From a virus: 64,000 nt of DNA. Positions 1 through 64,000 of the stretch are shown piece by piece. Every line of letters starts with the position of its first letter. Position 1 is the first letter of the stretch. The position numbers were made by a program, and so were the translations under genes. The DNA is taken from positions 10,485-74,484 of the IMG/VR virus record IMGVR_UViG_3300042887_003609. The stretch is one strand, 5' to 3'. Below the pieces are notes generated by a model that saw nothing but the letters and a program-made list of their open reading frames with translations, ran no database searches and was not told where the DNA came from.

Positions 1-3000
1 ACCAGCTTTCTGGCCGGCATATGGTATTTTACCTAATTTGGCAATACTTGGAAAGTAATCATAAGATAATCCTGAATCTTTATCACGGATCATTCTAAAA
101 TAACTTACTACTGCTTCATACTTAGACTCTGCTTTTTTCTCACTATAATAACCATCTTTAGTACTAAAAGCTTTTTTAGAATACCCCGCTAAAAATTTAA
201 TTGATTCATTTTGTGCACGCACTGCAGCTCTTCTATCATAGAACTTACCACCAATTGTTTCTATACTATTGGATATCTTACCAAAAATAAAGTTGTGAAC
301 ATTACCAAATACGTTAAGACCAACATATTGAAAACTCATCATAGCCATTAATTTTTCAGTAGCATACTGTAAACTAGATTTTTGATATTTACTAGTGCTA
401 TAAAACACCATATCTAGAAACTTATCTAATCTTCTACTAACTCTAGACTGTACATTTCCATCAGCATATCTTACAGAAGCACTTGGGTTAATACCTTTTA
501 ACTTCTTTACGTACTCATTAGGATTATTAGCATATTTCTTTTCTTTAAGCAAAGCATCTATAGCCAACAAACTATCTTCAACTGCAGACATCTTTTCAAA
601 ATTTTCTGCCATTGATCTAAACATAACAAATGATTCAAATAAATCAGTGTTAAGTTCTTCGGGTGTTAGTTTATTTTGCTCCAATACTAATAAAGAATCA
701 AGTCTTGCTAACTCAGTTTTATATTCATTAAGAGATTGTTTAGTTTTAGCTTTAGACTGAAAGTCTTTTTTTAATTCTTCTATACTTTCTTTTAACTCTT
801 GAATCTTCTTTTCATTCTTTAAAGTACCTACATAGTATACAGGAACTCTTTTTAATGCTGTATCACCGGTTTCATCAGTTTGAATTTCTCTGATAATAGT
901 ACTGTTAGCTCGCTGAGTTTTGAAATTAAAAAAGTTTCTTAAAGATTTTAAAGTTAAAGCACCTACACTATAAGGTTTATCTTTTAACTTCTGATCAAAT
1001 CTTGCTTCAATTAAAGGTATAGAACCTTTCATTAATCTTCTATCTTGTTCAGATAATTTACTTAATGAACCCTCATCATGTTCTCTAATCCAGAAATCAT
1101 ACCAATTTCTTCTAGCTATACCAAGAGAAGAATTATCATTTATAATAGCTTCATATCTTGGATTTAACAAACTTTGACCATCAGTAGTATAATCTCTAAT
1201 CTCTATGTACTCTCTTTTTGGAAAATAACCTACTTCAGTTTCATCTGTAACAATACCAGTAGGTTCTCCTTTAGATTTAAGCATTTTGTTATACTCAACT
1301 CTATTGTAATATTTAGCTCTGTACTTTGCAATTTCTAAAGTACTAACATCAGATCTCGGAACCCATTGACCATATCTAAATACTTCATGTTTTGCTCTTG
1401 CTTCTAAAAACTCTTGAGCATATCTATGATATTTACCTGGTTTTAATTCTTTATCTTCATAGACTTCAGCAGCCATAAATTGACTTAAAGCTTGTCTATT
1501 GTTATAAAGATTTATATTAAACTGTAGTTCTTCATCAGTTAAGTTATCACCTTGAATATATTGTAATCTTTTACCTTCTTTATCTTGAATAGCATTAATT
1601 AACTTATTCTTTATTTCATAATATACTTTACCTATTTTTCTAACATAACTACCATCAGGATTAATCATAAAACTATAATCAGGTTTACCACCTTGAGCAG
1701 TAGCTAATGCATTTGCATATTTTACAGCTTCTTCAAGCGCGGCATCTGTAGCTTCTTCTTTTTGAAGAACTGCCTGTTTATAAATTCTAGCTGCAGTAGC
1801 AAGTAATTGATTAGGTGATGTATCCATATCACCAAAATTAAAGTCTTCAATGCTAATGTCTTCATCTATATATTCATCATCTGTAGACACAATTGAATTT
1901 AAATCTTCAAGAGTAAGATTATAGTTGTTATTATTCTTAACTAAGTTTTTAACTACATCTTGTAAAGACTGTTTAAACAGAGGATTACCAACTTCATTTA
2001 AAAGATTAATAGTATCTCTTAACATTCTTTGCTGGTCAGGATTATTTTCTAAAGTATTAACAAAGTCCTTTAATCCATTATAGGTATTTAAGAATTTACC
2101 AAAGTTAATTATAACACCCGGTGCTGTTGGCTTATTTAAATTATCTTCATCACTAGCCCATTCAGCAAATGCATTTATTTCATCAGTTACTTCTCTTAAG
2201 AATCTACCAAAAGTTTGAACAGGTCTAACTTTAACTTCTTCTTTAATAAGATTAATTAAAGTACCAATCTTATCAATAGTATTAATTTTTGGTTTAAATA
2301 CTCCTGATCCACCACTTAATTTTTTCAATACTTCTATTCTACTTTCTAAAGCAGGAGAAACAAAATTAGTCATGAACTCAATAATTCTATTTACAGTATC
2401 TTCAGATTCTTCTTGAACTTCTGCTTGTTCTGCATTTATAGAATCTTTAAACCCATTAACATTTCTTTTACTTAGAACTAATCTATTTACATAAACTTGA
2501 TTATCAGAAACATTATGTGTTCTTTCAGTTTCCCAAATAAGATCTTTAATTTCTGCTTTTAATTTATTACCTGGATCTTGTTTTAAATATTCTTTTCTAG
2601 CTAGTATATAATCTTTACCTTCTATTTCTACATTGTTTTGTGTAAATACTTTATTACCATTCTTATCAAACTTCTCAGCATATCTTACACCATCTTTAAT
2701 GAAGAAAAACTCACCATCTAATTTTATATTAATTGTAGTAGGTGTTGTAGTTGGAATGCCAAGTACTTCAAGTATTTTGCTATAAGTGTTTACTTGAATA
2801 CCGTGTTGTGCTTTAGTACTTAAAGATACACCATCCGGTAAATCACTATTAATTAACTTCTCATCCTCATTATCATTTGCCTTTCTTTTTTTAACAGGAA
2901 ACTTTCTAAGATAAGAAGGATCATCTACAGGAGTTCCATCCGGAGTAATTATAACTGTAGGGTTCTTAGACACTTTTAAATCAATAACTTTAGCAATACC

Positions 3001-5646
3001 TTCAGGTGAAATAACTAATATGTCTATACTACCAGCAATTGGATATCTATCTTCTTCTAAATAGTATTCTCTATTAGGATCAGCAACAGTTACCTGAGCT
3101 AAAACAATTGAACCGTCAGCCTGTAAAGAAGAAATATACTCAGACATTTGATCAAAAAAGTTTTTAATAAGTAAATTATTCTTTACTTCCGCAGGAGCTA
3201 TTTCTTCAAATGTTTTACCGTTGATTATATCTTCTACAATTTTATCAAAATCTTTACCTACTAATCTACTTATTTCATTTTCACCTAACTCTTCATAAAG
3301 TTTACCTTTAATACCTGTAGTTACAGACTTATAAATATGTTGATTTTCATCAAGATAAACATGATTTTCTTCATTTAACTCAACACGGGGTTCTTGATTA
3401 AACAGTTTATCTACAACAACTTTTTGTTCTGATGTAGCACTCTCTTTTATTTTTTCAACTTTTTGGGGATCTATGCTATATCTTATTCTATCTGAAAATG
3501 CATTAAAAGTAAATACTAAATCTGTAGTATGAATAAGATTTAATACATCAGATATTTTCATGTTTGGTTTTAAATCTTTTACTGTTAAATTAATTTTATT
3601 TCCAGTAAGCATGTTGTAAAGTTTATTTAAAAAATCTACAACCCAAGATTTAAACTGATTTAACTTTTCATTCCAAGAATCTAATTTACTTGGATCAAAA
3701 CCTCTTGCAAAAGTTCTTGATAATGATTGTGTTACCATTTCAATCATTTGATCTTTAATAGTAAAACCTCTTTTTTCATTATAAGTACTTTTAATCTCTT
3801 GCCATAATGCAGGATAAGTAACTGTAGCTTCTCTAAATAAATTAGTAAACAATTCACTGTTGTCTGCTAAAAGAGCGTCTACAAAAGGATGCATCATTTC
3901 TTCAGCCGCAGTATCTGCAGTGTATCTACCTTTAATTAAATATGATGTACCTTTATAATAAAATCCTTTTACTTCAGCATTATCTAAATCATAAACTTTA
4001 CCTAGTTCACCTAACAATACTTTAGCTTGTTTTACAGTAATTGCTTCAACTTTAATTTGAGGAAATACCAAACTTAAATGAGCTATTATATTAGAAGCTG
4101 CCTTAGTTGCTTTATTAAAATGAATTTTATCTACTTCTACATCTAAACTTTTTGAAAAGTTTACTATTCTACCTTTCCCTGTTGAATATTCAGAAACAAA
4201 TTCTTGAGGAATATTATTAAAACTCAAATAGTTTCTTAACTTCTTAGAATTTTCAAAAGCATAACTTGGAGAATAATATCTTTCACCGGGTCTGGATCCA
4301 GTAATATACATTTCACCATTATGCTTATGTAATATATTTTGTAATCTTAGATTTCTATATATATGATCACCAACAGATTCTTTTTTTCTTACTGAGAATT
4401 TAGGTGTTGGAGTTGAGACATCTATAGTATTTTGTTGAGCAACAAACTTTTTAAATCCTTCTATGTCTTGTTTGTTTCCTAGTATGTGGATTTGTTCTGG
4501 TTCAAATACTACAGTGTTTTCATGTACACCTTCTGAACCTTCTTCTCCTTGTATGCCAAAATTTTTTACATTTAAGTTTTCATTTCTAAGTCTTGTAACA
4601 GTTCCTGATACTAATCCAATTTTAGGAGTTAGCAATGTTTCAATATTCACTATTGCAGGAATAACAAAATCTTTTTCTTCTGGTCTAATTTCTCTCTCTA
4701 AGTTTACTCCATAAGATATAGCAGTAGAAAGGTCTGAAAAAAATATACCTTTAAATTCTTTATCTTTATCTTTATTAAAAGACCAATTGCTTTTGTTAGT
4801 AGTAAGAAAACCATTTTGTAAAATATTGTTATAAGCCTCTCTGCCTTTCATTACACCATGATAAACAATATCCTTTATTTTACTATCTGGAAAGATAGTA
4901 TCTAAGTATGCAGAGTATTGCTGAGGTGTACCTACAGAAGCTAACTCAGAATTCTCATTAAATATTTCTTCTACTCCTGGTTTAATTTTAGATTGTGTTT
5001 CAAAAGTATCTGTTTCTACAGGAGTAGAAGTATTTATATATTTATCAAACTCTTCTACTGCTTCAGGTGATGTTATATTATCAATATTAACTTTACCTTT
5101 TGTAACAATAAACATTGAATCTGTATCTTCTTGATACATAGGATCTAACGTTGTAATATTTAAAACACTATTGTCACCGATGTTATCTATTAAATACTTT
5201 GTTTCATATCCTCTTAATTGTTTTGCATCATCAGTATCCTCTTGAAAACTAACATCAATAACTTTATTAGTTTCAGTTGGAATAACAAAAGCATTCACTT
5301 TTGAATTATCTGCATATTTTAAAGCTTGATCATAATTTGCAAAATAAGTTGTACCTAAAGAATATGGCTCATCCTTAATTTTTTCAGGTCTAAAAGCTAA
5401 TATAAAATTTTGGTCTTTATACTTTTCATTTAAAAAAGCAATAAAATTATTAAAATCAGAAATGTTTAATAACTCTGGAGTATTTAAAAATAACTCTTTA
5501 ATATTTTTATTACTTGCTAAAGCTTTTATTACATTTACATCTGGTAGATTATATTCATTATTTAAAAATAATCTATAAGCATCATCCTCACCTAGTAAAG
5601 ATGATGCTGTTTTCCATTCTTTTGAATTATAATTAGGACAAACCAT
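1..5646 (-). CDS. Giant polyvalent ejection/cargo protein, C-terminus runs off the window (>1882 aa): ART-like domain, degenerate zincin, PD-(D/E)xK nuclease
   Basis: Not in the ORF track. ATG at 5646, 2 nt after the vRNAP stop, gives MVCPNYNSKEWKTASSLLGEDDA. The frame is open at every spot check down to position 1 (not every codon checked). Motifs: DIVYHG...GIFFSD...ENTVVFEPEQIHILG (about 4440-4985), TAAEEMMHPFVDAL...EMVTQSL (about 3720-3915), IAGSIDIL...VIDLKVS...QHGIQVNTY (about 2770-3045). Confidence 0.85.
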   Translation of the reverse strand, partial: MVCPNYNSKEWKTASSLLGEDDAYRLFLNNEYNLPDVNVIKALASNKNIKELFLNTPELLNISDFNNFIAFLNEKYKDQNFILAFRPEKIKDEPYSLGTTYFANYDQALKYADNSKVNAFVIPTETNKVIDVSFQEDTDDAKQLRGYETKYLIDNIGDNSVLNITTLDPMYQEDTDSMFIVTKGKVNIDNITSPEAVEEFDKYINTSTPVETDTFETQSKIKPGVEEIFNENSELASVGTPQQYSAYLDTIFPDSKIKDIVYHGVMKGREAYNNILQNGFLTTNKSNWSFNKDKDKEFKGIFFSDLSTAISYGVNLEREIRPEEKDFVIPAIVNIETLLTPKIGLVSGTVTRLRNENLNVKNFGIQGEEGSEGVHENTVVFEPEQIHILGNKQDIEGFKKFVAQQNTIDVSTPTPKFSVRKKESVGDHIYRNLRLQNILHKHNGEMYITGSRPGERYYSPSYAFENSKKLRNYLSFNNIPQEFVSEYSTGKGRIVNFSKSLDVEVDKIHFNKATKAASNIIAHLSLVFPQIKVEAITVKQAKVLLGELGKVYDLDNAEVKGFYYKGTSYLIKGRYTADTAAEEMMHPFVDALLADNSELFTNLFREATVTYPALWQEIKSTYNEKRGFTIKDQMIEMVTQSLSRTFARGFDPSKLDSWNEKLNQFKSWVVDFLNKLYNMLTGNKINLTVKDLKPNMKISDVLNLIHTTDLVFTFNAFSDRIRYSIDPQKVEKIKESATSEQKVVVDKLFNQEPRVELNEENHVYLDENQHIYKSVTTGIKGKLYEELGENEISRLVGKDFDKIVEDIINGKTFEEIAPAEVKNNLLIKNFFDQMSEYISSLQADGSIVLAQVTVADPNREYYLEEDRYPIAGSIDILVISPEGIAKVIDLKVSKNPTVIITPDGTPVDDPSYLRKFPVKKRKANDNEDEKLINSDLPDGVSLSTKAQHGIQVNTYSKILEVLGIPTTTPTTINIKLDGEFFFIKDGVRYAEKFDKNGNKVFTQNNVEIEGKDYILARKEYLKQDPGNKLKAEIKDLIWETERTHNVSDNQVYVNRLVLSKRNVNGFKDSINAEQAEVQEESEDTVNRIIEFMTNFVSPALESRIEVLKKLSGGSGVFKPKINTIDKIGTLINLIKEEVKVRPVQTFGRFLREVTDEINAFAEWASDEDNLNKPTAPGVIINFGKFLNTYNGLKDFVNTLENNPDQQRMLRDTINLLNEVGNPLFKQSLQDVVKNLVKNNNNYNLTLEDLNSIVSTDDEYIDEDISIEDFNFGDMDTSPNQLLATAARIYKQAVLQKEEATDAALEEAVKYANALATAQGGKPDYSFMINPDGSYVRKIGKVYYEIKNKLINAIQDKEGKRLQYIQGDNLTDEELQFNINLYNNRQALSQFMAAEVYEDKELKPGKYHRYAQEFLEARAKHEVFRYGQWVPRSDVSTLEIAKYRAKYYNRVEYNKMLKSKGEPTGIVTDETEVGYFPKREYIEIRDYTTDGQSLLNPRYEAIINDNSSLGIARRNWYDFWIREHDEGSLSKLSEQDRRLMKGSIPLIEARFDQKLKDKPYSVGALTLKSLRNFFNFKTQRANSTIIREIQTDETGDTALKRVPVYYVGTLKNEKKIQELKESIEELKKDFQSKAKTKQSLNEYKTELARLDSLLVLEQNKLTPEELNTDLFESFVMFRSMAENFEKMSAVEDSLLAIDALLKEKKYANNPNEYVKKLKGINPSASVRYADGNVQSRVSRRLDKFLDMVFYSTSKYQKSSLQYATEKLMAMMSFQYVGLNVFGNVHNFIFGKISNSIETIGGKFYDRRAAVRAQNESIKFLAGYSKKAFSTKDGYYSEKKAESKYEAVVSYFRMIRDKDSGLSYDYFPSIAKLGKIPYAGQKAG

Positions 5647-5648
5647 TT

Positions 5649-8600
5649 TTATTTTTTCTTTTTACCTTTACAATTATTTTTAAAATCTTCAAGATCAGGG
5701 TCTTCATCTAAAATATCATCCATACTAAATCCACCCATAAAACCTAATGCATTTACTGAATTATCTGCAGTTTCAGTTTCAGCTGGATTATTTTGTATAG
5801 ATTTAATATTATCTTCTTTAGCTTCAGAATTAACAACAGAATCCTGCTCTTCAAATTTAACACTTTTACCAGACTTTATAAGCTTACTTAATACTTGCTC
5901 TGGGAATAATCCATTAAACTCAACTAAAACAAATCCATCAGCATCAAAGTATTTACCTGGAGTAAGCATATCTTGTCTTATGTTAAACTCAGTTTTTAAT
6001 CTTTGTATAGCATTAGTAGCATTAATTTCATCGTTATTTACTACGGGTTGCTCTTCTTGTTTAAGATCTAATACTTCTATTGTTTCTTTAATATCTTCTT
6101 TAAGATTTTTAAGATCTAATCTAATAGACTCATTAGTAGGTATTGCACCTTCAAATATAAATCCTAATGGAGTAGCAGCTTTAACACCAATTTGTTTTGT
6201 TTTTCTATAAACAGCACCACTACCAAAAGCCATTCCAAAGCCTTTACCAATATAATTAGTTAAATCTTTAGGAGCACCTTTATCAATAAGAGAAGTTTTT
6301 ACACTTACTAATTCATAATAAATATCTCTTTTTTCTTTTCCTAATTCAACTTTTTGTTTTATAACAAAAGGAAAACCAATTACTGTCTTTTTATCAAAAG
6401 ATTTTAAAGGAAATCCGGATCTCTCAAGAAAATTTAAGTTATCTTTAAATTTTTCTTTATTAAATTCAGTAATTTCTTCTTGGTACTGTATTCCTTCATC
6501 AGAAGTTTTTATTCTTTCATATTTAACAGCTGTTCCAGCAAACATATCAACTGTAATATATTCACGATCACCTTTAGTTTTTTGTGAATCTACTACTCTA
6601 ATTACACCTTCACCAGTTGCTCCAGGATAATATGCTGGGACAGTACCTATATCTTTCCATTTTTTTTCATCTATTTGACTAATACTTCTAACATAGAAAC
6701 TATTATTAATATGTTTAGAATAGTTAGTGATAAAGTCTTTAATCAGATTTACAGGAGAAGCACCAAATATAATTCCAAATACTTTTTCTAAACTATCTAA
6801 ATCTGTAAGATTATTTTGTTTAGACAATAAATCTAAAGCTTTATTTACAGATTTTAAATAAGGATCTAAAATCTCAGGAGGCATTACAGATAAGAAAGAA
6901 CCTGATTTAAATTGTAATCCGTCTTTTACCATAAGATATGATAACAAACCAAGAGCTTCATCTCTTGTATTAGGATCATTATATAAATCAATAATACTTA
7001 ATTGTAATCTTTCAATCTCTGGTTTAGTTAAACTAGCCCAAGTATTAGTCTCAACATAGTTAATATTTGTTCTATTAGCAAGATTTCTACGTGTTACTAC
7101 TTCTTTATTCTGTATAACATTTGTGATTACAGGAACATTATTTAAGAAATTTAAGAAAGTATTATCAGGAGATTTTTCTCTTAATGAATTAATAATAGCA
7201 TTAATATTTTTAAAACCTTCTTCTTGTTCAGCTTCTAACTGTCTATATATCAATGCATTATTAAGATATTTAGAATAAGAAGAAGATGCTCCTTTATTTG
7301 CTTCATTAGTAACAAATGCTTTTAAAGTTAAATAAGAAAGTAAATCTTTATTTAAGTTCTCATTAAATTTATCTTCAAAACGTCTATTAACTTTAAAGTT
7401 TAACTTAACAGATTCAAAAAGTTTTTTGAAAAGAGGGGTTCTTCTGATAAACAAGAAACCAGAAAGTTTATCTATTTCTTGTACAATCTTAATATACTCT
7501 TTAACTTCAAATGCTTTAGTTTTAATAGCTTCTCTTAATCCTATAAAAGGTATACTTGATTCATCATAAGTTTCATCACTCATTGCAAAATCTTTTCCTT
7601 TAAGAGTTAGACCAAGATCGGCTATGTCTTCAGCTAAACCATCAAGATCTTCAAAAGATTTACCTAAGCCCTGAGATATACGTACTATGTTAGCAAGTTT
7701 GGTAGCATATGTAGCCTGTTTAGAAAGCTCACTCCAAGTAAATAACAATTTATAGTTAACCTCTTTATTATCTTTTTCAGTTATACCTTTGTTTAAATCA
7801 TCACTAGTAAGAATTAAGTTTTCAATATTTTCAGGTTTTAATGCTTTAAGTTTTTCTTCAAGTATTACGACTGCCGCTTTTTCTTCTTGTTGTGTTTTAA
7901 AAGCAGAATTATTATTTTTAAGAGCAGTATAATAATCTCTAATCACATTAGATGAAGTTATTTTAAGAGCTTTGTTAAAAGGAACTCCTAATGCAACCAT
8001 GTAAGAAAGAATACCAACAGCATCAGGATTTAAGTTAAACTTACTAGCTATAATAAGTTTAGCATTATCTGTCATTGCTGTTACTACAGCAGAAAGTAAA
8101 TATGCTTTTCTTATATCTCCAGCTTTATTAGTTCCAAAATCTCTGTATATGTTTGAAATTACTTTCTCTTTTTTAGTTTTAGAATCTATAACTTTATCAT
8201 TAATTTGTAAATTAAATACTTTATCGTTATCATTTTTAATAGATACTTTATGAGTATTTAAAAAATGGAAAGCTGTATTCATTACAACTGCAGGTCCGAT
8301 ACCTTCGGCACCTTCCATAATATTACCAAAACCAGTAACCTTTCCAGTTAAACTATTAACATCAAAATTCTTATCATCTAATAATTCTAAAAATTCAGGA
8401 TAGTCTTTAAATTCTTTTTCAAAAGATTCAATTACATCTTCAAAAGGTTGAGTATTTGCAGGATCAAATGAAATTGGGTTACTACCTTCTATTTTAGTGT
8501 CAACTGTAACTGCATTATTAGATACAAAAGTTCTTCTTGCATTTACAATATTATTATGAAGAATTTCAGGTACAATTTGTTTTTTTATATTAGATGAATT

Positions 8601-11600
8601 TTCACCGGCTACTTTAACATATGCTTCAGCCGTAGATGGAAGATTTAATTCAATAAGAGTTTGTTTAAGAACTTCTTCTTTATCTATTAAATTATCAACA
8701 TCATACATTTCATATATTTCTTCTTCACTATAACCCATCTCAAACAAGCTTTCAAATTCATCATCAATTTGCTTCTCAAATTTCTTTTCTACTTCAGCAA
8801 ATTTTAATCTAAACTCTCTAGTTTTAAATTGAGATTTTAAAAACTCTTCAAATCTATCAGATTTTCCAGTAGCAGTACCAAACTCTATAAACTCAGTTTT
8901 ACCTTTTATTTTCTTTTTGTAAAATTCTTTGAACATAGAATACAATTTATCTACGTCAAAGTCATGTCCTGTTACTTCAACCATTTCAGCTGGAGCTACA
9001 ATGCTAGAAGAATAGAACACAGGTAAGAAATCTACTATTTTATAATTTTGAGAAGAGTGTTTATCTTGAGAAGGAATACGTGTTGCAAAGAAATCTGTAA
9101 CTACATCTGGAGCAAAACCATTTGCGCTAATGTAATCCATTATATCTTTAGATAATGGAGGAACCATTACCTCAGCATAAGTACCTGTAATGTTACCTTT
9201 AGTATCGTATACTTTTTGATTATGTCTTAATCGATCAAAGTATACATCACCTACTTGAACATTACGTTCTTCAGCATCAGTAACTGTCTTTTTATTTTCT
9301 AACTTATTAGTAAACTTAGACATTTCTGATTGAGGTACTACTCTTGTTTCAATACTACCATTTGGATAAATCTTAACAACTTCTCTAAGTACATCAAATC
9401 CTAAATCAGAAACAAGTGTTAAAGAATCACCTTTTACTTTTTGATTAGTAACAGATCTAAAATATGAAAAGAAGAACTCAATAAATTTACCTTCTGTAAT
9501 AATATTATTTAAATTATATTTAGGTTGTCCTGTTTCTTCATCAACAGAAAACATACTTATCAACTGTGAAGATCCACCTGATGCTTCAAGTGTTTCTTTA
9601 GCATAATTAATAAACTCTTCAAGCTTAGGAGTTATTCTGTTTTCATTTATAGAATTACCAAGTTCATGTTGTACATCTCCAAAATCAAATAACTTATTTA
9701 TAGTTTTATTATAAGATAATTCAACTTTTCTTGCAGAAGACAATTGATAAATATTTCTTAAATCCTTAATTGGTATATCTTTACCTAAATAATTAACTTC
9801 TACATCTTCATTTAATTCAGATTCTACAATAACTTTAATCTGACTAGGATCTGTAATTTTCTTTTTACCACCTGGGTTTTCTGTTTGTAATCCCCAGTAA
9901 CTATTGTCTAATTGAGTAAAATAGTTATTATCAGCTGTATTTATAGTTTCAGTTAAGTTATCACCATTTTCACCAAATACATTTGACTTCTTCATTTTAA
10001 TTGAAGATGCTGGAGCAGCAAAAGCAAAAGTTTCGGGAGTTTCTCTTTCAAATCTTTCAAGTCTTTCTCTAAGATTATGCAAAAATTCTCTACCTGGTTT
10101 AGCTTGCCAACCATCTTTTGTTTTATTAGAAGTTAATTCTTTAGTTAATAAAGCAACAGATGTTTTAATGTAGTTTTGTTTATCATCATAGTATACAAGT
10201 TTTAAAGAATTAAACTTTGCATCATAATCAAACATACCTGCTACATTTTTGCTACCAAAATATTTACTTGAAGTAATAGGTACACCAGCTTCTATATCAT
10301 CTAAGAAAGCAGCCACTTGTTTATTCAAACGTCCAAGACCCCATAATGTATAACGTAATCCTTTAACTGTGGTATAAGTTTGACCATCAGCTCTTTCAAT
10401 TTCTTTTTTGCTAGCGTTAGTAGATCTTACAGTAGGTTCATTAAATACAAGAATGTGTGACTTATCTGATTTATGGTTTATACCATATTCAGGTGCAGTA
10501 AATGTACTAGCAATATTAATAAATGCAGCATTCATACCTTTAGCACGTTTGAAAGCATCAATAGCATCTTTAATACCTACAGTCTCATCTCCAATAGTTA
10601 AATTATTATAGAATAAAGTATTGTAATAGTCATTTAAAAATACTTGAGCTAAGTTAAATCTAACATTACCTTCTCTTAAATTTATATTGTCATCAACCTT
10701 AGTAATTTTATCACTTAAAAGTTCGTTATCATAAATCTTTTTATTTGCTTTAATTACACCTAAACTTTCTAAAACATTTAAGAAATCATCAACCTGACTT
10801 TCAAAATAATCTGCAATTTGACCAGTTAAATTTAAAGCAAAGTTTTTATCTTTAAATATTTCAGAAGTAGTAGTTTCATTTAATAAAGTATCATATAAAG
10901 TACTTCCATTCATCATAAGAAGTTCTTTCATAGATGGACTAAAATCAATACCTCTTTTCTTACCAGTATGATAACCTTCAATTACTTCACCACCATTCTT
11001 AATATAAGCATCTTTACCAATTTCTTCAATCTGTCTAATCTCTTCTCTAGTTTTTTCAATTCTTTTAAGTTGTCTTAAAATTTCTTGAGCAATACTATTA
11101 GTAAAATCTTTATTAAACACATAACCTCTAGAAGCTTTATTATCTTGTGTTATAGTTTTTATAACGGGTAATTCTATAAACTCAGCAGTACTAGATGCTT
11201 CAAGAATACGTGTAAGAACAGGTGCTCTAAACGCACTTCCCATTATGCCATCTTCTTTTTGATAGTTCTGATAATAAGTACCATTAATAGCATTATCAAT
11301 CATGAAAAGCATAAGATCTCTAGGTGAGAATTTTTTATAGGCTTTAGCTTGAGATAATTTATTTGACTCTAATTTTTTATTTTGATTACCTTTATCATCT
11401 AAAGTTGATTCTTTTAATTCACCAATACGTTTAGTAATAAACTGGGGACTTAATGCTAAATTCTTAAACTCTAGGTTATTAAATAAAGGATTATATCTTA
11501 AATCATCCGGAAGATCTTCAGCTTTAACATCTTTGTTTTTAAGAACAAGATCTTTAATTTTTGTTAATATTCTTCTATTAAATGTAGGTATTTGATAATT

Positions 11601-14600
11601 CCAAATCTTATCTCCATTCTCCCTACTAAATGTAGTAGTTGAAACAGTTTCATCAAACTTAGTACTACCTTTAGCTATTTTGTACAAACGAGATATATTA
11701 TCAATATCTGTTTTTAAAGGTGCTCCTGAATTAAATTCAGTAGTAGCATCAGATTGATCATTATCTTCTAACTCTTCATCTTCTTCTGTAACAGTGTTAC
11801 TTAATTCTACTTTAATAAATGGATTCTTTCCTGCATTTAAAGAACTCTTAATCCAGTTTATATCTTCATCTGTAATAACAGATTCTAATATATCTTCAGA
11901 TGAAGTATAAAGAACTTTTAAATAATTTTGAGTATCAGATGTATACGAAGACTTGTTTAACTCAAAAGAAGCTATAAATCCTTTACTATTTTCTAAAGCT
12001 GATAAAACAATGTAGTCAGGTTTTAAAGTAATACCTAAAGTATCATAAATATTTTTAGATATAACGTTTGCTTGATTAGTTAAATCAATAATATCAGCGT
12101 CACTTAAAATTTCTTTATCATCAAAATTTAATACTTCATTTTCGGAAATATAAAACTTTAAAGTATCTAATGCAATATTAGATTTAGAAATTAAAGATTC
12201 TCTTTCATCAGGCTTATTAACAAACTTAGTGTAGAAAATAGAATTAAAAGCATTAGACCAAATACTAAACTGTAACTGAGCAGCTCCTTTTTGATTTGAG
12301 TTAAATATTTTAATTGCATTATTTCTACCTTTAAGCATTGTAACATATGGAGTACTTTGTAAGTATCCCATAGATTTATAGAACAATACCGCAATGTTTG
12401 CTTTACTTGGGTTACTTAAAGAAACAGTTTCATCTGAATCATTTAATATAATACCAGCTTCGTTAAACAATCTATTTACTGCAGCATTAATATGAGGATT
12501 ATTAGAACTTAAATTTCTAAGTCTACTGTAAAAATCATATTCATTTACAGAACCTGCAGTTAAACTAAGAATACTATCATATACAGCTTTTGCATCAATA
12601 GCTTGTAATAAAGGTTCTCCTTCTACAAGTTCCGTATTACCAAATTCATCTGATGCTCTTAATGTAGTTGTAGCTAAGAAAGATTTAATGTATGTAGGAA
12701 GATTACCAAAACCACCAATTTCTTCAGCTGTTTTATCAAAGTCTTCAGCTCCTCTTAAACCAAACTCAAGTTCTTTAATTGAATCAGCTAAATTCTCATC
12801 TGTAATTTCTTTTACTTTTCTAATTGTAGATAAGTGTTGTCTTACAGATTCCTTTAACTCAGCAGTATTATTTTCTAATACACTTTCATAAACTAAAAAC
12901 TTTTCTGCTTCAATAGATCCTTCATCAAGATTTACATAAGCTGAAGTTTCACTATCAGAATCATATAAGTTTGTATAGTCTTCAAGAGTTTTATCTAATA
13001 ATTTTAAAAGACTTAAATTATCAGGATTATTATTTTCAAATCTATCTAATACAGTAGATGCAATAGATGATGTAAGATTAATTACATCAGCACTTGCCAT
13101 GTATTTTACTACTTTTACAATTTGCCCAGAAGCATCCATTTGAAAATCAGTTTGATTTTTAAGGATAATTGCTTTTAAAGCAGGTTCAGTAATACCATAT
13201 TCTAAAGCTTGCTGAGTAAATACGTTCTTTTGTACAGGAGCAGATTTAAACTGTGCGCTATTAATTCTGTTAAATAAAGTATCTACAGAGTTTTTAGTAT
13301 ATCTGTTAAATACAGATTTAATAAGATTAGCTAGTTTATAAAAGAATCCTTTAACTCCAGAATAGTTATTAGTAGTCTGCTGTTGAGTATCATTTAATTT
13401 TTTATACTCTTGGAATCTATCAGCAAGATGCTCTTCAAACAATCTCTTTTCTAATTGAGATCTTGACATCTTGTTGTAGAATTCCGGATTTGTAGCTACC
13501 ATATCAGCAATAGCTGAACTAAGTTGTCTACCTTCTTTCTTTAATTTAGCATATACTTCTTTCTTAGCTTGATCTAAATAATAATTTATTTCATTATCAG
13601 TTAAGAATAATCTAAATACAGAGTGAAATGCTTCGTGATATTTAAAAGGTGCATCTTTAGATGTTCTGATTACACCACGTATTCCTTCAATACCTAAATC
13701 AATATTTTCAAGATGTGCATAGAACTGTCCCACTGTTACATTACCTGATAACATTTTGTTATTAAGGTTTAATGTATCATCTACAGTTATAATACCTCCT
13801 GGAAGATTTGCATTTAACCAAGAAATGAATTGATCAAGATCATCTACATCATCCTTAGACCAACTTTGTGAGTCTTTATTAGCAGCATTATTAAGTAGAT
13901 ACTGAAAATATACTTGTCTAAGATTTACAAGTTTTTTATATTCAGGGTCTTGATCTAGAATTTTAGTTCTTTCACTCTTAGTTTTACCTTTTAATTCTTC
14001 AGCTTTTAACTGTTGAATTTTTAAAATTCTTTCATCAATTGTTTCACGTAAAGAAACTACTTTAGCAATTTCAATAGTTGCTGGATTATCTGGTATATCT
14101 GATGTTAAAGAAGTTTGACCACCATCTTTTTTAACTTCTTTTTTACTACTATTATCTCTTAGACTAGTATTTGTTTTACCATCACCTTGAACATTTATTC
14201 CTGGTGCTTGAATATCTGATGCTGAAGAAAAACTAATATTAATAGCCCCTGGTTTAATAACTTCTGGTGCTACTGATGTTACCATTGTAGATAAAATATT
14301 TTTAACATTATCTACATTTACCTCTTTAGGGAACCCTTTTCTAATAGTATCTTTTAGTTTATTTACATCAGCTTTAGTGATTGATTTTTGTCGAACACTT
14401 TGTTTATAAAATTTACCACTAGCATTTAAATTTAAACCTGGAATTCTTAATGTTAAATTATTATTAGGATTTAAATTAATAGCTAAAGCTTTTTCTAATA
14501 CTTTAGTTAAAAGATCATCTAATGATTTTACTTCATCATAAATAACAATTTTAAAGTCTTTACCATTAGCACCTTTCATAAAACTTTCAACATAACTAAA

Positions 14601-17600
14601 CTGAAAATTTCCTTGATTAGTTATTTCCAATTTAAAATCAATACCTCCATCTGCAGTTTTATTTAAAGCAAAAAATAATTCATCTTTTATTCTATTATTT
14701 ATAGACAGGTTAGCATCTGCTTTATTTATTTCTGCTGGTTTACCATCTTCATCATAAATAACATTTTCTTTTCTAAGTCTATTAGCTTCTTTAATTATAT
14801 CATTAAATAAGTCTGTAGTATCTTTAGCAGTTGCCTTACCTGGTCTAAGTTCTATAAACTTATATGTACCATTTGGTATTTTAACTACTAATACATATCT
14901 ACCTAATGTTTTTGTAGCATCTTCATAATAAGAAAGACCTTTGTCTTTAACTTGTGTATTAATAGCTTTTCTTATTTCTTCAGCTTCTTGAGGTGTTACA
15001 TTTTTAGTAATAATTTTTTCAACTTTAGTTTTAGTTTCTGGATTCTCAAATCTGTCAATTAAATAAATACCATTTTTATTATTTACATATTTGTATTTAA
15101 GATCACTAAAATTAGTAACATTACCACCTGTTAAATACTTATAAGAACCTACGCCTACTTTTGCATAAATATCAGATACAGAATCATACGGTATAACTGT
15201 TTCAGGTTTATTTTTAGATCTAGTTATTAACTCATTTATAAATGCAGAATAAGCGCTAAAAGATTTTTGAAAACCGTCAACAGTTTTTAAACTTTCTATA
15301 TTAGTAAAAAATATAGATTTGTATAGATCACTTGTCATTTGATTAACAGTGATTTCTTTACCTTCTTCATTATAAAATTTAAATGAATTTGGGTTTCTTA
15401 AATATCCTACAGTTACACCATTAATCTGTACACCAATTTCATATTCTTCAGACTGATATGCTATTCTATTATTTTTAACACCTTCCTGATTAGTTACAAA
15501 ATAATTTAATACTGGGTTAGTAACTTTATTTTTTCTTACAACAAATTTTATTTTAGAAAGTAATTCATCTTTTGGAGTTGTTATTAATAAAGACTCAAAC
15601 TCAGATTTTAATTCAGGGTTTTTAGTCCATACTGAATTATAAACCGTAAAAACTTCATTAGGAGAAGCTTTGGGTAAAAGTTCTAAACTAGATGGAGATT
15701 CTCCTTTTAAATAAAAACCATCTAATGTTTTTACTTTAAAGTAATTACCCACGGGTCTTCCTTTTTCTAGTTTAATTAATAAGAAAGTACCGTCTTTTTC
15801 AATGTTAGCTAACTGATAAGTTACAGGTTTATTGTCAGTATCTCTTTTTTCAAGAATATCATTTATCTTAAACTTCTTATCTTGTGTAAATACATCTTTT
15901 CCTTTTTTAGGTTCAGTTACTAATAAAGTTTGTTTGTCTCTTAAATCAGTTAATAAAGTACTAATATCTTTTTCTACTATAGGTCTTATCTGTGTAGTAT
16001 CTTTATCTATAACCATTATAGCATTACCTTCTTTATTAAGGAAAGTATAACCTACTGAAGCACCTGCTTTATTTTTTAATTCTACAAATCTTAATTTATT
16101 TATAAGATTCAATAAACCAGGATTATTAATAATAAGCTTAAGATCATCTTCAGAAAGTTGAGCATCTACAAAAGATACAGTTTCCGGTAATGGAACACCC
16201 ACGGTTGTTTCTGAAGTTTCAGTTTCTACAGGTTTATATATATTAACTACGTCTTGTAATTCTAAACCATAGTCAGAAACTAATTTTGCAACTCTAGGAT
16301 CTTGACCAAAATATTCAGAAGTTACATACTTTAAAATAAGATCAGGTTTATTCTTTATTATAAGACTATCAGTAGAAGATATAGGCATTACAACATATGA
16401 CCCAGACTTAGTTGATGATAAAAGATTTTTAAATGCATTCATAAAAGCATTTAATCTTTGAATTTGCTCATTACCATCTACATACTGTTGTATTGTAGCA
16501 CCACCTTTTTGCTCATCACTTAATTGAGCAAAACTATTTTCAGCAAACTCTTTAACCTTTACATCTAATTCATCATAAGAGACATTCTTAAATGTAATTG
16601 GTTTTTTAGATTGAGATTTTTTAGTTGGAGGCTCTTGATTTTTTTTTCTTGCTTCTTCTTCTTTTGCAGCTTGCTCTTTAGTTAAATTATCAAAATCTAA
16701 AATTAATCTTTCTACTTCTTTAAATCTTGGATCTGATTTACTAAAAGTTCTTTGTGTTTTTTGATCAACAAATTTAACATCTGGATCAGTTAACAAAAAA
16801 GTTTTAAATGCTTCATAACCTTTTGGAATATCTGTAGGTATAGTTGCTTTATCTATAATGAAATTATTATCATCAAGATAGTTTATAAGTTCATTTGTTT
16901 TAGCATCTGAAAGAAACTCTTTAAAGCTTTCTTTCATAAAGTCAGCTCTTTTTTCTTCAAATGCTTTTCTTGCTTTTATTCTTCTATTTACTTCATTGTA
17001 AAATCCTACTGGATCAGTAAGACTATTTACTGCTTCTGTAAATCTACCTAAATCTTTATTAAGAGCTAAGTAATCTATAAAGTAAGTATATGCTTTTTCA
17101 AGATCTGCTTTAATAAAAGTTTTATTATTATTTTCAGCAAGTTGATTCATGTACTTTACAAAAGCATCTTTAATCCATCTTGCTTTTTCTAATTCAGTTT
17201 TATCTTCAATAGACTCTATCTTCTCAAAATGTTTTTTAAACTGTTCTAAAGCTTTTAGTTTTTTAGATTTATTTTCAGTTTGTTTTTTAAGAGCTGGATC
17301 AGTTACATCTTTTGAAGTTTCAATTTCTTGAGATAAGATATCTATTTCAGTCTGAAGATCTGTAACACTTAATAAAGGTAATACATCACTAAAGGCTATA
17401 TCACCAAGATTACTAATCTCTGTAATATTATTACTTAAATCTTGTAAACGTTTAGAAACTAAATCTATATTATGTAAACTAAAAGTAGCAATCTTTCTAG
17501 CATCTTCAAATCCTTGATAACCAATTCTTTCTGTTTGAAATTGTTTAAAAGATTCAGGATCTTTTATAGATTCTAAAGTATATTTATTTGGATTAAAAGG

Positions 17601-19700
17601 ATTTTTATATTCAGAAAATTGTTCATACTGAGATTTAATTTGATTAGCTCTTGATATGGCAACATCAAGAACTTTCTTAGCTTCCTCTTCAGTTACATCA
17701 TCAGATAATTCAAATGCTTCTTTTAACTCAGCACCATTCATCTGTTTCATGTCTTCTAATTTCTGTTGTAAGAAATTAAACTTACCAGTTTCCAGTGCAG
17801 TATAAATACTATTAAATCTAGCAGCATCTTTAATATCATGGAATGCTTTTTCATCAAATGATTTTAAAGCATCTACCATATCAGCACCTGCTCTTATTTG
17901 AACTAATAAGTTTTCAAAGTCAGGAGTTAATATCTTATTACCTTTTTGAATTGCTTCATTTAATTCATCAGCAATTGCATTAAATCTTTTTGTTTCTTCA
18001 TCAAAAAGTTGTTTGTATTTAGCAGGATCTTTTTTCTCATAGTACTTTTGGATGGTAGCTACTTTAGCACCTGACATTGCAGCACCTGATATTCCTGCTA
18101 AACCACCCATTAAAAATCCAGAAAGAAATGTTTCAACACCTTGTCCAGATGCTTGAGCTTTAAGATTTTCAAAAGCATCAGTTAAATAAAGATTAACTCC
18201 ACCAGCTTCAGGTGTTCTGTAAAGTCTTTCAAAATAATCAGTAGAAGCACCTCCAATAATTTCTTGAGATGTTTCTTGTATACCTTCAGCTAAGTTAGCA
18301 GCAAAATATCTTCTAGTAAAATCTAAATATTCTTTTGGTTTAGTAAAACCTTTAAGAGCAAGTTTAGTATTTTCAGCTAACCCTGCAGTTATTTTAGCTT
18401 CACCAGTAACTGGATCAATAATTAATTTTCTACCGGTTTTAGAACTTTGAGTTACTAATTTATCAGTAGATTTAACAAGAGCAGTCTTACCACCTTTAAA
18501 TAAGTTATCAAATGTAATACCATTTGTAAGATAGATAAGTGGTGCATTTATCATGCCTGTAGTAAAACCGGCATCTTCTGCTAATTGATAAATTTTATTA
18601 AGATCTTCTTCTTCAGGATAATAACCTTTTTCGTTAATAAATTCTTGAACTCTTTTATCAATAAATTCATTTTTAATCATACCACCTTCAAGAGATGATT
18701 CAGAAGTAGTATATGATATCTGTTTAACATCCTTTACAAAATCACCAACTCCTCTGGCTACTTGAGCTAGGTCTGTAATTTGACTATTACCTTTGATTAG
18801 ATTAGATATATTTGTAACAGTGTTAGGAGCCAAATTTTTAACACCTTGAGATAACATAGATACTCCACCGTCAACTATATTTGCAACTTTAGCAGTTCTA
18901 ACTGTATTATAAACTTCTCTAGCTGTATTAGCACTAGCTAATTTTCTTAAATCTGCAATACGTTTTGCTAACTGTGCAGTCTTAGCAGTAGAAGCAGCAA
19001 TAGCTCCAGGTAAAGCAATACCTTCAGATAAAGCAGTGATACCAGCTAATGCTGCTTCAGTTGCAATATAATCAGCAGTAATGCCTGCAATGATACCTGA
19101 TTGTAAAACTAAATTACTTGTAAAGCCTGTAACACCACCTTTAGTGCTACCATACTTTGCCATAATTTCTTCAAACTCATTTGCTCCTTGTTCATCTGTA
19201 AAACTAAAATCACCTGAAAACATATCACCAAGTGATCTATAGCCAGACTTTACAAATGATGCACCTAAGTGTGGAATGTGTGAAGCACCTCTCCATAAAT
19301 CTTGATACCAAGATCTATTTGCGTTATATACTTCTTCATTATTTGCAATTGGATTAAACCCTAATTTATAAAAATTATCAGAGTCATTATAGTATCTATC
19401 AAAGTTTGTTTGTTTATAACCTGATGCAAAACTATAAGGTTTAGCAGCTTGAAAAGCCATTTGTTCTGGAGTAGCTCCATTCTCTTGAGTCTTCTTAAAA
19501 AACTCAAAAGGATTATTATTATTATATTCTACATCCACTACACCAGATGGTGTTGGAATTGCAGGAATACTAGTATCAAAATTAACCGGTACTAAATTAT
19601 CTATTGGGTTAGGTGTTTGAAAATTAAACTCAGGGTTCATTCCTACACCTTCACCAAATGCAGGCGGAATGTTTAAATTACCGTTCTCAAAATCTTGCAT
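5649..19700 (-). CDS. Virion-packaged two-barrel RNA polymerase (crAss-like/phi14:2 gp66 type) with a large N-terminal extension containing a zincin motif
   Basis: 4683 aa. Catalytic GHDFDVDKLY (about 8943-8970), FATRIPSQ (about 9066-9090), RADGQTY (about 10375-10395) and HEAFH...EEHLAD zincin motif (about 13420-13640). Lies among ejection genes. Confidence 0.9.
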   Translation of the reverse strand: MQDFENGNLNIPPAFGEGVGMNPEFNFQTPNPIDNLVPVNFDTSIPAIPTPSGVVDVEYNNNNPFEFFKKTQENGATPEQMAFQAAKPYSFASGYKQTNFDRYYNDSDNFYKLGFNPIANNEEVYNANRSWYQDLWRGASHIPHLGASFVKSGYRSLGDMFSGDFSFTDEQGANEFEEIMAKYGSTKGGVTGFTSNLVLQSGIIAGITADYIATEAALAGITALSEGIALPGAIAASTAKTAQLAKRIADLRKLASANTAREVYNTVRTAKVANIVDGGVSMLSQGVKNLAPNTVTNISNLIKGNSQITDLAQVARGVGDFVKDVKQISYTTSESSLEGGMIKNEFIDKRVQEFINEKGYYPEEEDLNKIYQLAEDAGFTTGMINAPLIYLTNGITFDNLFKGGKTALVKSTDKLVTQSSKTGRKLIIDPVTGEAKITAGLAENTKLALKGFTKPKEYLDFTRRYFAANLAEGIQETSQEIIGGASTDYFERLYRTPEAGGVNLYLTDAFENLKAQASGQGVETFLSGFLMGGLAGISGAAMSGAKVATIQKYYEKKDPAKYKQLFDEETKRFNAIADELNEAIQKGNKILTPDFENLLVQIRAGADMVDALKSFDEKAFHDIKDAARFNSIYTALETGKFNFLQQKLEDMKQMNGAELKEAFELSDDVTEEEAKKVLDVAISRANQIKSQYEQFSEYKNPFNPNKYTLESIKDPESFKQFQTERIGYQGFEDARKIATFSLHNIDLVSKRLQDLSNNITEISNLGDIAFSDVLPLLSVTDLQTEIDILSQEIETSKDVTDPALKKQTENKSKKLKALEQFKKHFEKIESIEDKTELEKARWIKDAFVKYMNQLAENNNKTFIKADLEKAYTYFIDYLALNKDLGRFTEAVNSLTDPVGFYNEVNRRIKARKAFEEKRADFMKESFKEFLSDAKTNELINYLDDNNFIIDKATIPTDIPKGYEAFKTFLLTDPDVKFVDQKTQRTFSKSDPRFKEVERLILDFDNLTKEQAAKEEEARKKNQEPPTKKSQSKKPITFKNVSYDELDVKVKEFAENSFAQLSDEQKGGATIQQYVDGNEQIQRLNAFMNAFKNLLSSTKSGSYVVMPISSTDSLIIKNKPDLILKYVTSEYFGQDPRVAKLVSDYGLELQDVVNIYKPVETETSETTVGVPLPETVSFVDAQLSEDDLKLIINNPGLLNLINKLRFVELKNKAGASVGYTFLNKEGNAIMVIDKDTTQIRPIVEKDISTLLTDLRDKQTLLVTEPKKGKDVFTQDKKFKINDILEKRDTDNKPVTYQLANIEKDGTFLLIKLEKGRPVGNYFKVKTLDGFYLKGESPSSLELLPKASPNEVFTVYNSVWTKNPELKSEFESLLITTPKDELLSKIKFVVRKNKVTNPVLNYFVTNQEGVKNNRIAYQSEEYEIGVQINGVTVGYLRNPNSFKFYNEEGKEITVNQMTSDLYKSIFFTNIESLKTVDGFQKSFSAYSAFINELITRSKNKPETVIPYDSVSDIYAKVGVGSYKYLTGGNVTNFSDLKYKYVNNKNGIYLIDRFENPETKTKVEKIITKNVTPQEAEEIRKAINTQVKDKGLSYYEDATKTLGRYVLVVKIPNGTYKFIELRPGKATAKDTTDLFNDIIKEANRLRKENVIYDEDGKPAEINKADANLSINNRIKDELFFALNKTADGGIDFKLEITNQGNFQFSYVESFMKGANGKDFKIVIYDEVKSLDDLLTKVLEKALAINLNPNNNLTLRIPGLNLNASGKFYKQSVRQKSITKADVNKLKDTIRKGFPKEVNVDNVKNILSTMVTSVAPEVIKPGAINISFSSASDIQAPGINVQGDGKTNTSLRDNSSKKEVKKDGGQTSLTSDIPDNPATIEIAKVVSLRETIDERILKIQQLKAEELKGKTKSERTKILDQDPEYKKLVNLRQVYFQYLLNNAANKDSQSWSKDDVDDLDQFISWLNANLPGGIITVDDTLNLNNKMLSGNVTVGQFYAHLENIDLGIEGIRGVIRTSKDAPFKYHEAFHSVFRLFLTDNEINYYLDQAKKEVYAKLKKEGRQLSSAIADMVATNPEFYNKMSRSQLEKRLFEEHLADRFQEYKKLNDTQQQTTNNYSGVKGFFYKLANLIKSVFNRYTKNSVDTLFNRINSAQFKSAPVQKNVFTQQALEYGITEPALKAIILKNQTDFQMDASGQIVKVVKYMASADVINLTSSIASTVLDRFENNNPDNLSLLKLLDKTLEDYTNLYDSDSETSAYVNLDEGSIEAEKFLVYESVLENNTAELKESVRQHLSTIRKVKEITDENLADSIKELEFGLRGAEDFDKTAEEIGGFGNLPTYIKSFLATTTLRASDEFGNTELVEGEPLLQAIDAKAVYDSILSLTAGSVNEYDFYSRLRNLSSNNPHINAAVNRLFNEAGIILNDSDETVSLSNPSKANIAVLFYKSMGYLQSTPYVTMLKGRNNAIKIFNSNQKGAAQLQFSIWSNAFNSIFYTKFVNKPDERESLISKSNIALDTLKFYISENEVLNFDDKEILSDADIIDLTNQANVISKNIYDTLGITLKPDYIVLSALENSKGFIASFELNKSSYTSDTQNYLKVLYTSSEDILESVITDEDINWIKSSLNAGKNPFIKVELSNTVTEEDEELEDNDQSDATTEFNSGAPLKTDIDNISRLYKIAKGSTKFDETVSTTTFSRENGDKIWNYQIPTFNRRILTKIKDLVLKNKDVKAEDLPDDLRYNPLFNNLEFKNLALSPQFITKRIGELKESTLDDKGNQNKKLESNKLSQAKAYKKFSPRDLMLFMIDNAINGTYYQNYQKEDGIMGSAFRAPVLTRILEASSTAEFIELPVIKTITQDNKASRGYVFNKDFTNSIAQEILRQLKRIEKTREEIRQIEEIGKDAYIKNGGEVIEGYHTGKKRGIDFSPSMKELLMMNGSTLYDTLLNETTTSEIFKDKNFALNLTGQIADYFESQVDDFLNVLESLGVIKANKKIYDNELLSDKITKVDDNINLREGNVRFNLAQVFLNDYYNTLFYNNLTIGDETVGIKDAIDAFKRAKGMNAAFINIASTFTAPEYGINHKSDKSHILVFNEPTVRSTNASKKEIERADGQTYTTVKGLRYTLWGLGRLNKQVAAFLDDIEAGVPITSSKYFGSKNVAGMFDYDAKFNSLKLVYYDDKQNYIKTSVALLTKELTSNKTKDGWQAKPGREFLHNLRERLERFERETPETFAFAAPASSIKMKKSNVFGENGDNLTETINTADNNYFTQLDNSYWGLQTENPGGKKKITDPSQIKVIVESELNEDVEVNYLGKDIPIKDLRNIYQLSSARKVELSYNKTINKLFDFGDVQHELGNSINENRITPKLEEFINYAKETLEASGGSSQLISMFSVDEETGQPKYNLNNIITEGKFIEFFFSYFRSVTNQKVKGDSLTLVSDLGFDVLREVVKIYPNGSIETRVVPQSEMSKFTNKLENKKTVTDAEERNVQVGDVYFDRLRHNQKVYDTKGNITGTYAEVMVPPLSKDIMDYISANGFAPDVVTDFFATRIPSQDKHSSQNYKIVDFLPVFYSSSIVAPAEMVEVTGHDFDVDKLYSMFKEFYKKKIKGKTEFIEFGTATGKSDRFEEFLKSQFKTREFRLKFAEVEKKFEKQIDDEFESLFEMGYSEEEIYEMYDVDNLIDKEEVLKQTLIELNLPSTAEAYVKVAGENSSNIKKQIVPEILHNNIVNARRTFVSNNAVTVDTKIEGSNPISFDPANTQPFEDVIESFEKEFKDYPEFLELLDDKNFDVNSLTGKVTGFGNIMEGAEGIGPAVVMNTAFHFLNTHKVSIKNDNDKVFNLQINDKVIDSKTKKEKVISNIYRDFGTNKAGDIRKAYLLSAVVTAMTDNAKLIIASKFNLNPDAVGILSYMVALGVPFNKALKITSSNVIRDYYTALKNNNSAFKTQQEEKAAVVILEEKLKALKPENIENLILTSDDLNKGITEKDNKEVNYKLLFTWSELSKQATYATKLANIVRISQGLGKSFEDLDGLAEDIADLGLTLKGKDFAMSDETYDESSIPFIGLREAIKTKAFEVKEYIKIVQEIDKLSGFLFIRRTPLFKKLFESVKLNFKVNRRFEDKFNENLNKDLLSYLTLKAFVTNEANKGASSSYSKYLNNALIYRQLEAEQEEGFKNINAIINSLREKSPDNTFLNFLNNVPVITNVIQNKEVVTRRNLANRTNINYVETNTWASLTKPEIERLQLSIIDLYNDPNTRDEALGLLSYLMVKDGLQFKSGSFLSVMPPEILDPYLKSVNKALDLLSKQNNLTDLDSLEKVFGIIFGASPVNLIKDFITNYSKHINNSFYVRSISQIDEKKWKDIGTVPAYYPGATGEGVIRVVDSQKTKGDREYITVDMFAGTAVKYERIKTSDEGIQYQEEITEFNKEKFKDNLNFLERSGFPLKSFDKKTVIGFPFVIKQKVELGKEKRDIYYELVSVKTSLIDKGAPKDLTNYIGKGFGMAFGSGAVYRKTKQIGVKAATPLGFIFEGAIPTNESIRLDLKNLKEDIKETIEVLDLKQEEQPVVNNDEINATNAIQRLKTEFNIRQDMLTPGKYFDADGFVLVEFNGLFPEQVLSKLIKSGKSVKFEEQDSVVNSEAKEDNIKSIQNNPAETETADNSVNALGFMGGFSMDDILDEDPDLEDFKNNCKGKKKK

Positions 19701-19709
19701 AGTTCAAAA

Positions 19710-22385
19710 TTAGTTATAATTATCTAGTCCAAAAAGCATTGAGTTAAACGTAGCTAAATCAATAGGGTTTTGTGGTATGTATTGTAAAGTTCTAGTTTTA
19801 GTATCTATTATAGTTCCAGATGGAACTACCATCCCATCATCTTGCATTTTAAATGTAATGTCTGCTTGAATCTTTGGATTATAATATTGATACTGACCTG
19901 TGCTTTTTAAAATTACTTCTCTATTATTTACAGAAGTATTTTGATTTAAGTAAGTATTACTTATAGTCTGTTTTGGAATTACTACTGTAATACCTTGAGA
20001 AATAACTTTATTATATTCTTCCTCTTCTATAGCTTTAGAATCTAATAAAGCTTTTAATGTTTTATCATCTGCTGAAGGTCTTATATGAAGTGTTCCATAT
20101 TTTTTTGATCCTAAACCTAATGGTGAATATGAATATGCTACAGGATTTTTATTAACTCTCATATTAACTCTTAAGTTATTAACATATCCTTGCATTACGT
20201 CAGATGCTTTTATATCTTCAAAATCATCTTCTGATTCACTTCTTACAGTTTCAGGAGAACCTAATGCAACTTTAGAACCTGCTAAACTAGAAGTAATATC
20301 ATATAATGCAAGAGTTTGCTTTGACTTATTTCTTTTTGGATCTGCAACACCACTAATTACATAATCAGTAGTTATACCACCTCCACCGCCAAGACCTATA
20401 CCTCCGGCAGGAACATAAGATTTATTTTGAATAGCATAGTTTATATACTTTTCATCAAAGTCTTCTTTTTGATCATCATATAAACTTTCAAAATATTGTT
20501 TAGCTGTTGTTTTAGAACCAAACATTCGTTTAAATCCTTCTATTTCTGCAGATGCAAAACCAGATAACATTCTTTGTTCTAATCCTTTAGTACCATACTT
20601 TGATACATATTCATTATAAGCAGCAGTTTTGTTTCTTAATCTTCCATTTTTATCAAACATAGAAGATAATAAAACTTTATCAAATTCATCAGTAGCTTTA
20701 TCTGCTAATAGATTATTAACTACAGCCTTATTATTTTTTGCAATTGTTACATCAGTAGCATCCATCATTTGTCTTGCATCGTTTGCATTTTTTAATGGTG
20801 TGCTAATAGCTGAATTTAATTCAGGATATCTTGTAAACAAATCAGAAATTTTACCGTGAATTGCTCTAAGTTTATTAGTAGATAAAACACCTGATTGTAA
20901 ATCAGCAAGCTTTACATTTTCAGACTGTAACATTTTATTTACAGCACTTTTAATATTTGGATCATTTATATTTAAAGCACCTGTTACTATAGAATTAACG
21001 GCACCAGAATAATTTTTCCAGGATTGATTATAAACCTCTCTATCTTCTTTAAGAACATTAATATCCTGACCAGCTTGAGTAGTAGTGGCTTGTGGAATAA
21101 ATTCATCATAGTCACCTCCTTCTAATTCTTTTTTATATTTTTCAAGTTTAAGATCATAATTAAAGTCAAGCTCTTTTTCCATTTGAGTATAAGACCAATC
21201 TACTTTCTTTTTCCAATTGTACATTTCAAACTCATCTGGTTTTTGTGATATCTGATAATCTTTATATGCTTGAATATTTGAAGCTTGTACAAGATTATCA
21301 GATATAAAACTTGATGCCTGAGATTGAATAGCTGCATTTTCTAAAATAGATAAATCATTATTATTATATGCATCTCTAATTACTCTAATTCTTTCATTTG
21401 TACTTTCAAGATTTTCAGAATAAACATTTTTTTGTTTTGTTAACTGCTGGTATTCTAATTGTTCTTTAGTAGAAAGCTTTCCACCATTTGATAATCTTGC
21501 ATTATAAATATCAATTTTAGATTCTACATCATCTAAACTTTTTTGAATAAGTAATGTTTTTGCTGCATCATTATTTAATAAATCATTTGCAATAGTTGGA
21601 AAATATTCTGCTTTTGCTTGATTAATATCTCCATTATATTTTGTATTTGCTAATGGTAAAACATCATTCATTACATTAACATATGCTTGAGTTTGAGCAT
21701 ATTTTTTTACACGAGGATCAACTCCAAGAGTTGAAGATAATTGTTGTAATATTACATTAAAAGCTTTTGGTCCATTTTTAGTAGTTACCATATAACCACC
21801 AGACTTTTCATCAATTGATATGTTAGTAAACTTTTCACCCAATATTTTTTCAGCTTCAGTAAATATATTTACATATGGAACATATTCCGGTGCAGAAACC
21901 TTTCTTGCATTTTCATCATCACTACTTTGAAATTCTTTTAATTTGTAGTTAATAGCTTGCATTGATACATCTGAGTATTTTCCTTTACAATCATCAGATA
22001 AACAATTTTTATAACTTTCTCCTTCACTTAAAGCCTGTTTAGCTTTTTTAGTGTACATCATGTCATATACAATATTGTTATCCTCATAAAAAGGTTTAAA
22101 AACATTGCTAGCCAATTGTACATTTTGTGGAAGAGATAAATCAAGTGATGATATTTTTTTAATATTATCTTCTGCAGCTTTTAAAAATTCTGCTCTTCTT
22201 TGTTGATTAACAGGTCTAGTCAAATCTGAATTAAGAATTGAACTATACACATCATTTACCTGACTAAATCCTGCGTTATATTGACTCTGCTTATATTGCA
22301 AAGCATTCATCAAAAAGTCATAGTCAGGTTTAAATGGCTGGATATCCGGAAAGGTATCTGTTATATTAGGAATATAGGTTGCCAT
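19710..22385 (-). CDS. Putative ejection/internal virion protein
   Basis: 891 aa, helical/coiled-coil. N-terminus MATYIPNITD...PDYDFLMNALQYKQSQY resembles crAss-like cargo proteins that precede the vRNAP. First gene after a late-type promoter. Confidence 0.6.
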   Translation of the reverse strand: MATYIPNITDTFPDIQPFKPDYDFLMNALQYKQSQYNAGFSQVNDVYSSILNSDLTRPVNQQRRAEFLKAAEDNIKKISSLDLSLPQNVQLASNVFKPFYEDNNIVYDMMYTKKAKQALSEGESYKNCLSDDCKGKYSDVSMQAINYKLKEFQSSDDENARKVSAPEYVPYVNIFTEAEKILGEKFTNISIDEKSGGYMVTTKNGPKAFNVILQQLSSTLGVDPRVKKYAQTQAYVNVMNDVLPLANTKYNGDINQAKAEYFPTIANDLLNNDAAKTLLIQKSLDDVESKIDIYNARLSNGGKLSTKEQLEYQQLTKQKNVYSENLESTNERIRVIRDAYNNNDLSILENAAIQSQASSFISDNLVQASNIQAYKDYQISQKPDEFEMYNWKKKVDWSYTQMEKELDFNYDLKLEKYKKELEGGDYDEFIPQATTTQAGQDINVLKEDREVYNQSWKNYSGAVNSIVTGALNINDPNIKSAVNKMLQSENVKLADLQSGVLSTNKLRAIHGKISDLFTRYPELNSAISTPLKNANDARQMMDATDVTIAKNNKAVVNNLLADKATDEFDKVLLSSMFDKNGRLRNKTAAYNEYVSKYGTKGLEQRMLSGFASAEIEGFKRMFGSKTTAKQYFESLYDDQKEDFDEKYINYAIQNKSYVPAGGIGLGGGGGITTDYVISGVADPKRNKSKQTLALYDITSSLAGSKVALGSPETVRSESEDDFEDIKASDVMQGYVNNLRVNMRVNKNPVAYSYSPLGLGSKKYGTLHIRPSADDKTLKALLDSKAIEEEEYNKVISQGITVVIPKQTISNTYLNQNTSVNNREVILKSTGQYQYYNPKIQADITFKMQDDGMVVPSGTIIDTKTRTLQYIPQNPIDLATFNSMLFGLDNYN

Positions 22386-22388
22386 GAT

Positions 22389-22403
22389 TACAATACAATA
22401 TAC
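22389..22403 (-). promoter_or_regulatory. Putative late promoter
   Basis: GTATATTGTATTGTA, 3 nt before the ATG at 22385; matches the window-wide motif. Confidence 0.6.
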
Positions 22404-22437
22404 TAAAAATTATTAAGGTTTAATAAATTCTAAAAGT

Positions 22438-25116
22438 TTACCTTCTATTTCTAAGATTCATAAAGTCTCTTAAAAAATCATTTCTTGAATCAGATTTATT
22501 ACTTGAACCAGATCCATTAAATCTTTTAATTAATTCTTTATCTATATCTTCTTTAGAAAGATTAGGAAAGTTTTCAGCATAGAATTTTCTTAAACTTTCT
22601 ATACTTGGTTGTGATTGTTGTGATGAGCCAGATAAACTTCTTTGATTAGGAACAAATGAAAGTCCTCCACCAATAGCAGGATTTATGGCAAATTCAGGAT
22701 ACAAAGTATTTAATACTTGAGTCATTGCATTATTTGTAATTGCATTAGTAGCTTGCTGATTAATTTCAGCATTTGCAGTGCGTTTAGCATTATCATACTG
22801 TTGATTAGCAATAACTGTTTTATCATAGTAATTTGATTTAGCTAAAGCATTCTTCATATTGAAATCATTAATCAATGCTTTATTAGACTGTTCAAATTGA
22901 TTAGCTACACCTACATTAAGATTGTTATATCTACCAAGTATATCAGCTGCACCTTTTAAACCAGATCCTTGAATCTGAGAAGCTCTAGAACTTAATGCTT
23001 GAGGGCCTGCAAACTGTCCTAAGTTTTGAGTAACTAAATTTGCCATTTCAGCATTTGCAGCTAACTCTCTACTTGGATCATAGAATGTAGGATCCATTAA
23101 CATTGGTTGAGGCATAGCAACATCATAAGGCATGTATTTATTTATACCTAATCTGTTACCTAATGCTAATCCTAAATTCATTAAATCTTGAGGATAAACT
23201 CCAGCAGATGGTCTTGCTACATTAGCAGCAACCAATGGATCTTGAGTATATGAACCAACTTCATCTTGTTTTGTTGGGGCAACATCTACTTTCTTTTTAG
23301 GTACATTAAATAATACTCTTGTTTCAAAAAACTTACCAGCTTTTTCATCTAATGCATTAGGAACACCACTTGTTTTTGTAGGATCAAAACCAATTTTATT
23401 TAAAAAACCTTTAGCTTCTTGAGGTGAATAACCTGCATTTATAAATCTATTAAACATTTCAGAATTATACATTCTCATAGCTTTTCCTACTTGAGATGGA
23501 TCTGACCAATTAATAGGTCCATACCATGACCAGTTCTGACTTGCTTGTTCAGGATTAAATCTACCAAAAGTACCTTGCTTTGTTGTAGTCTGTAATTTTT
23601 CAAAACCTTCTTGAGGTACATTAAGACTTGGATCTAAAGTATTTAAAATCTTTACTAACTCTGGATCATATGTACTATATTCAAATGTTTGACCATTTTG
23701 TGCTTTACCCATAGATACTTGAGCATCTTGTGGAGTCATTACATCTGGCATAAACATAGAAGGATCCATTCCTACTTTCTGCATATAAGGCATAGAGATA
23801 GATGGTGGTCCTTGTGGAAATCCTTTACGTGCTTCTTGTACTAAAGCAAGTTTACCCAACTGTGAAAGATTGTTATCATACATTCTTTTAGCAGTTGATC
23901 TAGCAATAATATCTGCAGTAGGATCATTTAATGTTTTTTGAATATCCGGATTATTAAGATTAAACTTCTTTGATATTTTAGCAGGAGTATAACCACCTTT
24001 CTTATAAGACATACCAAAAGATTCTAATATTGCGGGATCTTTAATCTTCATGTCTTTTGTATCAGAGAATATAAAATCACCACCACCGGCTTGAAGTGGA
24101 GTACCACCTTCACTGTGACGTTTACCACCAATCTTATACATATTAAGAATACCATTATCAGATGGCTTAACAATTGTTTCACCAGCTTCAGCTTCAATGT
24201 TAGCTATCTCTCTTGGTACTTCTTCTGCATACTGTCTTACAGAACTTTCATCTTCACCTCCTAACATATTACTATATTTAGATCTTCTTACATTAGAATT
24301 GTAAGGATACATTTCATCTACAGCTTGTGTATTTTGAGTACCTCCATAAGCTTCTTTGGGTAACCCTGTGATTTTAATTTTTCTTTTCATTTGTCCACCG
24401 TATTGTGCAATTTTACCAAACTGTCCGTAAACAGCTTCATCAGGTCTAAAGTTAAGACCTGTACCATAATTTAATGTATAATCTCCTCTATTACCAGAAT
24501 AACCTTCAGGTATAGAAGCATATAAAGAGTCAGATAAAAATCTATTTCTAAATTGATCTTCAGCTCTATTCTGTTCTCTTTTCTTACCCATGTTTGCAAA
24601 TATTCCAGTTTGTATTAAAGGAACCATCCCTGCAATTTGAGTTAGCTTAGATAAATCACCTAAAGATTTATCAGAATTACTTACCGGAGCATAGCCTGGT
24701 GCATATGCGGCATCTTCTGTAAATACAGTTCCTTCAGGAGAAGCTGTATATTGTTCTGCTACATTAGCATAATAGTTACTTGATGTAAGAGGTCCATAAG
24801 GCTCATTGAACATATCTACATCATCTACTAAAGGAGTTACAGAAGGTGCAACTCTAGACATGCTAAAGTTAGGAGCACCAAAAACACTAGCTGAATCAAA
24901 TGGCTTTGTCATTACAGGATTTTCTGTAGAGAATGGTACCATTCCCTGTGTACTACTAGGTGTAGTATTTGTACTTCCTTTTGTTACATCTCCATAAAAA
25001 CCAAACATATTTTGATTTGCTTTCCATATATCTTGTTGCTGAGGAGTTAACACAATAGGAGGTTTTCCTGCAAATTGCGCTTTAGGTAAAGATTTAATTC
25101 TGACTTTCTTTTTCAT
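22438..25116 (-). CDS. Putative internal virion (cargo) protein
   Basis: Likely start is ATG 25116 (MKKKVRIK) rather than TTG 25128. Contains IEAEAGETIV...GGKRHSEGGTPL...FIFSD, a duplicated K-x-[RK]-I-x-x-LPK-AxxG element and an Ala/Asn/Gln-rich helical C-terminal region. Confidence 0.6.
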   Translation of the reverse strand: MKKKVRIKSLPKAQFAGKPPIVLTPQQQDIWKANQNMFGFYGDVTKGSTNTTPSSTQGMVPFSTENPVMTKPFDSASVFGAPNFSMSRVAPSVTPLVDDVDMFNEPYGPLTSSNYYANVAEQYTASPEGTVFTEDAAYAPGYAPVSNSDKSLGDLSKLTQIAGMVPLIQTGIFANMGKKREQNRAEDQFRNRFLSDSLYASIPEGYSGNRGDYTLNYGTGLNFRPDEAVYGQFGKIAQYGGQMKRKIKITGLPKEAYGGTQNTQAVDEMYPYNSNVRRSKYSNMLGGEDESSVRQYAEEVPREIANIEAEAGETIVKPSDNGILNMYKIGGKRHSEGGTPLQAGGGDFIFSDTKDMKIKDPAILESFGMSYKKGGYTPAKISKKFNLNNPDIQKTLNDPTADIIARSTAKRMYDNNLSQLGKLALVQEARKGFPQGPPSISMPYMQKVGMDPSMFMPDVMTPQDAQVSMGKAQNGQTFEYSTYDPELVKILNTLDPSLNVPQEGFEKLQTTTKQGTFGRFNPEQASQNWSWYGPINWSDPSQVGKAMRMYNSEMFNRFINAGYSPQEAKGFLNKIGFDPTKTSGVPNALDEKAGKFFETRVLFNVPKKKVDVAPTKQDEVGSYTQDPLVAANVARPSAGVYPQDLMNLGLALGNRLGINKYMPYDVAMPQPMLMDPTFYDPSRELAANAEMANLVTQNLGQFAGPQALSSRASQIQGSGLKGAADILGRYNNLNVGVANQFEQSNKALINDFNMKNALAKSNYYDKTVIANQQYDNAKRTANAEINQQATNAITNNAMTQVLNTLYPEFAINPAIGGGLSFVPNQRSLSGSSQQSQPSIESLRKFYAENFPNLSKEDIDKELIKRFNGSGSSNKSDSRNDFLRDFMNLRNRR

Positions 25117-25120
25117 GTTT

Positions 25121-26803
25121 TTAATCAATATATTCTACACCATATCCCATGTCCATTAGACGTTGGATTTCTGATTCATCTAATTCCATAGTATCTCCCA
25201 TACCTATTTGACCACCTTCTTGCTTTGCAAAGTTTCTTGCAAAGTTAGCTTTTTTTCTCATTTCAGGAGAATACTTACCTTTAGGAGCATTCAATATAGT
25301 TTTAGCTGCTTCTTGTACACCCATACCCATTCTAGTTGCTTGAGCTTTAAATGTACCTTTCTTAGCAGGATCAATATAAATACCACCTTTTTTCATTTGA
25401 AACTGACTCTCTTGAATAGCTTTCATAATTTGCTCAAGAGCTTTTTGCTGTTCTTCAGGAGGCATGCTTTGAAGTTGTTTCATAATTTCACCAGGATCAG
25501 TTTGTGTCATTTGAGCATACATCTGGATAGCTTGCATAATTTGTTCTTGCTGTTGACCACCATCCTGATACATACCACCTTTCATCATTTGATACATGCT
25601 TTCCATATCTCCACCATAAGCCATATTGCTCATGATTTTATTTTGTACATAATCTGGTAAAGCTTGGAATCCAGGATTTTGTGGCTCGCCACCTTCAGCC
25701 CAAGTTCCAAAACGTTTATGCCAGTATAATGGACTAAATGGATCTGTAGCTTTAGCAGAATCTTTTCCTCCCATTCTACTCCAGAATTTATCTTTACGTT
25801 TTTCTGAACCATGTTGAGAGAAATCTTTCATACCTTTATATCCACCGTGTACTACTTTATACTTATCACCTTTCTTAGCAAGCACCATCCATTTTTTACC
25901 TGGACGGGTTGATTGTCTTTTAACACCAACTTTAGTGAAACCTTTATTCTTATAACGCTGAGGAATACCACCTTTGGCCATTTGTTCCATCTCACCCATG
26001 TTATAATCTTCCTCTTCTTCTACTTCAATATCTCTTCCATTATCTTCTGAGTACATTAGGTAATCACTAATAGAATCAATATAATCATCAGCCATTGTAA
26101 TTTTACTAGATACCCAAGGTTCAAGATCACTATCTCCACCAATAAACTGACGAAGCTTTTCAGCTTTTTCCATAATAGACATAAGTTGACCTAAAGCCAT
26201 TTCACCATCAGGTTCTCCGCCATCATCCATTCTTTTAACCATACCTCCACATTCATAACATGGTTGACCACCTCTTGCATAACCATAACTATCCATCATA
26301 GATTGATTACCTGCAGCTTTAAATCTTTTTTCTGCTAACCATTGAGGCATCTTACCACCTTCAGCCATAAGCATAGGTAACATTTGCATGGCAAAACTTG
26401 CCATACCTTGATTACTTGAACCTGAAGATTGCTGATTAGGATTCATTGGAATCATAGTAGGAACCATAGAGTTTGCATAATCTAAAACATTCTGACCATA
26501 CTCCTGAATATTAGCATCAGGATTCATCTCCATTCCATTTTGAGCTTTACGGTATCCACCACCTCTACTCTTATAGGTCTTAACTAACCATGCTGAACCA
26601 TAAGCAGAAGGCCATCTATCAAATTTTTGTTTTGCTTCTGATTTTACTCTAGAGTATAGCTGTGGATTAGTTGGTACATTACCACCTTTTTTCATTTGTC
26701 TAGCTTCAGGATATGCCTGGAAGAATGCTTCTTCCGAAGGAAACATATTGTAGAACTCTTCTTCAGTTTCTACACCAGCTATTTTTAAGAATTTATCTTT
26801 CAT
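25121..26803 (-). CDS. Modular protein of small domains separated by xxxGG motifs (candidate polyprotein, internal virion)
   Basis: 560 aa with about 12 [MYWK]xxGG motifs. Intervening modules include LYSRVKSEAKQKF..WPSAY, EMALGQL...WVSSKITMADDY, STRPGKKWMV...VHGG...YW and IYIDPAKKGTF...KKANFARN. Confidence 0.7.
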   Translation of the reverse strand: MKDKFLKIAGVETEEEFYNMFPSEEAFFQAYPEARQMKKGGNVPTNPQLYSRVKSEAKQKFDRWPSAYGSAWLVKTYKSRGGGYRKAQNGMEMNPDANIQEYGQNVLDYANSMVPTMIPMNPNQQSSGSSNQGMASFAMQMLPMLMAEGGKMPQWLAEKRFKAAGNQSMMDSYGYARGGQPCYECGGMVKRMDDGGEPDGEMALGQLMSIMEKAEKLRQFIGGDSDLEPWVSSKITMADDYIDSISDYLMYSEDNGRDIEVEEEEDYNMGEMEQMAKGGIPQRYKNKGFTKVGVKRQSTRPGKKWMVLAKKGDKYKVVHGGYKGMKDFSQHGSEKRKDKFWSRMGGKDSAKATDPFSPLYWHKRFGTWAEGGEPQNPGFQALPDYVQNKIMSNMAYGGDMESMYQMMKGGMYQDGGQQQEQIMQAIQMYAQMTQTDPGEIMKQLQSMPPEEQQKALEQIMKAIQESQFQMKKGGIYIDPAKKGTFKAQATRMGMGVQEAAKTILNAPKGKYSPEMRKKANFARNFAKQEGGQIGMGDTMELDESEIQRLMDMGYGVEYID

Positions 26804-26804
26804 A

Positions 26805-29603
26805 TTATTTATATTTTTTTAACCAGTTAGTTTGTCCACCATCTTTCTTTTTATAAACAGGAATACCTTGTTTATTTTTTTCATAGTAGAATCTATCATA
26901 AACTTCATAAGGTTTTTTAAACCCATAAACTAAATCAGTAATTAAAGGTCCAAAGTCATATACATCATATAATGATATGTACTTACCTTTTTCATCCTCG
27001 CCTTTATCCAAAGTAAAATTTTGCAAAGGATCTTGTTGACTAAATGCTACACCAGAGGCTTCTAAATTTTTTCTACCTTTAATATAAGGATCTAATGAGG
27101 GTATTAATACTTTTGTTTCACCAGGCTTTAATTCTTTTTGTGCTTTTACGTAAGCATTAATAAGCTTTTGAGGATCATACATATTCTCAAATCTTACATA
27201 TTCTGTATCATTGTCTTCTGAATTAGCAGGTTTATAACTAGCAGGCTTAATATATTTGAAGTCATCTTTAAAACCTAATCCTTTTCTCCATGCTTCTTCA
27301 GAAGGAGATAAGTTACCCTTTTTATCTTTTAAAGGTTCAACAGAAGGATTATTTAATTTTATTATTGCATCTAATACATCAGGATATTCAATAGGTCTAT
27401 ACTTATCAAATACTTCATCTTTAAAATAGTTTAAACCTGTACCCAAAACTTTAGTTGTAAATCTTAATCCTGGATGATATTTTATAAAATTTTTAGCAAG
27501 CCATTTACCACCATCAAACAAAGTATTAGCAAAAGTTTTAACGCCAGGACTTGTAGCTGCTATTTTAATTTCTTGCATCCTATCTGGATTCTGCTCAGTT
27601 GATGTTTCACCACCTTCTTGATATTGATTTAACCATCCACCATATTTTTTACCTGGAGTATATTCAGATATAGGTGATCTATTGTAGTGAATTAAATATT
27701 CTCCGTTATCAAACTTTTTAGGATCTATCCCCATTCTTTCTGCCATAATGTTTTTTAAATTAGCAGATGAGTCATTTACATACTCTCCCATTTGTCTTCC
27801 AGAATTAATCATTTCTTGATCTATAGGAAAATATCCAGCTAAATTAAATTTAGATGGATCTTGAATAACAAATGTTTTCCTACCCCCATAATAATAATCC
27901 GGTCTATTTGTTGGTAGCCCCGCTTGTGCTAGTCTACTTGCATAAATAGATTCAGGTATTTTTGAAGCAAAATTATCATCAGTTTCTGTTGTTTTAATGT
28001 TTTTATTATTTCTATCATATTTAGATCTATACTTATTAGACAGATCTAAATTGTGAAGTTTTGCCCACTCTCTTATTTCAGGATTGTTTAACATTTCAAC
28101 CCTGGTTTGTTCTGCGCGATTCCAAATTTGATCAGGTCTATTTGCAGTATAATCATCAACCATCTCAATATTGTATCCTTGAGTTGCTAGTGCTTCATCA
28201 AATCTTTGATTAAGATTGGACATTCCACTTTCAACTTGTTGTTTTTTATCATAACCTACACTTTGATCATAGTCTACAAGGGAACTTTTATCTCCCTTTA
28301 AAATATAAGCGTATGTTTCTGGAGAGTTTAAGAAATAGTTTCCAGGATTTTGATTTAAATTGGTTGTCCATATTCTATTTGGACCGTATCCATCATCAAT
28401 GGTGTTTCCTTTATTAAGTGGTAAATTCCCAAAAGATCTTCCGACCATCTGTGGAAGAATGTAATCTTGTTCTAAAGATGTTTGAAAATTAGAAGCTGGT
28501 AAATTAATTCTATCGCCAGAAGTTAGTCTATTATCAATAGGATAATAAGAAGCAGCTACATTAACTAATTCTTCTAGCGTAGGATTTAATAAATTTACAG
28601 GAATATTAGGTTGAAAGGTAGTTTCTCCTTTAGTAGAACCCTTTGCTATTTCAGGATATATAGTAAGTGAGGGATTGTAAACTAAATTACCTTCCGTATC
28701 ATACATATATCTATTACTATCGCTTATCTTTTTTCTTTTAACTCTAATGTCAACAGGAGCTATTCTTGTAGGATTTTGTTCAGTTGATGTTTCTCCACCC
28801 TTTTGATAATTATCTAACCAACCCCCGTACTTCTTTTTTTCTACCTCATCTTGTACAGTATCTGCTGCATTTATTATTTGTTGCCAAGGTAAATACTTAT
28901 AAACAGCTTTCATTGCATCTGGATCAGCCAAATACTTTAGTTTACCTAATTTACCTAATGCTGGTACAGCACCAAACATATCCATTCCTTGCTCAAAACT
29001 TGGTAAGGTTGATCCTGATTTTTTCCATTTTTGATATGCTCTTCTAGCATCATCATGTGATGTATATCCAGTAGGATCAAAAAATTCTACTATGTTTTCT
29101 GCAGTAGAGTCAGGCATTGCATCATCCCATTCTTGAGTAGTATACCATTGTCCACCTTGTTGCTTACGCTTATGATTATAATCTATACGCTTACCAGAAG
29201 TCTTTTCTCTTTTAAACTTTGCTTTTTCAGCAGAAGACATTTCAGATGTAGTTTTAGGAGTAGTTTCATTTACTCTCTTCTTTGGTCTACATGCAGGATA
29301 TGGTCTACCATCTTTGTCCTTACCAGATCTGCCACAAGGTTTACCAGTTTTAATATCTGTCCACTCTTCAGCAAACCATTGTGTTAAACCACCTTTACCC
29401 ATCTGTGGTATTTCTGTAACATAATCACCGGGAAATGTATAATCCATTCCTGGCATCATAAGTTCTTGATTACCAAGGTTATCAATACCTAATACAGGAT
29501 AGTTAACACCCTGCATGGTTATATTATTAGAAGGTATAATAGTAACTTCACCGGGATATTCCCACTGACCAAATGGAGTTACTATAGGTTTCTTTTTACC
29601 CAT
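26805..29603 (-). CDS. Modular internal virion protein with xxxGG-delimited domains
   Basis: 932 aa. N-terminal GQWEYPG...ITMQGVNYPVLG domain, a GGLTQWF...CGRS...YPACRP module and a duplicated KKYGGWLxxYQxGGETSTEQNP linker. Confidence 0.7.
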   Translation of the reverse strand: MGKKKPIVTPFGQWEYPGEVTIIPSNNITMQGVNYPVLGIDNLGNQELMMPGMDYTFPGDYVTEIPQMGKGGLTQWFAEEWTDIKTGKPCGRSGKDKDGRPYPACRPKKRVNETTPKTTSEMSSAEKAKFKREKTSGKRIDYNHKRKQQGGQWYTTQEWDDAMPDSTAENIVEFFDPTGYTSHDDARRAYQKWKKSGSTLPSFEQGMDMFGAVPALGKLGKLKYLADPDAMKAVYKYLPWQQIINAADTVQDEVEKKKYGGWLDNYQKGGETSTEQNPTRIAPVDIRVKRKKISDSNRYMYDTEGNLVYNPSLTIYPEIAKGSTKGETTFQPNIPVNLLNPTLEELVNVAASYYPIDNRLTSGDRINLPASNFQTSLEQDYILPQMVGRSFGNLPLNKGNTIDDGYGPNRIWTTNLNQNPGNYFLNSPETYAYILKGDKSSLVDYDQSVGYDKKQQVESGMSNLNQRFDEALATQGYNIEMVDDYTANRPDQIWNRAEQTRVEMLNNPEIREWAKLHNLDLSNKYRSKYDRNNKNIKTTETDDNFASKIPESIYASRLAQAGLPTNRPDYYYGGRKTFVIQDPSKFNLAGYFPIDQEMINSGRQMGEYVNDSSANLKNIMAERMGIDPKKFDNGEYLIHYNRSPISEYTPGKKYGGWLNQYQEGGETSTEQNPDRMQEIKIAATSPGVKTFANTLFDGGKWLAKNFIKYHPGLRFTTKVLGTGLNYFKDEVFDKYRPIEYPDVLDAIIKLNNPSVEPLKDKKGNLSPSEEAWRKGLGFKDDFKYIKPASYKPANSEDNDTEYVRFENMYDPQKLINAYVKAQKELKPGETKVLIPSLDPYIKGRKNLEASGVAFSQQDPLQNFTLDKGEDEKGKYISLYDVYDFGPLITDLVYGFKKPYEVYDRFYYEKNKQGIPVYKKKDGGQTNWLKKYK
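27586..28836. repeat. Imperfect direct repeat of about 66 bp (27586-27651 and 28771-28836) encoding KKYGGWL(D/N)(N/Q)YQ(K/E)GGETSTEQNP
   Basis: Seen directly in both DNA and protein. Confidence 0.85.
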
Positions 29604-32600
29604 TATCTAAATGACTTTAACAACTTATTATTTGCTACTTTAAATAGTAATTTAGAAGACCCTGAAAATAGTTTTCTAAGAAGAACTCTATTTACATAAT
29701 GCCTAAATTTCTTTCTTTCAGTAGCCCCCTTATTATAATTTACATAACTTGAGTTAATATTCCTAATGTAACCATTGGATTCTACTAACCACATAGGTAT
29801 AGGATTATTTCTATCAGCAGTAATATCCCAGAATTGATTGAATCTATATTTCTGTTCTACTTTAGAATATAGAATATCAATGTTAGTAGCATTAACTTGT
29901 GGATAATTAAGTATCTGATATGGTGATGTTGGGGTTAAATTAAGTTTTAAAGTACCAGACATTTGTTCTGTATTATAAATAACAGCTTCGTCAAAGTTTT
30001 GGGTAAGCTGATGATACTTATTATTACAAGTTTCATCATATGTATAACACTCTAAAGCATACTCTACAGATCTAGTAGTTGTAACTTCCTGTCCTTGATT
30101 TTGTACATATTCAATTTCAAAAGGATATGGAACTCCATAGTAGTTACAGAATAAATCACATCTATCATTATGTTTCCAGATTTGATTATTTAAAATAGTT
30201 AGAAACTTAGACTTACTTCCTAAAGTTAAATTAGGATGCCAGTCATGGAATGATATCCAGGCTTTAGCTTTTAAATCATATGATACAGTCCAAGAGGCAT
30301 TTTCAAAATAGGTAGGATTACCAAGTAAAACTGTTCCGCCATTTACTAAGTTTATAAACTTTCCGTCCTTATCATAAATTAGTTTATTCTTAAACTGGGG
30401 TTTAAGTTTGAAATCTCTTTTTAAAACATATACAATTTCATTATCATTGTCATAAACACTTTGACAACCTACTCCAACAATTGTATTATCTAGTAGATCA
30501 AAGTCTTGAAAATCATTTAGAATTTGGTATTGTAAAAACTCATTAAACCACCACTTCATTCCGGTTTTGGATATGTCATTAAGACCAACTCCAAAACTAA
30601 ATACTTTACCCTGGTTAGCTGAAATATAGAATACTCCACCTGGTGTATTTAAAACTGATAATCTACTTTGACAAGAACCATATTCTATTTCACTATCTAC
30701 AGAAATAATATTTTGTAGAGGTTGACCGGTAAATAAACCACCGTCTCCTATAGTAAGTTTAGTTCCTGAGTTTAAATCTATTTGCTCAGTTCCTTGCATT
30801 AATATAGGACTTTGACTTTCAAGCATTATTATAGCTCCTGTTCTACCAACAGGTTTCATAGCAATAACTCTACTTGAGAAATCATAATAGTTATTAGCAA
30901 GGAATTGTTTCCAGTTATCTTTAAGTAATTCTTTTTGTTGTGGTAAAGAATATATTACCCTTTTTGGATAATAAATGTAACATTCTTCTGCTATACTTGG
31001 ATCATAAGATCTTGCTTGCAAATTACCCCAAGATATAAAAGATGAATAATGCTTAACTAAACTTAATGAATAATCATATTTGTAGTAGTTTATATCCCGT
31101 ATAACGTTAGGATCGAATAAAGACTCATAATCAGTATAAGTATAAAAATCATAATGTCTTTTACCCCTGTCTTCTTCATAATCTCTTAAAGCTAAATTAA
31201 TTTCTGATTCAACATAAAAATCTCTTATTCCAGAATTAAACAAATACATGTAAGCATTCTTAAGTATAAGTAATCCTGAAACTTTTTGTCTATCTAAATG
31301 AGAAAAATCATTTGGTAAAGTACTAGCAGAAAAACCTCCTAGTACACCTGATATAAAGTTAGTAGAATCAAACTTAGTAGTATTCATCCAATATCTAGGA
31401 TAAGGAAGCATATTATAAAGTCTATAATCATACTCAGTCCCATCAGGAAGATTTTCCATCCATTTTGAGAAATAAAAGAACGTATTCTTTTCAGTATATC
31501 TATTAATGTAAACATCCCCTCCAAAAATTACATCCGTTCTATCTTTTTGATTATATCCTCTATTCCAGAGTTGAATACATCCAACCGGTATTTGTTTGAT
31601 TTGTTCAAGTTGTCCATATTGATTATCAATTGCAACTTTTAAAGCTGCATACTTTGTTACAGAAGTAGATGTCTGTGAGTAATCCCAAGGTCTAGCATAA
31701 ACATCTCTTTCACTAGCATCTACGGGTCTTACTCTACCATTCTCATTTTTTGCAATATTCTTTACTGTAAATAAAGTATTATCTCTTGTATCTCTATTAA
31801 GAGTAGTGTTGGTAGAAACTACAACTGTTTTTGCTCTTAAAATATTATTAATCGTATAGTCTTCAGTATAGTCTTGACTAGCTGATTGTAAATAAACAGA
31901 CTTATCTAAACTACGTCTTCTTTGACCAATAGGACTATACTCAAAATTAGAATAAAAACCATGTGATACATACTGTAATGCATACTGTTGATATTTAGAA
32001 AAAGACTTGATTCCTTCCATAATATTATCAGTAGCTTGTACATAGAAGTATGTAAATAAAACACTCTTATAGGTTAATGTTAAAGCTAAACCTCCAACTA
32101 AAGCCAAAATTCCAGCATCAGTAAAACCTGTTGAAGCACTTAGTGAACTTGATAAAGCAGTATATTTTGCTAGTAATTCTAGTTGAGCTAATGGACCACC
32201 ATCTGCAGCATCTGCTGCTGTTCTTCCAATAGCTACTCCAGCAACTGAAGAAAGAAAGAAAAGTACATCTGTAGCTAATTTATTCTTAGAATGATTATCT
32301 ATTTCTTTAAATCTTCCGGTTACTGCTCCAGTTAATGTACCATACACTTTTAATTCACTAGCAGATAAGAAAGGATTACGAAAATTAGTTTCAGGTGAAT
32401 GGAATGAAAATATATCATCTTTAACACCATCAAAAAGTATTACATCATCATTACCTGTAGAACTATCAAATAAATCATTATCTCTATAAGCACCACCACG
32501 GGTTTGAGTATAAGTCTTATTATTGTTTACTAGTTCTTTATCTCTTCCTAAGAATGGATCATAACCTGTATAGTTATAAGGATAGTTTACATACAATCCG

Positions 32601-34348
32601 GTTTTATTAGAAACATCATTTGGAATATCATATTCTCTCATGTTGTTTATAATACCTTTTGCTAATATAGATCTATGACCTTCTCTTGAACCTCTTAAGA
32701 TTTCATAACCTACTATATTAGTAATTGGGTTACCTTGGTTATCAACTGGAAACTCAATATTTTCAAATTCAACACCCAAGATTACAATTGTATTATCTGC
32801 AGGATCATAGTTTCTAACTGTAGCTAAAGGACTTCTATTATCTCCATAGATTGCATCTTCTGGAAATTTATGATGTCTGATTGCTTTACCACAAAGTTCA
32901 CCCCATACATCTGCTTTATTATCAGGATATCTTTCTGTAGATTCCCAATAACCCATATCACCAGATAAAACAACAGTACCTCCATCTTGTAATACAGAAC
33001 TTGCATAAGATGTAATAGAAGCTGTTGATTCTACTTTCCATCTTTGTAAAGATATATCATTACCGGCATCCGGTCCATTAACTAAAAATGTATCAGATGT
33101 TTTAGAAGATCTTCCAGGAATATGATAAGAAGCTGATTTCTCTCCTGTATTATATATCCATCTTATAAAGAATGAATATACTTCATCTCTCATAAAAGAT
33201 GTTTTATTTCCACTCTTATAATAATACTCAGAAGAATATTTTACAGCTACCCACTTAGCTTTTATTTTATTAGCTTTTACTTGGTAATTAAAATCAAGAC
33301 TTGTAGTTGGACCAACTCTTACTAAATAGTTGTTCACTTTAAACATAGCGTCTGATTTTTCATACACTGGAGTTCTTAAAGGAATTAATTCAATAGGAAC
33401 TGAAGGTAATGCATTATCAATAAGATCTAAAGATACTTTATTAATATTAGTGCTATATACACCTATACTCTTTGCTACAGTCTGTTGATTAATAAAACTT
33501 ATAATAACTAACTCAAATTCATCATAGTCAGAATCTAAATTATCAAAATAAATATCTAAAGAACCTGAAAGATTTTCATGTGTCCACAATGGTTGCACAT
33601 TAGATATAGTAATATAATCAGTTACCTTAATACTATTAACTGTATATGCAATAGTTGCTTGATAAGATCCATTAGGTAATGAACCTAAACCCAATCCTTT
33701 TTCTACAGTTATACAAGGTACACTTGTTAATGTAGCCAATCTTAATGCGTCACAATCAATATCATTAGTAGGGATTGTAACATCACAATCAGGGTTATTA
33801 TTATTACTATCAGCTGGAGCTGGTACTTGTGTATATGGTACACCCGGCCATTTACCAAAAACATTTAAGTTAGGCCAACTATCAGGATTACCAATATTTA
33901 AAGTTCTAGATGGATTTAAACCATCATCCCAATACAATTGCATTGAGCAATCAGCATTACCTTTTGATACACCAATGATAGGTTTAACTTTAGAAAAGTT
34001 TAACTTACATGTACTAAGTGAATCATTTACTATAGTATAGTAACTACATGTATCTTCTATAAACAATCCTATCTCAGAAGGTAATCCATCTTGAATAGTA
34101 TGATTGTTTGTACTATATATAGCCCATCTACCTGCACTAATATATACCGAACCAATTATTTGATATGGTGCTTGAGTACAAAGTATATTACCTTGTTCAT
34201 TACCAATAACACCTATATCACCAGAATCAGAATTATTAACAACATTTCTAGCATGTGTCCATTGTCCTTCTGAGATATAAATATCATTAATATCTTTATA
34301 TAGACCTTTGTTAAAAACTTCGGTATGTACTGTACTAGTGTTTTGCAT
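29603..34348 (-). CDS. Tail stabilisation/muzzle-like protein (crAss-like Tstab)
   Basis: 1581 aa, beta-rich. N-terminal FNKGLYKD...ARN, internal FMRDEVYSFFI and FHSPE, C-terminal SWTVSYD...WISFHDWHP. Follows the tail tubular/ring genes. Confidence 0.75.
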   Translation of the reverse strand: MQNTSTVHTEVFNKGLYKDINDIYISEGQWTHARNVVNNSDSGDIGVIGNEQGNILCTQAPYQIIGSVYISAGRWAIYSTNNHTIQDGLPSEIGLFIEDTCSYYTIVNDSLSTCKLNFSKVKPIIGVSKGNADCSMQLYWDDGLNPSRTLNIGNPDSWPNLNVFGKWPGVPYTQVPAPADSNNNNPDCDVTIPTNDIDCDALRLATLTSVPCITVEKGLGLGSLPNGSYQATIAYTVNSIKVTDYITISNVQPLWTHENLSGSLDIYFDNLDSDYDEFELVIISFINQQTVAKSIGVYSTNINKVSLDLIDNALPSVPIELIPLRTPVYEKSDAMFKVNNYLVRVGPTTSLDFNYQVKANKIKAKWVAVKYSSEYYYKSGNKTSFMRDEVYSFFIRWIYNTGEKSASYHIPGRSSKTSDTFLVNGPDAGNDISLQRWKVESTASITSYASSVLQDGGTVVLSGDMGYWESTERYPDNKADVWGELCGKAIRHHKFPEDAIYGDNRSPLATVRNYDPADNTIVILGVEFENIEFPVDNQGNPITNIVGYEILRGSREGHRSILAKGIINNMREYDIPNDVSNKTGLYVNYPYNYTGYDPFLGRDKELVNNNKTYTQTRGGAYRDNDLFDSSTGNDDVILFDGVKDDIFSFHSPETNFRNPFLSASELKVYGTLTGAVTGRFKEIDNHSKNKLATDVLFFLSSVAGVAIGRTAADAADGGPLAQLELLAKYTALSSSLSASTGFTDAGILALVGGLALTLTYKSVLFTYFYVQATDNIMEGIKSFSKYQQYALQYVSHGFYSNFEYSPIGQRRRSLDKSVYLQSASQDYTEDYTINNILRAKTVVVSTNTTLNRDTRDNTLFTVKNIAKNENGRVRPVDASERDVYARPWDYSQTSTSVTKYAALKVAIDNQYGQLEQIKQIPVGCIQLWNRGYNQKDRTDVIFGGDVYINRYTEKNTFFYFSKWMENLPDGTEYDYRLYNMLPYPRYWMNTTKFDSTNFISGVLGGFSASTLPNDFSHLDRQKVSGLLILKNAYMYLFNSGIRDFYVESEINLALRDYEEDRGKRHYDFYTYTDYESLFDPNVIRDINYYKYDYSLSLVKHYSSFISWGNLQARSYDPSIAEECYIYYPKRVIYSLPQQKELLKDNWKQFLANNYYDFSSRVIAMKPVGRTGAIIMLESQSPILMQGTEQIDLNSGTKLTIGDGGLFTGQPLQNIISVDSEIEYGSCQSRLSVLNTPGGVFYISANQGKVFSFGVGLNDISKTGMKWWFNEFLQYQILNDFQDFDLLDNTIVGVGCQSVYDNDNEIVYVLKRDFKLKPQFKNKLIYDKDGKFINLVNGGTVLLGNPTYFENASWTVSYDLKAKAWISFHDWHPNLTLGSKSKFLTILNNQIWKHNDRCDLFCNYYGVPYPFEIEYVQNQGQEVTTTRSVEYALECYTYDETCNNKYHQLTQNFDEAVIYNTEQMSGTLKLNLTPTSPYQILNYPQVNATNIDILYSKVEQKYRFNQFWDITADRNNPIPMWLVESNGYIRNINSSYVNYNKGATERKKFRHYVNRVLLRKLFSGSSKLLFKVANNKLLKSFR

Positions 34349-35205
34349 TACAATCTAAAACTATTGGGATTATAACTTTTGAACATGTCATAGTATAAGT
34401 AGTTCATAGCTTTTCTATTCATGTTCATCATTTTTTTCATTTCATTAAAGTCAGGAGTATTAACCAAAGACAATGCATTATTTCTAGCTCCTCTTAGTCT
34501 CTGTTCAATTAAATTTAATTTTTGAATTACTTCCTCACCATTCATGTATAAGTTCTCAAGAATCCTTTGTTTCAATGCATACTCATAGTATTCATTAATA
34601 ACTGGATTATCAATAACTAATAAGTTACCTTCTTCATCTTCTAAAGTACCTTGGTAGTTTACATATATTTTACCACTGTCTATATTTAAAAAGATATAAC
34701 CATCTTTTAGTCTACCTTGAAAAGGAGATCTCCAAGTATAATCAGGGCAGTCACAAGATATTGTTTTAGAACTTCCAGACATTGCAATAGGAGCATTAAC
34801 TTCATAAGTTCTTGTCTCATATTTTAATTTCTGAATAACTTGAATGTACTGTCCACAATCATTTATACATACAGAATTACATGGAGTATTATCAGGTATG
34901 TTTTCAAGTATTACATCTTCTGTGTGTGTTCCTGACATAGCAGGTTCTTCTACTGTATATTGACCACATAACAAGACATAGTTTAAAACATAAAAATCAT
35001 CCGGTAGTCTTACTTTCTTATTTGAAATATCAAGAACTGTTTCCTTAGTCATGTTTATTCTTAAACCCAAATCATAGTTGACCCTTTGTACAACTTTGAT
35101 TAATTGCTGTGGTTCAATCATATTCTCTAATGAATACATAGAGAAGTCAATACTGACATCCTCTAGTAACTCATCAAAAGTTTTGTATTTTAATTCTGTA
35201 AGCAT
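34348..35205 (-). CDS. Tail tubular/ring protein
   Basis: 285 aa, KVRLPDDF...IYVNYQG...DEEGNLLVID. Directly upstream of the Tstab-like gene, with translational coupling. Confidence 0.65.
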   Translation of the reverse strand: MLTELKYKTFDELLEDVSIDFSMYSLENMIEPQQLIKVVQRVNYDLGLRINMTKETVLDISNKKVRLPDDFYVLNYVLLCGQYTVEEPAMSGTHTEDVILENIPDNTPCNSVCINDCGQYIQVIQKLKYETRTYEVNAPIAMSGSSKTISCDCPDYTWRSPFQGRLKDGYIFLNIDSGKIYVNYQGTLEDEEGNLLVIDNPVINEYYEYALKQRILENLYMNGEEVIQKLNLIEQRLRGARNNALSLVNTPDFNEMKKMMNMNRKAMNYLYYDMFKSYNPNSFRL

Positions 35206-35876
35206 TAGCGGTTAACATTAATATTATCATCAGACATATCAGTAGGTATTTGCAACCTCTGCATTAAATCACCAATAGCCATTTTTTCTATTTCAGCAAA
35301 TAGAAACTCTGGTATATTTATTTGTTGGTTTTGTCTTTTAACACAACTTACTTTATTATCTCCAATAGTACTTACATCATATGTAAAAACACCTTCTATC
35401 TTTACGGCATCCCAATCTATATTTGGAAAGTAAAGATATCCGTTTAAGAACCAAAAGTATTTGTTGTTATTATATTTAAAGCTTTTACTTTTACTCATTG
35501 ATGTATATATACCAGGAGTTGTACCAAACATCTCAACAGATCCATCTATTGATGCAACTGTACGGATAAGTGGGCCCCAATAACCTTCCATAAAAGTAGG
35601 AAGCTTTTCTTTAGTTCTTTTTATTAAACACCCTGATTTAATACCAGCACAACAGGCTTCAATTTTATCTATATCAATAAGCTCTACACATGGAAGAGTT
35701 TGCCAAATAGAATTAAATTTCATCAGCTTATTTGCTGAATCTTGTCTACGCATTAATACTTGTGCATATTTTAATACTACACTATATACGTATCTATCAG
35801 TAAGAAAAGCATCTTGCCTTACTCCTTTAACCTGGTTCTTTACACGGGATACTACCGTTTTAATTATTGTTGACAT
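35205..35876 (-). CDS. Tail ring/structural protein
   Basis: 223 aa, WQTLPCVELIDID...RTKEKLP...YFWFLNGYLYF; conserved crAss-like tail gene position. Confidence 0.6.
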   Translation of the reverse strand: MSTIIKTVVSRVKNQVKGVRQDAFLTDRYVYSVVLKYAQVLMRRQDSANKLMKFNSIWQTLPCVELIDIDKIEACCAGIKSGCLIKRTKEKLPTFMEGYWGPLIRTVASIDGSVEMFGTTPGIYTSMSKSKSFKYNNNKYFWFLNGYLYFPNIDWDAVKIEGVFTYDVSTIGDNKVSCVKRQNQQINIPEFLFAEIEKMAIGDLMQRLQIPTDMSDDNINVNR

Positions 35877-35878
35877 GA

Positions 35879-36475
35879 CTAATCAAAATTAAATTCGTCA
35901 TAAGTCACTAAAGAAGCCTGATCTATTACCTTTGGAGTGTATAAAGATAGATACTTTGGGTTCTTAGAAAATATTTTAGATACCTTTTGAAACTTCTGTA
36001 TCTTTATATATTTCTCCCATTCTTCCGGGTATCTTTTTGCTAGTGTTCTTTTAAATTGTCTCACTGCAGAAAATCCCCAAAGTTCTCTATTGGTAAACTT
36101 ATATTTATTTGCGTAGTTAGTATAAAAGATCTTAGCAAGTTTAGAATCAGATTCTAAATTGTTATGAGTCACTTTTACATCTAACTCCTTAGACAAAATA
36201 TAATTGACGTTATGTTTGGTATTTGGTTTATCACATGTACCTATAAACATATAACCTAAGTTTTCAGGTAATGCAATACCATCCCTTTCATCAAGTACAG
36301 TTTGCCAAAGTTTACCGTTAAACATCTTTACAATTTTTTTAAAAGTATCAATGTCTAACTCTTCATATTCCGGGTGCTCTTTTTTAAATTCTTCAAAAGT
36401 TAAAGAGTTTAATAGATTTAAATGTTTCTTTCTAAATCTAGGAGCGTGTATATCAGGTGCCTTGAATGACTTCAT
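35879..36475 (-). CDS. HU/IHF-like DNA-binding protein
   Basis: 198 aa, basic. The segment IVKMFNGKL...GIALPENLGYMFIG resembles HU/IHF, and crAss-like phages carry IHF-like genes before the tail genes. Confidence 0.55.
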   Translation of the reverse strand: MKSFKAPDIHAPRFRKKHLNLLNSLTFEEFKKEHPEYEELDIDTFKKIVKMFNGKLWQTVLDERDGIALPENLGYMFIGTCDKPNTKHNVNYILSKELDVKVTHNNLESDSKLAKIFYTNYANKYKFTNRELWGFSAVRQFKRTLAKRYPEEWEKYIKIQKFQKVSKIFSKNPKYLSLYTPKVIDQASLVTYDEFNFD

Positions 36476-36483
36476 TGCTTGAC

Positions 36484-36499
36484 TACATTAATAAGATAC
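36484..36499 (-). promoter_or_regulatory. Putative late promoter
   Basis: GTATCTTATTAATGTA, 8 nt upstream of the ATG. Confidence 0.5.
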
Positions 36500-36514
36500 A
36501 AAAAATTAGGGACA

Positions 36515-37702
36515 TTAAATAGCATTATAAATAAACTCTGCAATCTTACCTTCATCATAAGAATGTATATCAATTATAGCTGCCCGTTTGTTACCTACAA
36601 ATTTATTATGATAATGATAATAATCTGTTTTAGATAGACTTGGTAGTATCTTTAAAGTAAAACCGGTACTCTCATCTTCAGTAATATATTCTATAGTTTT
36701 CTTTTTATGATAGTGACCTGTATATAGAGTTCTATATTTAGTAATACCCCATGCTGCTGAATTTTCAGTTGCATAAATTATAAGTGAATTTTTAGTGTTT
36801 GTATCACCATGTTCAAAAGCAAAGAAATTATCACCACATGTAAATACTTTTCTTTCATCATATTCTACATGCCAGTGAATATTTTCTTCTCTTATTGCTT
36901 TAGATAAGGCATGTGCTAAATGATAAGAAGATAATCTATCATGATTACCCGGAATATACACAACATGTAATTCATTAGCATATTCTGACATGTATCTAAT
37001 AGAATTAAATAAAGCATCAAATGCTTGCTTATACATATCATAAGCCATTGGATATTGACCAATTGGCGTACCGGATGTAGTAGTTCCTAAAAAGGTATCT
37101 ACATTTAGAATATCTCCACCTATAACATAGTATAACTTATCTATATTATAGATCTTATCTGTTTTAGTTATAAGATTAACTACAGCTTCTGTATACTCTT
37201 CTGTTATATTATCATTTTCTATTTTACCAAAATGTATATCTTGTATAGATAAAACAGCACAAATATCTTCTAGATTATTTTTTTCTTTTTTTAATCTAGT
37301 TAAAGGTTTATAACTAGGATTATAATTTTTTAATAAATCTTCTAATAAAGTTTCTTCAGTTTTCTTAATTTGAGTTACTAAAGCAGAAACCAACCATTTG
37401 TCATTCTGTTGTTTATTCCAGTATTGAGATAGTTTCCAGACTTCTGTATCAATGTTTAATAACTTAATGATTTCTTCAGGTGTCTTAGGATTTTTACTTG
37501 TTATACATTCTATCCTACTCTCTCCTTTTTCTAAGTTAACTGATTGAGTGTAAGTAACTTGATTAGATGATTTACTAACTAATTCTTTTTTTAATTTAAG
37601 GTAAGTTTCTAAATCTAGATTTAATGATTTAGCACAATAGGCATTAGATTTTTTCCATTTTAATGATGCCTCCACCCTTTTCAATAGTTTAGTATTGTTC
37701 AT
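36515..37702 (-). CDS. Calcineurin-like metallophosphoesterase with N-terminal HTH-like region
   Basis: DIHFGK, GGDILNVD, PGNHD, EHGD and TGHYH metal-binding motifs in the canonical order. Confidence 0.85.
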   Translation of the reverse strand: MNNTKLLKRVEASLKWKKSNAYCAKSLNLDLETYLKLKKELVSKSSNQVTYTQSVNLEKGESRIECITSKNPKTPEEIIKLLNIDTEVWKLSQYWNKQQNDKWLVSALVTQIKKTEETLLEDLLKNYNPSYKPLTRLKKEKNNLEDICAVLSIQDIHFGKIENDNITEEYTEAVVNLITKTDKIYNIDKLYYVIGGDILNVDTFLGTTTSGTPIGQYPMAYDMYKQAFDALFNSIRYMSEYANELHVVYIPGNHDRLSSYHLAHALSKAIREENIHWHVEYDERKVFTCGDNFFAFEHGDTNTKNSLIIYATENSAAWGITKYRTLYTGHYHKKKTIEYITEDESTGFTLKILPSLSKTDYYHYHNKFVGNKRAAIIDIHSYDEGKIAEFIYNAI

Positions 37703-37720
37703 TTTATGGGGTTATGGTTA

Positions 37721-37736
37721 TACAATAATAATATAT
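37721..37736 (-). promoter_or_regulatory. Putative late promoter
   Basis: ATATATTATTATTGTA upstream of the phosphoesterase, just downstream of a terminator. Confidence 0.55.
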
Positions 37737-37754
37737 TTTCTTTAATATCTCTAT

Positions 37755-37790
37755 AAAATAATAAACCCTGGATTTTAACCCAGGGTTTAT
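37755..37790 (-). terminator. Intrinsic terminator
   Basis: 11-bp perfect stem ATAAACCCTGG/CCAGGGTTTAT (37761-37790) followed by a U-rich tail on the minus strand. Confidence 0.8.
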
Positions 37791-37828
37791 CTAACCTCTA
37801 AAACCAACAAAAGAGATTAACGAATGTA
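37755..37828 (-). ncRNA. Candidate small RNA of about 75 nt (two hairpins)
   Basis: Preceded by the late motif at 37829-37844. Hairpin 1 is UUAAUCUCU-[UUUGUUGGUUUU]-AGAGGUUAG; hairpin 2 is a terminator. No plausible ORF. Confidence 0.45.
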
Positions 37829-37844
37829 TACATATATAATATAG
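37829..37844 (-). promoter_or_regulatory. Putative late promoter with no downstream CDS
   Basis: CTATATTATATATGTA, a close match to the motif. Confidence 0.55.
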
Positions 37845-37883
37845 TATTAACCTCTAATATTAGCAAGATAAATTTTATTTATT

Positions 37884-40800
37884 TTACCAAGAGTTTTCCG
37901 TTAATTCTACTTTAGCTACAACCTGCATAGTAAGAGTTCCTCCTCCCACATACGTAGGTGCTGTGAACACCATCGAAAGTTCTTGTGAAGCCCCCGCTGT
38001 ATATGTCATCAATGCCGTACCCGTAATAGAGCCGTCACCTTGAGTACCACTTGTTCCTATTGCAGTAATTGATGAAGTTCCACCAACTCTCTTGAATCCA
38101 AAAGTATTTGTTTCAACCATGTAATCACCTACGGTTACTCCCGTTGCAGTACCACTAATTGCAGTTACTACGGCAACCCATTTAACGGTAACATTCCATG
38201 CACGATTGCTGCCTTCGGGAATAATTAAGTTTGTAGTACCCGTTCCATCAAGAGATAGTGTTAGTGTAGTACCCGTAGTTACGGAAGCACTTCTTCTTCT
38301 TGATACTAATTGAGATGCTTGAGAGTCACCTCTATTTAAAATTAAACTACCATTTGCATGAGCAATTTGACCATATAAGTATGTATCACTTTGTAATCCG
38401 AAAGTTATAGAATAAACATTGCGTGTTGTACTATTTGTACCGAATGAATGACTATTGTTTGCTTGAGCGCTTGCCCCATTTCCAATAGCAATTGCATAAT
38501 TAGCCGCACACCCAATACTATTTTGAAAACCTAAAGTAAAATTTCTAATTCCACTGCTTGAGATTGTATTGTTATGCCCATAGGCTGCACTGTTTTCAGA
38601 AGATACTGTATTTTCCAATCCAAATGATGCACTCTCATTTCCACTAACTAAACTTCCCATAAAAGACGCGCTGTTGCGTGCATTTGCCCTACTATTACAC
38701 CCTGCAGAAAATGAACCATTCCCATTAGCCGTATTTAATGTTCCTCCAGCAATAGAAGCATAACCACCAATTGCAGTGTTTAAATATCCACCTCCAACAA
38801 ATGAATAAACACCACTTGATGTGTTATAAACTCCCCCAACAATAGCACTTCTACATCCAGTCGCACTATTATTTGCACCGCCACCAACAAATGCTGTATG
38901 ACAAGTCGCACAATTATCTTGACCTCCTGATACCGTACTTTGTAAACCAATAGCCTTATTGTTTCTACCTCCACCAATTGTACTAAATACTTGTGTAGCA
39001 CAGTTATTATTACCTCCACCAACAGTTGCCGCTAAATCACACGCTATATTTTCATAACCGCCTCCAACAAATGAAGAAGTACCCGTAGCCAAGTTGTTGC
39101 AACCTCCACCTATGAATGCTGATATACAAGCGCAATTGGAAAATCCTCCCGCTATGGATGAATATGCACCTAATGCTCTGTTTCGTTCGCCTCCTCCAAT
39201 AGAAGAATAAATACCACAAGTTGCATTACTACGACCACCTCCTATAATAGTATTATCACCAATACTACTATTATTATTCCCTCCACCAATAAATGATGAA
39301 CCACCCGACACAACATTGCCTTTGCCTGAACCTAAAGCAGAATATGCACCACTTACAGAATTTGAATCTCCACCGAGAACAGCGGAATATACACCAGTAG
39401 CACCATTTCTAAATCCACCAACAACAGATGCTAACCATCCTGCACCATTTTCCTGACCTCCACCTACAAACGCTCTTCCAAGCCCTGATGCAACATTACA
39501 CACCCCACCTACTACTACAGAACAATCGGTTGTTGCACAATTTCCACGTCCTCCACCAACAAAAGACGCATATCCTGTTGCTTGGTTACCACATCCACCA
39601 ACTACACTTGAATAAACATTAGTAGCGCAGTTGTTTTGCCCTCCACCTACTAAAGTAAAATTACAAGTTGCTTGATTTTGTTGACCACCTACAATAGCAC
39701 TTGTTCTTCCCGAAGATAAATTAGTTTGTCCTGCACCAACAAATGAGTAATTACCACTTGAAGTATTTCCATTACCCGCTACAATACCTGAATATTGACC
39801 ACTTGCAGAATTTGATGTTCCTCCAACTACAACAGACTTTAAAACACTTGCGTTGTTTAGGTTTCCTCCAACTACAACTGAACCATTACCACTTGCAGTA
39901 TTAGATGCACCACCAACCACAATTGAAATATATCCACTTGCACTATTTTGTCTACCCCCAGATATTGTGGAATAAGATGCAGTTGTACTATTTGACAAGC
40001 CTCCTAATATAGATGAAAAATATCCACTTGCAGTGTTTGAACTTCCTCCAACTACAATTGCTCTACTATTGCTTGCATTATTTAAACATCCACTACCAAC
40101 AAATGAACAAGCACCCGTAGCCAAGTTGTTAGAGCCACCACCAATGAATGCCGATGTACAAGCGCAGTTAGAGAATCCACCCGCTACAACGGAATATGAG
40201 CCTAATGCACGGTTAAGTTCTCCACCTAAAATTGAAGAACAAGTACAACTTGCCGTATTGGATGCTCCACCTCCAATGAAAGAACGAGTTGCACTTGCCG
40301 TGTTTGAACTACCACTACCTATAAATGAATTACACCCACTTGCATTATTACCTCTACCGCCACCAACAAATGCATATAAATTACTTGCCGAGTTAATTCT
40401 TCCTCCTGCTACTGTGGCAGCATTTCCACTCGTTGAATTAGCACTTCCACCACCAATAACTCCATATAATGAACTATTTGAATTACTATTACCTCCACTT
40501 ATAGTTGATACTGAACCACTTGCACAGTTACTTGAACCACCACCTATAAATGAACCAGCACCACTTGCAACATTGTTATTGCCACCACCTATAAAAGACC
40601 CATAAGTAGTTGCTCTATTTCCACAACCACCTACAACAGATGAATAAGTTGAAGTGGCACAATTAGATTGACCACCGCCAACAATTCCAAAGTTGCCTTG
40701 AGAAATATTATATTCTCCTCCACCAAGATATGAAGCAAATCCTGTAGCACAGTTTATATGCCCCGCACCAATTCCTGAATACCACTCGGTTGCCTTCATG

Positions 40801-41663
40801 TTTTCACCACCTGAAATGGTTGAATAACAACCTGAAGCAGTGTTTCTTTGTCCACCACTTACGGTAGCAAGAAATCCCGCTTTATTACAATATCCACCAG
40901 AAACCGTTGAAAGTAAATCTAATGCCGAATTACAAGCACCATTTCCAACAAAACTTGCCGTTCCAAGAGCGCAGTTATTTAAACCACCACCTATTGAAGC
41001 ATAAAGACCTATAGATTTATTTGCAGAACCTCCTAAAATTGAAGAGTAGCATCCCGATGAAATGTTATTTATACCCGCTCCTACAAATGCTCCATCACCA
41101 CTTGCACAGTTATTCTGACCACCAAGTACAGCAGAATAATTACCTAATGCCGTATTACCTACATCTGATCTTTGTGTAGAAAGTAAACCAAGACCTTCTT
41201 CATATACACCTCCACCACCAACAGTAGTCCATTCAGTTCCATCCCAACTGTTTATAATAAACTCATCAGTGTTATAAATCATTAAACCAATTGCAGGAGA
41301 TACAATAGCATCTCTTTGAGCAACGGTCATCTTTGGAAATAATACTCCTTTAGTTGTAGATGAAATTTCTAATATAGCAGATGCATCATTAGCTGAAGAA
41401 TCTCCAACTTTTAATGGACCTGAAATTGCTGTTTTGTCAATAGCTAAAAATAATTGTGCTAAATTTCCATCAGGATCCTCTAATGCTCTTAGAGTTGTAG
41501 ACATAGGACCAGAACCTGCTAACTGCAGATAGTCCCCGTAAATTGTTGAATTAATTGCATCAACTAAAGCATTCAAATGTCCAAACTTAACAGCACCTAA
41601 TTGGTCACCTTGTTTAAGATATGGATCTGGACTTTGAGGAATAAACCTTTGTAATTTTGCCAT
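37884..41663 (-). CDS. Gly/Asn/Cys-rich repeat fibre protein (beta-roll, YadA-head-like repeats)
   Basis: 1259 aa. About 15-aa repeats GGxxNxAxGxxSx[VI]; N-terminal SPD...KFGHLN module; SAILEISSTTKGVLFPKMT...GLMIYNTD fibre motif; C-terminal beta domain shared with the small paralogues. Confidence 0.8.
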   Translation of the reverse strand: MAKLQRFIPQSPDPYLKQGDQLGAVKFGHLNALVDAINSTIYGDYLQLAGSGPMSTTLRALEDPDGNLAQLFLAIDKTAISGPLKVGDSSANDASAILEISSTTKGVLFPKMTVAQRDAIVSPAIGLMIYNTDEFIINSWDGTEWTTVGGGGVYEEGLGLLSTQRSDVGNTALGNYSAVLGGQNNCASGDGAFVGAGINNISSGCYSSILGGSANKSIGLYASIGGGLNNCALGTASFVGNGACNSALDLLSTVSGGYCNKAGFLATVSGGQRNTASGCYSTISGGENMKATEWYSGIGAGHINCATGFASYLGGGEYNISQGNFGIVGGGQSNCATSTYSSVVGGCGNRATTYGSFIGGGNNNVASGAGSFIGGGSSNCASGSVSTISGGNSNSNSSLYGVIGGGSANSTSGNAATVAGGRINSASNLYAFVGGGRGNNASGCNSFIGSGSSNTASATRSFIGGGASNTASCTCSSILGGELNRALGSYSVVAGGFSNCACTSAFIGGGSNNLATGACSFVGSGCLNNASNSRAIVVGGSSNTASGYFSSILGGLSNSTTASYSTISGGRQNSASGYISIVVGGASNTASGNGSVVVGGNLNNASVLKSVVVGGTSNSASGQYSGIVAGNGNTSSGNYSFVGAGQTNLSSGRTSAIVGGQQNQATCNFTLVGGGQNNCATNVYSSVVGGCGNQATGYASFVGGGRGNCATTDCSVVVGGVCNVASGLGRAFVGGGQENGAGWLASVVGGFRNGATGVYSAVLGGDSNSVSGAYSALGSGKGNVVSGGSSFIGGGNNNSSIGDNTIIGGGRSNATCGIYSSIGGGERNRALGAYSSIAGGFSNCACISAFIGGGCNNLATGTSSFVGGGYENIACDLAATVGGGNNNCATQVFSTIGGGRNNKAIGLQSTVSGGQDNCATCHTAFVGGGANNSATGCRSAIVGGVYNTSSGVYSFVGGGYLNTAIGGYASIAGGTLNTANGNGSFSAGCNSRANARNSASFMGSLVSGNESASFGLENTVSSENSAAYGHNNTISSSGIRNFTLGFQNSIGCAANYAIAIGNGASAQANNSHSFGTNSTTRNVYSITFGLQSDTYLYGQIAHANGSLILNRGDSQASQLVSRRRSASVTTGTTLTLSLDGTGTTNLIIPEGSNRAWNVTVKWVAVVTAISGTATGVTVGDYMVETNTFGFKRVGGTSSITAIGTSGTQGDGSITGTALMTYTAGASQELSMVFTAPTYVGGGTLTMQVVAKVELTENSW

Positions 41664-41690
41664 GATATTATAATTTTTGAAGTAGTACTA

Positions 41691-41706
41691 CCTATATATA
41701 ATATAC
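41691..41706 (-). promoter_or_regulatory. Putative late promoter
   Basis: GTATATTATATATAGG upstream of the fibre gene. Confidence 0.5.
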
Positions 41707-41731
41707 TCCAAAAATTATAATATCGCAAAGA

Positions 41732-41932
41732 TTATTTCAGTCTGATGTATTTATACCATACTCGTTCATGTATATAGTATAATACCATTTTGGTAATTAG
41801 TTCTACCCCACCAATTTTTAATCCGGTAGACATGTTACCTGTAATAATATACCCTAAGAGAATAGTATCAATTGTGCCTACTATTCTCCAGGTAATTGTT
41901 TTTAATATATGTCTTAGTTTGTCACTACTCAT
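41732..41932 (-). CDS. DUF2061-family small membrane protein
   Basis: RHILKTITWRIVGTIDT...ELITKMVLYYIHERVW is the DUF2061 signature; the family is commonly found beside cysC/cysD. Confidence 0.85.
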   Translation of the reverse strand: MSSDKLRHILKTITWRIVGTIDTILLGYIITGNMSTGLKIGGVELITKMVLYYIHERVWYKYIRLK

Positions 41933-42276
41933 AAACCCATTTCTTTACGAATTTTTGTAGCAGATATTTCCTTAATATGATCAGGTACTTCTATTTGTTC
42001 TACCTTGTATCCTACATCTCTTCCATAGTACACACCTTCAATATCCGGAATAATCATTACTTTAACCTTATCTTCAGATATATAAGATTTAAGACTATCT
42101 TCAATCATTGCTTTAACTTGTTCTGCAGTGAATGGATTTTTTTCATCAGTAGGTACATCTCTAATTGCAATTAGAACCGGAAGTTTTTTTTCTTCTAATA
42201 GAGTATCTACAAGATACTTATGACCCCCATGAAAGATTTGGTATCTACCAATCATTAAACTATATTTATTCTTCAT
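41929..42276 (-). CDS. Small HIGH-superfamily nucleotidyltransferase, candidate minimal ATP sulfurylase
   Basis: GRYQIFHGGH (HxxH), NPFT, YYGRDVG and ISATKIR motifs; located in an operon with APS kinase and a sulfotransferase. Confidence 0.7.
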   Translation of the reverse strand: MKNKYSLMIGRYQIFHGGHKYLVDTLLEEKKLPVLIAIRDVPTDEKNPFTAEQVKAMIEDSLKSYISEDKVKVMIIPDIEGVYYGRDVGYKVEQIEVPDHIKEISATKIRKEMGL

Positions 42277-43027
42277 AATGCTTTTTATAAACCTTTGTAC
42301 AAATATCTATAAATTCTTCTTGAGTAAAAACATTTTTCATGATATTTATTTTTTTATGCACCCATTGTAAATTACCAATACTGTAACCTTGATCTGAATT
42401 GATTCTGTCAAGAGAAGCGTTACCAACACCAAATTTATTTTTAGTAACATTGCTAAATACTAAATCCATTCCAGACAAGGCGCATTTTTTATTTTGATTT
42501 AAATAAAGCTCTTCTAAATACTCAATATCAATATCAAAAATAATGTTTCTACTTAAAGCTCCTCTTTTTATTGCTGTAAAAAAAGTTAAAGCTATATGTT
42601 CAGTACCTTTCCAATTTTTGTGAAAATTTCGTTTAGCGTGATGAATACAACCACAAGAAGTAGTATCACCTATTCTTAATGCTTTAGTACTAACTACTTT
42701 ATCACTTCCACAATCACATTTACAATACCAAGCTTTTCTACCATTTCTAGATAACGTTTGAGAAATAACTGTTAGTTTTCCAAATTTTTGATTTATTAAA
42801 TTTACATTATTCACAACTAAACATCCACAACTTGCATATTTACTATTTAATAAATAATTTCTACTTACATACTTTTCATTTCCACAATCACATTTACATT
42901 TAATAAGAGTAATATTACTAACTTTTCCAGTTTTAGATGTTTGTTTACTACTTTTAAAATCATCTAAAACTAAAAGATTCCCAAATTTCTTACCAACAAT
43001 TGACTTATCAAATGGACGGTTTTTCAT
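42266..43027 (-). mobile_element. Free-standing HNH homing endonuclease gene
   Basis: Two KFGxLxV...CKCDCG repeats and a C-terminal KCALSG...ASLDRINSDQGY..GNLQWVHK.IN.MK HNH domain; overlaps both neighbouring genes. Confidence 0.85.
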
Positions 43028-43478
43028 TTGTGTTTTTTATTAAATTAATTACTTTATATACAGATGCTAATTCTGGTTCTTCTGATGTGTTAATTACTAA
43101 ATCAGCATCTTCCGGTACATCAAAATCTAAAACATGAAAGTTTTCTCTACCTCTAAGATCTGTAGCATGATAATGTAGATAAACCCATTTTACATTTTCA
43201 TTTAGTTTAGATAAATATTCTCTAGCTTCTTTATATGGATATACTAAAGTAACTATAACCAAATCTAATTCAAAAGATAAATAGTGAGCAATATCAGAAG
43301 CTGTTTTTAGATTACTAAGTCTTCCTTCCTTTGTATAACTTTTATTGTTAAACATTTGTCTTAGTATATCACCATCTATATGATCAAAGAGTAAACCCCG
43401 GTCATTTAAATCAGCTTTTAATAAATGAGCTATTGTTGACTTACCAGAATGGGGTTGTCCAAATAATACTAATATCAT
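43008..43478 (-). CDS. cysC: Adenylyl-sulfate (APS) kinase
   Basis: P-loop GQPHSGKST, IDGDILR, YTKEGRLSN, VTLVYPY..ARE and FDVP..ADLVINT. Confidence 0.85.
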   Translation of the reverse strand: MILVLFGQPHSGKSTIAHLLKADLNDRGLLFDHIDGDILRQMFNNKSYTKEGRLSNLKTASDIAHYLSFELDLVIVTLVYPYKEAREYLSKLNENVKWVYLHYHATDLRGRENFHVLDFDVPEDADLVINTSEEPELASVYKVINLIKNTNEKPSI

Positions 43479-44293
43479 TTTGTATATCTAAAATATTGAT
43501 TGTACCATTGGAAGTTATCCCAAATCCAGTTAGTAACATCTTTACCCAAAATAGTTTTAGCTTGAGAAGGTACAGGTTCTAATCTTGTTCTAATAACATG
43601 ATCACCATATATACCATATACACTATCATCTTCTTGAGTAATCTGAGGAATATTATCAAAGTCATGCTTATACTGAGGTACACCTAAGTACTCATATATC
43701 TTACGCATTTCTTCATCTGGATATAAACATAAATCTTCAAACTTTACAAAGTGGATATGCTTATCAATACCCTGTCTGATAATTTCATTTAACCTTTCAA
43801 CGGCCATTCCTACAGGTTGAGATGCTAACCAAGCATCAACTCTTTTAGGAGTTGTAGTACCTCTCATTTCAGCATGACTAACAATAGGATCAGTTTTATC
43901 TTGATTCTTTCTAAAGTTCTTTTCCATAGAAGCAATGATATCTCTCATATCTCTAACCATACAAATAATTTTTGGTTGTGGATAAAAGCTATTTAAAAAA
44001 TCATAGTGTATACCCCAGCCACGTGATTTATCTATAACATATTTTTTATCTGTAATAGAATTAAAGAATCCTTCTACACCTTCTTTACAAAAACCTAAGA
44101 AAGCATCTTTCATTAGTTGATGATCCTGAGCTTTAAACTCAGGAGAATCTGTATAGTTTGCTCTTGCTGCAAATACTAATTCTAAAACACCACTAGTAGG
44201 TGTTACATAAAAATCTGGGTTTTGACCAAGTATATTTTGTAATAATGTACTTCCACTTCTTGGTAAAGATGAGTTAAAAAATATTTTTTCCAT
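43475..44293 (-). CDS. PAPS-dependent sulfotransferase
   Basis: 5'-PSB loop SLPRSGSTLL, IDKSRGW, 3'-PB motif MVRDMRDIIAS and VKFEDL...IYEYLG. Confidence 0.9.
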   Translation of the reverse strand: MEKIFFNSSLPRSGSTLLQNILGQNPDFYVTPTSGVLELVFAARANYTDSPEFKAQDHQLMKDAFLGFCKEGVEGFFNSITDKKYVIDKSRGWGIHYDFLNSFYPQPKIICMVRDMRDIIASMEKNFRKNQDKTDPIVSHAEMRGTTTPKRVDAWLASQPVGMAVERLNEIIRQGIDKHIHFVKFEDLCLYPDEEMRKIYEYLGVPQYKHDFDNIPQITQEDDSVYGIYGDHVIRTRLEPVPSQAKTILGKDVTNWIWDNFQWYNQYFRYTK

Positions 44294-44294
44294 A

Positions 44295-45170
44295 TTAGAT
44301 TACTTCTAATGCTTTAATAATGTCTTGTGAATTAAAAATCTCTTTTTCACTATGATAAGGAAACTCTAATGGATCTCCAATGATATTGAATTTTCCTAAG
44401 TATGCATTTCTCAGTTCAGGTTTCTTTGTAAAAAGATTAGCTTCAATGTTAGTGTGAGTGTCATATCCAAATACACCTTTTTTATTAGCTACCCAACAAA
44501 CTACTGATGGTAATAATAGTGCAGCAGCAGCATGTTGTGCAAATGAATCAATTAATAATCTCTTATCACTCATCATTAATAATACACAAAGTGATCTAAA
44601 ATTATCAGATACTGTAATTGCATTTTTTAATTCCGGTTGATCTTCTCTACGGATATGTACAACATTATGTGTACCTTTAAAATGATCTACTACATCTTGT
44701 GCTACTGCATACGGCAGATCTCTAGCCCAAGAGTATTTTACTTCCTGGTTAGGAGCACCACCATTTGTTTGTAAAGTAAGAATAGGTTTATCAGATCTGT
44801 ATTTAGCTGAGAAAAATTCAAGTTCTCTTGCTGTTAGATATAATTTTGGATATTCACCATTATACTGATATCCAAACATTTTGCACCAGGTTTTTAATAA
44901 ATGCTCTGTACCTTGTATATGAGCTACCTCTAAATAAGGATTATGTGCATGTATAATACAATCTTTATCTTCTATAAACTCTTCATAAAAATAAGATTGT
45001 TGTCCAAATCCATATGATCTATCTACATTTGGATTGTTTAAAAAAACATCTGGATACCCAGATACTACAATTAATTTTGCTTCCGGGTGATGATTTTTAA
45101 TACATTCACATACTGCAGTGGCCATTATACACTTTCCAAGACCACCATCAATTTGAAATACTATATTCAT
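44295..45170 (-). CDS. GT-B glycosyltransferase (GT9/heptosyltransferase-like)
   Basis: GGLGKCIMAT...HPEAKLIVV...VFLNNPNV N-terminus and LLIDSFAQHAAAALLLPSVVCW donor-binding motif. Confidence 0.8.
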   Translation of the reverse strand: MNIVFQIDGGLGKCIMATAVCECIKNHHPEAKLIVVSGYPDVFLNNPNVDRSYGFGQQSYFYEEFIEDKDCIIHAHNPYLEVAHIQGTEHLLKTWCKMFGYQYNGEYPKLYLTARELEFFSAKYRSDKPILTLQTNGGAPNQEVKYSWARDLPYAVAQDVVDHFKGTHNVVHIRREDQPELKNAITVSDNFRSLCVLLMMSDKRLLIDSFAQHAAAALLLPSVVCWVANKKGVFGYDTHTNIEANLFTKKPELRNAYLGKFNIIGDPLEFPYHSEKEIFNSQDIIKALEVI

Positions 45171-45175
45171 AAAAG

Positions 45176-45183
45176 CAAATATA
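45176..45183 (-). promoter_or_regulatory. Bacteroidota sigmaA-type -7 promoter element (TAnnTTTG)
   Basis: TATATTTG, 5 nt upstream of the glycosyltransferase ATG; no clear -33 TTTG. Confidence 0.5.
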
Positions 45184-45185
45184 AT

Positions 45186-45217
45186 AAAAAAACCCTGAGA
45201 AATTAATCCCAGGGTTT
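45186..45217 (-). terminator. Intrinsic terminator
   Basis: AAACCCTG-GGATTAATTTCT-CAGGGTTT followed by a T-run on the minus strand. Confidence 0.8.
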
Positions 45218-45238
45218 AATTATTAATTTACTAACTAA

Positions 45239-45559
45239 TTAAGCGTTAGAAGATTCCAATGTAACGATAGTTACTGTACCTTCTCCAGTTACAGCTTCAA
45301 CAGCTACTTTAACCTTTTCGTGCATATCAGTAGCTAAGGTAGTACCCCAGAATTGCTCTGCTGTAACTTCTAAGCTTACACGTGAAGGAAGTTCCTGAAT
45401 GTTCAAAGGTGATTTTCCAGCTAAATAATCAGCTTCACTTTTGAAATAAGATACGTTAGTCCATGAATCATTTAAAAGATAAATGCTCAAGAATCCAAAA
45501 CACTCGCTAACCACAAACCCTTCCTGGGTTGTTAGTTCTTTTGATATTTTTACTGCCAT
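45239..45559 (-). CDS. Small, probably highly expressed fibre-associated protein
   Basis: 106 aa, with its own late motif and terminator; codon choice resembles the MCP gene. Confidence 0.6.
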   Translation of the reverse strand: MAVKISKELTTQEGFVVSECFGFLSIYLLNDSWTNVSYFKSEADYLAGKSPLNIQELPSRVSLEVTAEQFWGTTLATDMHEKVKVAVEAVTGEGTVTIVTLESSNA

Positions 45560-45584
45560 GATAAAAAATTTTAATAATTTTACT

Positions 45585-45601
45585 TACACTATTAATATAA
45601 C
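45585..45601 (-). promoter_or_regulatory. Putative late promoter
   Basis: GTTATATTAATAGTGTA. Confidence 0.6.
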
Positions 45602-45623
45602 AAATAATTCTTAATTAAAAAAA

Positions 45624-48600
45624 TTATGTAACAATTTTTAAAGTACCACCATCTGACCAAACTTCACCACTTGATAATCCAGCACTTGAAGTTGGAATAT
45701 TAGTGATTACAAGTTTATTTACGTGGAATGCACACTCTACGTTTGCATTTATTCCACAACCAACCACACTTGAGAAGTTAGCCGCAGCGGTATTACCTAC
45801 ACCACCGAGAACTACAGAATATAATGCAGATGCCGTGTTAACACAACCACCCACAACTACACCATAAGCACCTTGAGCAGTGTTGCACGCTCCACCACCG
45901 ACAAATCCACTACAACCATTAACGGTATTGCTAAATCCACCAAGTAATGAACCATAAGGGAATGAAACCACGTTTCCGCAACCTCCACCTAAAGTTCCAC
46001 AATCAGCCGTTACTTGATTTAAAATACCACCACCCAAGAACGCTCTTGTACCGTCTATGGTGTTTTGTCTACCTCCTCCCATGAAGGATTGGTTTTTATT
46101 ACCACCAATGATGTTTAGGAATCCACTACCAATTGAACTTTCTTGTGCAAATCCATTGATGCCGTTACATCCTCCACCGACAATAATATTTCCCGCACCA
46201 CATACGTAGTTTTGGTATCCACCAACTATTAACGCTCCTTGACCTACCAAGCAGTTGTTTCTACCACCACCTATAAATGATTCAACTCCCACAGCACAGT
46301 TAGAGAATCCACCCGCTACGGCTGAATAATTTCCTAATGCACGGTTGAGTTCTCCCCCACCTACTATTGAAGCACAAGCACACGCAATATTTCTAACCCC
46401 ACCAATAATAGATGAACTATAACCACTTGCTGTATTTCTACTACCACCCCCAACAGTTGCATCATTACGTGTAGCACAATTTGAATAACCACCGCTTACG
46501 GTAGTAGAATAATTGCTCGCAACATTTCCATATCCTCCACCTACGAATGCACGGAGAATACCGCTTGCTATATTTGAATTACCCCCACCAACAAAATTAT
46601 CTCCTCCACTTACCGTATTGTTTCCGCCTCCACCAATAAATCCTCTATATCCACTTACGGTATTACAACTTCCACCTACTAATGAAGAACAATTGCCACT
46701 TACTACGTTTCTACACCCACCACCAACAAAAGACCAACCACCCGTAGCACAGTTATTTTGTCCCGCAGTTACGGCACTATAAGAACCCGCTGCAATATTA
46801 TTTTCTCCACCACCTATAAATGATGTAGTTGCAATTGCTCTATTTAAATAACCACCACCAATAAAAGAATTTATTGCTGTTATACTGTTTCCATTACCCG
46901 AACCTATAAATGAGTATGCTCCGCTTGCACTAATAGAATTTATAAATCCTGCTCCTATTCCCGACCTATAAACAGGTGATGAAATGGTATTTGCAAATCC
47001 AGTTCCAATAAAATTATTTCCTCCACTAACAGAGTTTGCATATCCAGTAACAATAGCAGAACCAATACCACTTACATTGTTCCCGTCGCCACCTAAAACA
47101 GAAGATGAATTAGCACTTGAAGTGTTTCCAACACCCCCACCAACAAATGACCCATATCCCGTTGCCTTATTTCCACACCCTCCTACGACAGAAGAATAGA
47201 TAGAAGTAGCACAGTTAAACGCTCCTCCTACTACGGAGGAGTTATCACCAATAGCACAATTGCAAGTACCCGCTCCAACTAATGCCGCTATAGCACAAGA
47301 ACGATTTAATCGACCACCAACAACTACCGAACATTCTGACTCTGCTCTATTCAATGAGCCGCCTAAAACTGATGAAAAATTTGCAGTAGCACAATTTGAA
47401 GTGCCACCCACTACATTACTTGAATTACCAGTTGATTGGTTGCCATTCCCAAAAGCAACTGAACTAAAACCACTTGCAATAACAGTTGTACCAAAGGCAA
47501 CAGAACCATTATTTGTAGAACTATTACCAGTTCCACCTACCATAGAATCTTGACCCGAAGAAATATTACCGCATCCACCAATAACGACGGCTCTATTACC
47601 ACAAGCAATATTTCCTGTTCCCGCTCCTATAAAATTTCCAAAAAAGTTTGCAATATTATTGCTTCCACCACCAATAAAAGAACAAACTCCTTGACTACAA
47701 ATTAAATTATTTAATCCTCCTGCTATGTTTGAAAAACAATTACAAGCACAGTTATTAACACCACCACCAACAAAACTACCATACCCTAATGCCTTGTTTC
47801 CACACCCTCCTACGACAGAAGAATACACATTAGTAGCACAGTTAAACGCTCCACCTACTACTGATGACCATGAATTTGCGGCTTGGTTTCCAAAACCTCC
47901 ACCTACAGTTGCTCCAACGCCGAATGCTCCATTACCACATCCACCACCTATTACGGCATAACAAGTTGAATCACTTGTGTAGTTTCCACTACCACTACCC
48001 ATAAATGAATATGCACCCGCATTAACATTGTTTTGTCCTCCAACAACCGCTGAATAATATCTTGCTCCAATTCGGTTTCCTTCTCCACCTACTATGACTC
48101 CATATTGAGAAATATCTCTTACACAGTTATTAAATCCACCTCCAATAACCGCTCTGTAACCAAAACTACAATTTGAACATCCTCCGCCCATAAATGCTTG
48201 AGTTCCACTTGCTACGTTACTTGAACCTCCTCCTACTACGGATGCAGACCCACTTGCAGAATTTAAAATTCCACCCGCAACTACCGCATAATCTGTAGCA
48301 CAGTTTTGTTGACCTCCCGCAACGGTAGAAGAAATACCCGAAGCAAGGTTAAGAACACCACCACCTACGGTAGACCTTAAAGGACCTGATGCAGTATTAC
48401 TACACCCACCACCAATTGTTGATTCACATCCACTTGCAATGTTTAATGTTCCTCCACCAACTGCTGAATAGTTACCTCCTGCACGATTACATAGACCTCC
48501 TAAAATAGACGAATATTGATTACATGATAAGTTGTATCTACCTGCTCCAATCATAGAAAAATAATTGGATGCAGTGTTAAATTGTCCACCACCAATGGTC

Positions 48601-50414
48601 GTATACCTACCTATACAAGTTACGTTCCTGTATCCACCACTAATTGTTCCACCGTATTGATCATTACAATTTTGATAACCTCCTGCTATAGTAGCATAAA
48701 ATCCTGAATTTGTATTACCTATTCCACCACCTATTACTAAACCATTTGCTCCAGAACCTATTAAATTATTTAAACCACCTCCAATAAAACTTTGACAAGC
48801 ACAAACTCTATTAAAGTTACCACCTGCAACTGTTGAATAACTTCCAACGGCAGAGTTGCCTGTTCCACCTGATACGGTAGAAATAAAACCTGAAGAAATA
48901 TTACCAATTCCACCACCTACAACAGAAGCATATCCTGATGTTAAGTTTCCACAACCACCTACTACACTTGAATAGACACTTGTAGCACAGTTACCAAAAC
49001 CACCACCTATTAATGCCCATGAAGCCGTATTACATACACGGTTAGATTGACCACCTCCTAAAATTGAGTAAGCACCACTATTTGTATTGCTTGCTCCCGA
49101 TATAATTCCACTTGCAAGACCAATAACGCAGTTAGTTGCTCCCGCCCCTATAAATCCATAAGAACCACTTGCCGTATTAAACTTTCCACTAACTACACTA
49201 TCTCCTATTCCACAAGCCCTATTTGTACATCCACCTCCAACAAATGTATGTGATGCAACGGAACAGTTAGATTGACCACCTACTACGGATGACCAAGAGT
49301 TTGTTGCTTGGTTAGATTGACCACCACCTATAGTTGAAGTAGTTCCACTTGCAGTATTACTACAACCACCACCTACTGTTGAAAGACATCCACTTGCATT
49401 ATTTAGAATCCCTCCTGCAATAGTTGAAGTATTACCACTTGCAGTGTTTGAGTCACCTCCTCCAATAAATGAATTACTTGCGGTTAAAGCAATTGTATTA
49501 CATCTTCCTCCTACAATACTTTGATAGTTTCCACTTATGGTTTGATTTCTACCACCTCCAATAAATCCTACATTACCCAACGCTCTGTTACAAAATCCGT
49601 GCGTAATAACATTACAACCTCCACCGCTTATACAGTTCTGTTGTCCGCTTACTATAGATGATAAATATCCGCAATTTATATTTCCAATACCCGAAAGAAT
49701 ACCTGAATATGTAGTGGTTGATAGGTTATTTACACCTCCACCAATAAAACTCGCATAACCGCTTGCTGTATTGCCACAACCACCAACGATTGCAGAATAA
49801 ACTCCCGTTGCACAGTTGTTTTGTCCACCAAGTGAAGCGGAGTAATTACCCAATGCCGTGTTACCAACAGCACATCTTAAAGATGAACATGCCCCTGTAC
49901 CAAGAACAATTACTTCTTGTGCAAGACTAGATGCAGATCTTGATTTAATCAAACCTGTAGCTGGATCACGTACAAGTACATCATCTACTGATGTATCTAC
50001 AACCGGAGTACTAAAAATATTTAAATTATTTACATAACTTGTACAAGCTGTATTAGCAGTGATATCACTACCCATGATAAATGTATCATCTAAACCATTT
50101 GTACTATTATTTCTTCCGCCTAAAATAGCAGAATAATCACCTGACGCAACTTGAGATGCAAGTGTTCTTGACATTTGTAAATCAACTGCATATTGTCCTC
50201 TGGCATCTCCGCCTACTGCTGTAGCATCAGGACAAGCTGCAATAATTGCACCTGTTCCTAATGTTAAAAGAACCAGATTCATATCTGTGTACGTAGTAGA
50301 ACTAACCGCTAAAAATGCTGATGGTTGAATAGTATCACATGTACCATCAACAAAATTAACTAGACCTCCGCCACCACTACCACCTAATGAGAAAAACTTG
50401 CCGAATGTTGCCAT
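45624..50414 (-). CDS. Gly/Asn/Cys-rich repeat fibre protein
   Basis: 1596 aa, dozens of about 15-aa GGxxNxAxGxxS repeats; RGQYAVDLQ...QVASG module; C-terminal IPTSSAGLSSGEVWSDGGTLKI. Confidence 0.8.
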   Translation of the reverse strand: MATFGKFFSLGGSGGGGLVNFVDGTCDTIQPSAFLAVSSTTYTDMNLVLLTLGTGAIIAACPDATAVGGDARGQYAVDLQMSRTLASQVASGDYSAILGGRNNSTNGLDDTFIMGSDITANTACTSYVNNLNIFSTPVVDTSVDDVLVRDPATGLIKSRSASSLAQEVIVLGTGACSSLRCAVGNTALGNYSASLGGQNNCATGVYSAIVGGCGNTASGYASFIGGGVNNLSTTTYSGILSGIGNINCGYLSSIVSGQQNCISGGGCNVITHGFCNRALGNVGFIGGGRNQTISGNYQSIVGGRCNTIALTASNSFIGGGDSNTASGNTSTIAGGILNNASGCLSTVGGGCSNTASGTTSTIGGGQSNQATNSWSSVVGGQSNCSVASHTFVGGGCTNRACGIGDSVVSGKFNTASGSYGFIGAGATNCVIGLASGIISGASNTNSGAYSILGGGQSNRVCNTASWALIGGGFGNCATSVYSSVVGGCGNLTSGYASVVGGGIGNISSGFISTVSGGTGNSAVGSYSTVAGGNFNRVCACQSFIGGGLNNLIGSGANGLVIGGGIGNTNSGFYATIAGGYQNCNDQYGGTISGGYRNVTCIGRYTTIGGGQFNTASNYFSMIGAGRYNLSCNQYSSILGGLCNRAGGNYSAVGGGTLNIASGCESTIGGGCSNTASGPLRSTVGGGVLNLASGISSTVAGGQQNCATDYAVVAGGILNSASGSASVVGGGSSNVASGTQAFMGGGCSNCSFGYRAVIGGGFNNCVRDISQYGVIVGGEGNRIGARYYSAVVGGQNNVNAGAYSFMGSGSGNYTSDSTCYAVIGGGCGNGAFGVGATVGGGFGNQAANSWSSVVGGAFNCATNVYSSVVGGCGNKALGYGSFVGGGVNNCACNCFSNIAGGLNNLICSQGVCSFIGGGSNNIANFFGNFIGAGTGNIACGNRAVVIGGCGNISSGQDSMVGGTGNSSTNNGSVAFGTTVIASGFSSVAFGNGNQSTGNSSNVVGGTSNCATANFSSVLGGSLNRAESECSVVVGGRLNRSCAIAALVGAGTCNCAIGDNSSVVGGAFNCATSIYSSVVGGCGNKATGYGSFVGGGVGNTSSANSSSVLGGDGNNVSGIGSAIVTGYANSVSGGNNFIGTGFANTISSPVYRSGIGAGFINSISASGAYSFIGSGNGNSITAINSFIGGGYLNRAIATTSFIGGGENNIAAGSYSAVTAGQNNCATGGWSFVGGGCRNVVSGNCSSLVGGSCNTVSGYRGFIGGGGNNTVSGGDNFVGGGNSNIASGILRAFVGGGYGNVASNYSTTVSGGYSNCATRNDATVGGGSRNTASGYSSSIIGGVRNIACACASIVGGGELNRALGNYSAVAGGFSNCAVGVESFIGGGRNNCLVGQGALIVGGYQNYVCGAGNIIVGGGCNGINGFAQESSIGSGFLNIIGGNKNQSFMGGGRQNTIDGTRAFLGGGILNQVTADCGTLGGGCGNVVSFPYGSLLGGFSNTVNGCSGFVGGGACNTAQGAYGVVVGGCVNTASALYSVVLGGVGNTAAANFSSVVGCGINANVECAFHVNKLVITNIPTSSAGLSSGEVWSDGGTLKIVT
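47164..47861. repeat. Near-identical direct repeat of about 71 bp (47164-47234 and 47791-47861) inside the fibre gene
   Basis: About 6 mismatches in 71 nt by manual alignment. Confidence 0.85.
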
Positions 50415-50416
50415 AA

Positions 50417-50725
50417 TTATTTACTTACTATATATGTTAAAGTACCAGTTCCTGAAACCGCAATTTGCTCTGCTTTATTTACATCTAATGTTACACCAGT
50501 TTTATCTGGTAAAGTTATAGATGCCGTGTTATTCACACTAAAATAAACATCTCCACCTGTTGTGTTAATTAAAGTAACACAGATTGATTTTTCAGCATTA
50601 AGTGGAATCAATGCTCCTGTTAAAGTTACATTTCTAGAGATATCTGAACCTCTACGTAAAAACTCTTGCAATCTTTGAAAAAGACTTTGCAAGAAAATAT
50701 CTGTTGATGATCTACCGGTAGGCAT
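50417..50725 (-). CDS. Hypothetical structural protein (beta-rich)
   Basis: 102-aa ORF tightly packed in the operon. Confidence 0.6.
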   Translation of the reverse strand: MPTGRSSTDIFLQSLFQRLQEFLRRGSDISRNVTLTGALIPLNAEKSICVTLINTTGGDVYFSVNNTASITLPDKTGVTLDVNKAEQIAVSGTGTLTYIVSK

Positions 50726-50737
50726 AATTATATTTTA

Positions 50738-51181
50738 TTAAATTGTTGGAAGACATGGGGGACCTAATGTAGGAACTAAACCGGATTCAGGATTACTATA
50801 AGGTCCAAAACCGTTACTTAAACAAAAAGGACCTTCTGAATCACCATTAGGTATTGTAATTGTAATTGGGTTATCCGGATCTCCACATAAATTATATGTA
50901 AGAGTTTGATTCACTCCTGATGGATTATTAAAAGAATATTCTTGACAATCGTCAAAAGGTGCATTAGTTACTAAATCAAATGTACTAAACACACCATCTC
51001 CACAATCTGAATATACTCTTACATCATATTCAGTACCTGTCATAGTTGCAGGAATTAAAAATGGTGGAGGACCTGGAAGTGTTGTTGCAATCCAAGTACT
51101 ATCAACCGATCTTTTATACTCTACAAGATATTGTGTAGGAGCAGGAGTTGGTTCTGTAAAATTTATATATAGGTTTCCCAT
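50738..51181 (-). CDS. FN3-like domain structural protein
   Basis: YLVEYKRS...W...GTEYDVRVYSDC FN3-like pattern plus a Cys-containing C-terminal domain. Confidence 0.55.
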   Translation of the reverse strand: MGNLYINFTEPTPAPTQYLVEYKRSVDSTWIATTLPGPPPFLIPATMTGTEYDVRVYSDCGDGVFSTFDLVTNAPFDDCQEYSFNNPSGVNQTLTYNLCGDPDNPITITIPNGDSEGPFCLSNGFGPYSNPESGLVPTLGPPCLPTI

Positions 51182-51183
51182 AA

Positions 51184-51711
51184 TTAGCTAGTTAAAGTTT
51201 TAAAATTTAAAGTTATAGATGTGCAGCAATCAGCTTCAGCATCTGTTCCAGTTATCATTCTTATATAATACTCAGTATTTGGTATAAGATTTATTAATGA
51301 CCATTGAGTTGCTGCTGTAACAGTAACTATTGTACTTGTTCCAAATGTTGGACTTGTTGAGTATTCAATCTTAACAGAAGTAATTTCTGCGGGAGCCCCA
51401 GGTATAGTCCAAAATACGGTAGCGGCAGTACTAGTAATACCTTGTACTTCAAAGTCATAAATTGCTTGGCATTCTGCAGTTATATCAAAACAAGTTGGAT
51501 TTGTTAAATAAGAAACAATTTTCTTAATTACAATATCCATTCTATCATTGTTATTGATAGGAATATCAACAATATTATTACCGTTATAACTGACACACTC
51601 TGTGTAGACGAGTTCTTCACAAGGTTCAGTATTATTACAAACTGTAGTAACCGGTGAAGTTAACGTGGTGTCAGTGCACCCGCATGGGTTATTATTACAA
51701 TTACAACTCAT
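51184..51711 (-). CDS. Cys-rich protein with C-terminal FN3 domain
   Basis: ITSTAATVFW...IEYS...LINLIPNTEYYIRM FN3 signature; N-terminal Cys cluster. Confidence 0.65.
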   Translation of the reverse strand: MSCNCNNNPCGCTDTTLTSPVTTVCNNTEPCEELVYTECVSYNGNNIVDIPINNNDRMDIVIKKIVSYLTNPTCFDITAECQAIYDFEVQGITSTAATVFWTIPGAPAEITSVKIEYSTSPTFGTSTIVTVTAATQWSLINLIPNTEYYIRMITGTDAEADCCTSITLNFKTLTS

Positions 51712-51712
51712 T

Positions 51713-53239
51713 TTAATTAATATTATATGCTATTAAATTAGTTACTGGTAAACAGGTTGTATTAACTACAACTACTGACTCAGATGTACACACTCTTACT
51801 ACAGTTTCAACACCAGTTGATGGATTAACACTTATTATAGAAATTTCTACAGTATAAGTTCCAACATTAGAAACCGGGAATGAACCTGTTACAGGATTTG
51901 AAAGTGTACTAGCTACAGCTGTTGTAGTAGAACCTACAATAGACAAACCAGCATCATACAATCTTACTCTATATTTAGTAGTAGCAGAAGCTATGTATAG
52001 GTTATTAAAGCTATAACCAACAGTTCCAGAACTAGAAATATTATTCCAACTTGAAGTTAAAGACATAACAGGACAAGCTACAGTGTTAATTACATTAAAT
52101 CTTACAGTATTTTGGCACTGTAAACCGGTCATCATATTAGTAAAGCAATAAGCTACTTCAACTGAAAAGTCAGTAGCAAAGTCTAAACCAGAAGTACTTA
52201 AATCAATATCCTGAAAACCACCTGCTACAATTACAGCAATATTGTTAAATGAAGTAGTAAAACTAGCTCCGTTACCATCTGTAATAGTAATAGTTGATCC
52301 TGGTAAAGGACATTGTGTAAAATCTGCAGGTAATACGGATCCTGTATTTGCTCTTACTGTAAGAGTATCTGTTTCAAACACACCATAAAATCCAAGTACA
52401 ATATCAGCACAAGTACTAGCACAACAGTCAGCTAATAAATTAACTTTATTACGCATATCACATACAGTAATCCATAAGTTCTTAATACTCTGTGCTAAGT
52501 TACTTACAGTTACATTCCATTCAGGATATGCGGTTGCCATTGTACCAGCAGTAGATAAAGCAGGTTCATTAGTTAAATCACAATAAGGTTGTAACCCAAC
52601 AGCTAATTCTGCAGGACTACCAGTTTGTGTTTCAAGATCACAAAGCTCTTGTTCTATTATAGCAACTATATTTACTAAAGTATCAGCACCATCTCCTAAA
52701 CAAACATAAGTTGAATTAATAGGAGCATATGTAGAACTTAAAGTAGATAAAGTATTATTGATAGTTGTAATTTGAGTACTGTGTGTTCCTACTGCAGATT
52801 CAAGTGTACTAATATCTGTTAATGCAGCACACAATGTAACACCAATTAATTCAGCATATTCTACTACACCTAATGTAGCTCCACCAGCTTCTGCTTGTAA
52901 ACAAGATGCTACATCAGCAGTTAAGTTAATAGGACCAGGAATTACAATATCCTCTACAACGGTGTATAGATTACAAAGTCTATCAGTTAAATACTGAATA
53001 AGATCATTGTAGTCAGTCCATGTAACTGAACCACTACCTAAACATTCTGTATTTACGGTAATCTCACTGGCTCTTCCATCAATGTTACAAACTAATTCTC
53101 CAAGTTTAAGAATTACATCTGTAACTGTATCAGATTTACATAAACCAATACATGGTATATCCGCTCCATGCCATATGACGCAATTACTTGAAAGTACTGA
53201 ACAAGTGCTGCTTTTTGTGTTTGATCCTACTGGTAGCAT
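51713..53239 (-). CDS. Cys-rich fibre-like structural protein with a coiled-coil segment
   Basis: Likely start is ATG 53239 (MLPVG). SNCVIWHGADIPC N-terminal motif, heptad region and beta-rich C-terminus. Confidence 0.6.
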   Translation of the reverse strand: MLPVGSNTKSSTCSVLSSNCVIWHGADIPCIGLCKSDTVTDVILKLGELVCNIDGRASEITVNTECLGSGSVTWTDYNDLIQYLTDRLCNLYTVVEDIVIPGPINLTADVASCLQAEAGGATLGVVEYAELIGVTLCAALTDISTLESAVGTHSTQITTINNTLSTLSSTYAPINSTYVCLGDGADTLVNIVAIIEQELCDLETQTGSPAELAVGLQPYCDLTNEPALSTAGTMATAYPEWNVTVSNLAQSIKNLWITVCDMRNKVNLLADCCASTCADIVLGFYGVFETDTLTVRANTGSVLPADFTQCPLPGSTITITDGNGASFTTSFNNIAVIVAGGFQDIDLSTSGLDFATDFSVEVAYCFTNMMTGLQCQNTVRFNVINTVACPVMSLTSSWNNISSSGTVGYSFNNLYIASATTKYRVRLYDAGLSIVGSTTTAVASTLSNPVTGSFPVSNVGTYTVEISIISVNPSTGVETVVRVCTSESVVVVNTTCLPVTNLIAYNIN

Positions 53240-53271
53240 ATTTATAGAAATATAGTGCACAGAGCTAACTG

Positions 53272-53286
53272 TACACTATAATATAA
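53272..53286 (-). promoter_or_regulatory. Putative late promoter
   Basis: TTATATTATAGTGTA. Confidence 0.6.
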
Positions 53287-53310
53287 TAAAAATAATTCTG
53301 TTATGAAAGC

Positions 53311-53733
53311 TTATTTGTATTTCCAATAAATTCTATTGAAAATCTTTTCAATGAAAAGATTAAAGGATATTGAATAAGATATCCAACAAATAAAAAAATC
53401 AGGACCTAATCCTACAATTGTAGTGTAACAAACTACACCAAAAAACATAAGTAAAAGATACATGGTTTTTAACATATGCCATGCATCTGTTAATCCAACA
53501 AATATAGTAGTGCTATAAGGAAACTTTTCTTCAAAGGCAGGTATATATCCAAAATTATACCAATGCTTTTTACCTACTTGTAAGGGTAATTTGTATTTAT
53601 TCTTCCAAGATTTGTCAGTATTCCAAAACTGATGGTTGTATTTATAAAATATAGATTGCTCTAATCTAAATCCTACAAAGTCTCTAGCTGCATCAACAAT
53701 ACCTGCTAAAAAAAATAAAATTAAACTAATCAT
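53311..53733 (-). CDS. Hypothetical membrane protein
   Basis: 140 aa with hydrophobic N-terminal and C-terminal segments; FWN...SWKNKY and TDAWH motifs. Confidence 0.65.
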   Translation of the reverse strand: MISLILFFLAGIVDAARDFVGFRLEQSIFYKYNHQFWNTDKSWKNKYKLPLQVGKKHWYNFGYIPAFEEKFPYSTTIFVGLTDAWHMLKTMYLLLMFFGVVCYTTIVGLGPDFFICWISYSISFNLFIEKIFNRIYWKYK

Positions 53734-53860
53734 TAGTTTCTTCTATTTCTTCTACTTCTTCCATCATTTTTTTTCTGTTCTCAATAGTAACATTTCTGAT
53801 GTACTTAATTGTTCCAATAAGTAAACTAAATAAAATAATAACTCCAAAAAATTCTTTCAT
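53726..53860 (-). CDS. Small single-TM protein (44 aa), not in the ORF track
   Basis: MKEFFGVIILFSLLIGTIKYIRNVTIENRKKMMEEVEEIEETND; overlaps both neighbours, consistent with translational coupling. Confidence 0.6.
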   Translation of the reverse strand: MKEFFGVIILFSLLIGTIKYIRNVTIENRKKMMEEVEEIEETND

Positions 53861-54054
53861 AATAAAGGTGTTAATTCCTCATCAAATTTATCTATTAATT
53901 CTAATAGTTCAAAATTAAGAATATCTATATCTCTATTTTCATGACAACAAGTTTCAATACCAAACTTCATTTCTTTATAAATAGAAAATATAGTTTCAGC
54001 AAATCTAATGTTTACTTTGCTGTAATCACAGTTTGTACAATTGGAGTTTGACAT
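53857..54054 (-). CDS. Small Cys-containing hypothetical protein
   Basis: 65 aa, CxxC and FGIETCC. Confidence 0.6.
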   Translation of the reverse strand: MSNSNCTNCDYSKVNIRFAETIFSIYKEMKFGIETCCHENRDIDILNFELLELIDKFDEELTPLL

Positions 54055-54185
54055 TTTTGTTTTAGTGTTAATTCATAGTTTGCTTTACAAGAGTTACATA
54101 CTCTTCTTCCATCAGATGCTGTTTTAAGTTGACATCCACAAGATAAAACAGATTTACAATTTGGGCATAAAGATTTACTAGCCAT
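54012..54185 (-). CDS. Small zinc-finger-like protein (57 aa), not in the ORF track
   Basis: MASKSLCPNCKSVLSCGCQLKTASDGRRVCNSCKANYELTLKQKCQTPIVQTVITAK, with CxxC, CxC and CxxC; leader AAAAACCA-ATG. Confidence 0.65.
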   Translation of the reverse strand: MASKSLCPNCKSVLSCGCQLKTASDGRRVCNSCKANYELTLKQKCQTPIVQTVITAK

Positions 54186-54198
54186 TGGTTTTTAATTA

Positions 54199-54744
54199 TT
54201 AATTACAATATGTACAAGATAATTTTTGCAATTTACTATAAACATAATTATAAATTGCAACTCCTACTTCAACATTATGACAATATTCAACTTTAGCTTT
54301 AGCTCCATCTAACATTGTTTTATAAAGTCTAAGTGTATTTAATTTATCTCTTTGTTCTTTTAATGGTTCACATCCGGATAAATTAATAGTACAAAGAATC
54401 TCGTAATATAATTTAAGTGCTGTAGACATTCTTAAATGTACATACTCAACAAATACTTTATCATTTGGAGCTACAGAATATCTGAGTGTATAAACTCCAT
54501 CTGGTAAATCTGTAAGAGTAGTATTACAATCAGTAAGTTGCAATCCTAAATCACATGCTGTTAGTATGTTTTCTACATTAGTATTAAAGTCTAATGTTAC
54601 TTCTTCAATTGATCCAGGTGTAAGCACTTGAAGTTTTGGGCAAGCCACTGTTAGATCACTAGCATAAACGCTAGTATCTGTTACTCTTAAAATTTTAGTA
54701 TTGAGAGTTTCAGGAATGTCTAAACTTAAAATATGTTTGTTCAT
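54199..54744 (-). CDS. Conserved virion structural protein
   Basis: True start is likely ATG 54744 (MNKHILSL), downstream of the promoter; contains LPDGVYTLRYSVAPN, typical of crAss-like tail/head-module proteins. Confidence 0.6.
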   Translation of the reverse strand: MNKHILSLDIPETLNTKILRVTDTSVYASDLTVACPKLQVLTPGSIEEVTLDFNTNVENILTACDLGLQLTDCNTTLTDLPDGVYTLRYSVAPNDKVFVEYVHLRMSTALKLYYEILCTINLSGCEPLKEQRDKLNTLRLYKTMLDGAKAKVEYCHNVEVGVAIYNYVYSKLQKLSCTYCN

Positions 54745-54766
54745 CTTATAATACAGATTTTGACTG

Positions 54767-54782
54767 TACATATATAATTTAC
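54767..54782 (-). promoter_or_regulatory. Putative late promoter
   Basis: GTAAATTATATATGTA, immediately after a terminator. Confidence 0.5.
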
Positions 54783-54797
54783 AAAAAATAAACAAAT

Positions 54798-54833
54798 AAA
54801 AAAAGGGGAAGATTTCTCCTCCCCTTTCTTTTT
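54798..54833 (-). terminator. Intrinsic terminator
   Basis: AAAGGGGAG...TTCCCCTTT stem followed by a T-run on the minus strand. Confidence 0.75.
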
Positions 54834-54848
54834 ATGAATTAGACAATA

Positions 54849-56156
54849 TTACAATACTTCTAATGTTACACCGTTACCAGCTGCAGTAAGGATTGCAGCC
54901 ATATCAGCTTCAAAAGTTGCAACAGTTCCGTCAGTAATAACTTCTAACAAATATTGATCATTATCAAAAGTGCTAGATGGGTTATTGAAACGAGGTACAT
55001 TGTGCAAAATCTGATATCTGGTATAGGTAGCAGTACGGCTAAGTGCATCCAAAGGAGCATTACCCAAAGTAATCTCACGAATACGTGGATCATCATTCCA
55101 GTAGTTCTGACGATACATTTCAGACTGAATCATATCACGAACAACAGTTTCACCAAAACCTTCACCTTGCTTACCAAGTTCAGGACCTGAACCAGGAGTA
55201 GATGGATCATCAGAAGTTCCAATTCCACGCTTTACACAAATTCCAGAAAATTCGCAAGGATTTCCAACTTCATCAACTTCAGAAGCAAAAATCAACACAG
55301 GCTCTTTTTCAAAATAATCTGTAGGTTGGAAAGAACAATCTCCGAATACAGTGTCAACATAAGCACCAGCTAAAATCAAACCAGCACATACATCTGTAAC
55401 TGAAGTTTCAGCAGGAGTAGTATAATCACCAAATGTACCAGCAGAAACAAAAGTTTCACCATTTACAGTTACGTCCTCACCATCTTTAGTATAGTAAGAC
55501 CAAGTAGCCGCTCCTGGATCATAAGCAGCAACAATAGGCTGAATGAAAGGAGACAAAATAGGATCTGCATCAGCAAAGTTGTTTGAAGGAACACCAGTGA
55601 TTTGAGTAGCCCAACCAACCATAACAAAGGTAGGGTCAATAGCAGCTGGAGTAGTTCCATCACAACAACCAGTATAGTAAGACAAAGTCTTATATACGTT
55701 GTGGTTCAAGAAACGCAAAGCAGGAGAACCTTTTACATCTACACGCAAATAGTAAGTTGCATCACAGTTAAAAGAAGGACATGCACAGTTGTAAGGTGCA
55801 GCCTCAGTAACTTCAGTTTGTCCAATGTGAATAATTGAAGCACTAGCAGCTTTAGGATCAATACGAGTAAATTTGCTTACATACTTAGGGTTAATCACTT
55901 TAGACTTGTTAGACTCTGAATAACCACCGTGGAAAGGACCAATTTTGTCATTTGCAGGGGTTAAGCTAGAAGCAGCAAGAATAAATGGAGTGCCAGTAGC
56001 ACCATTTAAGTTAACAAAGGTCTTAGCATTGTAAAGACCAAAATTTCCAAGCACAGCCCCACTACCAGTGAGTTCGCTTGCAGTTGTTCCGGAAACACTT
56101 TTTCGGTAAGTGCCAGTTCCTAAGAACAACTTCTGAAAAGCATGATTAAAATACAT
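54849..56156 (-). CDS. Abundant structural protein (auxiliary capsid/decoration-like)
   Basis: 435 aa, MCP-like optimised codons, own promoter and terminator, located in the capsid module. Confidence 0.6.
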   Translation of the reverse strand: MYFNHAFQKLFLGTGTYRKSVSGTTASELTGSGAVLGNFGLYNAKTFVNLNGATGTPFILAASSLTPANDKIGPFHGGYSESNKSKVINPKYVSKFTRIDPKAASASIIHIGQTEVTEAAPYNCACPSFNCDATYYLRVDVKGSPALRFLNHNVYKTLSYYTGCCDGTTPAAIDPTFVMVGWATQITGVPSNNFADADPILSPFIQPIVAAYDPGAATWSYYTKDGEDVTVNGETFVSAGTFGDYTTPAETSVTDVCAGLILAGAYVDTVFGDCSFQPTDYFEKEPVLIFASEVDEVGNPCEFSGICVKRGIGTSDDPSTPGSGPELGKQGEGFGETVVRDMIQSEMYRQNYWNDDPRIREITLGNAPLDALSRTATYTRYQILHNVPRFNNPSSTFDNDQYLLEVITDGTVATFEADMAAILTAAGNGVTLEVL

Positions 56157-56191
56157 AATTTTTAAATTTTAAATAAATAAATATACAAGTA

Positions 56192-56206
56192 TATAATACA
56201 ATATAA
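56192..56206 (-). promoter_or_regulatory. Putative late promoter (weaker match)
   Basis: TTATATTGTATTATA. Confidence 0.4.
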
Positions 56207-56224
56207 TTTTTATATATACAAATA

Positions 56225-56659
56225 TTATTTCAAAAAGATCAATTTATATTTAGTACTATTAATCAGTGCCTTAGCTTCATCCATAGTATTTATAATACTA
56301 GAACAAGTCATCATTGATTGAACAGATGAAATTTTATCATATAAATTTCTTAAATATATAATTGCTTCTTCTGGTGTTTTTAACATAGGAATATCCATTT
56401 GTGCTGGATATTCTAATATCATTTCAACATGTCCTTGGTATTGTTCAGCTAAATCATCAGCCTTTCCCAAGATTTCATCATAAAATTCATTTAATGCTTT
56501 ATGAGCAGCATAGCTGGTTGTCATTAAATGTGTAATGTGAGTTTTAGTTGAAGCATGTAGCATCTCATAAATAAGATTAGCCATAGCTTTATGTGCCATA
56601 GATTTACTATCTGAAGCCATCATACTTGAACTAGAACTTTTAAGTCTTCTTTCTAACAT
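56225..56659 (-). CDS. Dps/ferritin-like four-helix-bundle protein
   Basis: HITHLMTTSYAAHKALNEFYD...DDLAEQYQG ferritin-like pattern; C-terminal INTMDE...INSTKYKL. Confidence 0.75.
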   Translation of the reverse strand: MLERRLKSSSSSMMASDSKSMAHKAMANLIYEMLHASTKTHITHLMTTSYAAHKALNEFYDEILGKADDLAEQYQGHVEMILEYPAQMDIPMLKTPEEAIIYLRNLYDKISSVQSMMTCSSIINTMDEAKALINSTKYKLIFLK

Positions 56660-56664
56660 GATTA

Positions 56665-57366
56665 TTAATTATTATTTTCAACGGATTGTTTTGCAATTTG
56701 TAATTGATTCATAGATTCAATATCTCCAGCAAGAATACCAACACATTCATCAATTATTAATTCAGTTATATCATCTCTAAATTCACATGATACATCTGTA
56801 GTAGATGTAAGACCCGTATAAGGATCAATAGTGCCTGTAATTTGAATATAGACAGGTTTTCTATAGTATGTAAGTGTAGGATTAATAACAGTAAATTTGT
56901 TATCAGTATAAATTCTTATTGTATCATTAAATAATGTACAAAAAGTTTCACCCCATTCAAAACTGGGGTTTCTAAAATTATCATTCAATAAGCTATCTAC
57001 ATTTGCTTCTTCAGCAAGATAAACTGTCATTGAATCTGCTGGACAGCATTCTGATTTAGCAAGTGTGCTAACTCTTTTAAATTCTAAATAATCAGAAGGA
57101 AGTGATGTAGATTCAAAGTACTTTGCATTTTGTGTACCAGTAAGAACTTGATCTACAAGTAATATTTGTAAATCATCAATTCTTCTCTTTGAACCTTCAT
57201 CACCTTCCTTACGAGCATTTCCTGCATGAAGTTGTCTTCTTACCCATTGAAGTTGAGCTTTATTAAAAGCTTCAATAATTTGCCAACTTTCAATGTTGTC
57301 ATAATCATTAGAGGATAATTTATTTAACCTCTGTTTGATTTTTAGTTGCAGGATCTGATTATTCAT
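56665..57366 (-). CDS. Head-tail connector/ring protein
   Basis: 233 aa, LNKLSSN...FNKAQ...KRRIDDLQIL...LPSDYL...TYYRKP; crAss-like capsid-module gene. Confidence 0.6.
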   Translation of the reverse strand: MNNQILQLKIKQRLNKLSSNDYDNIESWQIIEAFNKAQLQWVRRQLHAGNARKEGDEGSKRRIDDLQILLVDQVLTGTQNAKYFESTSLPSDYLEFKRVSTLAKSECCPADSMTVYLAEEANVDSLLNDNFRNPSFEWGETFCTLFNDTIRIYTDNKFTVINPTLTYYRKPVYIQITGTIDPYTGLTSTTDVSCEFRDDITELIIDECVGILAGDIESMNQLQIAKQSVENNN

Positions 57367-57377
57367 GTATTAACAGT

Positions 57378-58385
57378 TTACCAATTTACTTCTACTTTTG
57401 CTACAAGCTGATCAGTAATATCTTGATTGATAGGGTTTTTCATAAACTCAACCACATCAGCAAGATTTCTACCAAGCATTGTGCTAGAAGATAAATGGTA
57501 AATAAAACCATCTGGCTTAGTTACAATGTATTTGTAGTAAGCCGCATCTTTAGCCACTGCTTTTAATTTCAGTGTAGCTAGATCGTGTCCAGCAGCTTCC
57601 AAGAATCTTTCAGCAGTAAGTTTTTTATTTCTTTCTACTGTTTCACCATTGATGTATCTGTCCATATTATCATACATTACATCATTTGGTGTATTCTTTT
57701 TGTACTGAATACTATCTACATCAACTATCTTACATACATAAAATAGTTTATTTGCTTGTTTGTCATACATCTTTTGCAACTCAGCCAAAGCTTTGTTACG
57801 CATTTTCTTAAGTTCAGTTTTGATAACTACTGTTTCTTCAGCAACATCTAAATAGAACTTAGGGGGTACAGGACGTTTTCTTGCATCATCATAGCTTTTA
57901 GCTACAATTACAAAACCTCCTGCATTGATTGCATAGAACTTAATAAGATCATAAGGATCTTTATCTGGTTCAAGGTATAAGGGTTCATTGCCACAACGTA
58001 CAATAATCTTATCCCAAAATTCAGAGTTACTTGGTTTAAGCAACTGAATTTTATTCCAGAAATCTTTATCCTCCGGATCTACTACATTAGAAGCTAGTTC
58101 TTTCTCAAGTTGAGAAACAACTTTTCTAATCTCTCTTGCTTTAGCTTCTCTTTCATCTTCTGGTAGTAACTTTACTTCAGGAGCAAATTCATTTAGTCCT
58201 GTAATGTAACGCTTCACACCATTAATTTCTAGACAAGCTAGTTGTTCTTCATGAAATACTCCGTCAAACAGAGATAATCCATACTTTTCTAATCCCATGT
58301 TAGACACACTTTTATCAAAAAAGGGTCTAACAGCAATCTTCCCAGCTTTATTCTGGGGATACTTTTCTACTAATGTAAAACTCAT
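57378..58385 (-). CDS. Conserved capsid-module protein (crAss-like, downstream of MCP)
   Basis: 335 aa, RYITGL...FW...; expected position in the crAss-like capsid module. Confidence 0.55.
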   Translation of the reverse strand: MSFTLVEKYPQNKAGKIAVRPFFDKSVSNMGLEKYGLSLFDGVFHEEQLACLEINGVKRYITGLNEFAPEVKLLPEDEREAKAREIRKVVSQLEKELASNVVDPEDKDFWNKIQLLKPSNSEFWDKIIVRCGNEPLYLEPDKDPYDLIKFYAINAGGFVIVAKSYDDARKRPVPPKFYLDVAEETVVIKTELKKMRNKALAELQKMYDKQANKLFYVCKIVDVDSIQYKKNTPNDVMYDNMDRYINGETVERNKKLTAERFLEAAGHDLATLKLKAVAKDAAYYKYIVTKPDGFIYHLSSSTMLGRNLADVVEFMKNPINQDITDQLVAKVEVNW

Positions 58386-58403
58386 TGGTTTAAATTGTTG
58401 GTT

Positions 58404-58418
58404 CTAATAATAATATAG
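58404..58418 (-). promoter_or_regulatory. Putative late promoter followed by an AACCAACAA/AAACCA leader
   Basis: CTATATTATTATTAG followed by AACCAACAATTTAAACCAATG. Confidence 0.5.
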
Positions 58419-58451
58419 TCAAAAATAATTAAAAATAATTACTTTATCTTA

Positions 58452-59474
58452 TTAATTTAAGAAAGACATGGTTTGTACAACAGATGCAGAAGCCGCAGCT
58501 CTTAATCTTTTTGTCATAGGTGTACTAGATGTCATTCTTAATTCTATTTCAACAGAATATTGATTTCCAATTGAATAGACAGATGTAATATTGCTTAATG
58601 CACTATCTCCAAAATTACTTATAGTTTGTTTAAATAAAGATATATTACCAAATTGATCTCTTTTAGTAACAATCATATCTGTACCACCTCTAACAGGTCT
58701 ATTAGGACCAGAGTTGGTTACATCTTTTACAATCCAGTTTACAGTTATACCCCAGTACATACCACCATATAACATTGCAAGATTTGTTCCAAGATCCATA
58801 CGTCCTGAAATATTACCTTCCAATTGTAAACGCATATCAACTGCAGTAATACCTGGAGTAGTAGATATAGTTTCTTCTGCCGTAAGTAATACTTCTGATT
58901 CTTGAACTTGTACAGAAGTGTACGCATAAGGTTTAGGAAAATCAGTTGAGTATGCATAAGCATTCTTAATTACTTCCTGTGAAAATATTGCAAATGGAAA
59001 AACACCACCTAATAAAACAGCACCTTTTGGTTGTGCATTTTCTGCAGATACTGGAGTTCCAATGTTATAACTTTCACAACCAAGTACTGTTACTTGTACG
59101 GCATCATTATTTCCACCATTAAACCAGTTACCATTTTTTCCAAAAACATAGATGTAATCATTAGCTAAGTTATTGTTACTTCCAATAATCCATGAATAAG
59201 CACTATCTAATTCATTATTATTACCATAAACTAATGAACCTGAACCATTAACAATATTTAAAGTTCCACCTACAATATTAAAATCACCAGTTACTAAATT
59301 TTCTTGTCCAGCTACTACAGTACTATAATTACCGCTAACTTCATTAGCTATTCCTGCTAAAATACTGGCACCTTCTCCTGATGCTACTTGATCAGAAGAA
59401 ATTCTATCAAACTGAGTATCAACAGAATACTGTCCTCTACTGTTGCCATTGGTATCTGTTACAAATTTAGACAT
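58452..59474 (-). CDS. Short fibre/decoration protein, paralogue of the giant fibres
   Basis: RGQYSVDTQ...QVASG module, a few Gly/Asn repeats and the shared C-terminal domain. Confidence 0.7.
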   Translation of the reverse strand: MSKFVTDTNGNSRGQYSVDTQFDRISSDQVASGEGASILAGIANEVSGNYSTVVAGQENLVTGDFNIVGGTLNIVNGSGSLVYGNNNELDSAYSWIIGSNNNLANDYIYVFGKNGNWFNGGNNDAVQVTVLGCESYNIGTPVSAENAQPKGAVLLGGVFPFAIFSQEVIKNAYAYSTDFPKPYAYTSVQVQESEVLLTAEETISTTPGITAVDMRLQLEGNISGRMDLGTNLAMLYGGMYWGITVNWIVKDVTNSGPNRPVRGGTDMIVTKRDQFGNISLFKQTISNFGDSALSNITSVYSIGNQYSVEIELRMTSSTPMTKRLRAAASASVVQTMSFLN

Positions 59475-59476
59475 AC

Positions 59477-60460
59477 TTATGATGTTTTAAGTTCAACAAT
59501 TTTAAGTTTTGCAGTTGCTCTAAATGCTGTAGGAGTTGACACAGAGAATGGAGACGGTGCATAAACTGTTGCAATAAAATTTACTGGAGCTACTGAAGTA
59601 TATGCTATACTTACTTGACTTACAAATGCAGGATCACCAATTTTAGTAATACTATTAGTTGTATTTAATCTAACAACATTAGATTGTTTATCAACAATTA
59701 CAAGATCTTTACCAGCAATAATCTTACTATTTGTTACATCAACAATAGTATAATCAACAGTAATGTGCCAAGCTTTATCATCACCAAACATTACAACTTG
59801 ATTAGTAAGTGATGCAGCTGCACCATCTAATGATAATGCAAATGAAGTAAATGTAGAACCACCTGGAGTACCGGGTCCAAAATATTGCTCACGCATCAAC
59901 ATTAATTCAGATGCTTGTAATGTAGCAGGTTCAGTACCACCACCACTATATTGTGAACCTCTTGCATTAGTTACAACTTGTCCAGGTAAGTAAGCAAATG
60001 CAGAACTACCCCCTAACACCAAAGAATAAGGTGCAGTAGGACCAGTTGCAGAAGCTTGGCTTCCAATAATTGCGCTACCTAACCCATAAGTAACGTTACC
60101 AATACCAATTGCAACACTACCTTCAGCTTCAGTTCTATTTTCAAGACCAATACAAACTGATTGATCAGATAAAGCTAAATTAGCACCACCAATTGTCAAT
60201 GTTGTATCCCCAACAGATGTGTTACCAGTTCCGCCTGAAATAGAATTATTACCACTAGCCCAGTTTCCAAATCCACCTAATACAGATGAAAAATATCCAC
60301 TAGCTTTATTACTACCTCCACCTGCAATTAAAGAAGCTTCTCCTGAAGCAACTTGTGTAGCATCAGTTCTTATAAACTGTAGATCTGTAGACTTATCACC
60401 TCTTAGGTTACCATAAACTACACTTCCACTAACTGCGTTTTGTACTGAAAATTTTGACAT
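59477..60460 (-). CDS. Short fibre/decoration protein, paralogue of the giant fibres
   Basis: RGDKSTDLQ...QVASG module, YadA-like repeats and LQASEL...LSLDG...WHITV C-terminal domain. Confidence 0.7.
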   Translation of the reverse strand: MSKFSVQNAVSGSVVYGNLRGDKSTDLQFIRTDATQVASGEASLIAGGGSNKASGYFSSVLGGFGNWASGNNSISGGTGNTSVGDTTLTIGGANLALSDQSVCIGLENRTEAEGSVAIGIGNVTYGLGSAIIGSQASATGPTAPYSLVLGGSSAFAYLPGQVVTNARGSQYSGGGTEPATLQASELMLMREQYFGPGTPGGSTFTSFALSLDGAAASLTNQVVMFGDDKAWHITVDYTIVDVTNSKIIAGKDLVIVDKQSNVVRLNTTNSITKIGDPAFVSQVSIAYTSVAPVNFIATVYAPSPFSVSTPTAFRATAKLKIVELKTS

Positions 60461-60462
60461 AA

Positions 60463-61041
60463 TTATAATGCGGTTTGAGTAATACTTACAGTTGCAGTAG
60501 TTGCAAAATTAATTCCTGATGCAGTAGTAGGGGCTTTAAATGTAACTAAAAGATTTTGTGAAGCACCTATTCCAAATTGTACTTGAGCAGTAGACATACT
60601 ATCATCATAACTAGAAATAGCTTGGTTTACACCAACTACAGAAGATGTACCGTTTACACGCTTAAATGTAAGTACAAATTTACCTCCATAACTATCTCCA
60701 ATTGAAATAGCACCACTTGCCGTTTTAGCTACTGCAGAAAAATCTACAGTAACTTGCCATACACAGTTACTCAAAATTGGAATTAACAATGGGGTAGCTG
60801 CTTGCAAATATGCAGTTTCAGGATATTGATTTAAAACTGGATCCTGTATTCTAGTAAGATCCGTAGTATCTCCACTAGAAAGTACTATTGTTTTATTAAT
60901 TGTTTCAGGTAAATATGTGTTAAGATAATTAACAACACGGTTTACGTGACCTAATCTTGCAGGTTGCTTGTCTGCATCTGTTGTGCCTACACCTGTAACC
61001 CACAGGTCAGGTCTAGCTATAATAAATTTACTTATTGCCAT
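60463..61041 (-). CDS. Fibre-family protein (anchor plus tip domain, no repeats)
   Basis: N-terminal PD...ARLGHVN module and LLIP...WQVTV...FKRVNGTS C-terminal domain, both shared with the 1259-aa fibre. Confidence 0.65.
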   Translation of the reverse strand: MAISKFIIARPDLWVTGVGTTDADKQPARLGHVNRVVNYLNTYLPETINKTIVLSSGDTTDLTRIQDPVLNQYPETAYLQAATPLLIPILSNCVWQVTVDFSAVAKTASGAISIGDSYGGKFVLTFKRVNGTSSVVGVNQAISSYDDSMSTAQVQFGIGASQNLLVTFKAPTTASGINFATTATVSITQTAL

Positions 61042-61067
61042 AATTGTATTTTTTTATTTTTTAATTA

Positions 61068-61790
61068 TTATGCAGAAACATATTTAACTCTATTTCCATC
61101 TGCTGGATCATACCACATAGCTCCAATAGGTAAACCAACTGCACTTGATGGTAAAGCTGTTACTACAATTCTATTAGCATGAAATGCACATTCCATTCTA
61201 GAAGTAATATTACAACCTTGTACAGAAGAATAAGGATGGCAAGCTACGTTACCTTGTCCACCAAAAATTGATGTATATATACTAGCAGCTATATTTTGTT
61301 GACCACCTAATATTGATGAGTATAAACCTTTTACTGTATTACATTCACCACCACCAATAAATGAACAAGCACCTGTAGTGCAGTTACCAATACCACCAAC
61401 TACAGAACTAAACACGCTTGCAGATTTGTTAAGCGCACCACCAAGAATAGAAGAACCATAACCCGAAGCAGTATTATCATATCCACCACCTACAAAATCT
61501 CCCTCATTTAATGCAATATTACAAAGACCACCACCAACAAAAGAATGAGATCCTGTAGCACAGTTAGTTTGTCCTCCGAGTGAAGCAGAATACAAACCTG
61601 CTGCAATATTATCAACTGAAGATCTTACAGATGATTTAAAACCCGATCCTTCTTGATAAATACTAGGAGCGCAACCAGCATTGATATTATCTACTAATCT
61701 GTTTAAGTGTCCAAGTTTTGCTAAAGTTAAATCCGAATCCTGTCTAATATCTAGATCAGGTGATGTAGGGAAAAATTTTTCTATTGTCAT
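61068..61790 (-). CDS. Short Gly/Cys repeat fibre protein
   Basis: SPD...AKLGHLN N-terminus, about 9 repeats and an ECAFHAN...LPSSAVGL C-terminus like that of the 1596-aa fibre. Confidence 0.7.
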   Translation of the reverse strand: MTIEKFFPTSPDLDIRQDSDLTLAKLGHLNRLVDNINAGCAPSIYQEGSGFKSSVRSSVDNIAAGLYSASLGGQTNCATGSHSFVGGGLCNIALNEGDFVGGGYDNTASGYGSSILGGALNKSASVFSSVVGGIGNCTTGACSFIGGGECNTVKGLYSSILGGQQNIAASIYTSIFGGQGNVACHPYSSVQGCNITSRMECAFHANRIVVTALPSSAVGLPIGAMWYDPADGNRVKYVSA

Positions 61791-61813
61791 GACTTTAATT
61801 ATTTACGTTACTA

Positions 61814-61828
61814 TACACTATAATATAC
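61814..61828 (-). promoter_or_regulatory. Putative late promoter
   Basis: GTATATTATAGTGTA, downstream of the MCP terminator. Confidence 0.6.
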
Positions 61829-61847
61829 AAATAAAGTTTTGTAAAAT

Positions 61848-61884
61848 AAAAAAACCCGTAGAAATTAATCCACGGGTTTTTTTT
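61848..61884 (-). terminator. Intrinsic terminator after MCP (potentially bidirectional)
   Basis: AAAACCCGT-GGATTAATTTCT-ACGGGTTTTTTT. Confidence 0.85.
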
Positions 61885-61900
61885 ATACAGAAGGTTTTTA

Positions 61901-63520
61901 TTAGAAAGAACCTCCGGTGATAGGATTGCGCATTACAATCTTCAATACTTTTGTAGGGTCTTTTACCCATACAGCAGGCATTGTCTGACTCATGAATACA
62001 CGGTATCCATTGAATTGACCAGAAGATTGGAAACCTTGGGTACGACCCATGTAATCCATAGTACCATTTTGGTAGAACCACTTCAATTGATTATCCCAAG
62101 CAAGTTTCAACATGTAAATGTTATCATTTACGTTGTCAGTTACATCAAAGATAACAAAGTTGTAAGAAGACAAAGGATTACCATCAATAATAGGATTCTC
62201 AATATCATTGGTATGCAAGTTATCAAACGCAGGGTTCAATACAAACTTAACGTTAGCCAAGAAAGGAATAACGTAGCTAGTGTATGCATAACCAAAGTTC
62301 AAGTCCATTCCTTTACCAGAAATAGCCCCGATATCTGCAGCCTGAATAACCAAACCAGATTGGATAGCTTCACGCTTGATAGCATCATTAACAAGCTTCA
62401 TACCACCAATACCAGTTTGAACTACCAACTGACGCTTTGGATCTGGACCTTTAAATTCAACTTTACCAGCATAGAAGTTATAAAGTTCAGATTTGAACAA
62501 ATCTAAGTTAAAGCTAGACTTATTGTAGATACGCTTGAAAGAGTTATCCAACTGCTTCCACAAACCCACAGAAAGACGTACATCATCTGGACCATCTTGC
62601 TTAATCTTACCACCTTGTCCCCACATCAAATAAGTTTCAATGTCAGAAGCAATTTTGGTCAAGTGAGCAGCTTCCATCTTAGTCAAGAAAGAACGTGACA
62701 AATCACCATTATCAAATGCACGCTTAACTGCATCTTTACCCATGATTTGAACCATAGATTCCAAACTAGTAATAGAAGGATCAGAAGTAGTACCGAAGTT
62801 TCTCCAGATCTCAGTTACAGGAACAGTACCATCAGCATTCATTCCACCTTTCAACATCAAGTCAGCACGACTAGATACTGAATAGTGCACGTGTGCTTCA
62901 GCTCCACCTACAAAGTTGTAGAACTCACGGAAACCTGCAGAGTATTCTCCAATATCAGAGAAACGCTCACCATACTCACCACGAGCAGAACCTTTACGGA
63001 AGATTTTAGTACCAGATGCAAGATATTTGTTATCCAAATATTTAGCATTGTCATTGTTTACCAACTGTACAGTGTAGATAAATCCATCACCAGTTGGGAT
63101 AATGTCATCAGCAGTGATGTACATTTCAACACCATTATACTTATCATAAGTAATGATGTCACCATGACCAAATGTACGCTTGTTCAATTTGATCTGGAAA
63201 GTGCTACCGTCAACACCTTTAGTTACATTAGCAGACTGGATGTCTTCAATGATGTAAGGAAGGTCTTGAGCTACAGGTACTTGCCACTTGTACTCACCTC
63301 TGTGGTTGTCAACATTGATAATGTTTTTACCACCAAAACTAGAAAATTGATACAGAGGCATTTCTACCTTCTGAGTCATAGCCCAAAGATCTACAGGACC
63401 CATATCCATAGGTTCTGCACTCTTAAGCATGTTCACTAAATGGTATGAATCTACGTGTGAGCTAGCCTTGTAGCTGGTATCACGTAGGAAAATACCGTTG
63501 TTCAAACTTGGAGTTGCCAT
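61901..63520 (-). CDS. Major capsid protein (crAss-like, HK97 fold)
   Basis: 539 aa, strongly optimised codons, EYKW, YTVQL, IETYLMWG...GLWKQL, VQTG.GG and C-terminal VWVKDPTK; followed by a strong terminator. Confidence 0.85.
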   Translation of the reverse strand: MATPSLNNGIFLRDTSYKASSHVDSYHLVNMLKSAEPMDMGPVDLWAMTQKVEMPLYQFSSFGGKNIINVDNHRGEYKWQVPVAQDLPYIIEDIQSANVTKGVDGSTFQIKLNKRTFGHGDIITYDKYNGVEMYITADDIIPTGDGFIYTVQLVNNDNAKYLDNKYLASGTKIFRKGSARGEYGERFSDIGEYSAGFREFYNFVGGAEAHVHYSVSSRADLMLKGGMNADGTVPVTEIWRNFGTTSDPSITSLESMVQIMGKDAVKRAFDNGDLSRSFLTKMEAAHLTKIASDIETYLMWGQGGKIKQDGPDDVRLSVGLWKQLDNSFKRIYNKSSFNLDLFKSELYNFYAGKVEFKGPDPKRQLVVQTGIGGMKLVNDAIKREAIQSGLVIQAADIGAISGKGMDLNFGYAYTSYVIPFLANVKFVLNPAFDNLHTNDIENPIIDGNPLSSYNFVIFDVTDNVNDNIYMLKLAWDNQLKWFYQNGTMDYMGRTQGFQSSGQFNGYRVFMSQTMPAVWVKDPTKVLKIVMRNPITGGSF

Positions 63521-63548
63521 AATTTATATTATATTTTAAATTGTTTGC

Positions 63549-64000
63549 TTATCTTGAAAAGATGTTCTTCTGTCTTGGTAACTTACGAGACATCTTTGAT
63601 TCTTTTTCTTCTGGTACACTAGATGCTATTCTATTAGATTGTTCAGTCTTTAACTGTCTAACAGTGCTTTCTACTGTTTTATTTTTGCCTATAGACATAA
63701 TCTTTTCTTTATATCCATTTGGATCCGATAGTAACCAAAGTGCCTCAGCAATTAAGCCATGGTTTGGTTCTACAAACTGATACTTCTCCAACAAGTGTCC
63801 AAGCAAGTTTGTATTTTTACCAGATATTGAAGGATAGCTTGGTTGTACTAAACCAGAATAAAGTGCTGCTTGAGTTTTCTTATCAAGCTTAATACCACTT
63901 ATTTCTCCTGGTTCAAGTGCTTTATATACACTATCCATATATTGTTCAGCTGCTGCTTGCTGTTGCATTTTTAAATGCTCTTGTTCAGCAAGTTTTCTTT
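63549..64000 (-). CDS. C-terminal part of the gene upstream of MCP (scaffold/gene-77-like), 5'-truncated by the window
   Basis: The frame stays open beyond 63968 to the window end (RKLAEQEHLKMQQQ); helical and charged. Confidence 0.65.
   Translation of the reverse strand, partial: RKLAEQEHLKMQQQAAAEQYMDSVYKALEPGEISGIKLDKKTQAALYSGLVQPSYPSISGKNTNLLGHLLEKYQFVEPNHGLIAEALWLLSDPNGYKEKIMSIGKNKTVESTVRQLKTEQSNRIASSVPEEKESKMSRKLPRQKNIFSR

Follow-up and report, generated by a model that had tools for sequence, protein, structure and literature searches.

A cluster of six genes lying between two giant repeat fibre genes in an uncultured lake-water phage is best explained, in our view, as a cassette that would decorate the phage's own fibres with a glycan sulfated from a dedicated PAPS supply, a reading to which we assign a probability of roughly 45%. 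The window analysed here comprises 64,000 nucleotides of a 74.5-kb record that is 61% complete, and the cassette travels with adhesin-like fibre genes in dozens of phages. In the proposed scheme a GT9-fold enzyme would transfer a sugar, a sulfotransferase would add sulfate from PAPS, and the last three functional genes would supply this donor. Among these, a minimal NMNAT-like nucleotidyltransferase (NTase) would form APS and PPi from ATP and sulfate, a relative of APS kinase that lacks the lid would phosphorylate APS to PAPS, and a DUF2061 protein would serve PAPS metabolism as a membrane accessory. The likeliest acceptor would be the adhesin-like beta-roll fibres, made from adjacent genes in the same cytoplasm; the mimicry of Sus ligands suggested in the initial annotation is speculative. 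No description of phage virion sulfation, or of a cassette of this kind, was found in the literature searched.

ORF calling places the six genes on the minus strand at positions 41732-45170, with a 1-nt gap after gene 1 followed by overlaps of 4, 20, 11 and 4 nt, which bears out the tightly coupled operon described in the initial annotation. Contigs from several lake-water runs span the cassette, including its HNH gene, with zero differences over the compared pieces, so the layout is not an assembly artefact; the stretch was found in no RNA run. The upstream terminator that had been proposed is present as an intrinsic terminator-like hairpin with an 11-bp stem and a T-run (45190..45217, minus strand), which separates the fibre unit from the cassette and lies 20 nt ahead of gene 1; five such sites are observed in the region against 1.4 expected. 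It is followed by a TAnnTTTG-like box 7 nt before the gene 1 start codon. The proposed late promoter downstream corresponds to no more than a motif. The sequence TATATTATATAT, with TTGC approximately 20 nt upstream, is found at 41694..41705 (minus strand) in the 68-nt spacer before the second fibre gene and again at 37832-37843, but the count of this putative promoter-like motif shows no excess over chance. The family assignments made initially largely hold when Pfam, PHROG, fold and profile comparisons are considered, as do the lack of PAPS reductase and the co-occurrence with fibres; by sequence, however, the NTase is not a Sat-type ATP sulfurylase, and the HNH gene is not a member of the pathway.

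Both flanks of the cassette are occupied by giant repeat fibre genes set amid virion genes. The first (45624..50414, minus strand) encodes 1596 aa with about 84 repeats of about 15 residues, of the form GGxxNxA(S/T)Gx(Y)Sx(V/I)x; it has a weak match to a Pfam beta-roll family (LbR_Ice_bind, 0.0023) and none in PHROG. Its paralog (37884..41663, minus strand; 1259 aa) contains the same 15-residue repeats and resembles the head of trimeric autotransporter adhesins (UspA1 head 3pr7, 1.3e-20 over residues 833-1066; CbpF, 4e-4), with which it shares a UspA1-like repeat region, the phage fibre being a gene product among virion genes. Translation of the two genes gives 55-84 repeats of about 15 residues and a composition (G 19-22%, S 13-14%, N 10%, T 7-8% and C 2.7-4.3%) in agreement with the earlier description of Ser/Thr/Asn/Cys-rich repeat fibres within a virion module. 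A 106-aa protein encoded after the first fibre gene (45239..45559, minus strand) has no match in Pfam or PHROG. Its homologues (53-64% identity) follow fibre genes in loci L005 and L013, and homologues also follow them in the cassette-free loci L164 and L165, and we therefore assign it to the fibre unit rather than to the cassette.

Related cassettes are represented by 80 loci on contigs of 4 to 385 kb, encoding GT9-like proteins and sulfotransferases that are respectively 37-71% and 60-70% identical to those of the window; the two genes are paired in 62 of the 80. Among the 51 related loci with 4 kb or more of flank on each side, 47 hold a fibre gene, 34 of them within two genes. The co-occurrence that the initial annotation had proposed to test is thus borne out, most related phage loci having the pair beside this fibre family. 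The fibre gene may precede the cassette, follow it on the opposite strand, or be present at both ends, and the other flank varies. The existence of the fibre family without the cassette in L164 and L165 counts against the proposed reading.

Gene 3 (43008..43478, minus strand; 156 aa) encodes an APS-kinase-like P-loop kinase that matches PF01583 (1e-14; 55 bits, cut-off 21) at profile positions 4-108 of 152 only. Its best PDB sequence match is 8a8h (6.6e-12), and APS kinases or APS-kinase domains account for 23 of the 24 matches at E <=0.1, with the weakest as the exception. The P-loop, DGDxxR and (F/Y)S..GR motifs are retained, but alignment with Christiangramia CysC reveals that the roughly 14-residue lid of true APS kinases is absent, and the TIGR00455 score (53 against 138.7) falls below the NCBIfam cut-off. 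The designation as APS kinase is thus upheld at the level of family and motifs, but not at the level of the equivalog.

The NTase (41929..42276, minus strand; 115 aa) is a truncated NMNAT-like enzyme of the HxGH/ISxT type and a candidate sulfate adenylyltransferase. It matches PF01467 at 3e-5, and a PDB profile search retrieves NadM and archaeal NMNAT at 5e-10 with 35% identity over 108 residues. Structural comparison (VIA-align) gives Z scores of 10.9 with NMNAT (1f9a), 10.3 with PPAT, 7.9 over 110 residues with ATP sulfurylase 1v47, and 6.2-6.7 with yeast ATP sulfurylase and PAPSS1; the nucleotidyltransferase fold and an ISxT..R motif are common to the NTase and ATP sulfurylase. By sequence it is not a Sat-type ATP sulfurylase, with no match to PF01747 by hmmscan and none to that family in the PDB profile search (E <=1), and it is structurally nearer to NMNAT and PPAT; a Sat-type sulfurylase was likewise not found in the 74.5-kb, 61% complete record. 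The archaeal and NadM NMNATs, its best relatives in sequence and fold, share its GRxQxxHxGH and ISxTxIR motifs but are about 50 residues longer (164-181 aa), and the phage protein falls below every NCBIfam NMNAT cut-off (best 39.8 against 127). Of the NMNAT segment that links the IPDI strand to the GY motif, and that holds the NMN site, about 23 residues are missing (about 24 profile positions, compared with 47 residues in 1f9a), a deletion that would fit a small co-substrate. In further contrast to these NMNATs, it is partnered not by NAD genes but by the APS-kinase relative, in 27 of 34 NTase-centred viral loci; DUF2061 is present in 19 of the 34.

It is from operon order and gene fusions that we infer a sulfate-adenylylating role for this enzyme. 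Most of the 120 listed longer relatives of the NTase (of 927 found) carry an APS-kinase domain, in the order kinase then transferase as in animal PAPS synthase, and NTase-DUF2061 fusions also occur (P0268, P0339). The DUF2061 gene itself (41732..41932, minus strand) encodes a small, host-like membrane protein of 66 aa (PF09834, 7e-24, 84 bits against a cut-off of 23), that is 61-80% identical to the tandem DUF2061 proteins listed, of which the named ones are from Flavobacteriaceae. The order cysQ-DUF2061-cysC-cysD-cysN is found in 57-59 of 59 Flavobacteriaceae loci, and CysQ can be fused to DUF2061 (P0191). Of the PAPS-making kit envisaged initially, the nucleotidyltransferase and kinase are present, the former is by sequence not a Sat-type ATP sulfurylase, and gene context is what points to synthesis from scratch. 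Coupling of the two steps by adjacency or fusion is also seen in PAPS synthases (PAPSS1/2, and Sat-CysC fusions such as Aquifex 2gks); PAPSS resembles the phage arrangement in the order of the two steps, the kinases are homologous, and the HxGH fold of the transferase is shared (Z 6.2-7.9). In contrast, the phage transferase has about 115 residues rather than about 200 or more plus a PUA-like domain, has no PF01747 match and is nearer to NMNAT. Rhizobial nodPQ together with nodH/noeE similarly encode a sulfate-activating pair and a carbohydrate sulfotransferase alongside glycosyltransferases, but NodPQ are of the CysDN/CysC type, to which the small NMNAT-like candidate is unrelated, and the phage set, with its lid-less kinase, is located beside fibre genes and includes DUF2061.

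It is possible, though doubtful, that PAPS is not what the kinase-NTase(-DUF2061) unit produces. The unit would then make or salvage a different metabolite that is adenylylated and phosphorylated, such as one related to NAD or CoA or a nucleotide serving counter-defence, while the sulfotransferase would use host PAPS. The proximity of the NTase to NMNAT and PPAT and the missing kinase lid are compatible with this, and about half of the sulfotransferase loci manage without the unit, which counts against a PAPS cassette. So does the situation in Xylella phage Sano and Stenotrophomonas phage DLP_6 (cultured, with complete genomes), where a fused kinase-NTase is found in early or DNA-metabolism regions and neither genome has a match to Sulfotransfer_3 or DUF2061; a 90% complete viral record with the kinase-NTase also has no Sulfotransfer_3 match. 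Nevertheless, the loss of the NMNAT segment, the near-exclusive matching of the kinase to APS kinases in the PDB, and the ties of DUF2061 to cysQ, cysC and cysDN through operon order and fusions argue for PAPS, as does the fact that in 32 of 33 loci the unit follows the sulfotransferase gene in an overlapping series.

Gene 1 (44295..45170, minus strand; 291 aa) probably encodes a glycosyltransferase. Its AF2 model (pLDDT 94.5) has a two-domain GT-B fold closest to GT9 heptosyltransferase structures, with Foldseek matches to 3tov (9.5e-12), WaaF (1psw, 1.5e-10), WaaC (~1e-9 to 1e-8) and TibC (7e-7), and hhalign relates the family to four Bacteroidota GT9 proteins with 96.2% probability (E 2.6e-9, 217 columns). 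These comparisons substantiate the original GT9-like label, although the protein has no Pfam match at E <=0.1, GT9 (PF01075) included, and no match among PDB sequences at E <=10. The C-terminal donor-side motif is kept as DSxxxH (DSGxxH in GT9), and its D208, S209 and H213 do not vary across the phage family. In contrast, the Asp of the N-terminal GT9 "GD" motif, the catalytic base Asp13 of WaaC, is replaced by an invariant Lys13 (GLGK instead of xxGD), which counts against the proposed scheme. Neither the GT9-like nor the NTase family was found in 401 sampled Bacteroidia genomes, and the sulfotransferase clusters are 79-100% viral; virus-specific families of this kind would fit a viral substrate.

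Modification of a fibre by the product of a neighbouring gene would have a precedent in TibC and Aah, which add sugars to repeat adhesins whose genes adjoin their own. The TibC-TibA and Aah-AIDA-I pairs resemble the phage arrangement in that the gene for a GT9-fold enzyme adjoins that for a long Ser/Thr-rich adhesin with beta-solenoid-type repeats. However, the phage enzyme is nearer to WaaF, WaaC and 3tov and is shorter than the TibC chains (~390 residues), the fibre is related to the UspA1 trimeric-autotransporter head rather than to an AIDA-type passenger, and sulfation has no counterpart in those systems. In mycobacteriophages and giant viruses, virus-encoded transferases glycosylate the virion's own structural proteins, but we know of no sulfation, nor of such a donor-synthesis kit, described in either.

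The main rival to a fibre acceptor places the same chemistry on the host envelope, with LPS core, O-unit or a capsule precursor modified at the inner membrane. Alteration of the fibre receptor would then lead to superinfection exclusion, or would spare progeny from sticking to debris. GT8, GT9 and GT25 are typical LPS-core-building families, and GT8 and GT25 transferases, together with a SET-domain gene, are carried by cassettes related to the one described here. Receptor-modifying genes often adjoin receptor-binding genes, so fibre adjacency would fit this alternative too, as would the membrane location of DUF2061 and the host-type operon of Christiangramia (L081, the one locus scanned), which abuts polysaccharide genes. 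We nevertheless consider it unlikely, since GT9-like and sulfotransferase families that are virus-specific and conserved over 80 loci would be odd tools for tracking variable host glycans, the GT9 acceptor-side Asp is replaced, and a lytic crAss-like phage with the cassette beside late fibre genes would gain little from masking the receptor late.

The sulfotransferase encoded by gene 2 (43475..44293, minus strand; 272 aa) is of the PAPS type, as first annotated. It scores far above the cut-offs of two Pfam families (PF13469, 4e-22, 80 bits against 27; PF00685, 1e-14, 55 bits against 22), matches phrog_27463 at 1e-41, and contains PAPS-binding motifs, PRSGST (5'-PSB) and RD...S (3'-PB), that align to those of TPST1. 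TPST1 is its best PDB sequence match, at just 1e-4, and TPST1 and TPST2 are the sole sulfotransferases matched, which could suggest that the fibre protein is sulfated directly on Tyr or Ser/Thr, as by TPST or RaxST, with a separate role for the GT9-like enzyme. Tyr is the most frequent residue at one position of the fibre repeat (11/26 and 11/41 repeats), and in five loci without a GT9-like gene (L052, L055, L060, L071 and L072) the sulfotransferase still adjoins a fibre gene, which in L052, L055 and L071 also speaks for the fibre link of the main reading. Direct sulfation is nonetheless quite improbable: the weak TPST alignment mainly covers the PAPS-binding motifs, with the TPST "GEET" segment opposite "TPTS" in gene 2, the best NCBIfam match is to NoeE, a sugar sulfotransferase (1.3e-11, under the cut-off), and most loci pair the enzyme with a GT9-like partner.

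It is very improbable that the genes are an auxiliary set that raises cysteine production in the infected host, which is how phage cysC is usually read. That gene is catalogued as an AMG of assimilatory sulfate reduction, "not validated" (PMC12713726), and some phages carry the kinase-NTase unit without sulfotransferases, which would accord with this reading. Here the unit belongs to a single run of overlapping genes, flanked by fibre genes, that also encodes a sulfotransferase and a glycosyltransferase, and the PAPS reductase noted as missing from the window was, like CysQ, not found in the wider 74.5-kb record (61% complete).

The remaining gene of the cassette (42266..43027, minus strand; 253 aa) lies exactly at the kinase/NTase junction and encodes an HNH homing-endonuclease-like protein, the sole support for this identity being phrog_374 (3e-31), as Pfam gave no HNH match. 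Its presence was correctly noted in the earlier description, but a role in the pathway is ruled out: none of the 80 related loci contains it, and in these the kinase and NTase genes abut or overlap. The HNH gene is a private, mobile or selfish insertion, present as a single copy in the 74.5-kb record and related to genes of Bacteroides crAss-like phages (69% DNA identity over ~200 nt).

Genes for a GT9-fold transferase and a sulfotransferase form a conserved, virus-specific pair that is linked to genes for adhesin-like fibres and is often followed by a kinase, mini-nucleotidyltransferase (NTase) and DUF2061 unit linked to PAPS metabolism through operon order and fusions. The single best account, to which we give a probability of about 0.45, is that this unit would make PAPS, that the GT9-fold enzyme and the sulfotransferase would produce a sulfated sugar, and that the adjacent fibre would be the acceptor. 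The six open reading frames described in the initial annotation (GT9-like gene 1, sulfotransferase gene 2, APS-kinase-like gene 3, HNH, 115-aa NTase and DUF2061) are present where it placed them, with a 1-nt gap followed by overlaps of 4, 20, 11 and 4 nt, and every gene in the whole region lies on the minus strand. The terminator proposed upstream of the cassette was borne out as a hairpin with an 11-bp stem and a T-run (45217-45190, minus strand), which divides the cassette from the preceding unit of fibre 1 and a 106-aa gene. A near-identical second hairpin (37760-37795, minus strand) lies 3' of the second fibre gene, and the stem AAACCCTGGG...CAGGGTTT is common to the two, each of which follows a fibre unit. 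The late promoter suggested downstream is so far a candidate motif: TATATTATATAT occurs in two intergenic spacers (41694-41705 and 37832-37843) at a frequency not above chance, and a sigma-70 promoter scan of the region found sites no more numerous than in shuffled sequences. The source record is linear, 74.5 kb long and 61% complete, and a head protein match (phrog_11589), virion-protein matches and one 4683-aa gene would fit a crAss-like phage. The stretch was found in lake-water metagenomes (20 runs, 19 studies), and the cassette, including the HNH gene, is covered by metagenome contigs that show no difference from the window in the compared pieces; our search of sequencing runs found no RNA run containing the stretch.

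Searches of Pfam, NCBIfam and PDB sequences gave no match for gene 1 (291 aa), but its fold is predicted with confidence (pLDDT 94.5, with 45 homologues) and its top structure matches are all GT9 proteins (3tov at 9.5e-12, WaaF at 1.5e-10, then WaaC, and TibC, a protein heptosyltransferase, at 7e-7). Profile-profile comparison with GT9, represented by four proteins from Bacteroidota genomes, gave 96% probability (E 2.6e-9, 217 columns). The C-terminal DSxxxH motif is retained in the GT9 profile alignment, but the Asp of the GT9 "GD" motif, which is the catalytic base in WaaC, is replaced by an invariant Lys in the gene 1 family. The designation "GT9-like" is therefore justified by fold and distant homology, although gene 1 is not a canonical member. 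No representative of this family was found in 401 Bacteroidia genomes.

Both flanking fibres (fibre 1, 45624-50414, 1596 aa; fibre 2, 37884-41663, 1259 aa; both minus strand) contain 55-84 repeats of approximately 15 residues each, GGxxNxA(S/T)Gx(Y)Sx(V/I)x. The 1259-aa fibre is similar to the head domain of UspA1, a trimeric autotransporter adhesin (1.3e-20); there was no PHROG match to the fibres, and Pfam gave one weak beta-roll match below cut-off. Their Cys content (2.7-4.3%, spread through the repeats) seems high for proteins of cytoplasmic synthesis. Our searches of IMG/VR identified 167 sulfotransferase relatives, the best 80 of which (60-70% identical) were used for locus counts. The GT9-like gene adjoins the sulfotransferase gene in 62 of these 80 loci, the kinase, NTase and DUF2061 unit follows it in 35-36, and a fibre homologue is found in 48. 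The expected co-occurrence with repeat fibres is evident where at least 4 kb is available on both sides, with a fibre ORF in 47 of 51 such loci and within two genes or fewer in 34 of them. Most loci have the fibre upstream; in one group it lies downstream on the opposite strand, and other loci have fibres on both sides. The far flank of related cassettes varies (primase, helicase or other genes). Given sulfation, we would put the chance that the fibre is the acceptor at about even, by analogy with TibC and Aah, which act on adhesins encoded beside them. Modification of the host envelope instead of the fibre is a serious though less likely alternative. The fibre family also occurs without the cassette (loci L164 and L165). 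A single-protein search with the fibre returned two near-identical loci only.

The PDB matches of gene 3 are APS kinases or APS-kinase domains, save one marginal adenylate kinase (best match 6.6e-12). Gene 3 retains the P-loop, DGDxxR and (F/Y)S..GR motifs but has no counterpart to the lid, some 14 residues long, of Christiangramia CysC. The 115-aa NTase possesses HxGH and ISxT..R motifs and is nearest to archaeal and NadM-type NMNAT (E 5e-10, Z 10.9, 35% identity), from which it differs in being about 23 residues shorter between the IPDI strand and the GY motif; in the structure ranking it is followed by PPAT (Z 10.3) and then ATP sulfurylases (Z 6-8). Since NMNAT is closest and no Sat family match was obtained, it is from gene context that we infer a candidate sulfate adenylyltransferase. 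There are at least 927 longer relatives of the NTase, and many are fusions with the kinase; most of those among the matches listed carry an APS-kinase domain, as does phrog_10255, and NTase-DUF2061 fusions also exist. In NTase-centred viral loci with enough flank, the kinase is present in 27 of 34 and DUF2061 in 19 of 34, and the NTase family was not found in 401 sampled Bacteroidia genomes. The last gene of the cassette encodes a DUF2061 protein that shares 61-80% identity with the tandem DUF2061 proteins among the matches listed, of which those with a name are from Flavobacteriaceae, where DUF2061 has the tandem form of about 140 aa and the order cysQ-DUF2061-cysC-cysD-cysN occurs in 57-59 of 59 loci (within L081-L160; e.g. 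L081:7214-11286). In L081, UDP-sugar dehydrogenase and epimerase genes adjoin the cysQ-DUF2061-cysC locus. Because of this placement and the existence of a CysQ-DUF2061 fusion (P0191), DUF2061 is apparently an uncharacterised membrane protein with a part in PAPS metabolism; we found no paper that gives it a function.

PAPS synthesis by the kinase, NTase and DUF2061 unit is on balance probable. A role for the kinase-NTase pair outside sulfur metabolism is less likely but credible, as the sulfate adenylyltransferase assignment is weakened by the fused kinase-NTase proteins of Xylella phage Sano (gp35, L161:4584-5321) and Stenotrophomonas phage DLP_6 (AAY80_227, L162:3590-4321). These fusions of about 245 aa, annotated as "kinase" or hypothetical, have NTase halves 44-49% identical to that of the window and are located among early or DNA-metabolism genes, in complete genomes with no Sulfotransfer_3 or DUF2061 match. 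It is weakened further by NTase-bearing viral records, only 15 of 33 of which showed a sulfotransferase of the gene 2 kind; one that is 90% complete has none. Both phages are cultured, so the biochemistry of the fused enzyme is directly testable. It is less likely than not, though plausible, that the NMNAT-like protein of about 115 residues adds to the ATP sulfurylases a third class that has gone unrecognised. Joined by DUF2061 and an APS kinase without a lid, it would then be part of a PAPS synthase smaller than any known, and its use by phages to place sulfated sugars on their own adhesin-like fibres would be the first virion sulfation system.

Gene 2 is, as initially proposed, a clear sulfotransferase (PF13469 at 4e-22, PF00685 at 1e-14) from a family that is almost wholly viral. 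Its best solved relative, though a weak one (1e-4), is TPST1, to which the two PAPS-binding motifs can both be aligned, and its top NCBIfam match, below cut-off, is the fucose sulfotransferase NoeE. Direct protein sulfation is an unlikely reading, to be weighed with the prevalence of the GT9-like neighbour; some loci have a fibre and a sulfotransferase without the GT9-like gene, and others contain two sulfotransferases. Plain sulfur assimilation is improbable: the absence of a PAPS reductase noted for the window holds for the whole 74.5-kb record (61% complete), in which Sat and CysQ were not found either. In virome papers (PMC8290583, PMC10829341, PMC12713726), sulfotransferase and cysC appear as auxiliary genes that are not validated. 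DNA modification was rejected, as there is no DNA-metabolism neighbour at the window cassette; predicted phage nucleotide sulfation is cited in PMC10829341. Our literature search found no paper joining sulfotransferases with crAss-like phages or fibres, or naming a function for a phage sulfotransferase. If PAPS-fed glycan sulfation of the fibres is correct, many phage "cysC" genes counted as sulfur-assimilation auxiliaries would instead supply a sulfotransferase, a very small, readily assayed enzyme family would widen the known routes of sulfate activation, and DUF2061 would gain a functional context in PAPS metabolism. The fibres would bear a negatively charged glycan coat, which could alter adsorption, host range, polysaccharide stickiness or grazer recognition.

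The HNH gene (42266-43027, minus strand), initially listed in the operon, is a free-standing mobile endonuclease gene lying exactly in the kinase/NTase junction and outside the pathway, since it matches HNH endonuclease PHROGs and none of the 80 related loci has it, kinase and NTase genes being adjacent there. Along some 200 nt its DNA is 69% identical to genes of Bacteroides crAss-like phages, and it fills the junction with overlaps of 20 and 11 nt into the genes on either side. In 32 of 33 related loci the kinase and NTase genes are distinct and mostly overlap, and in one they are fused, which places the HNH gene between genes; a split gene or intron was accordingly rejected. ATGAARAAY (Met-Lys-Asn) stands at both borders of the HNH gene, perhaps as an insertion scar; with 9 nt it is not long enough to identify a target duplication. 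One low-stringency contig (run X8) skipping 42165-43131, approximately the HNH region, is a lone contig from a diverged relative and was not counted as evidence. A SegE-like GIY-YIG gene directly adjoins the GT9-like/sulfotransferase pair in L033 (2845-3318) and seven other loci, near the place corresponding to the HNH gene of the window, and homing endonucleases of more than one family seem to be drawn to the border of the cassette.

Related cassettes contain further genes. In one group, L002 (4908-5291), L008-L010, L015 and L016, a 128-aa SET-domain gene separates the GT9-like gene from the sulfotransferase gene, which hints at protein methylation in the cassette module. Extra transferases of the GT8 (1e-18) and GT25 (2e-6) types are encoded in others (L019:5444-7097; L028:7369-8001), GT8 being accompanied by an unassigned 302-aa protein. 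The 106-aa gene after fibre 1 (45239-45559, minus strand) has homologues that follow fibre genes without the cassette (L164, L165), and its product may help to assemble the fibre or be a partner of the fibre tip; in other relatives its place is taken by a DUF7936 protein of similar size.

What the first reader, a model, noticed from the sequence alone, without database searches (positions are those of the whole stretch)
41929..42276. 115-aa HIGH-family protein may be a minimal ATP sulfurylase
Seen: GRYQIFHGGH, YYGRDVG and ISATKIR. Established: Sat-type ATP sulfurylases (about 400 aa) use an HxxH motif, a GRD loop (IVGRDHAG) and a C-terminal ISGTxxR. NMN adenylyltransferases share GRFQPFHxGH and ISxT but not the GRD loop. 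Inference: the operon has APS kinase but no cysD/cysN/sat, so this protein fills the missing step as a stripped-down catalytic core. It would probably be auto-annotated as a cytidylyltransferase.
Basis: partly seen in the sequence, partly recalled or inferred. Interest (0 to 1): 0.7.

Follow-up and report, generated by a model that had tools for sequence, protein, structure and literature searches.

The report
Candidate miniature ATP sulfurylase in phage
A crAss-like phage carries a 115-residue enzyme that almost always sits beside or is fused to APS kinase, including in microbes lacking every known ATP sulfurylase, so it is probably an undescribed tiny enzyme for the first step of sulfate activation; it has not been assayed.

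Summary
The ORF (41929..42276, minus strand, 115 aa) and its three motifs are real. By sequence and fold it is a cut-down HxGH nucleotidyltransferase. Its nearest relatives are archaeal/NadM NMN adenylyltransferases, not Sat.

Across 129 diverse relatives the signature is G-R-x-V-G-Y, and the D of "GRD" varies.

The functional guess has four lines of independent gene-context support:
- **APS kinase linkage.** Of 150 evaluable loci, APS kinase is adjacent in 106, fused in 17 and within two genes in 12. Some fusions, in both orders, involve canonical APS kinases.
- **Sulfotransferases.** Three different families lie nearby in 54 of 157 loci.
- **Missing canonical enzymes.** 40 of 50 cellular genomes carrying the gene have neither Sat nor CysD. 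Two of these are complete chromosomes.
- **Assimilation operons.** In Nitrospiraceae the gene follows sulfite reductase and CysH. DUF2061, its usual neighbour, also heads one canonical cysH-cysDN operon examined.

In the window the cassette reads GT9-like, sulfotransferase, trimmed APS kinase, inserted HNH endonuclease, NT, DUF2061. The most likely function is ATP + sulfate to APS, feeding PAPS synthesis (about 0.68). No assay exists, and I found no publication describing the family.

This scan has reached the same reading before on other DNA: nine notes, which are not independent evidence.

The parts
41929..42276 (-). 115-aa minimal HxGH/ISxT nucleotidyltransferase (NT); candidate ATP sulfurylase
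   Evidence: ORF. PF01467 24.5 bits. PHROG 10255 positions 132-229, E 4.4e-21. AF2 pLDDT 89.4. Fold Z 10.5 to NMNAT 1f9a and Z 8.0 to ATP sulfurylase 1v47. Family signature R39 plus G85-R86-x-V-G-Y.
43008..43478 (-). 156-aa trimmed APS kinase (short lid)
   Evidence: PF01583 55.2 bits and TIGR00455 53 bits, covering about two thirds of each profile. All 19 PDB sequence hits are APS kinases; best is 8a8h, E 6.6e-12. P-loop, DGD, R40, R53, N56, xPY and R86 are conserved in 81 relatives. It is the only PF01583 match in the virus record.
42266..43027 (-). 253-aa HNH endonuclease inserted between kinase and NT, overlapping both gene ends
   Evidence: PHROG 374 HNH endonuclease, E 3.3e-31. No Pfam hit. 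The relative L040 has the same cassette without it.
41732..41932 (-). 66-aa DUF2061 small membrane protein, overlapping the NT stop
   Evidence: PF09834 84.4 bits. Next to the NT in 67 loci. Fused to the NT (P0146, P0217) or to APS kinase (G009). First gene of a canonical cysH-cysD-cysN-sir operon in G034.
43475..44293 (-). 272-aa PAPS-type sulfotransferase
   Evidence: Sulfotransfer_3 80 bits and Sulfotransfer_1 55 bits. LPRSGST (5'-PSB-like) and RDMRD..S (3'-PB-like) strings are visible in the translation. Same cluster in 17 NT loci, 14 of them viral.
44295..45170 (-). 291-aa protein of unknown family that travels with the cassette; possible GT9-like glycosyltransferase (lead only)
   Evidence: No Pfam or NCBIfam hit. 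Present in 17 NT loci. The Atlas neighbours are viral clusters, one of which carries PF01075 in 15% of members.

Best explanation
The 115-aa protein belongs to a large unnamed family of miniature adenylyltransferases derived from the archaeal/NadM NMNAT lineage. It keeps the ATP-binding half: GRxQxxHxGH, NPFT and ISxT..R. It has lost about 23 residues between strand 3 and the C-terminal helix; from memory, that stretch forms the nicotinamide pocket in NMNAT. It has gained two invariant arginines (R39, R86) inside family-specific motifs. I infer that it catalyses ATP + sulfate -> APS + PPi. The co-transcribed trimmed APS kinase then converts APS to PAPS, which pulls the unfavourable first step. 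The adjacent sulfotransferase uses PAPS to sulfate a glycan or protein, perhaps the glycine-rich fibre-like proteins that flank the cassette. What is shown: the gene order, the family signature, fusion or adjacency to APS kinase, linkage to sulfotransferases, DUF2061 and cysH-sir, and the lack of Sat and CysD in most host genomes. What is inferred: the chemistry, the roles of R39 and R86, the sulfation target and any physical complex.
For: 1. APS kinase linkage. Of 150 loci with enough upstream DNA, a kinase is adjacent in 106, fused in 17 and within two genes in 12. Fusions occur in both orders and with canonical full-length APS kinases: P0259 180 bits, P0261 170 bits, P0306 231 bits. 927 longer homologues mostly carry PF01583 plus PF01467. 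This mirrors the Sat-CysC and PAPSS architectures.
2. Sulfotransferases. Three different families lie within six genes in 54 of 157 loci.
3. Pathway hole. Among 50 NT-bearing cellular genomes, PF01747 is found in 6 and CysD in 4, so 40 have neither. These include the complete chromosomes G009 (4.7 Mb) and G006 (1.0 Mb). In five genomes checked, the only APS kinase is the gene directly upstream of the NT. In the family of G009, CysD is found in 95 of 151 sampled genomes. It is found in 0 of 11 NT-bearing Chitinophagaceae-type genomes.
4. Assimilatory operon. In three Nitrospiraceae genomes the order is sulfite reductase - CysH - NT.
5. DUF2061. The NT's frequent neighbour or fusion partner also heads a canonical cysH-cysD-cysN-sir operon.
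6. Catalytic residues H16, H19, R11, S105, T107 and R110 are 93-100% conserved, so the protein looks catalytic.
7. In the window itself, sulfotransferase, kinase, NT and DUF2061 form one tightly packed same-strand block.
Against: - No member of the family has been assayed.
- The nearest relatives by sequence and fold are NMNATs. There is no PF01747 match, and hhalign against Sat gives only 32% probability.
- The D of GRD is not conserved.
- Ten of the 50 genomes also have Sat or CysD, so the NT is not always needed to fill a gap.
- 14 of 150 loci have no kinase nearby.
- Phages Sano and DLP_6 carry the fusion with no annotated sulfotransferase nearby.
- Most of the genomes are MAGs or single-cell assemblies, so absence of Sat and CysD is soft evidence except in the two complete chromosomes.
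- The NT-bearing Chitinophagaceae are probably one clade, so 0 of 11 is not eleven independent events.
- The window's kinase lacks part of the lid.
- The AF2 model shows no regular strands in residues 78-98, so a complete active site may need oligomerisation.
Confidence: 0.68

Rival explanations
1. The kinase and NT act in series on another substrate: the kinase phosphorylates it and the NT makes an NDP-activated sugar or cofactor, as in HldE, NadR or Fkp. The product would feed the neighbouring GT9-like enzyme for glycan decoration. PAPS for the sulfotransferase would come from the host.
For: The kinase lies upstream of the NT. Small NTs of about 125-160 aa such as TagD, Fom1 CyTase and HldC share the fold at Z 6.6-7.6. 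A possible GT9-like gene is adjacent. The window's kinase is trimmed, and the phage fusion type replaces DGD with NAD. Sano and DLP_6 have no sulfotransferase nearby.
Against: Relatives are fused to canonical full-length APS kinases. All PDB hits of the window's kinase are APS kinases. 40 of 50 genomes with sulfotransferase-linked cassettes lack any other route to APS. The Nitrospiraceae sir-cysH-NT operon has no kinase at all.
Confidence: 0.12
2. It is a small NMN adenylyltransferase for phage NAD+ salvage, as public annotation pipelines name it.
For: The best NCBIfam, PDB-sequence and fold matches are archaeal/NadM NMNATs. GRxQxxHxGH and NPFT are shared. Many large phages carry NadM-Nudix. 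JGI names homologues NMNAT.
Against: Scores are far below family cut-offs: 39.8 against 127, and 36.7 against 181. Similarity stops at about residue 80, and about 23 residues of the NMNAT C-terminal half are missing. No NadV or Nudix partner appears among the neighbour clusters; instead there are APS kinase, sulfotransferases and DUF2061.
Confidence: 0.07
3. It is a non-catalytic nucleotide-binding partner that regulates or scaffolds APS kinase. The precedent is the APS-kinase-like regulatory domain of fungal ATP sulfurylase.
For: It is obligately paired with the kinase. It is very small, and residues 78-98 of the model lack regular structure.
Against: All catalytic signature residues of the superfamily are invariant across 129 diverse representatives. 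The family also occurs without a kinase in a sir-cysH operon. This reading would leave 40 genomes with no APS source.
Confidence: 0.05

Closest known systems
Sat-type ATP sulfurylase and Sat-CysC / PAPS synthase fusions (PF01747; e.g. PDB 1v47, 2gks, 1x6v)
   Same: It shares the HIGH-type alpha/beta nucleotidyltransferase superfamily fold (Z 8.0 to 1v47, 111 residues aligned). It has HxxH and ISxT..R motifs. It is fused or adjacent to APS kinase in both orders. It has the proposed same reaction.
   Different: There is no PF01747 match. It has 115 aa against about 350-400, and no PUA-like N-domain. The N-terminal motif is the NMNAT type (GRxQxxHxGH), not QxRNPxHxxH. The GRDHAG loop is not reproduced: the family has G-R-x-V-G-Y. 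It descends from a different branch of the superfamily.
Archaeal / NadM-type NMN adenylyltransferase (TIGR01527, NF002243; PDB 1f9a, 1ej2, 2qjt)
   Same: It is the closest relative by sequence (E 1.4e-7) and by fold (Z 10.5, 33% identity). It shares GRFQPFHxGH, NPFT and SxT..R.
   Different: Scores are far below family cut-offs. About 23 residues are deleted between strand 3 and the last helices. R39 and R86 are invariant where, from memory, NMNAT has GSAQ and SGN. The gene context is sulfate activation, not NAD salvage.
CysDN heterodimeric ATP sulfurylase
   Same: It has the proposed same reaction. DUF2061 is a shared neighbour.
   Different: The fold is unrelated (PAPS-reductase-like ATP pyrophosphatase plus GTPase), and CysDN is driven by GTP hydrolysis. 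The NT would rely only on coupling to APS kinase or APS reductase and to pyrophosphatase.
PPAT plus dephospho-CoA kinase (CoA synthase)
   Same: A small HIGH-family adenylyltransferase (PPAT, Z 10.1) is followed by a P-loop kinase that phosphorylates the adenosine 3'-OH. The logic is the same as APS to PAPS.
   Different: The substrate is 4'-phosphopantetheine. No CoA genes appear in the context.
Beta-hydroxylase / sulfotransferase / 'PAPS synthetase' / tail-collar operons (Iyer, Abhiman, de Souza, Aravind 2010, PMC2938197)
   Same: The Chitinophagaceae loci found here match that description: tail-collar proteins, Asp/Asn beta-hydroxylase, 2OG oxygenase, sulfotransferase and a PAPS-making pair.
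   Different: The paper's text does not describe the small NT or say which enzymes it calls PAPS synthetases. The window's cassette has no hydroxylases.

Membership tests
Sat-type ATP sulfurylase (PF01747) | Match to the PF01747 profile above its cut-off | tested here: not met
   The Pfam scan of the window protein lists only PF01467. There is no PF01747 match in the virus record. One relative, P0261, gives a sub-threshold 21.6 bits at its ISxT end.
Sat-type ATP sulfurylase (PF01747) | QxRNPxHxxH and GRDHAG active-site loops | tested here: not met
   The window has GRYQIFHGGH. G85-R86 are invariant, but D87 is G, D or K across 129 representatives and there is no HAG. hhalign (32%) pairs Sat's GRD with NT R39-D40, not with residues 85-87.
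Sat-type ATP sulfurylase (PF01747) | Sulfate-dependent APS formation | not testable with these tools
   This needs an enzyme assay.
Archaeal/NadM NMNAT (TIGR01527, NF002243) | Score above the NCBIfam cut-off over the full length | tested here: not met
   39.8 bits against 127, and 36.7 against 181.2. Only residues 6-80 match.
Archaeal/NadM NMNAT (TIGR01527, NF002243) | Complete C-terminal half (helix after strand 3 and the SGN strand) that holds NMN | tested here: not met
   Profile positions 65-86 stand opposite residues 64-108 of 1f9a, about 23 residues fewer. 107 of 164 residues align structurally. The identity of the NMN-contact residues is from memory and was not checked.
HIGH / cytidylyltransferase-like superfamily (PF01467) | HxGH and ISxT..R motifs, the Rossmann-like fold and a Pfam match | tested here: met
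   PF01467 scores 24.5 bits against a cut-off of 21. The motifs are invariant. Top fold hits are all superfamily members at Z 8-10.5.
Unnamed mini-NT family paired with APS kinase (C-terminal half of PHROG 10255) | Signature R39 plus G-R-x-V-G-Y and a profile match | tested here: met
   PHROG 10255 positions 132-229, E 4.4e-21. The signature residues are present.
Unnamed mini-NT family paired with APS kinase (C-terminal half of PHROG 10255) | APS kinase adjacent or fused | tested here: met
   In the window the kinase is two genes upstream on the same strand, separated only by an HNH endonuclease. The family-wide figure is 135 of 150 loci.

The most novel reading that the evidence does not exclude
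A third, independently evolved class of ATP sulfurylase: an NMNAT-derived enzyme of about 110 residues. It works only when coupled to APS kinase or APS reductase, often with the small membrane protein DUF2061. It would give phages, and abundant marine lineages that lack Sat and CysDN (Marinimicrobia/SAR406, MGIII archaea, Pelagibacteraceae), the ability to activate sulfate.
Probability: 0.6. Interest if true: 0.85.

Novelty: new variant of a known kind. Interest (0 to 1): 0.72.

Why it matters
Only two kinds of ATP sulfurylase are recognised, Sat and CysDN (from my knowledge of the field). Genome-based sulfur-cycle inference relies on detecting them. If this family makes APS, several things follow:
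- Many microbes and hundreds of phages now scored as unable to activate sulfate could in fact make PAPS.
- Sulfated glycans or proteins on phage fibres and bacterial envelopes would gain a self-contained biosynthetic route.
- DUF2061 would gain a functional context.
- A 115-residue sulfate-activating enzyme would be a compact part for enzymology and engineering.

The claim can be tested directly with simple assays.

Tried and rejected
- **Complex prediction** of the window's kinase (A3) with the NT (A1) gave no answer, score 0.00. This is not evidence either way.
- **AF2 of a fused relative** (P0122 with A4) gave pLDDT 92.2 but pTM 0.62. The domain arrangement is therefore not defined, and nothing can be concluded about channelling.
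- **Profile-profile comparison with six Sat sequences** gave 32% probability. This is too weak to call homology of loops.
- **Fold searches** place the protein in the superfamily but cannot separate NMNAT, PPAT and Sat-like functions.
I obtained contexts with the search for related loci and my own ORF calling instead.
- **The NT-DHHA1 fusion** (P0258), a possible pAp phosphatase link, rests on a sub-threshold 23.6-bit hit. The PDB sequence search matched nothing in its C-terminal part, so I keep it only as a lead.
- **Literature searches** for DUF2061, phage sulfotransferase with APS kinase, ATP sulfurylase with cytidylyltransferase-like, and viral AMG cysC with sulfotransferase found no description of the family.
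- **The 'stripped-down Sat core' idea** is rejected as a statement of descent. The family branches with NMNATs.

Full report
**Observation.** The window holds an ORF at 41929..42276 on the minus strand encoding 115 aa. It contains GRYQIFHGGH, YYGRDVG and ISATKIR exactly as reported. It sits in a tightly packed same-strand block. In order of transcription the block reads:
- a 291-aa protein of unknown family (44295..45170);
- a sulfotransferase (43475..44293; Sulfotransfer_3, 80 bits);
- an APS-kinase-like protein (43008..43478; PF01583, 55 bits);
- an HNH endonuclease (42266..43027; PHROG 374) that overlaps both neighbours;
- the 115-aa protein;
- a DUF2061 membrane protein (41732..41932; 84 bits).

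The block lies between two glycine-rich giant ORFs of 1259 and 1596 aa. The window belongs to a 74.5-kb IMG/VR virus record with crAss-type tail ring proteins. That record has no PF01747 or PF01507 match and has exactly one APS kinase.

**What the protein is by sequence and fold.** Pfam gives only the generic CTP_transf_like family (24.5 bits). NCBIfam's best hits are archaeal and NadM NMN adenylyltransferases. They cover residues 6-80 only, at 37-40 bits against cut-offs of 127-181. A profile of 41 homologues finds NMNAT structures in the PDB (1f9a, E 1.4e-7) and no ATP sulfurylase.

The AlphaFold model is confident (pLDDT 89.4). It aligns best to NMNAT 1f9a (Z 10.5, 107 residues), then PPAT (Z 10.1), then NadM (Z 9.0). 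Thermus ATP sulfurylase 1v47 scores Z 8.0. This places the protein in the superfamily without telling functions apart.

Relative to NMNAT, about 23 residues are missing between strand 3 and the C-terminal helix. From memory of the NMNAT structures, this segment carries nicotinamide-contact residues. I did not verify that here.

**The motifs.** In close homologues the string YYGRDVGY is invariant. In 129 representatives of 50%-identity clusters, however, D87 is G (42), D (41) or K (24). G85, R86 and G89 are at least 99% conserved, V88 93% and R39 97%. The family signature is therefore G-R-x-V-G-Y plus an arginine after strand 2, not Sat's GRDHAG.

hhalign against six Sat sequences taken from the genomes searched gives 32% probability. 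It pairs Sat's GRD with the NT's R39-D40, and ISGT with ISAT, which is inconclusive. From general knowledge, a G-x-D turn after this strand is common in the superfamily.

**Family size and architectures.**
- 3628 similar-length homologues.
- 927 longer homologues.
- 1168 clusters at 50% identity, 409 of them at E <= 1e-10.
- At least 401 viral contigs and 278 species genomes. The genomes include Marinimicrobia, Chitinophagaceae, Marinoscillum, MGIII/Poseidoniales archaea, Nitrospiraceae and Pelagibacteraceae.

PHROG 10255 is a 230-position profile. Its N-terminal part matches the window's kinase and its C-terminal part matches the NT. The window thus carries, as two genes split by a homing endonuclease, what Xylella phage Sano gp35 and Stenotrophomonas phage DLP_6 carry as one protein.

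Other relatives are fused to canonical full-length APS kinases in both orders: NT-CysC in P0259 (180 bits), P0261 and P0291, and CysC-NT in P0306 (231 bits). There are also fusions to DUF2061 and to DUF4118 plus a kinase.

**Gene context.** I called ORFs in 80 viral and 80 cellular loci and searched them with profiles. Of 150 loci with at least 700 bp upstream of the NT:

| Position of APS-kinase homologue | Loci |
|---|---|
| Adjacent | 106 |
| Fused | 17 |
| Within two genes | 12 |
| Farther | 1 |
| None found | 14 |

DUF2061 is present in 67 loci, usually directly next to the NT. Three unrelated sulfotransferase clusters (Sulfotransfer_1/3 of the window's type, a second Sulfotransfer_3-like group, and Sulfotransfer_5) occur within six genes in 54 loci.

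Three recurrent layouts appear:
- **Viral cassette:** 291-aa protein, sulfotransferase, kinase, NT, DUF2061. L040 is the window's cassette without the endonuclease.
- **Chitinophagaceae operon:** tail-collar proteins, Asp/Asn beta-hydroxylase, DUF2061::APS kinase, NT, sulfotransferase, 2OG oxygenase. This matches the predicted protein hydroxylation-sulfation systems with 'PAPS synthetases' described by Iyer et al. 2010 (PMC2938197).
- **Marinimicrobia polysaccharide loci:** Wzz, kinase, NT, UDP-glucose dehydrogenase, Poly_export, Sulfotransfer_5.

**The pathway hole.** In 50 NT-bearing cellular genomes, PF01747 is found in 6 and CysD in 4, so 40 have neither. Among these are a complete 4.74-Mb Chitinophagaceae chromosome (G009) and a complete 0.97-Mb Fidelibacterota chromosome (G006). 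In G009, G006, G012, G026 and G022 the only PF01583 match is the gene immediately upstream of the NT.

CysD is found in 95 of 151 sampled genomes of G009's family, while the NT is found only in G009. None of the 11 NT-bearing Chitinophagaceae-type genomes has CysD or Sat. These genomes are probably one clade, so this is not eleven independent events.

CysH occurs only in genomes that also have Sat or CysD (one further weak PF01507 match in G046). In most hosts the pair would therefore serve sulfation rather than assimilation.

**Two further links to sulfate.** First, among the 14 loci with no kinase nearby, three Nitrospiraceae genomes show sulfite reductase (NIR_SIR+TusA) - CysH - NT. There the NT occupies the place of the sulfate-activating enzyme in an assimilatory operon. 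Second, DUF2061 is the first gene of a canonical Rrf2 / DUF2061 / cysH / cysD / cysN / sulfite reductase operon in a Flavobacteriaceae genome. It is also fused to the APS kinase in G009.

**The kinase.** All 19 PDB sequence hits are APS kinases; the best is 8a8h at E 6.6e-12. The P-loop, DGD, R40, R53, N56, x-P-Y and R86 are conserved in 81 short relatives. The lid is shortened but keeps the ENF...PE stretch. The phage fusion subtype is more divergent, with N-A-D in place of D-G-D.

**Interpretation.** The most economical reading is that the NT makes APS from ATP and sulfate. It would be pulled by the coupled APS kinase, or by APS reductase in Nitrospiraceae, and by pyrophosphatase. The window would then encode a self-contained PAPS supply for its sulfotransferase. 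I put this at about 0.68.

Points against:
- there is no assay;
- the closest homologues are NMNATs;
- ten genomes carry the NT alongside canonical enzymes;
- some loci lack a kinase;
- Sano-type phages show no sulfotransferase nearby;
- absence of Sat and CysD rests mostly on MAGs, which may be incomplete.

Rivals:
- a kinase-then-NT pathway for another activated compound (0.12);
- a true NMNAT (0.07);
- a non-catalytic partner of the kinase (0.05).

**Novelty.** I found no publication describing this family. Public sources name its members NMNAT, PPAT, FAD synthase or cytidyltransferase-like. This scan has noted the same thing on other DNA at least nine times, with follow-up agents reaching the same reading. 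Those are unchecked AI notes. They did not shape my analysis, which I had already formed, and I tested their central claims independently here. Relative to the literature this would be a new, non-orthologous variant of a known enzyme activity within a known fold superfamily.

**What led nowhere.** The complex prediction gave no answer.

Noticed in passing
window 42266-43027 (-): A 253-aa HNH endonuclease sits between the kinase and the NT. It overlaps the kinase's end by 20 nt and the NT's start by 11 nt. Relatives have variable 140-264-aa ORFs at the sulfotransferase|kinase junction instead, so the cassette looks like a recurrent landing site for mobile endonucleases.
   Followed up: partly
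L169 (G034:C1:3672500-3680500) and G009:C1:948276-948896: DUF2061 is the first gene of a canonical Rrf2 / DUF2061 / cysH / cysD / cysN / sulfite-reductase operon. In Chitinophagaceae it is fused to APS kinase. This small membrane protein seems tied to sulfate activation generally, perhaps to uptake or membrane anchoring.
   Followed up: partly
L147, L149, L154 (Nitrospiraceae), NT at about 7900-8414: The operon reads sulfite reductase (NIR_SIR+TusA) - CysH - NT (165-178 aa, longer than usual), with no kinase. The same genomes carry a Sat-CysC fusion on another contig.
   Followed up: partly
window 37884-41663 (-) and 45624-50414 (-): Two giant glycine/serine/asparagine-rich repeat proteins (1259 and 1596 aa, no Pfam hit) flank the sulfation cassette. 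They look like fibre or beta-helix proteins and are candidate sulfation or glycosylation targets. Long proline-rich ORFs on the opposite strand are probably by-products of the repeats.
   Followed up: no
window 1-35876 (-): A run of very large ORFs (4683 aa at 5649..19700; more than 1882 aa at 1..5646; 1581 aa at 29603..34348) lies next to crAss-type tail ring proteins 1 and 2 (34348..35205 and 35205..35876). The phage is crAss-like with unusually large tail or muzzle proteins.
   Followed up: no
L093-L139 (Chitinophagaceae loci): A conserved operon reads: two tail-collar proteins, two unknown proteins, Asp/Asn beta-hydroxylase, DUF2061::APS kinase, NT, sulfotransferase, 2OG oxygenase. It matches the protein hydroxylation-sulfation systems predicted by Iyer et al. 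2010.
   Followed up: partly
alignment A4 (fused kinase-NT proteins such as P0122, P0134): The kinase half of the phage fusion subtype has N-A-D-E-V-R where APS kinases have D-G-D..R. It is more divergent than the window's separate kinase.
   Followed up: no
P0258 (432 aa): An NT domain is followed by a region with a sub-threshold DHHA1 hit (23.6 bits). If real, this could be a pAp-phosphatase-type partner. It is unconfirmed.
   Followed up: partly
L089, L094, L100 (Marinoscillum): The NT stands without a kinase, downstream of a TerB-like protein and near DUF4837. This context is unexplained.
   Followed up: no
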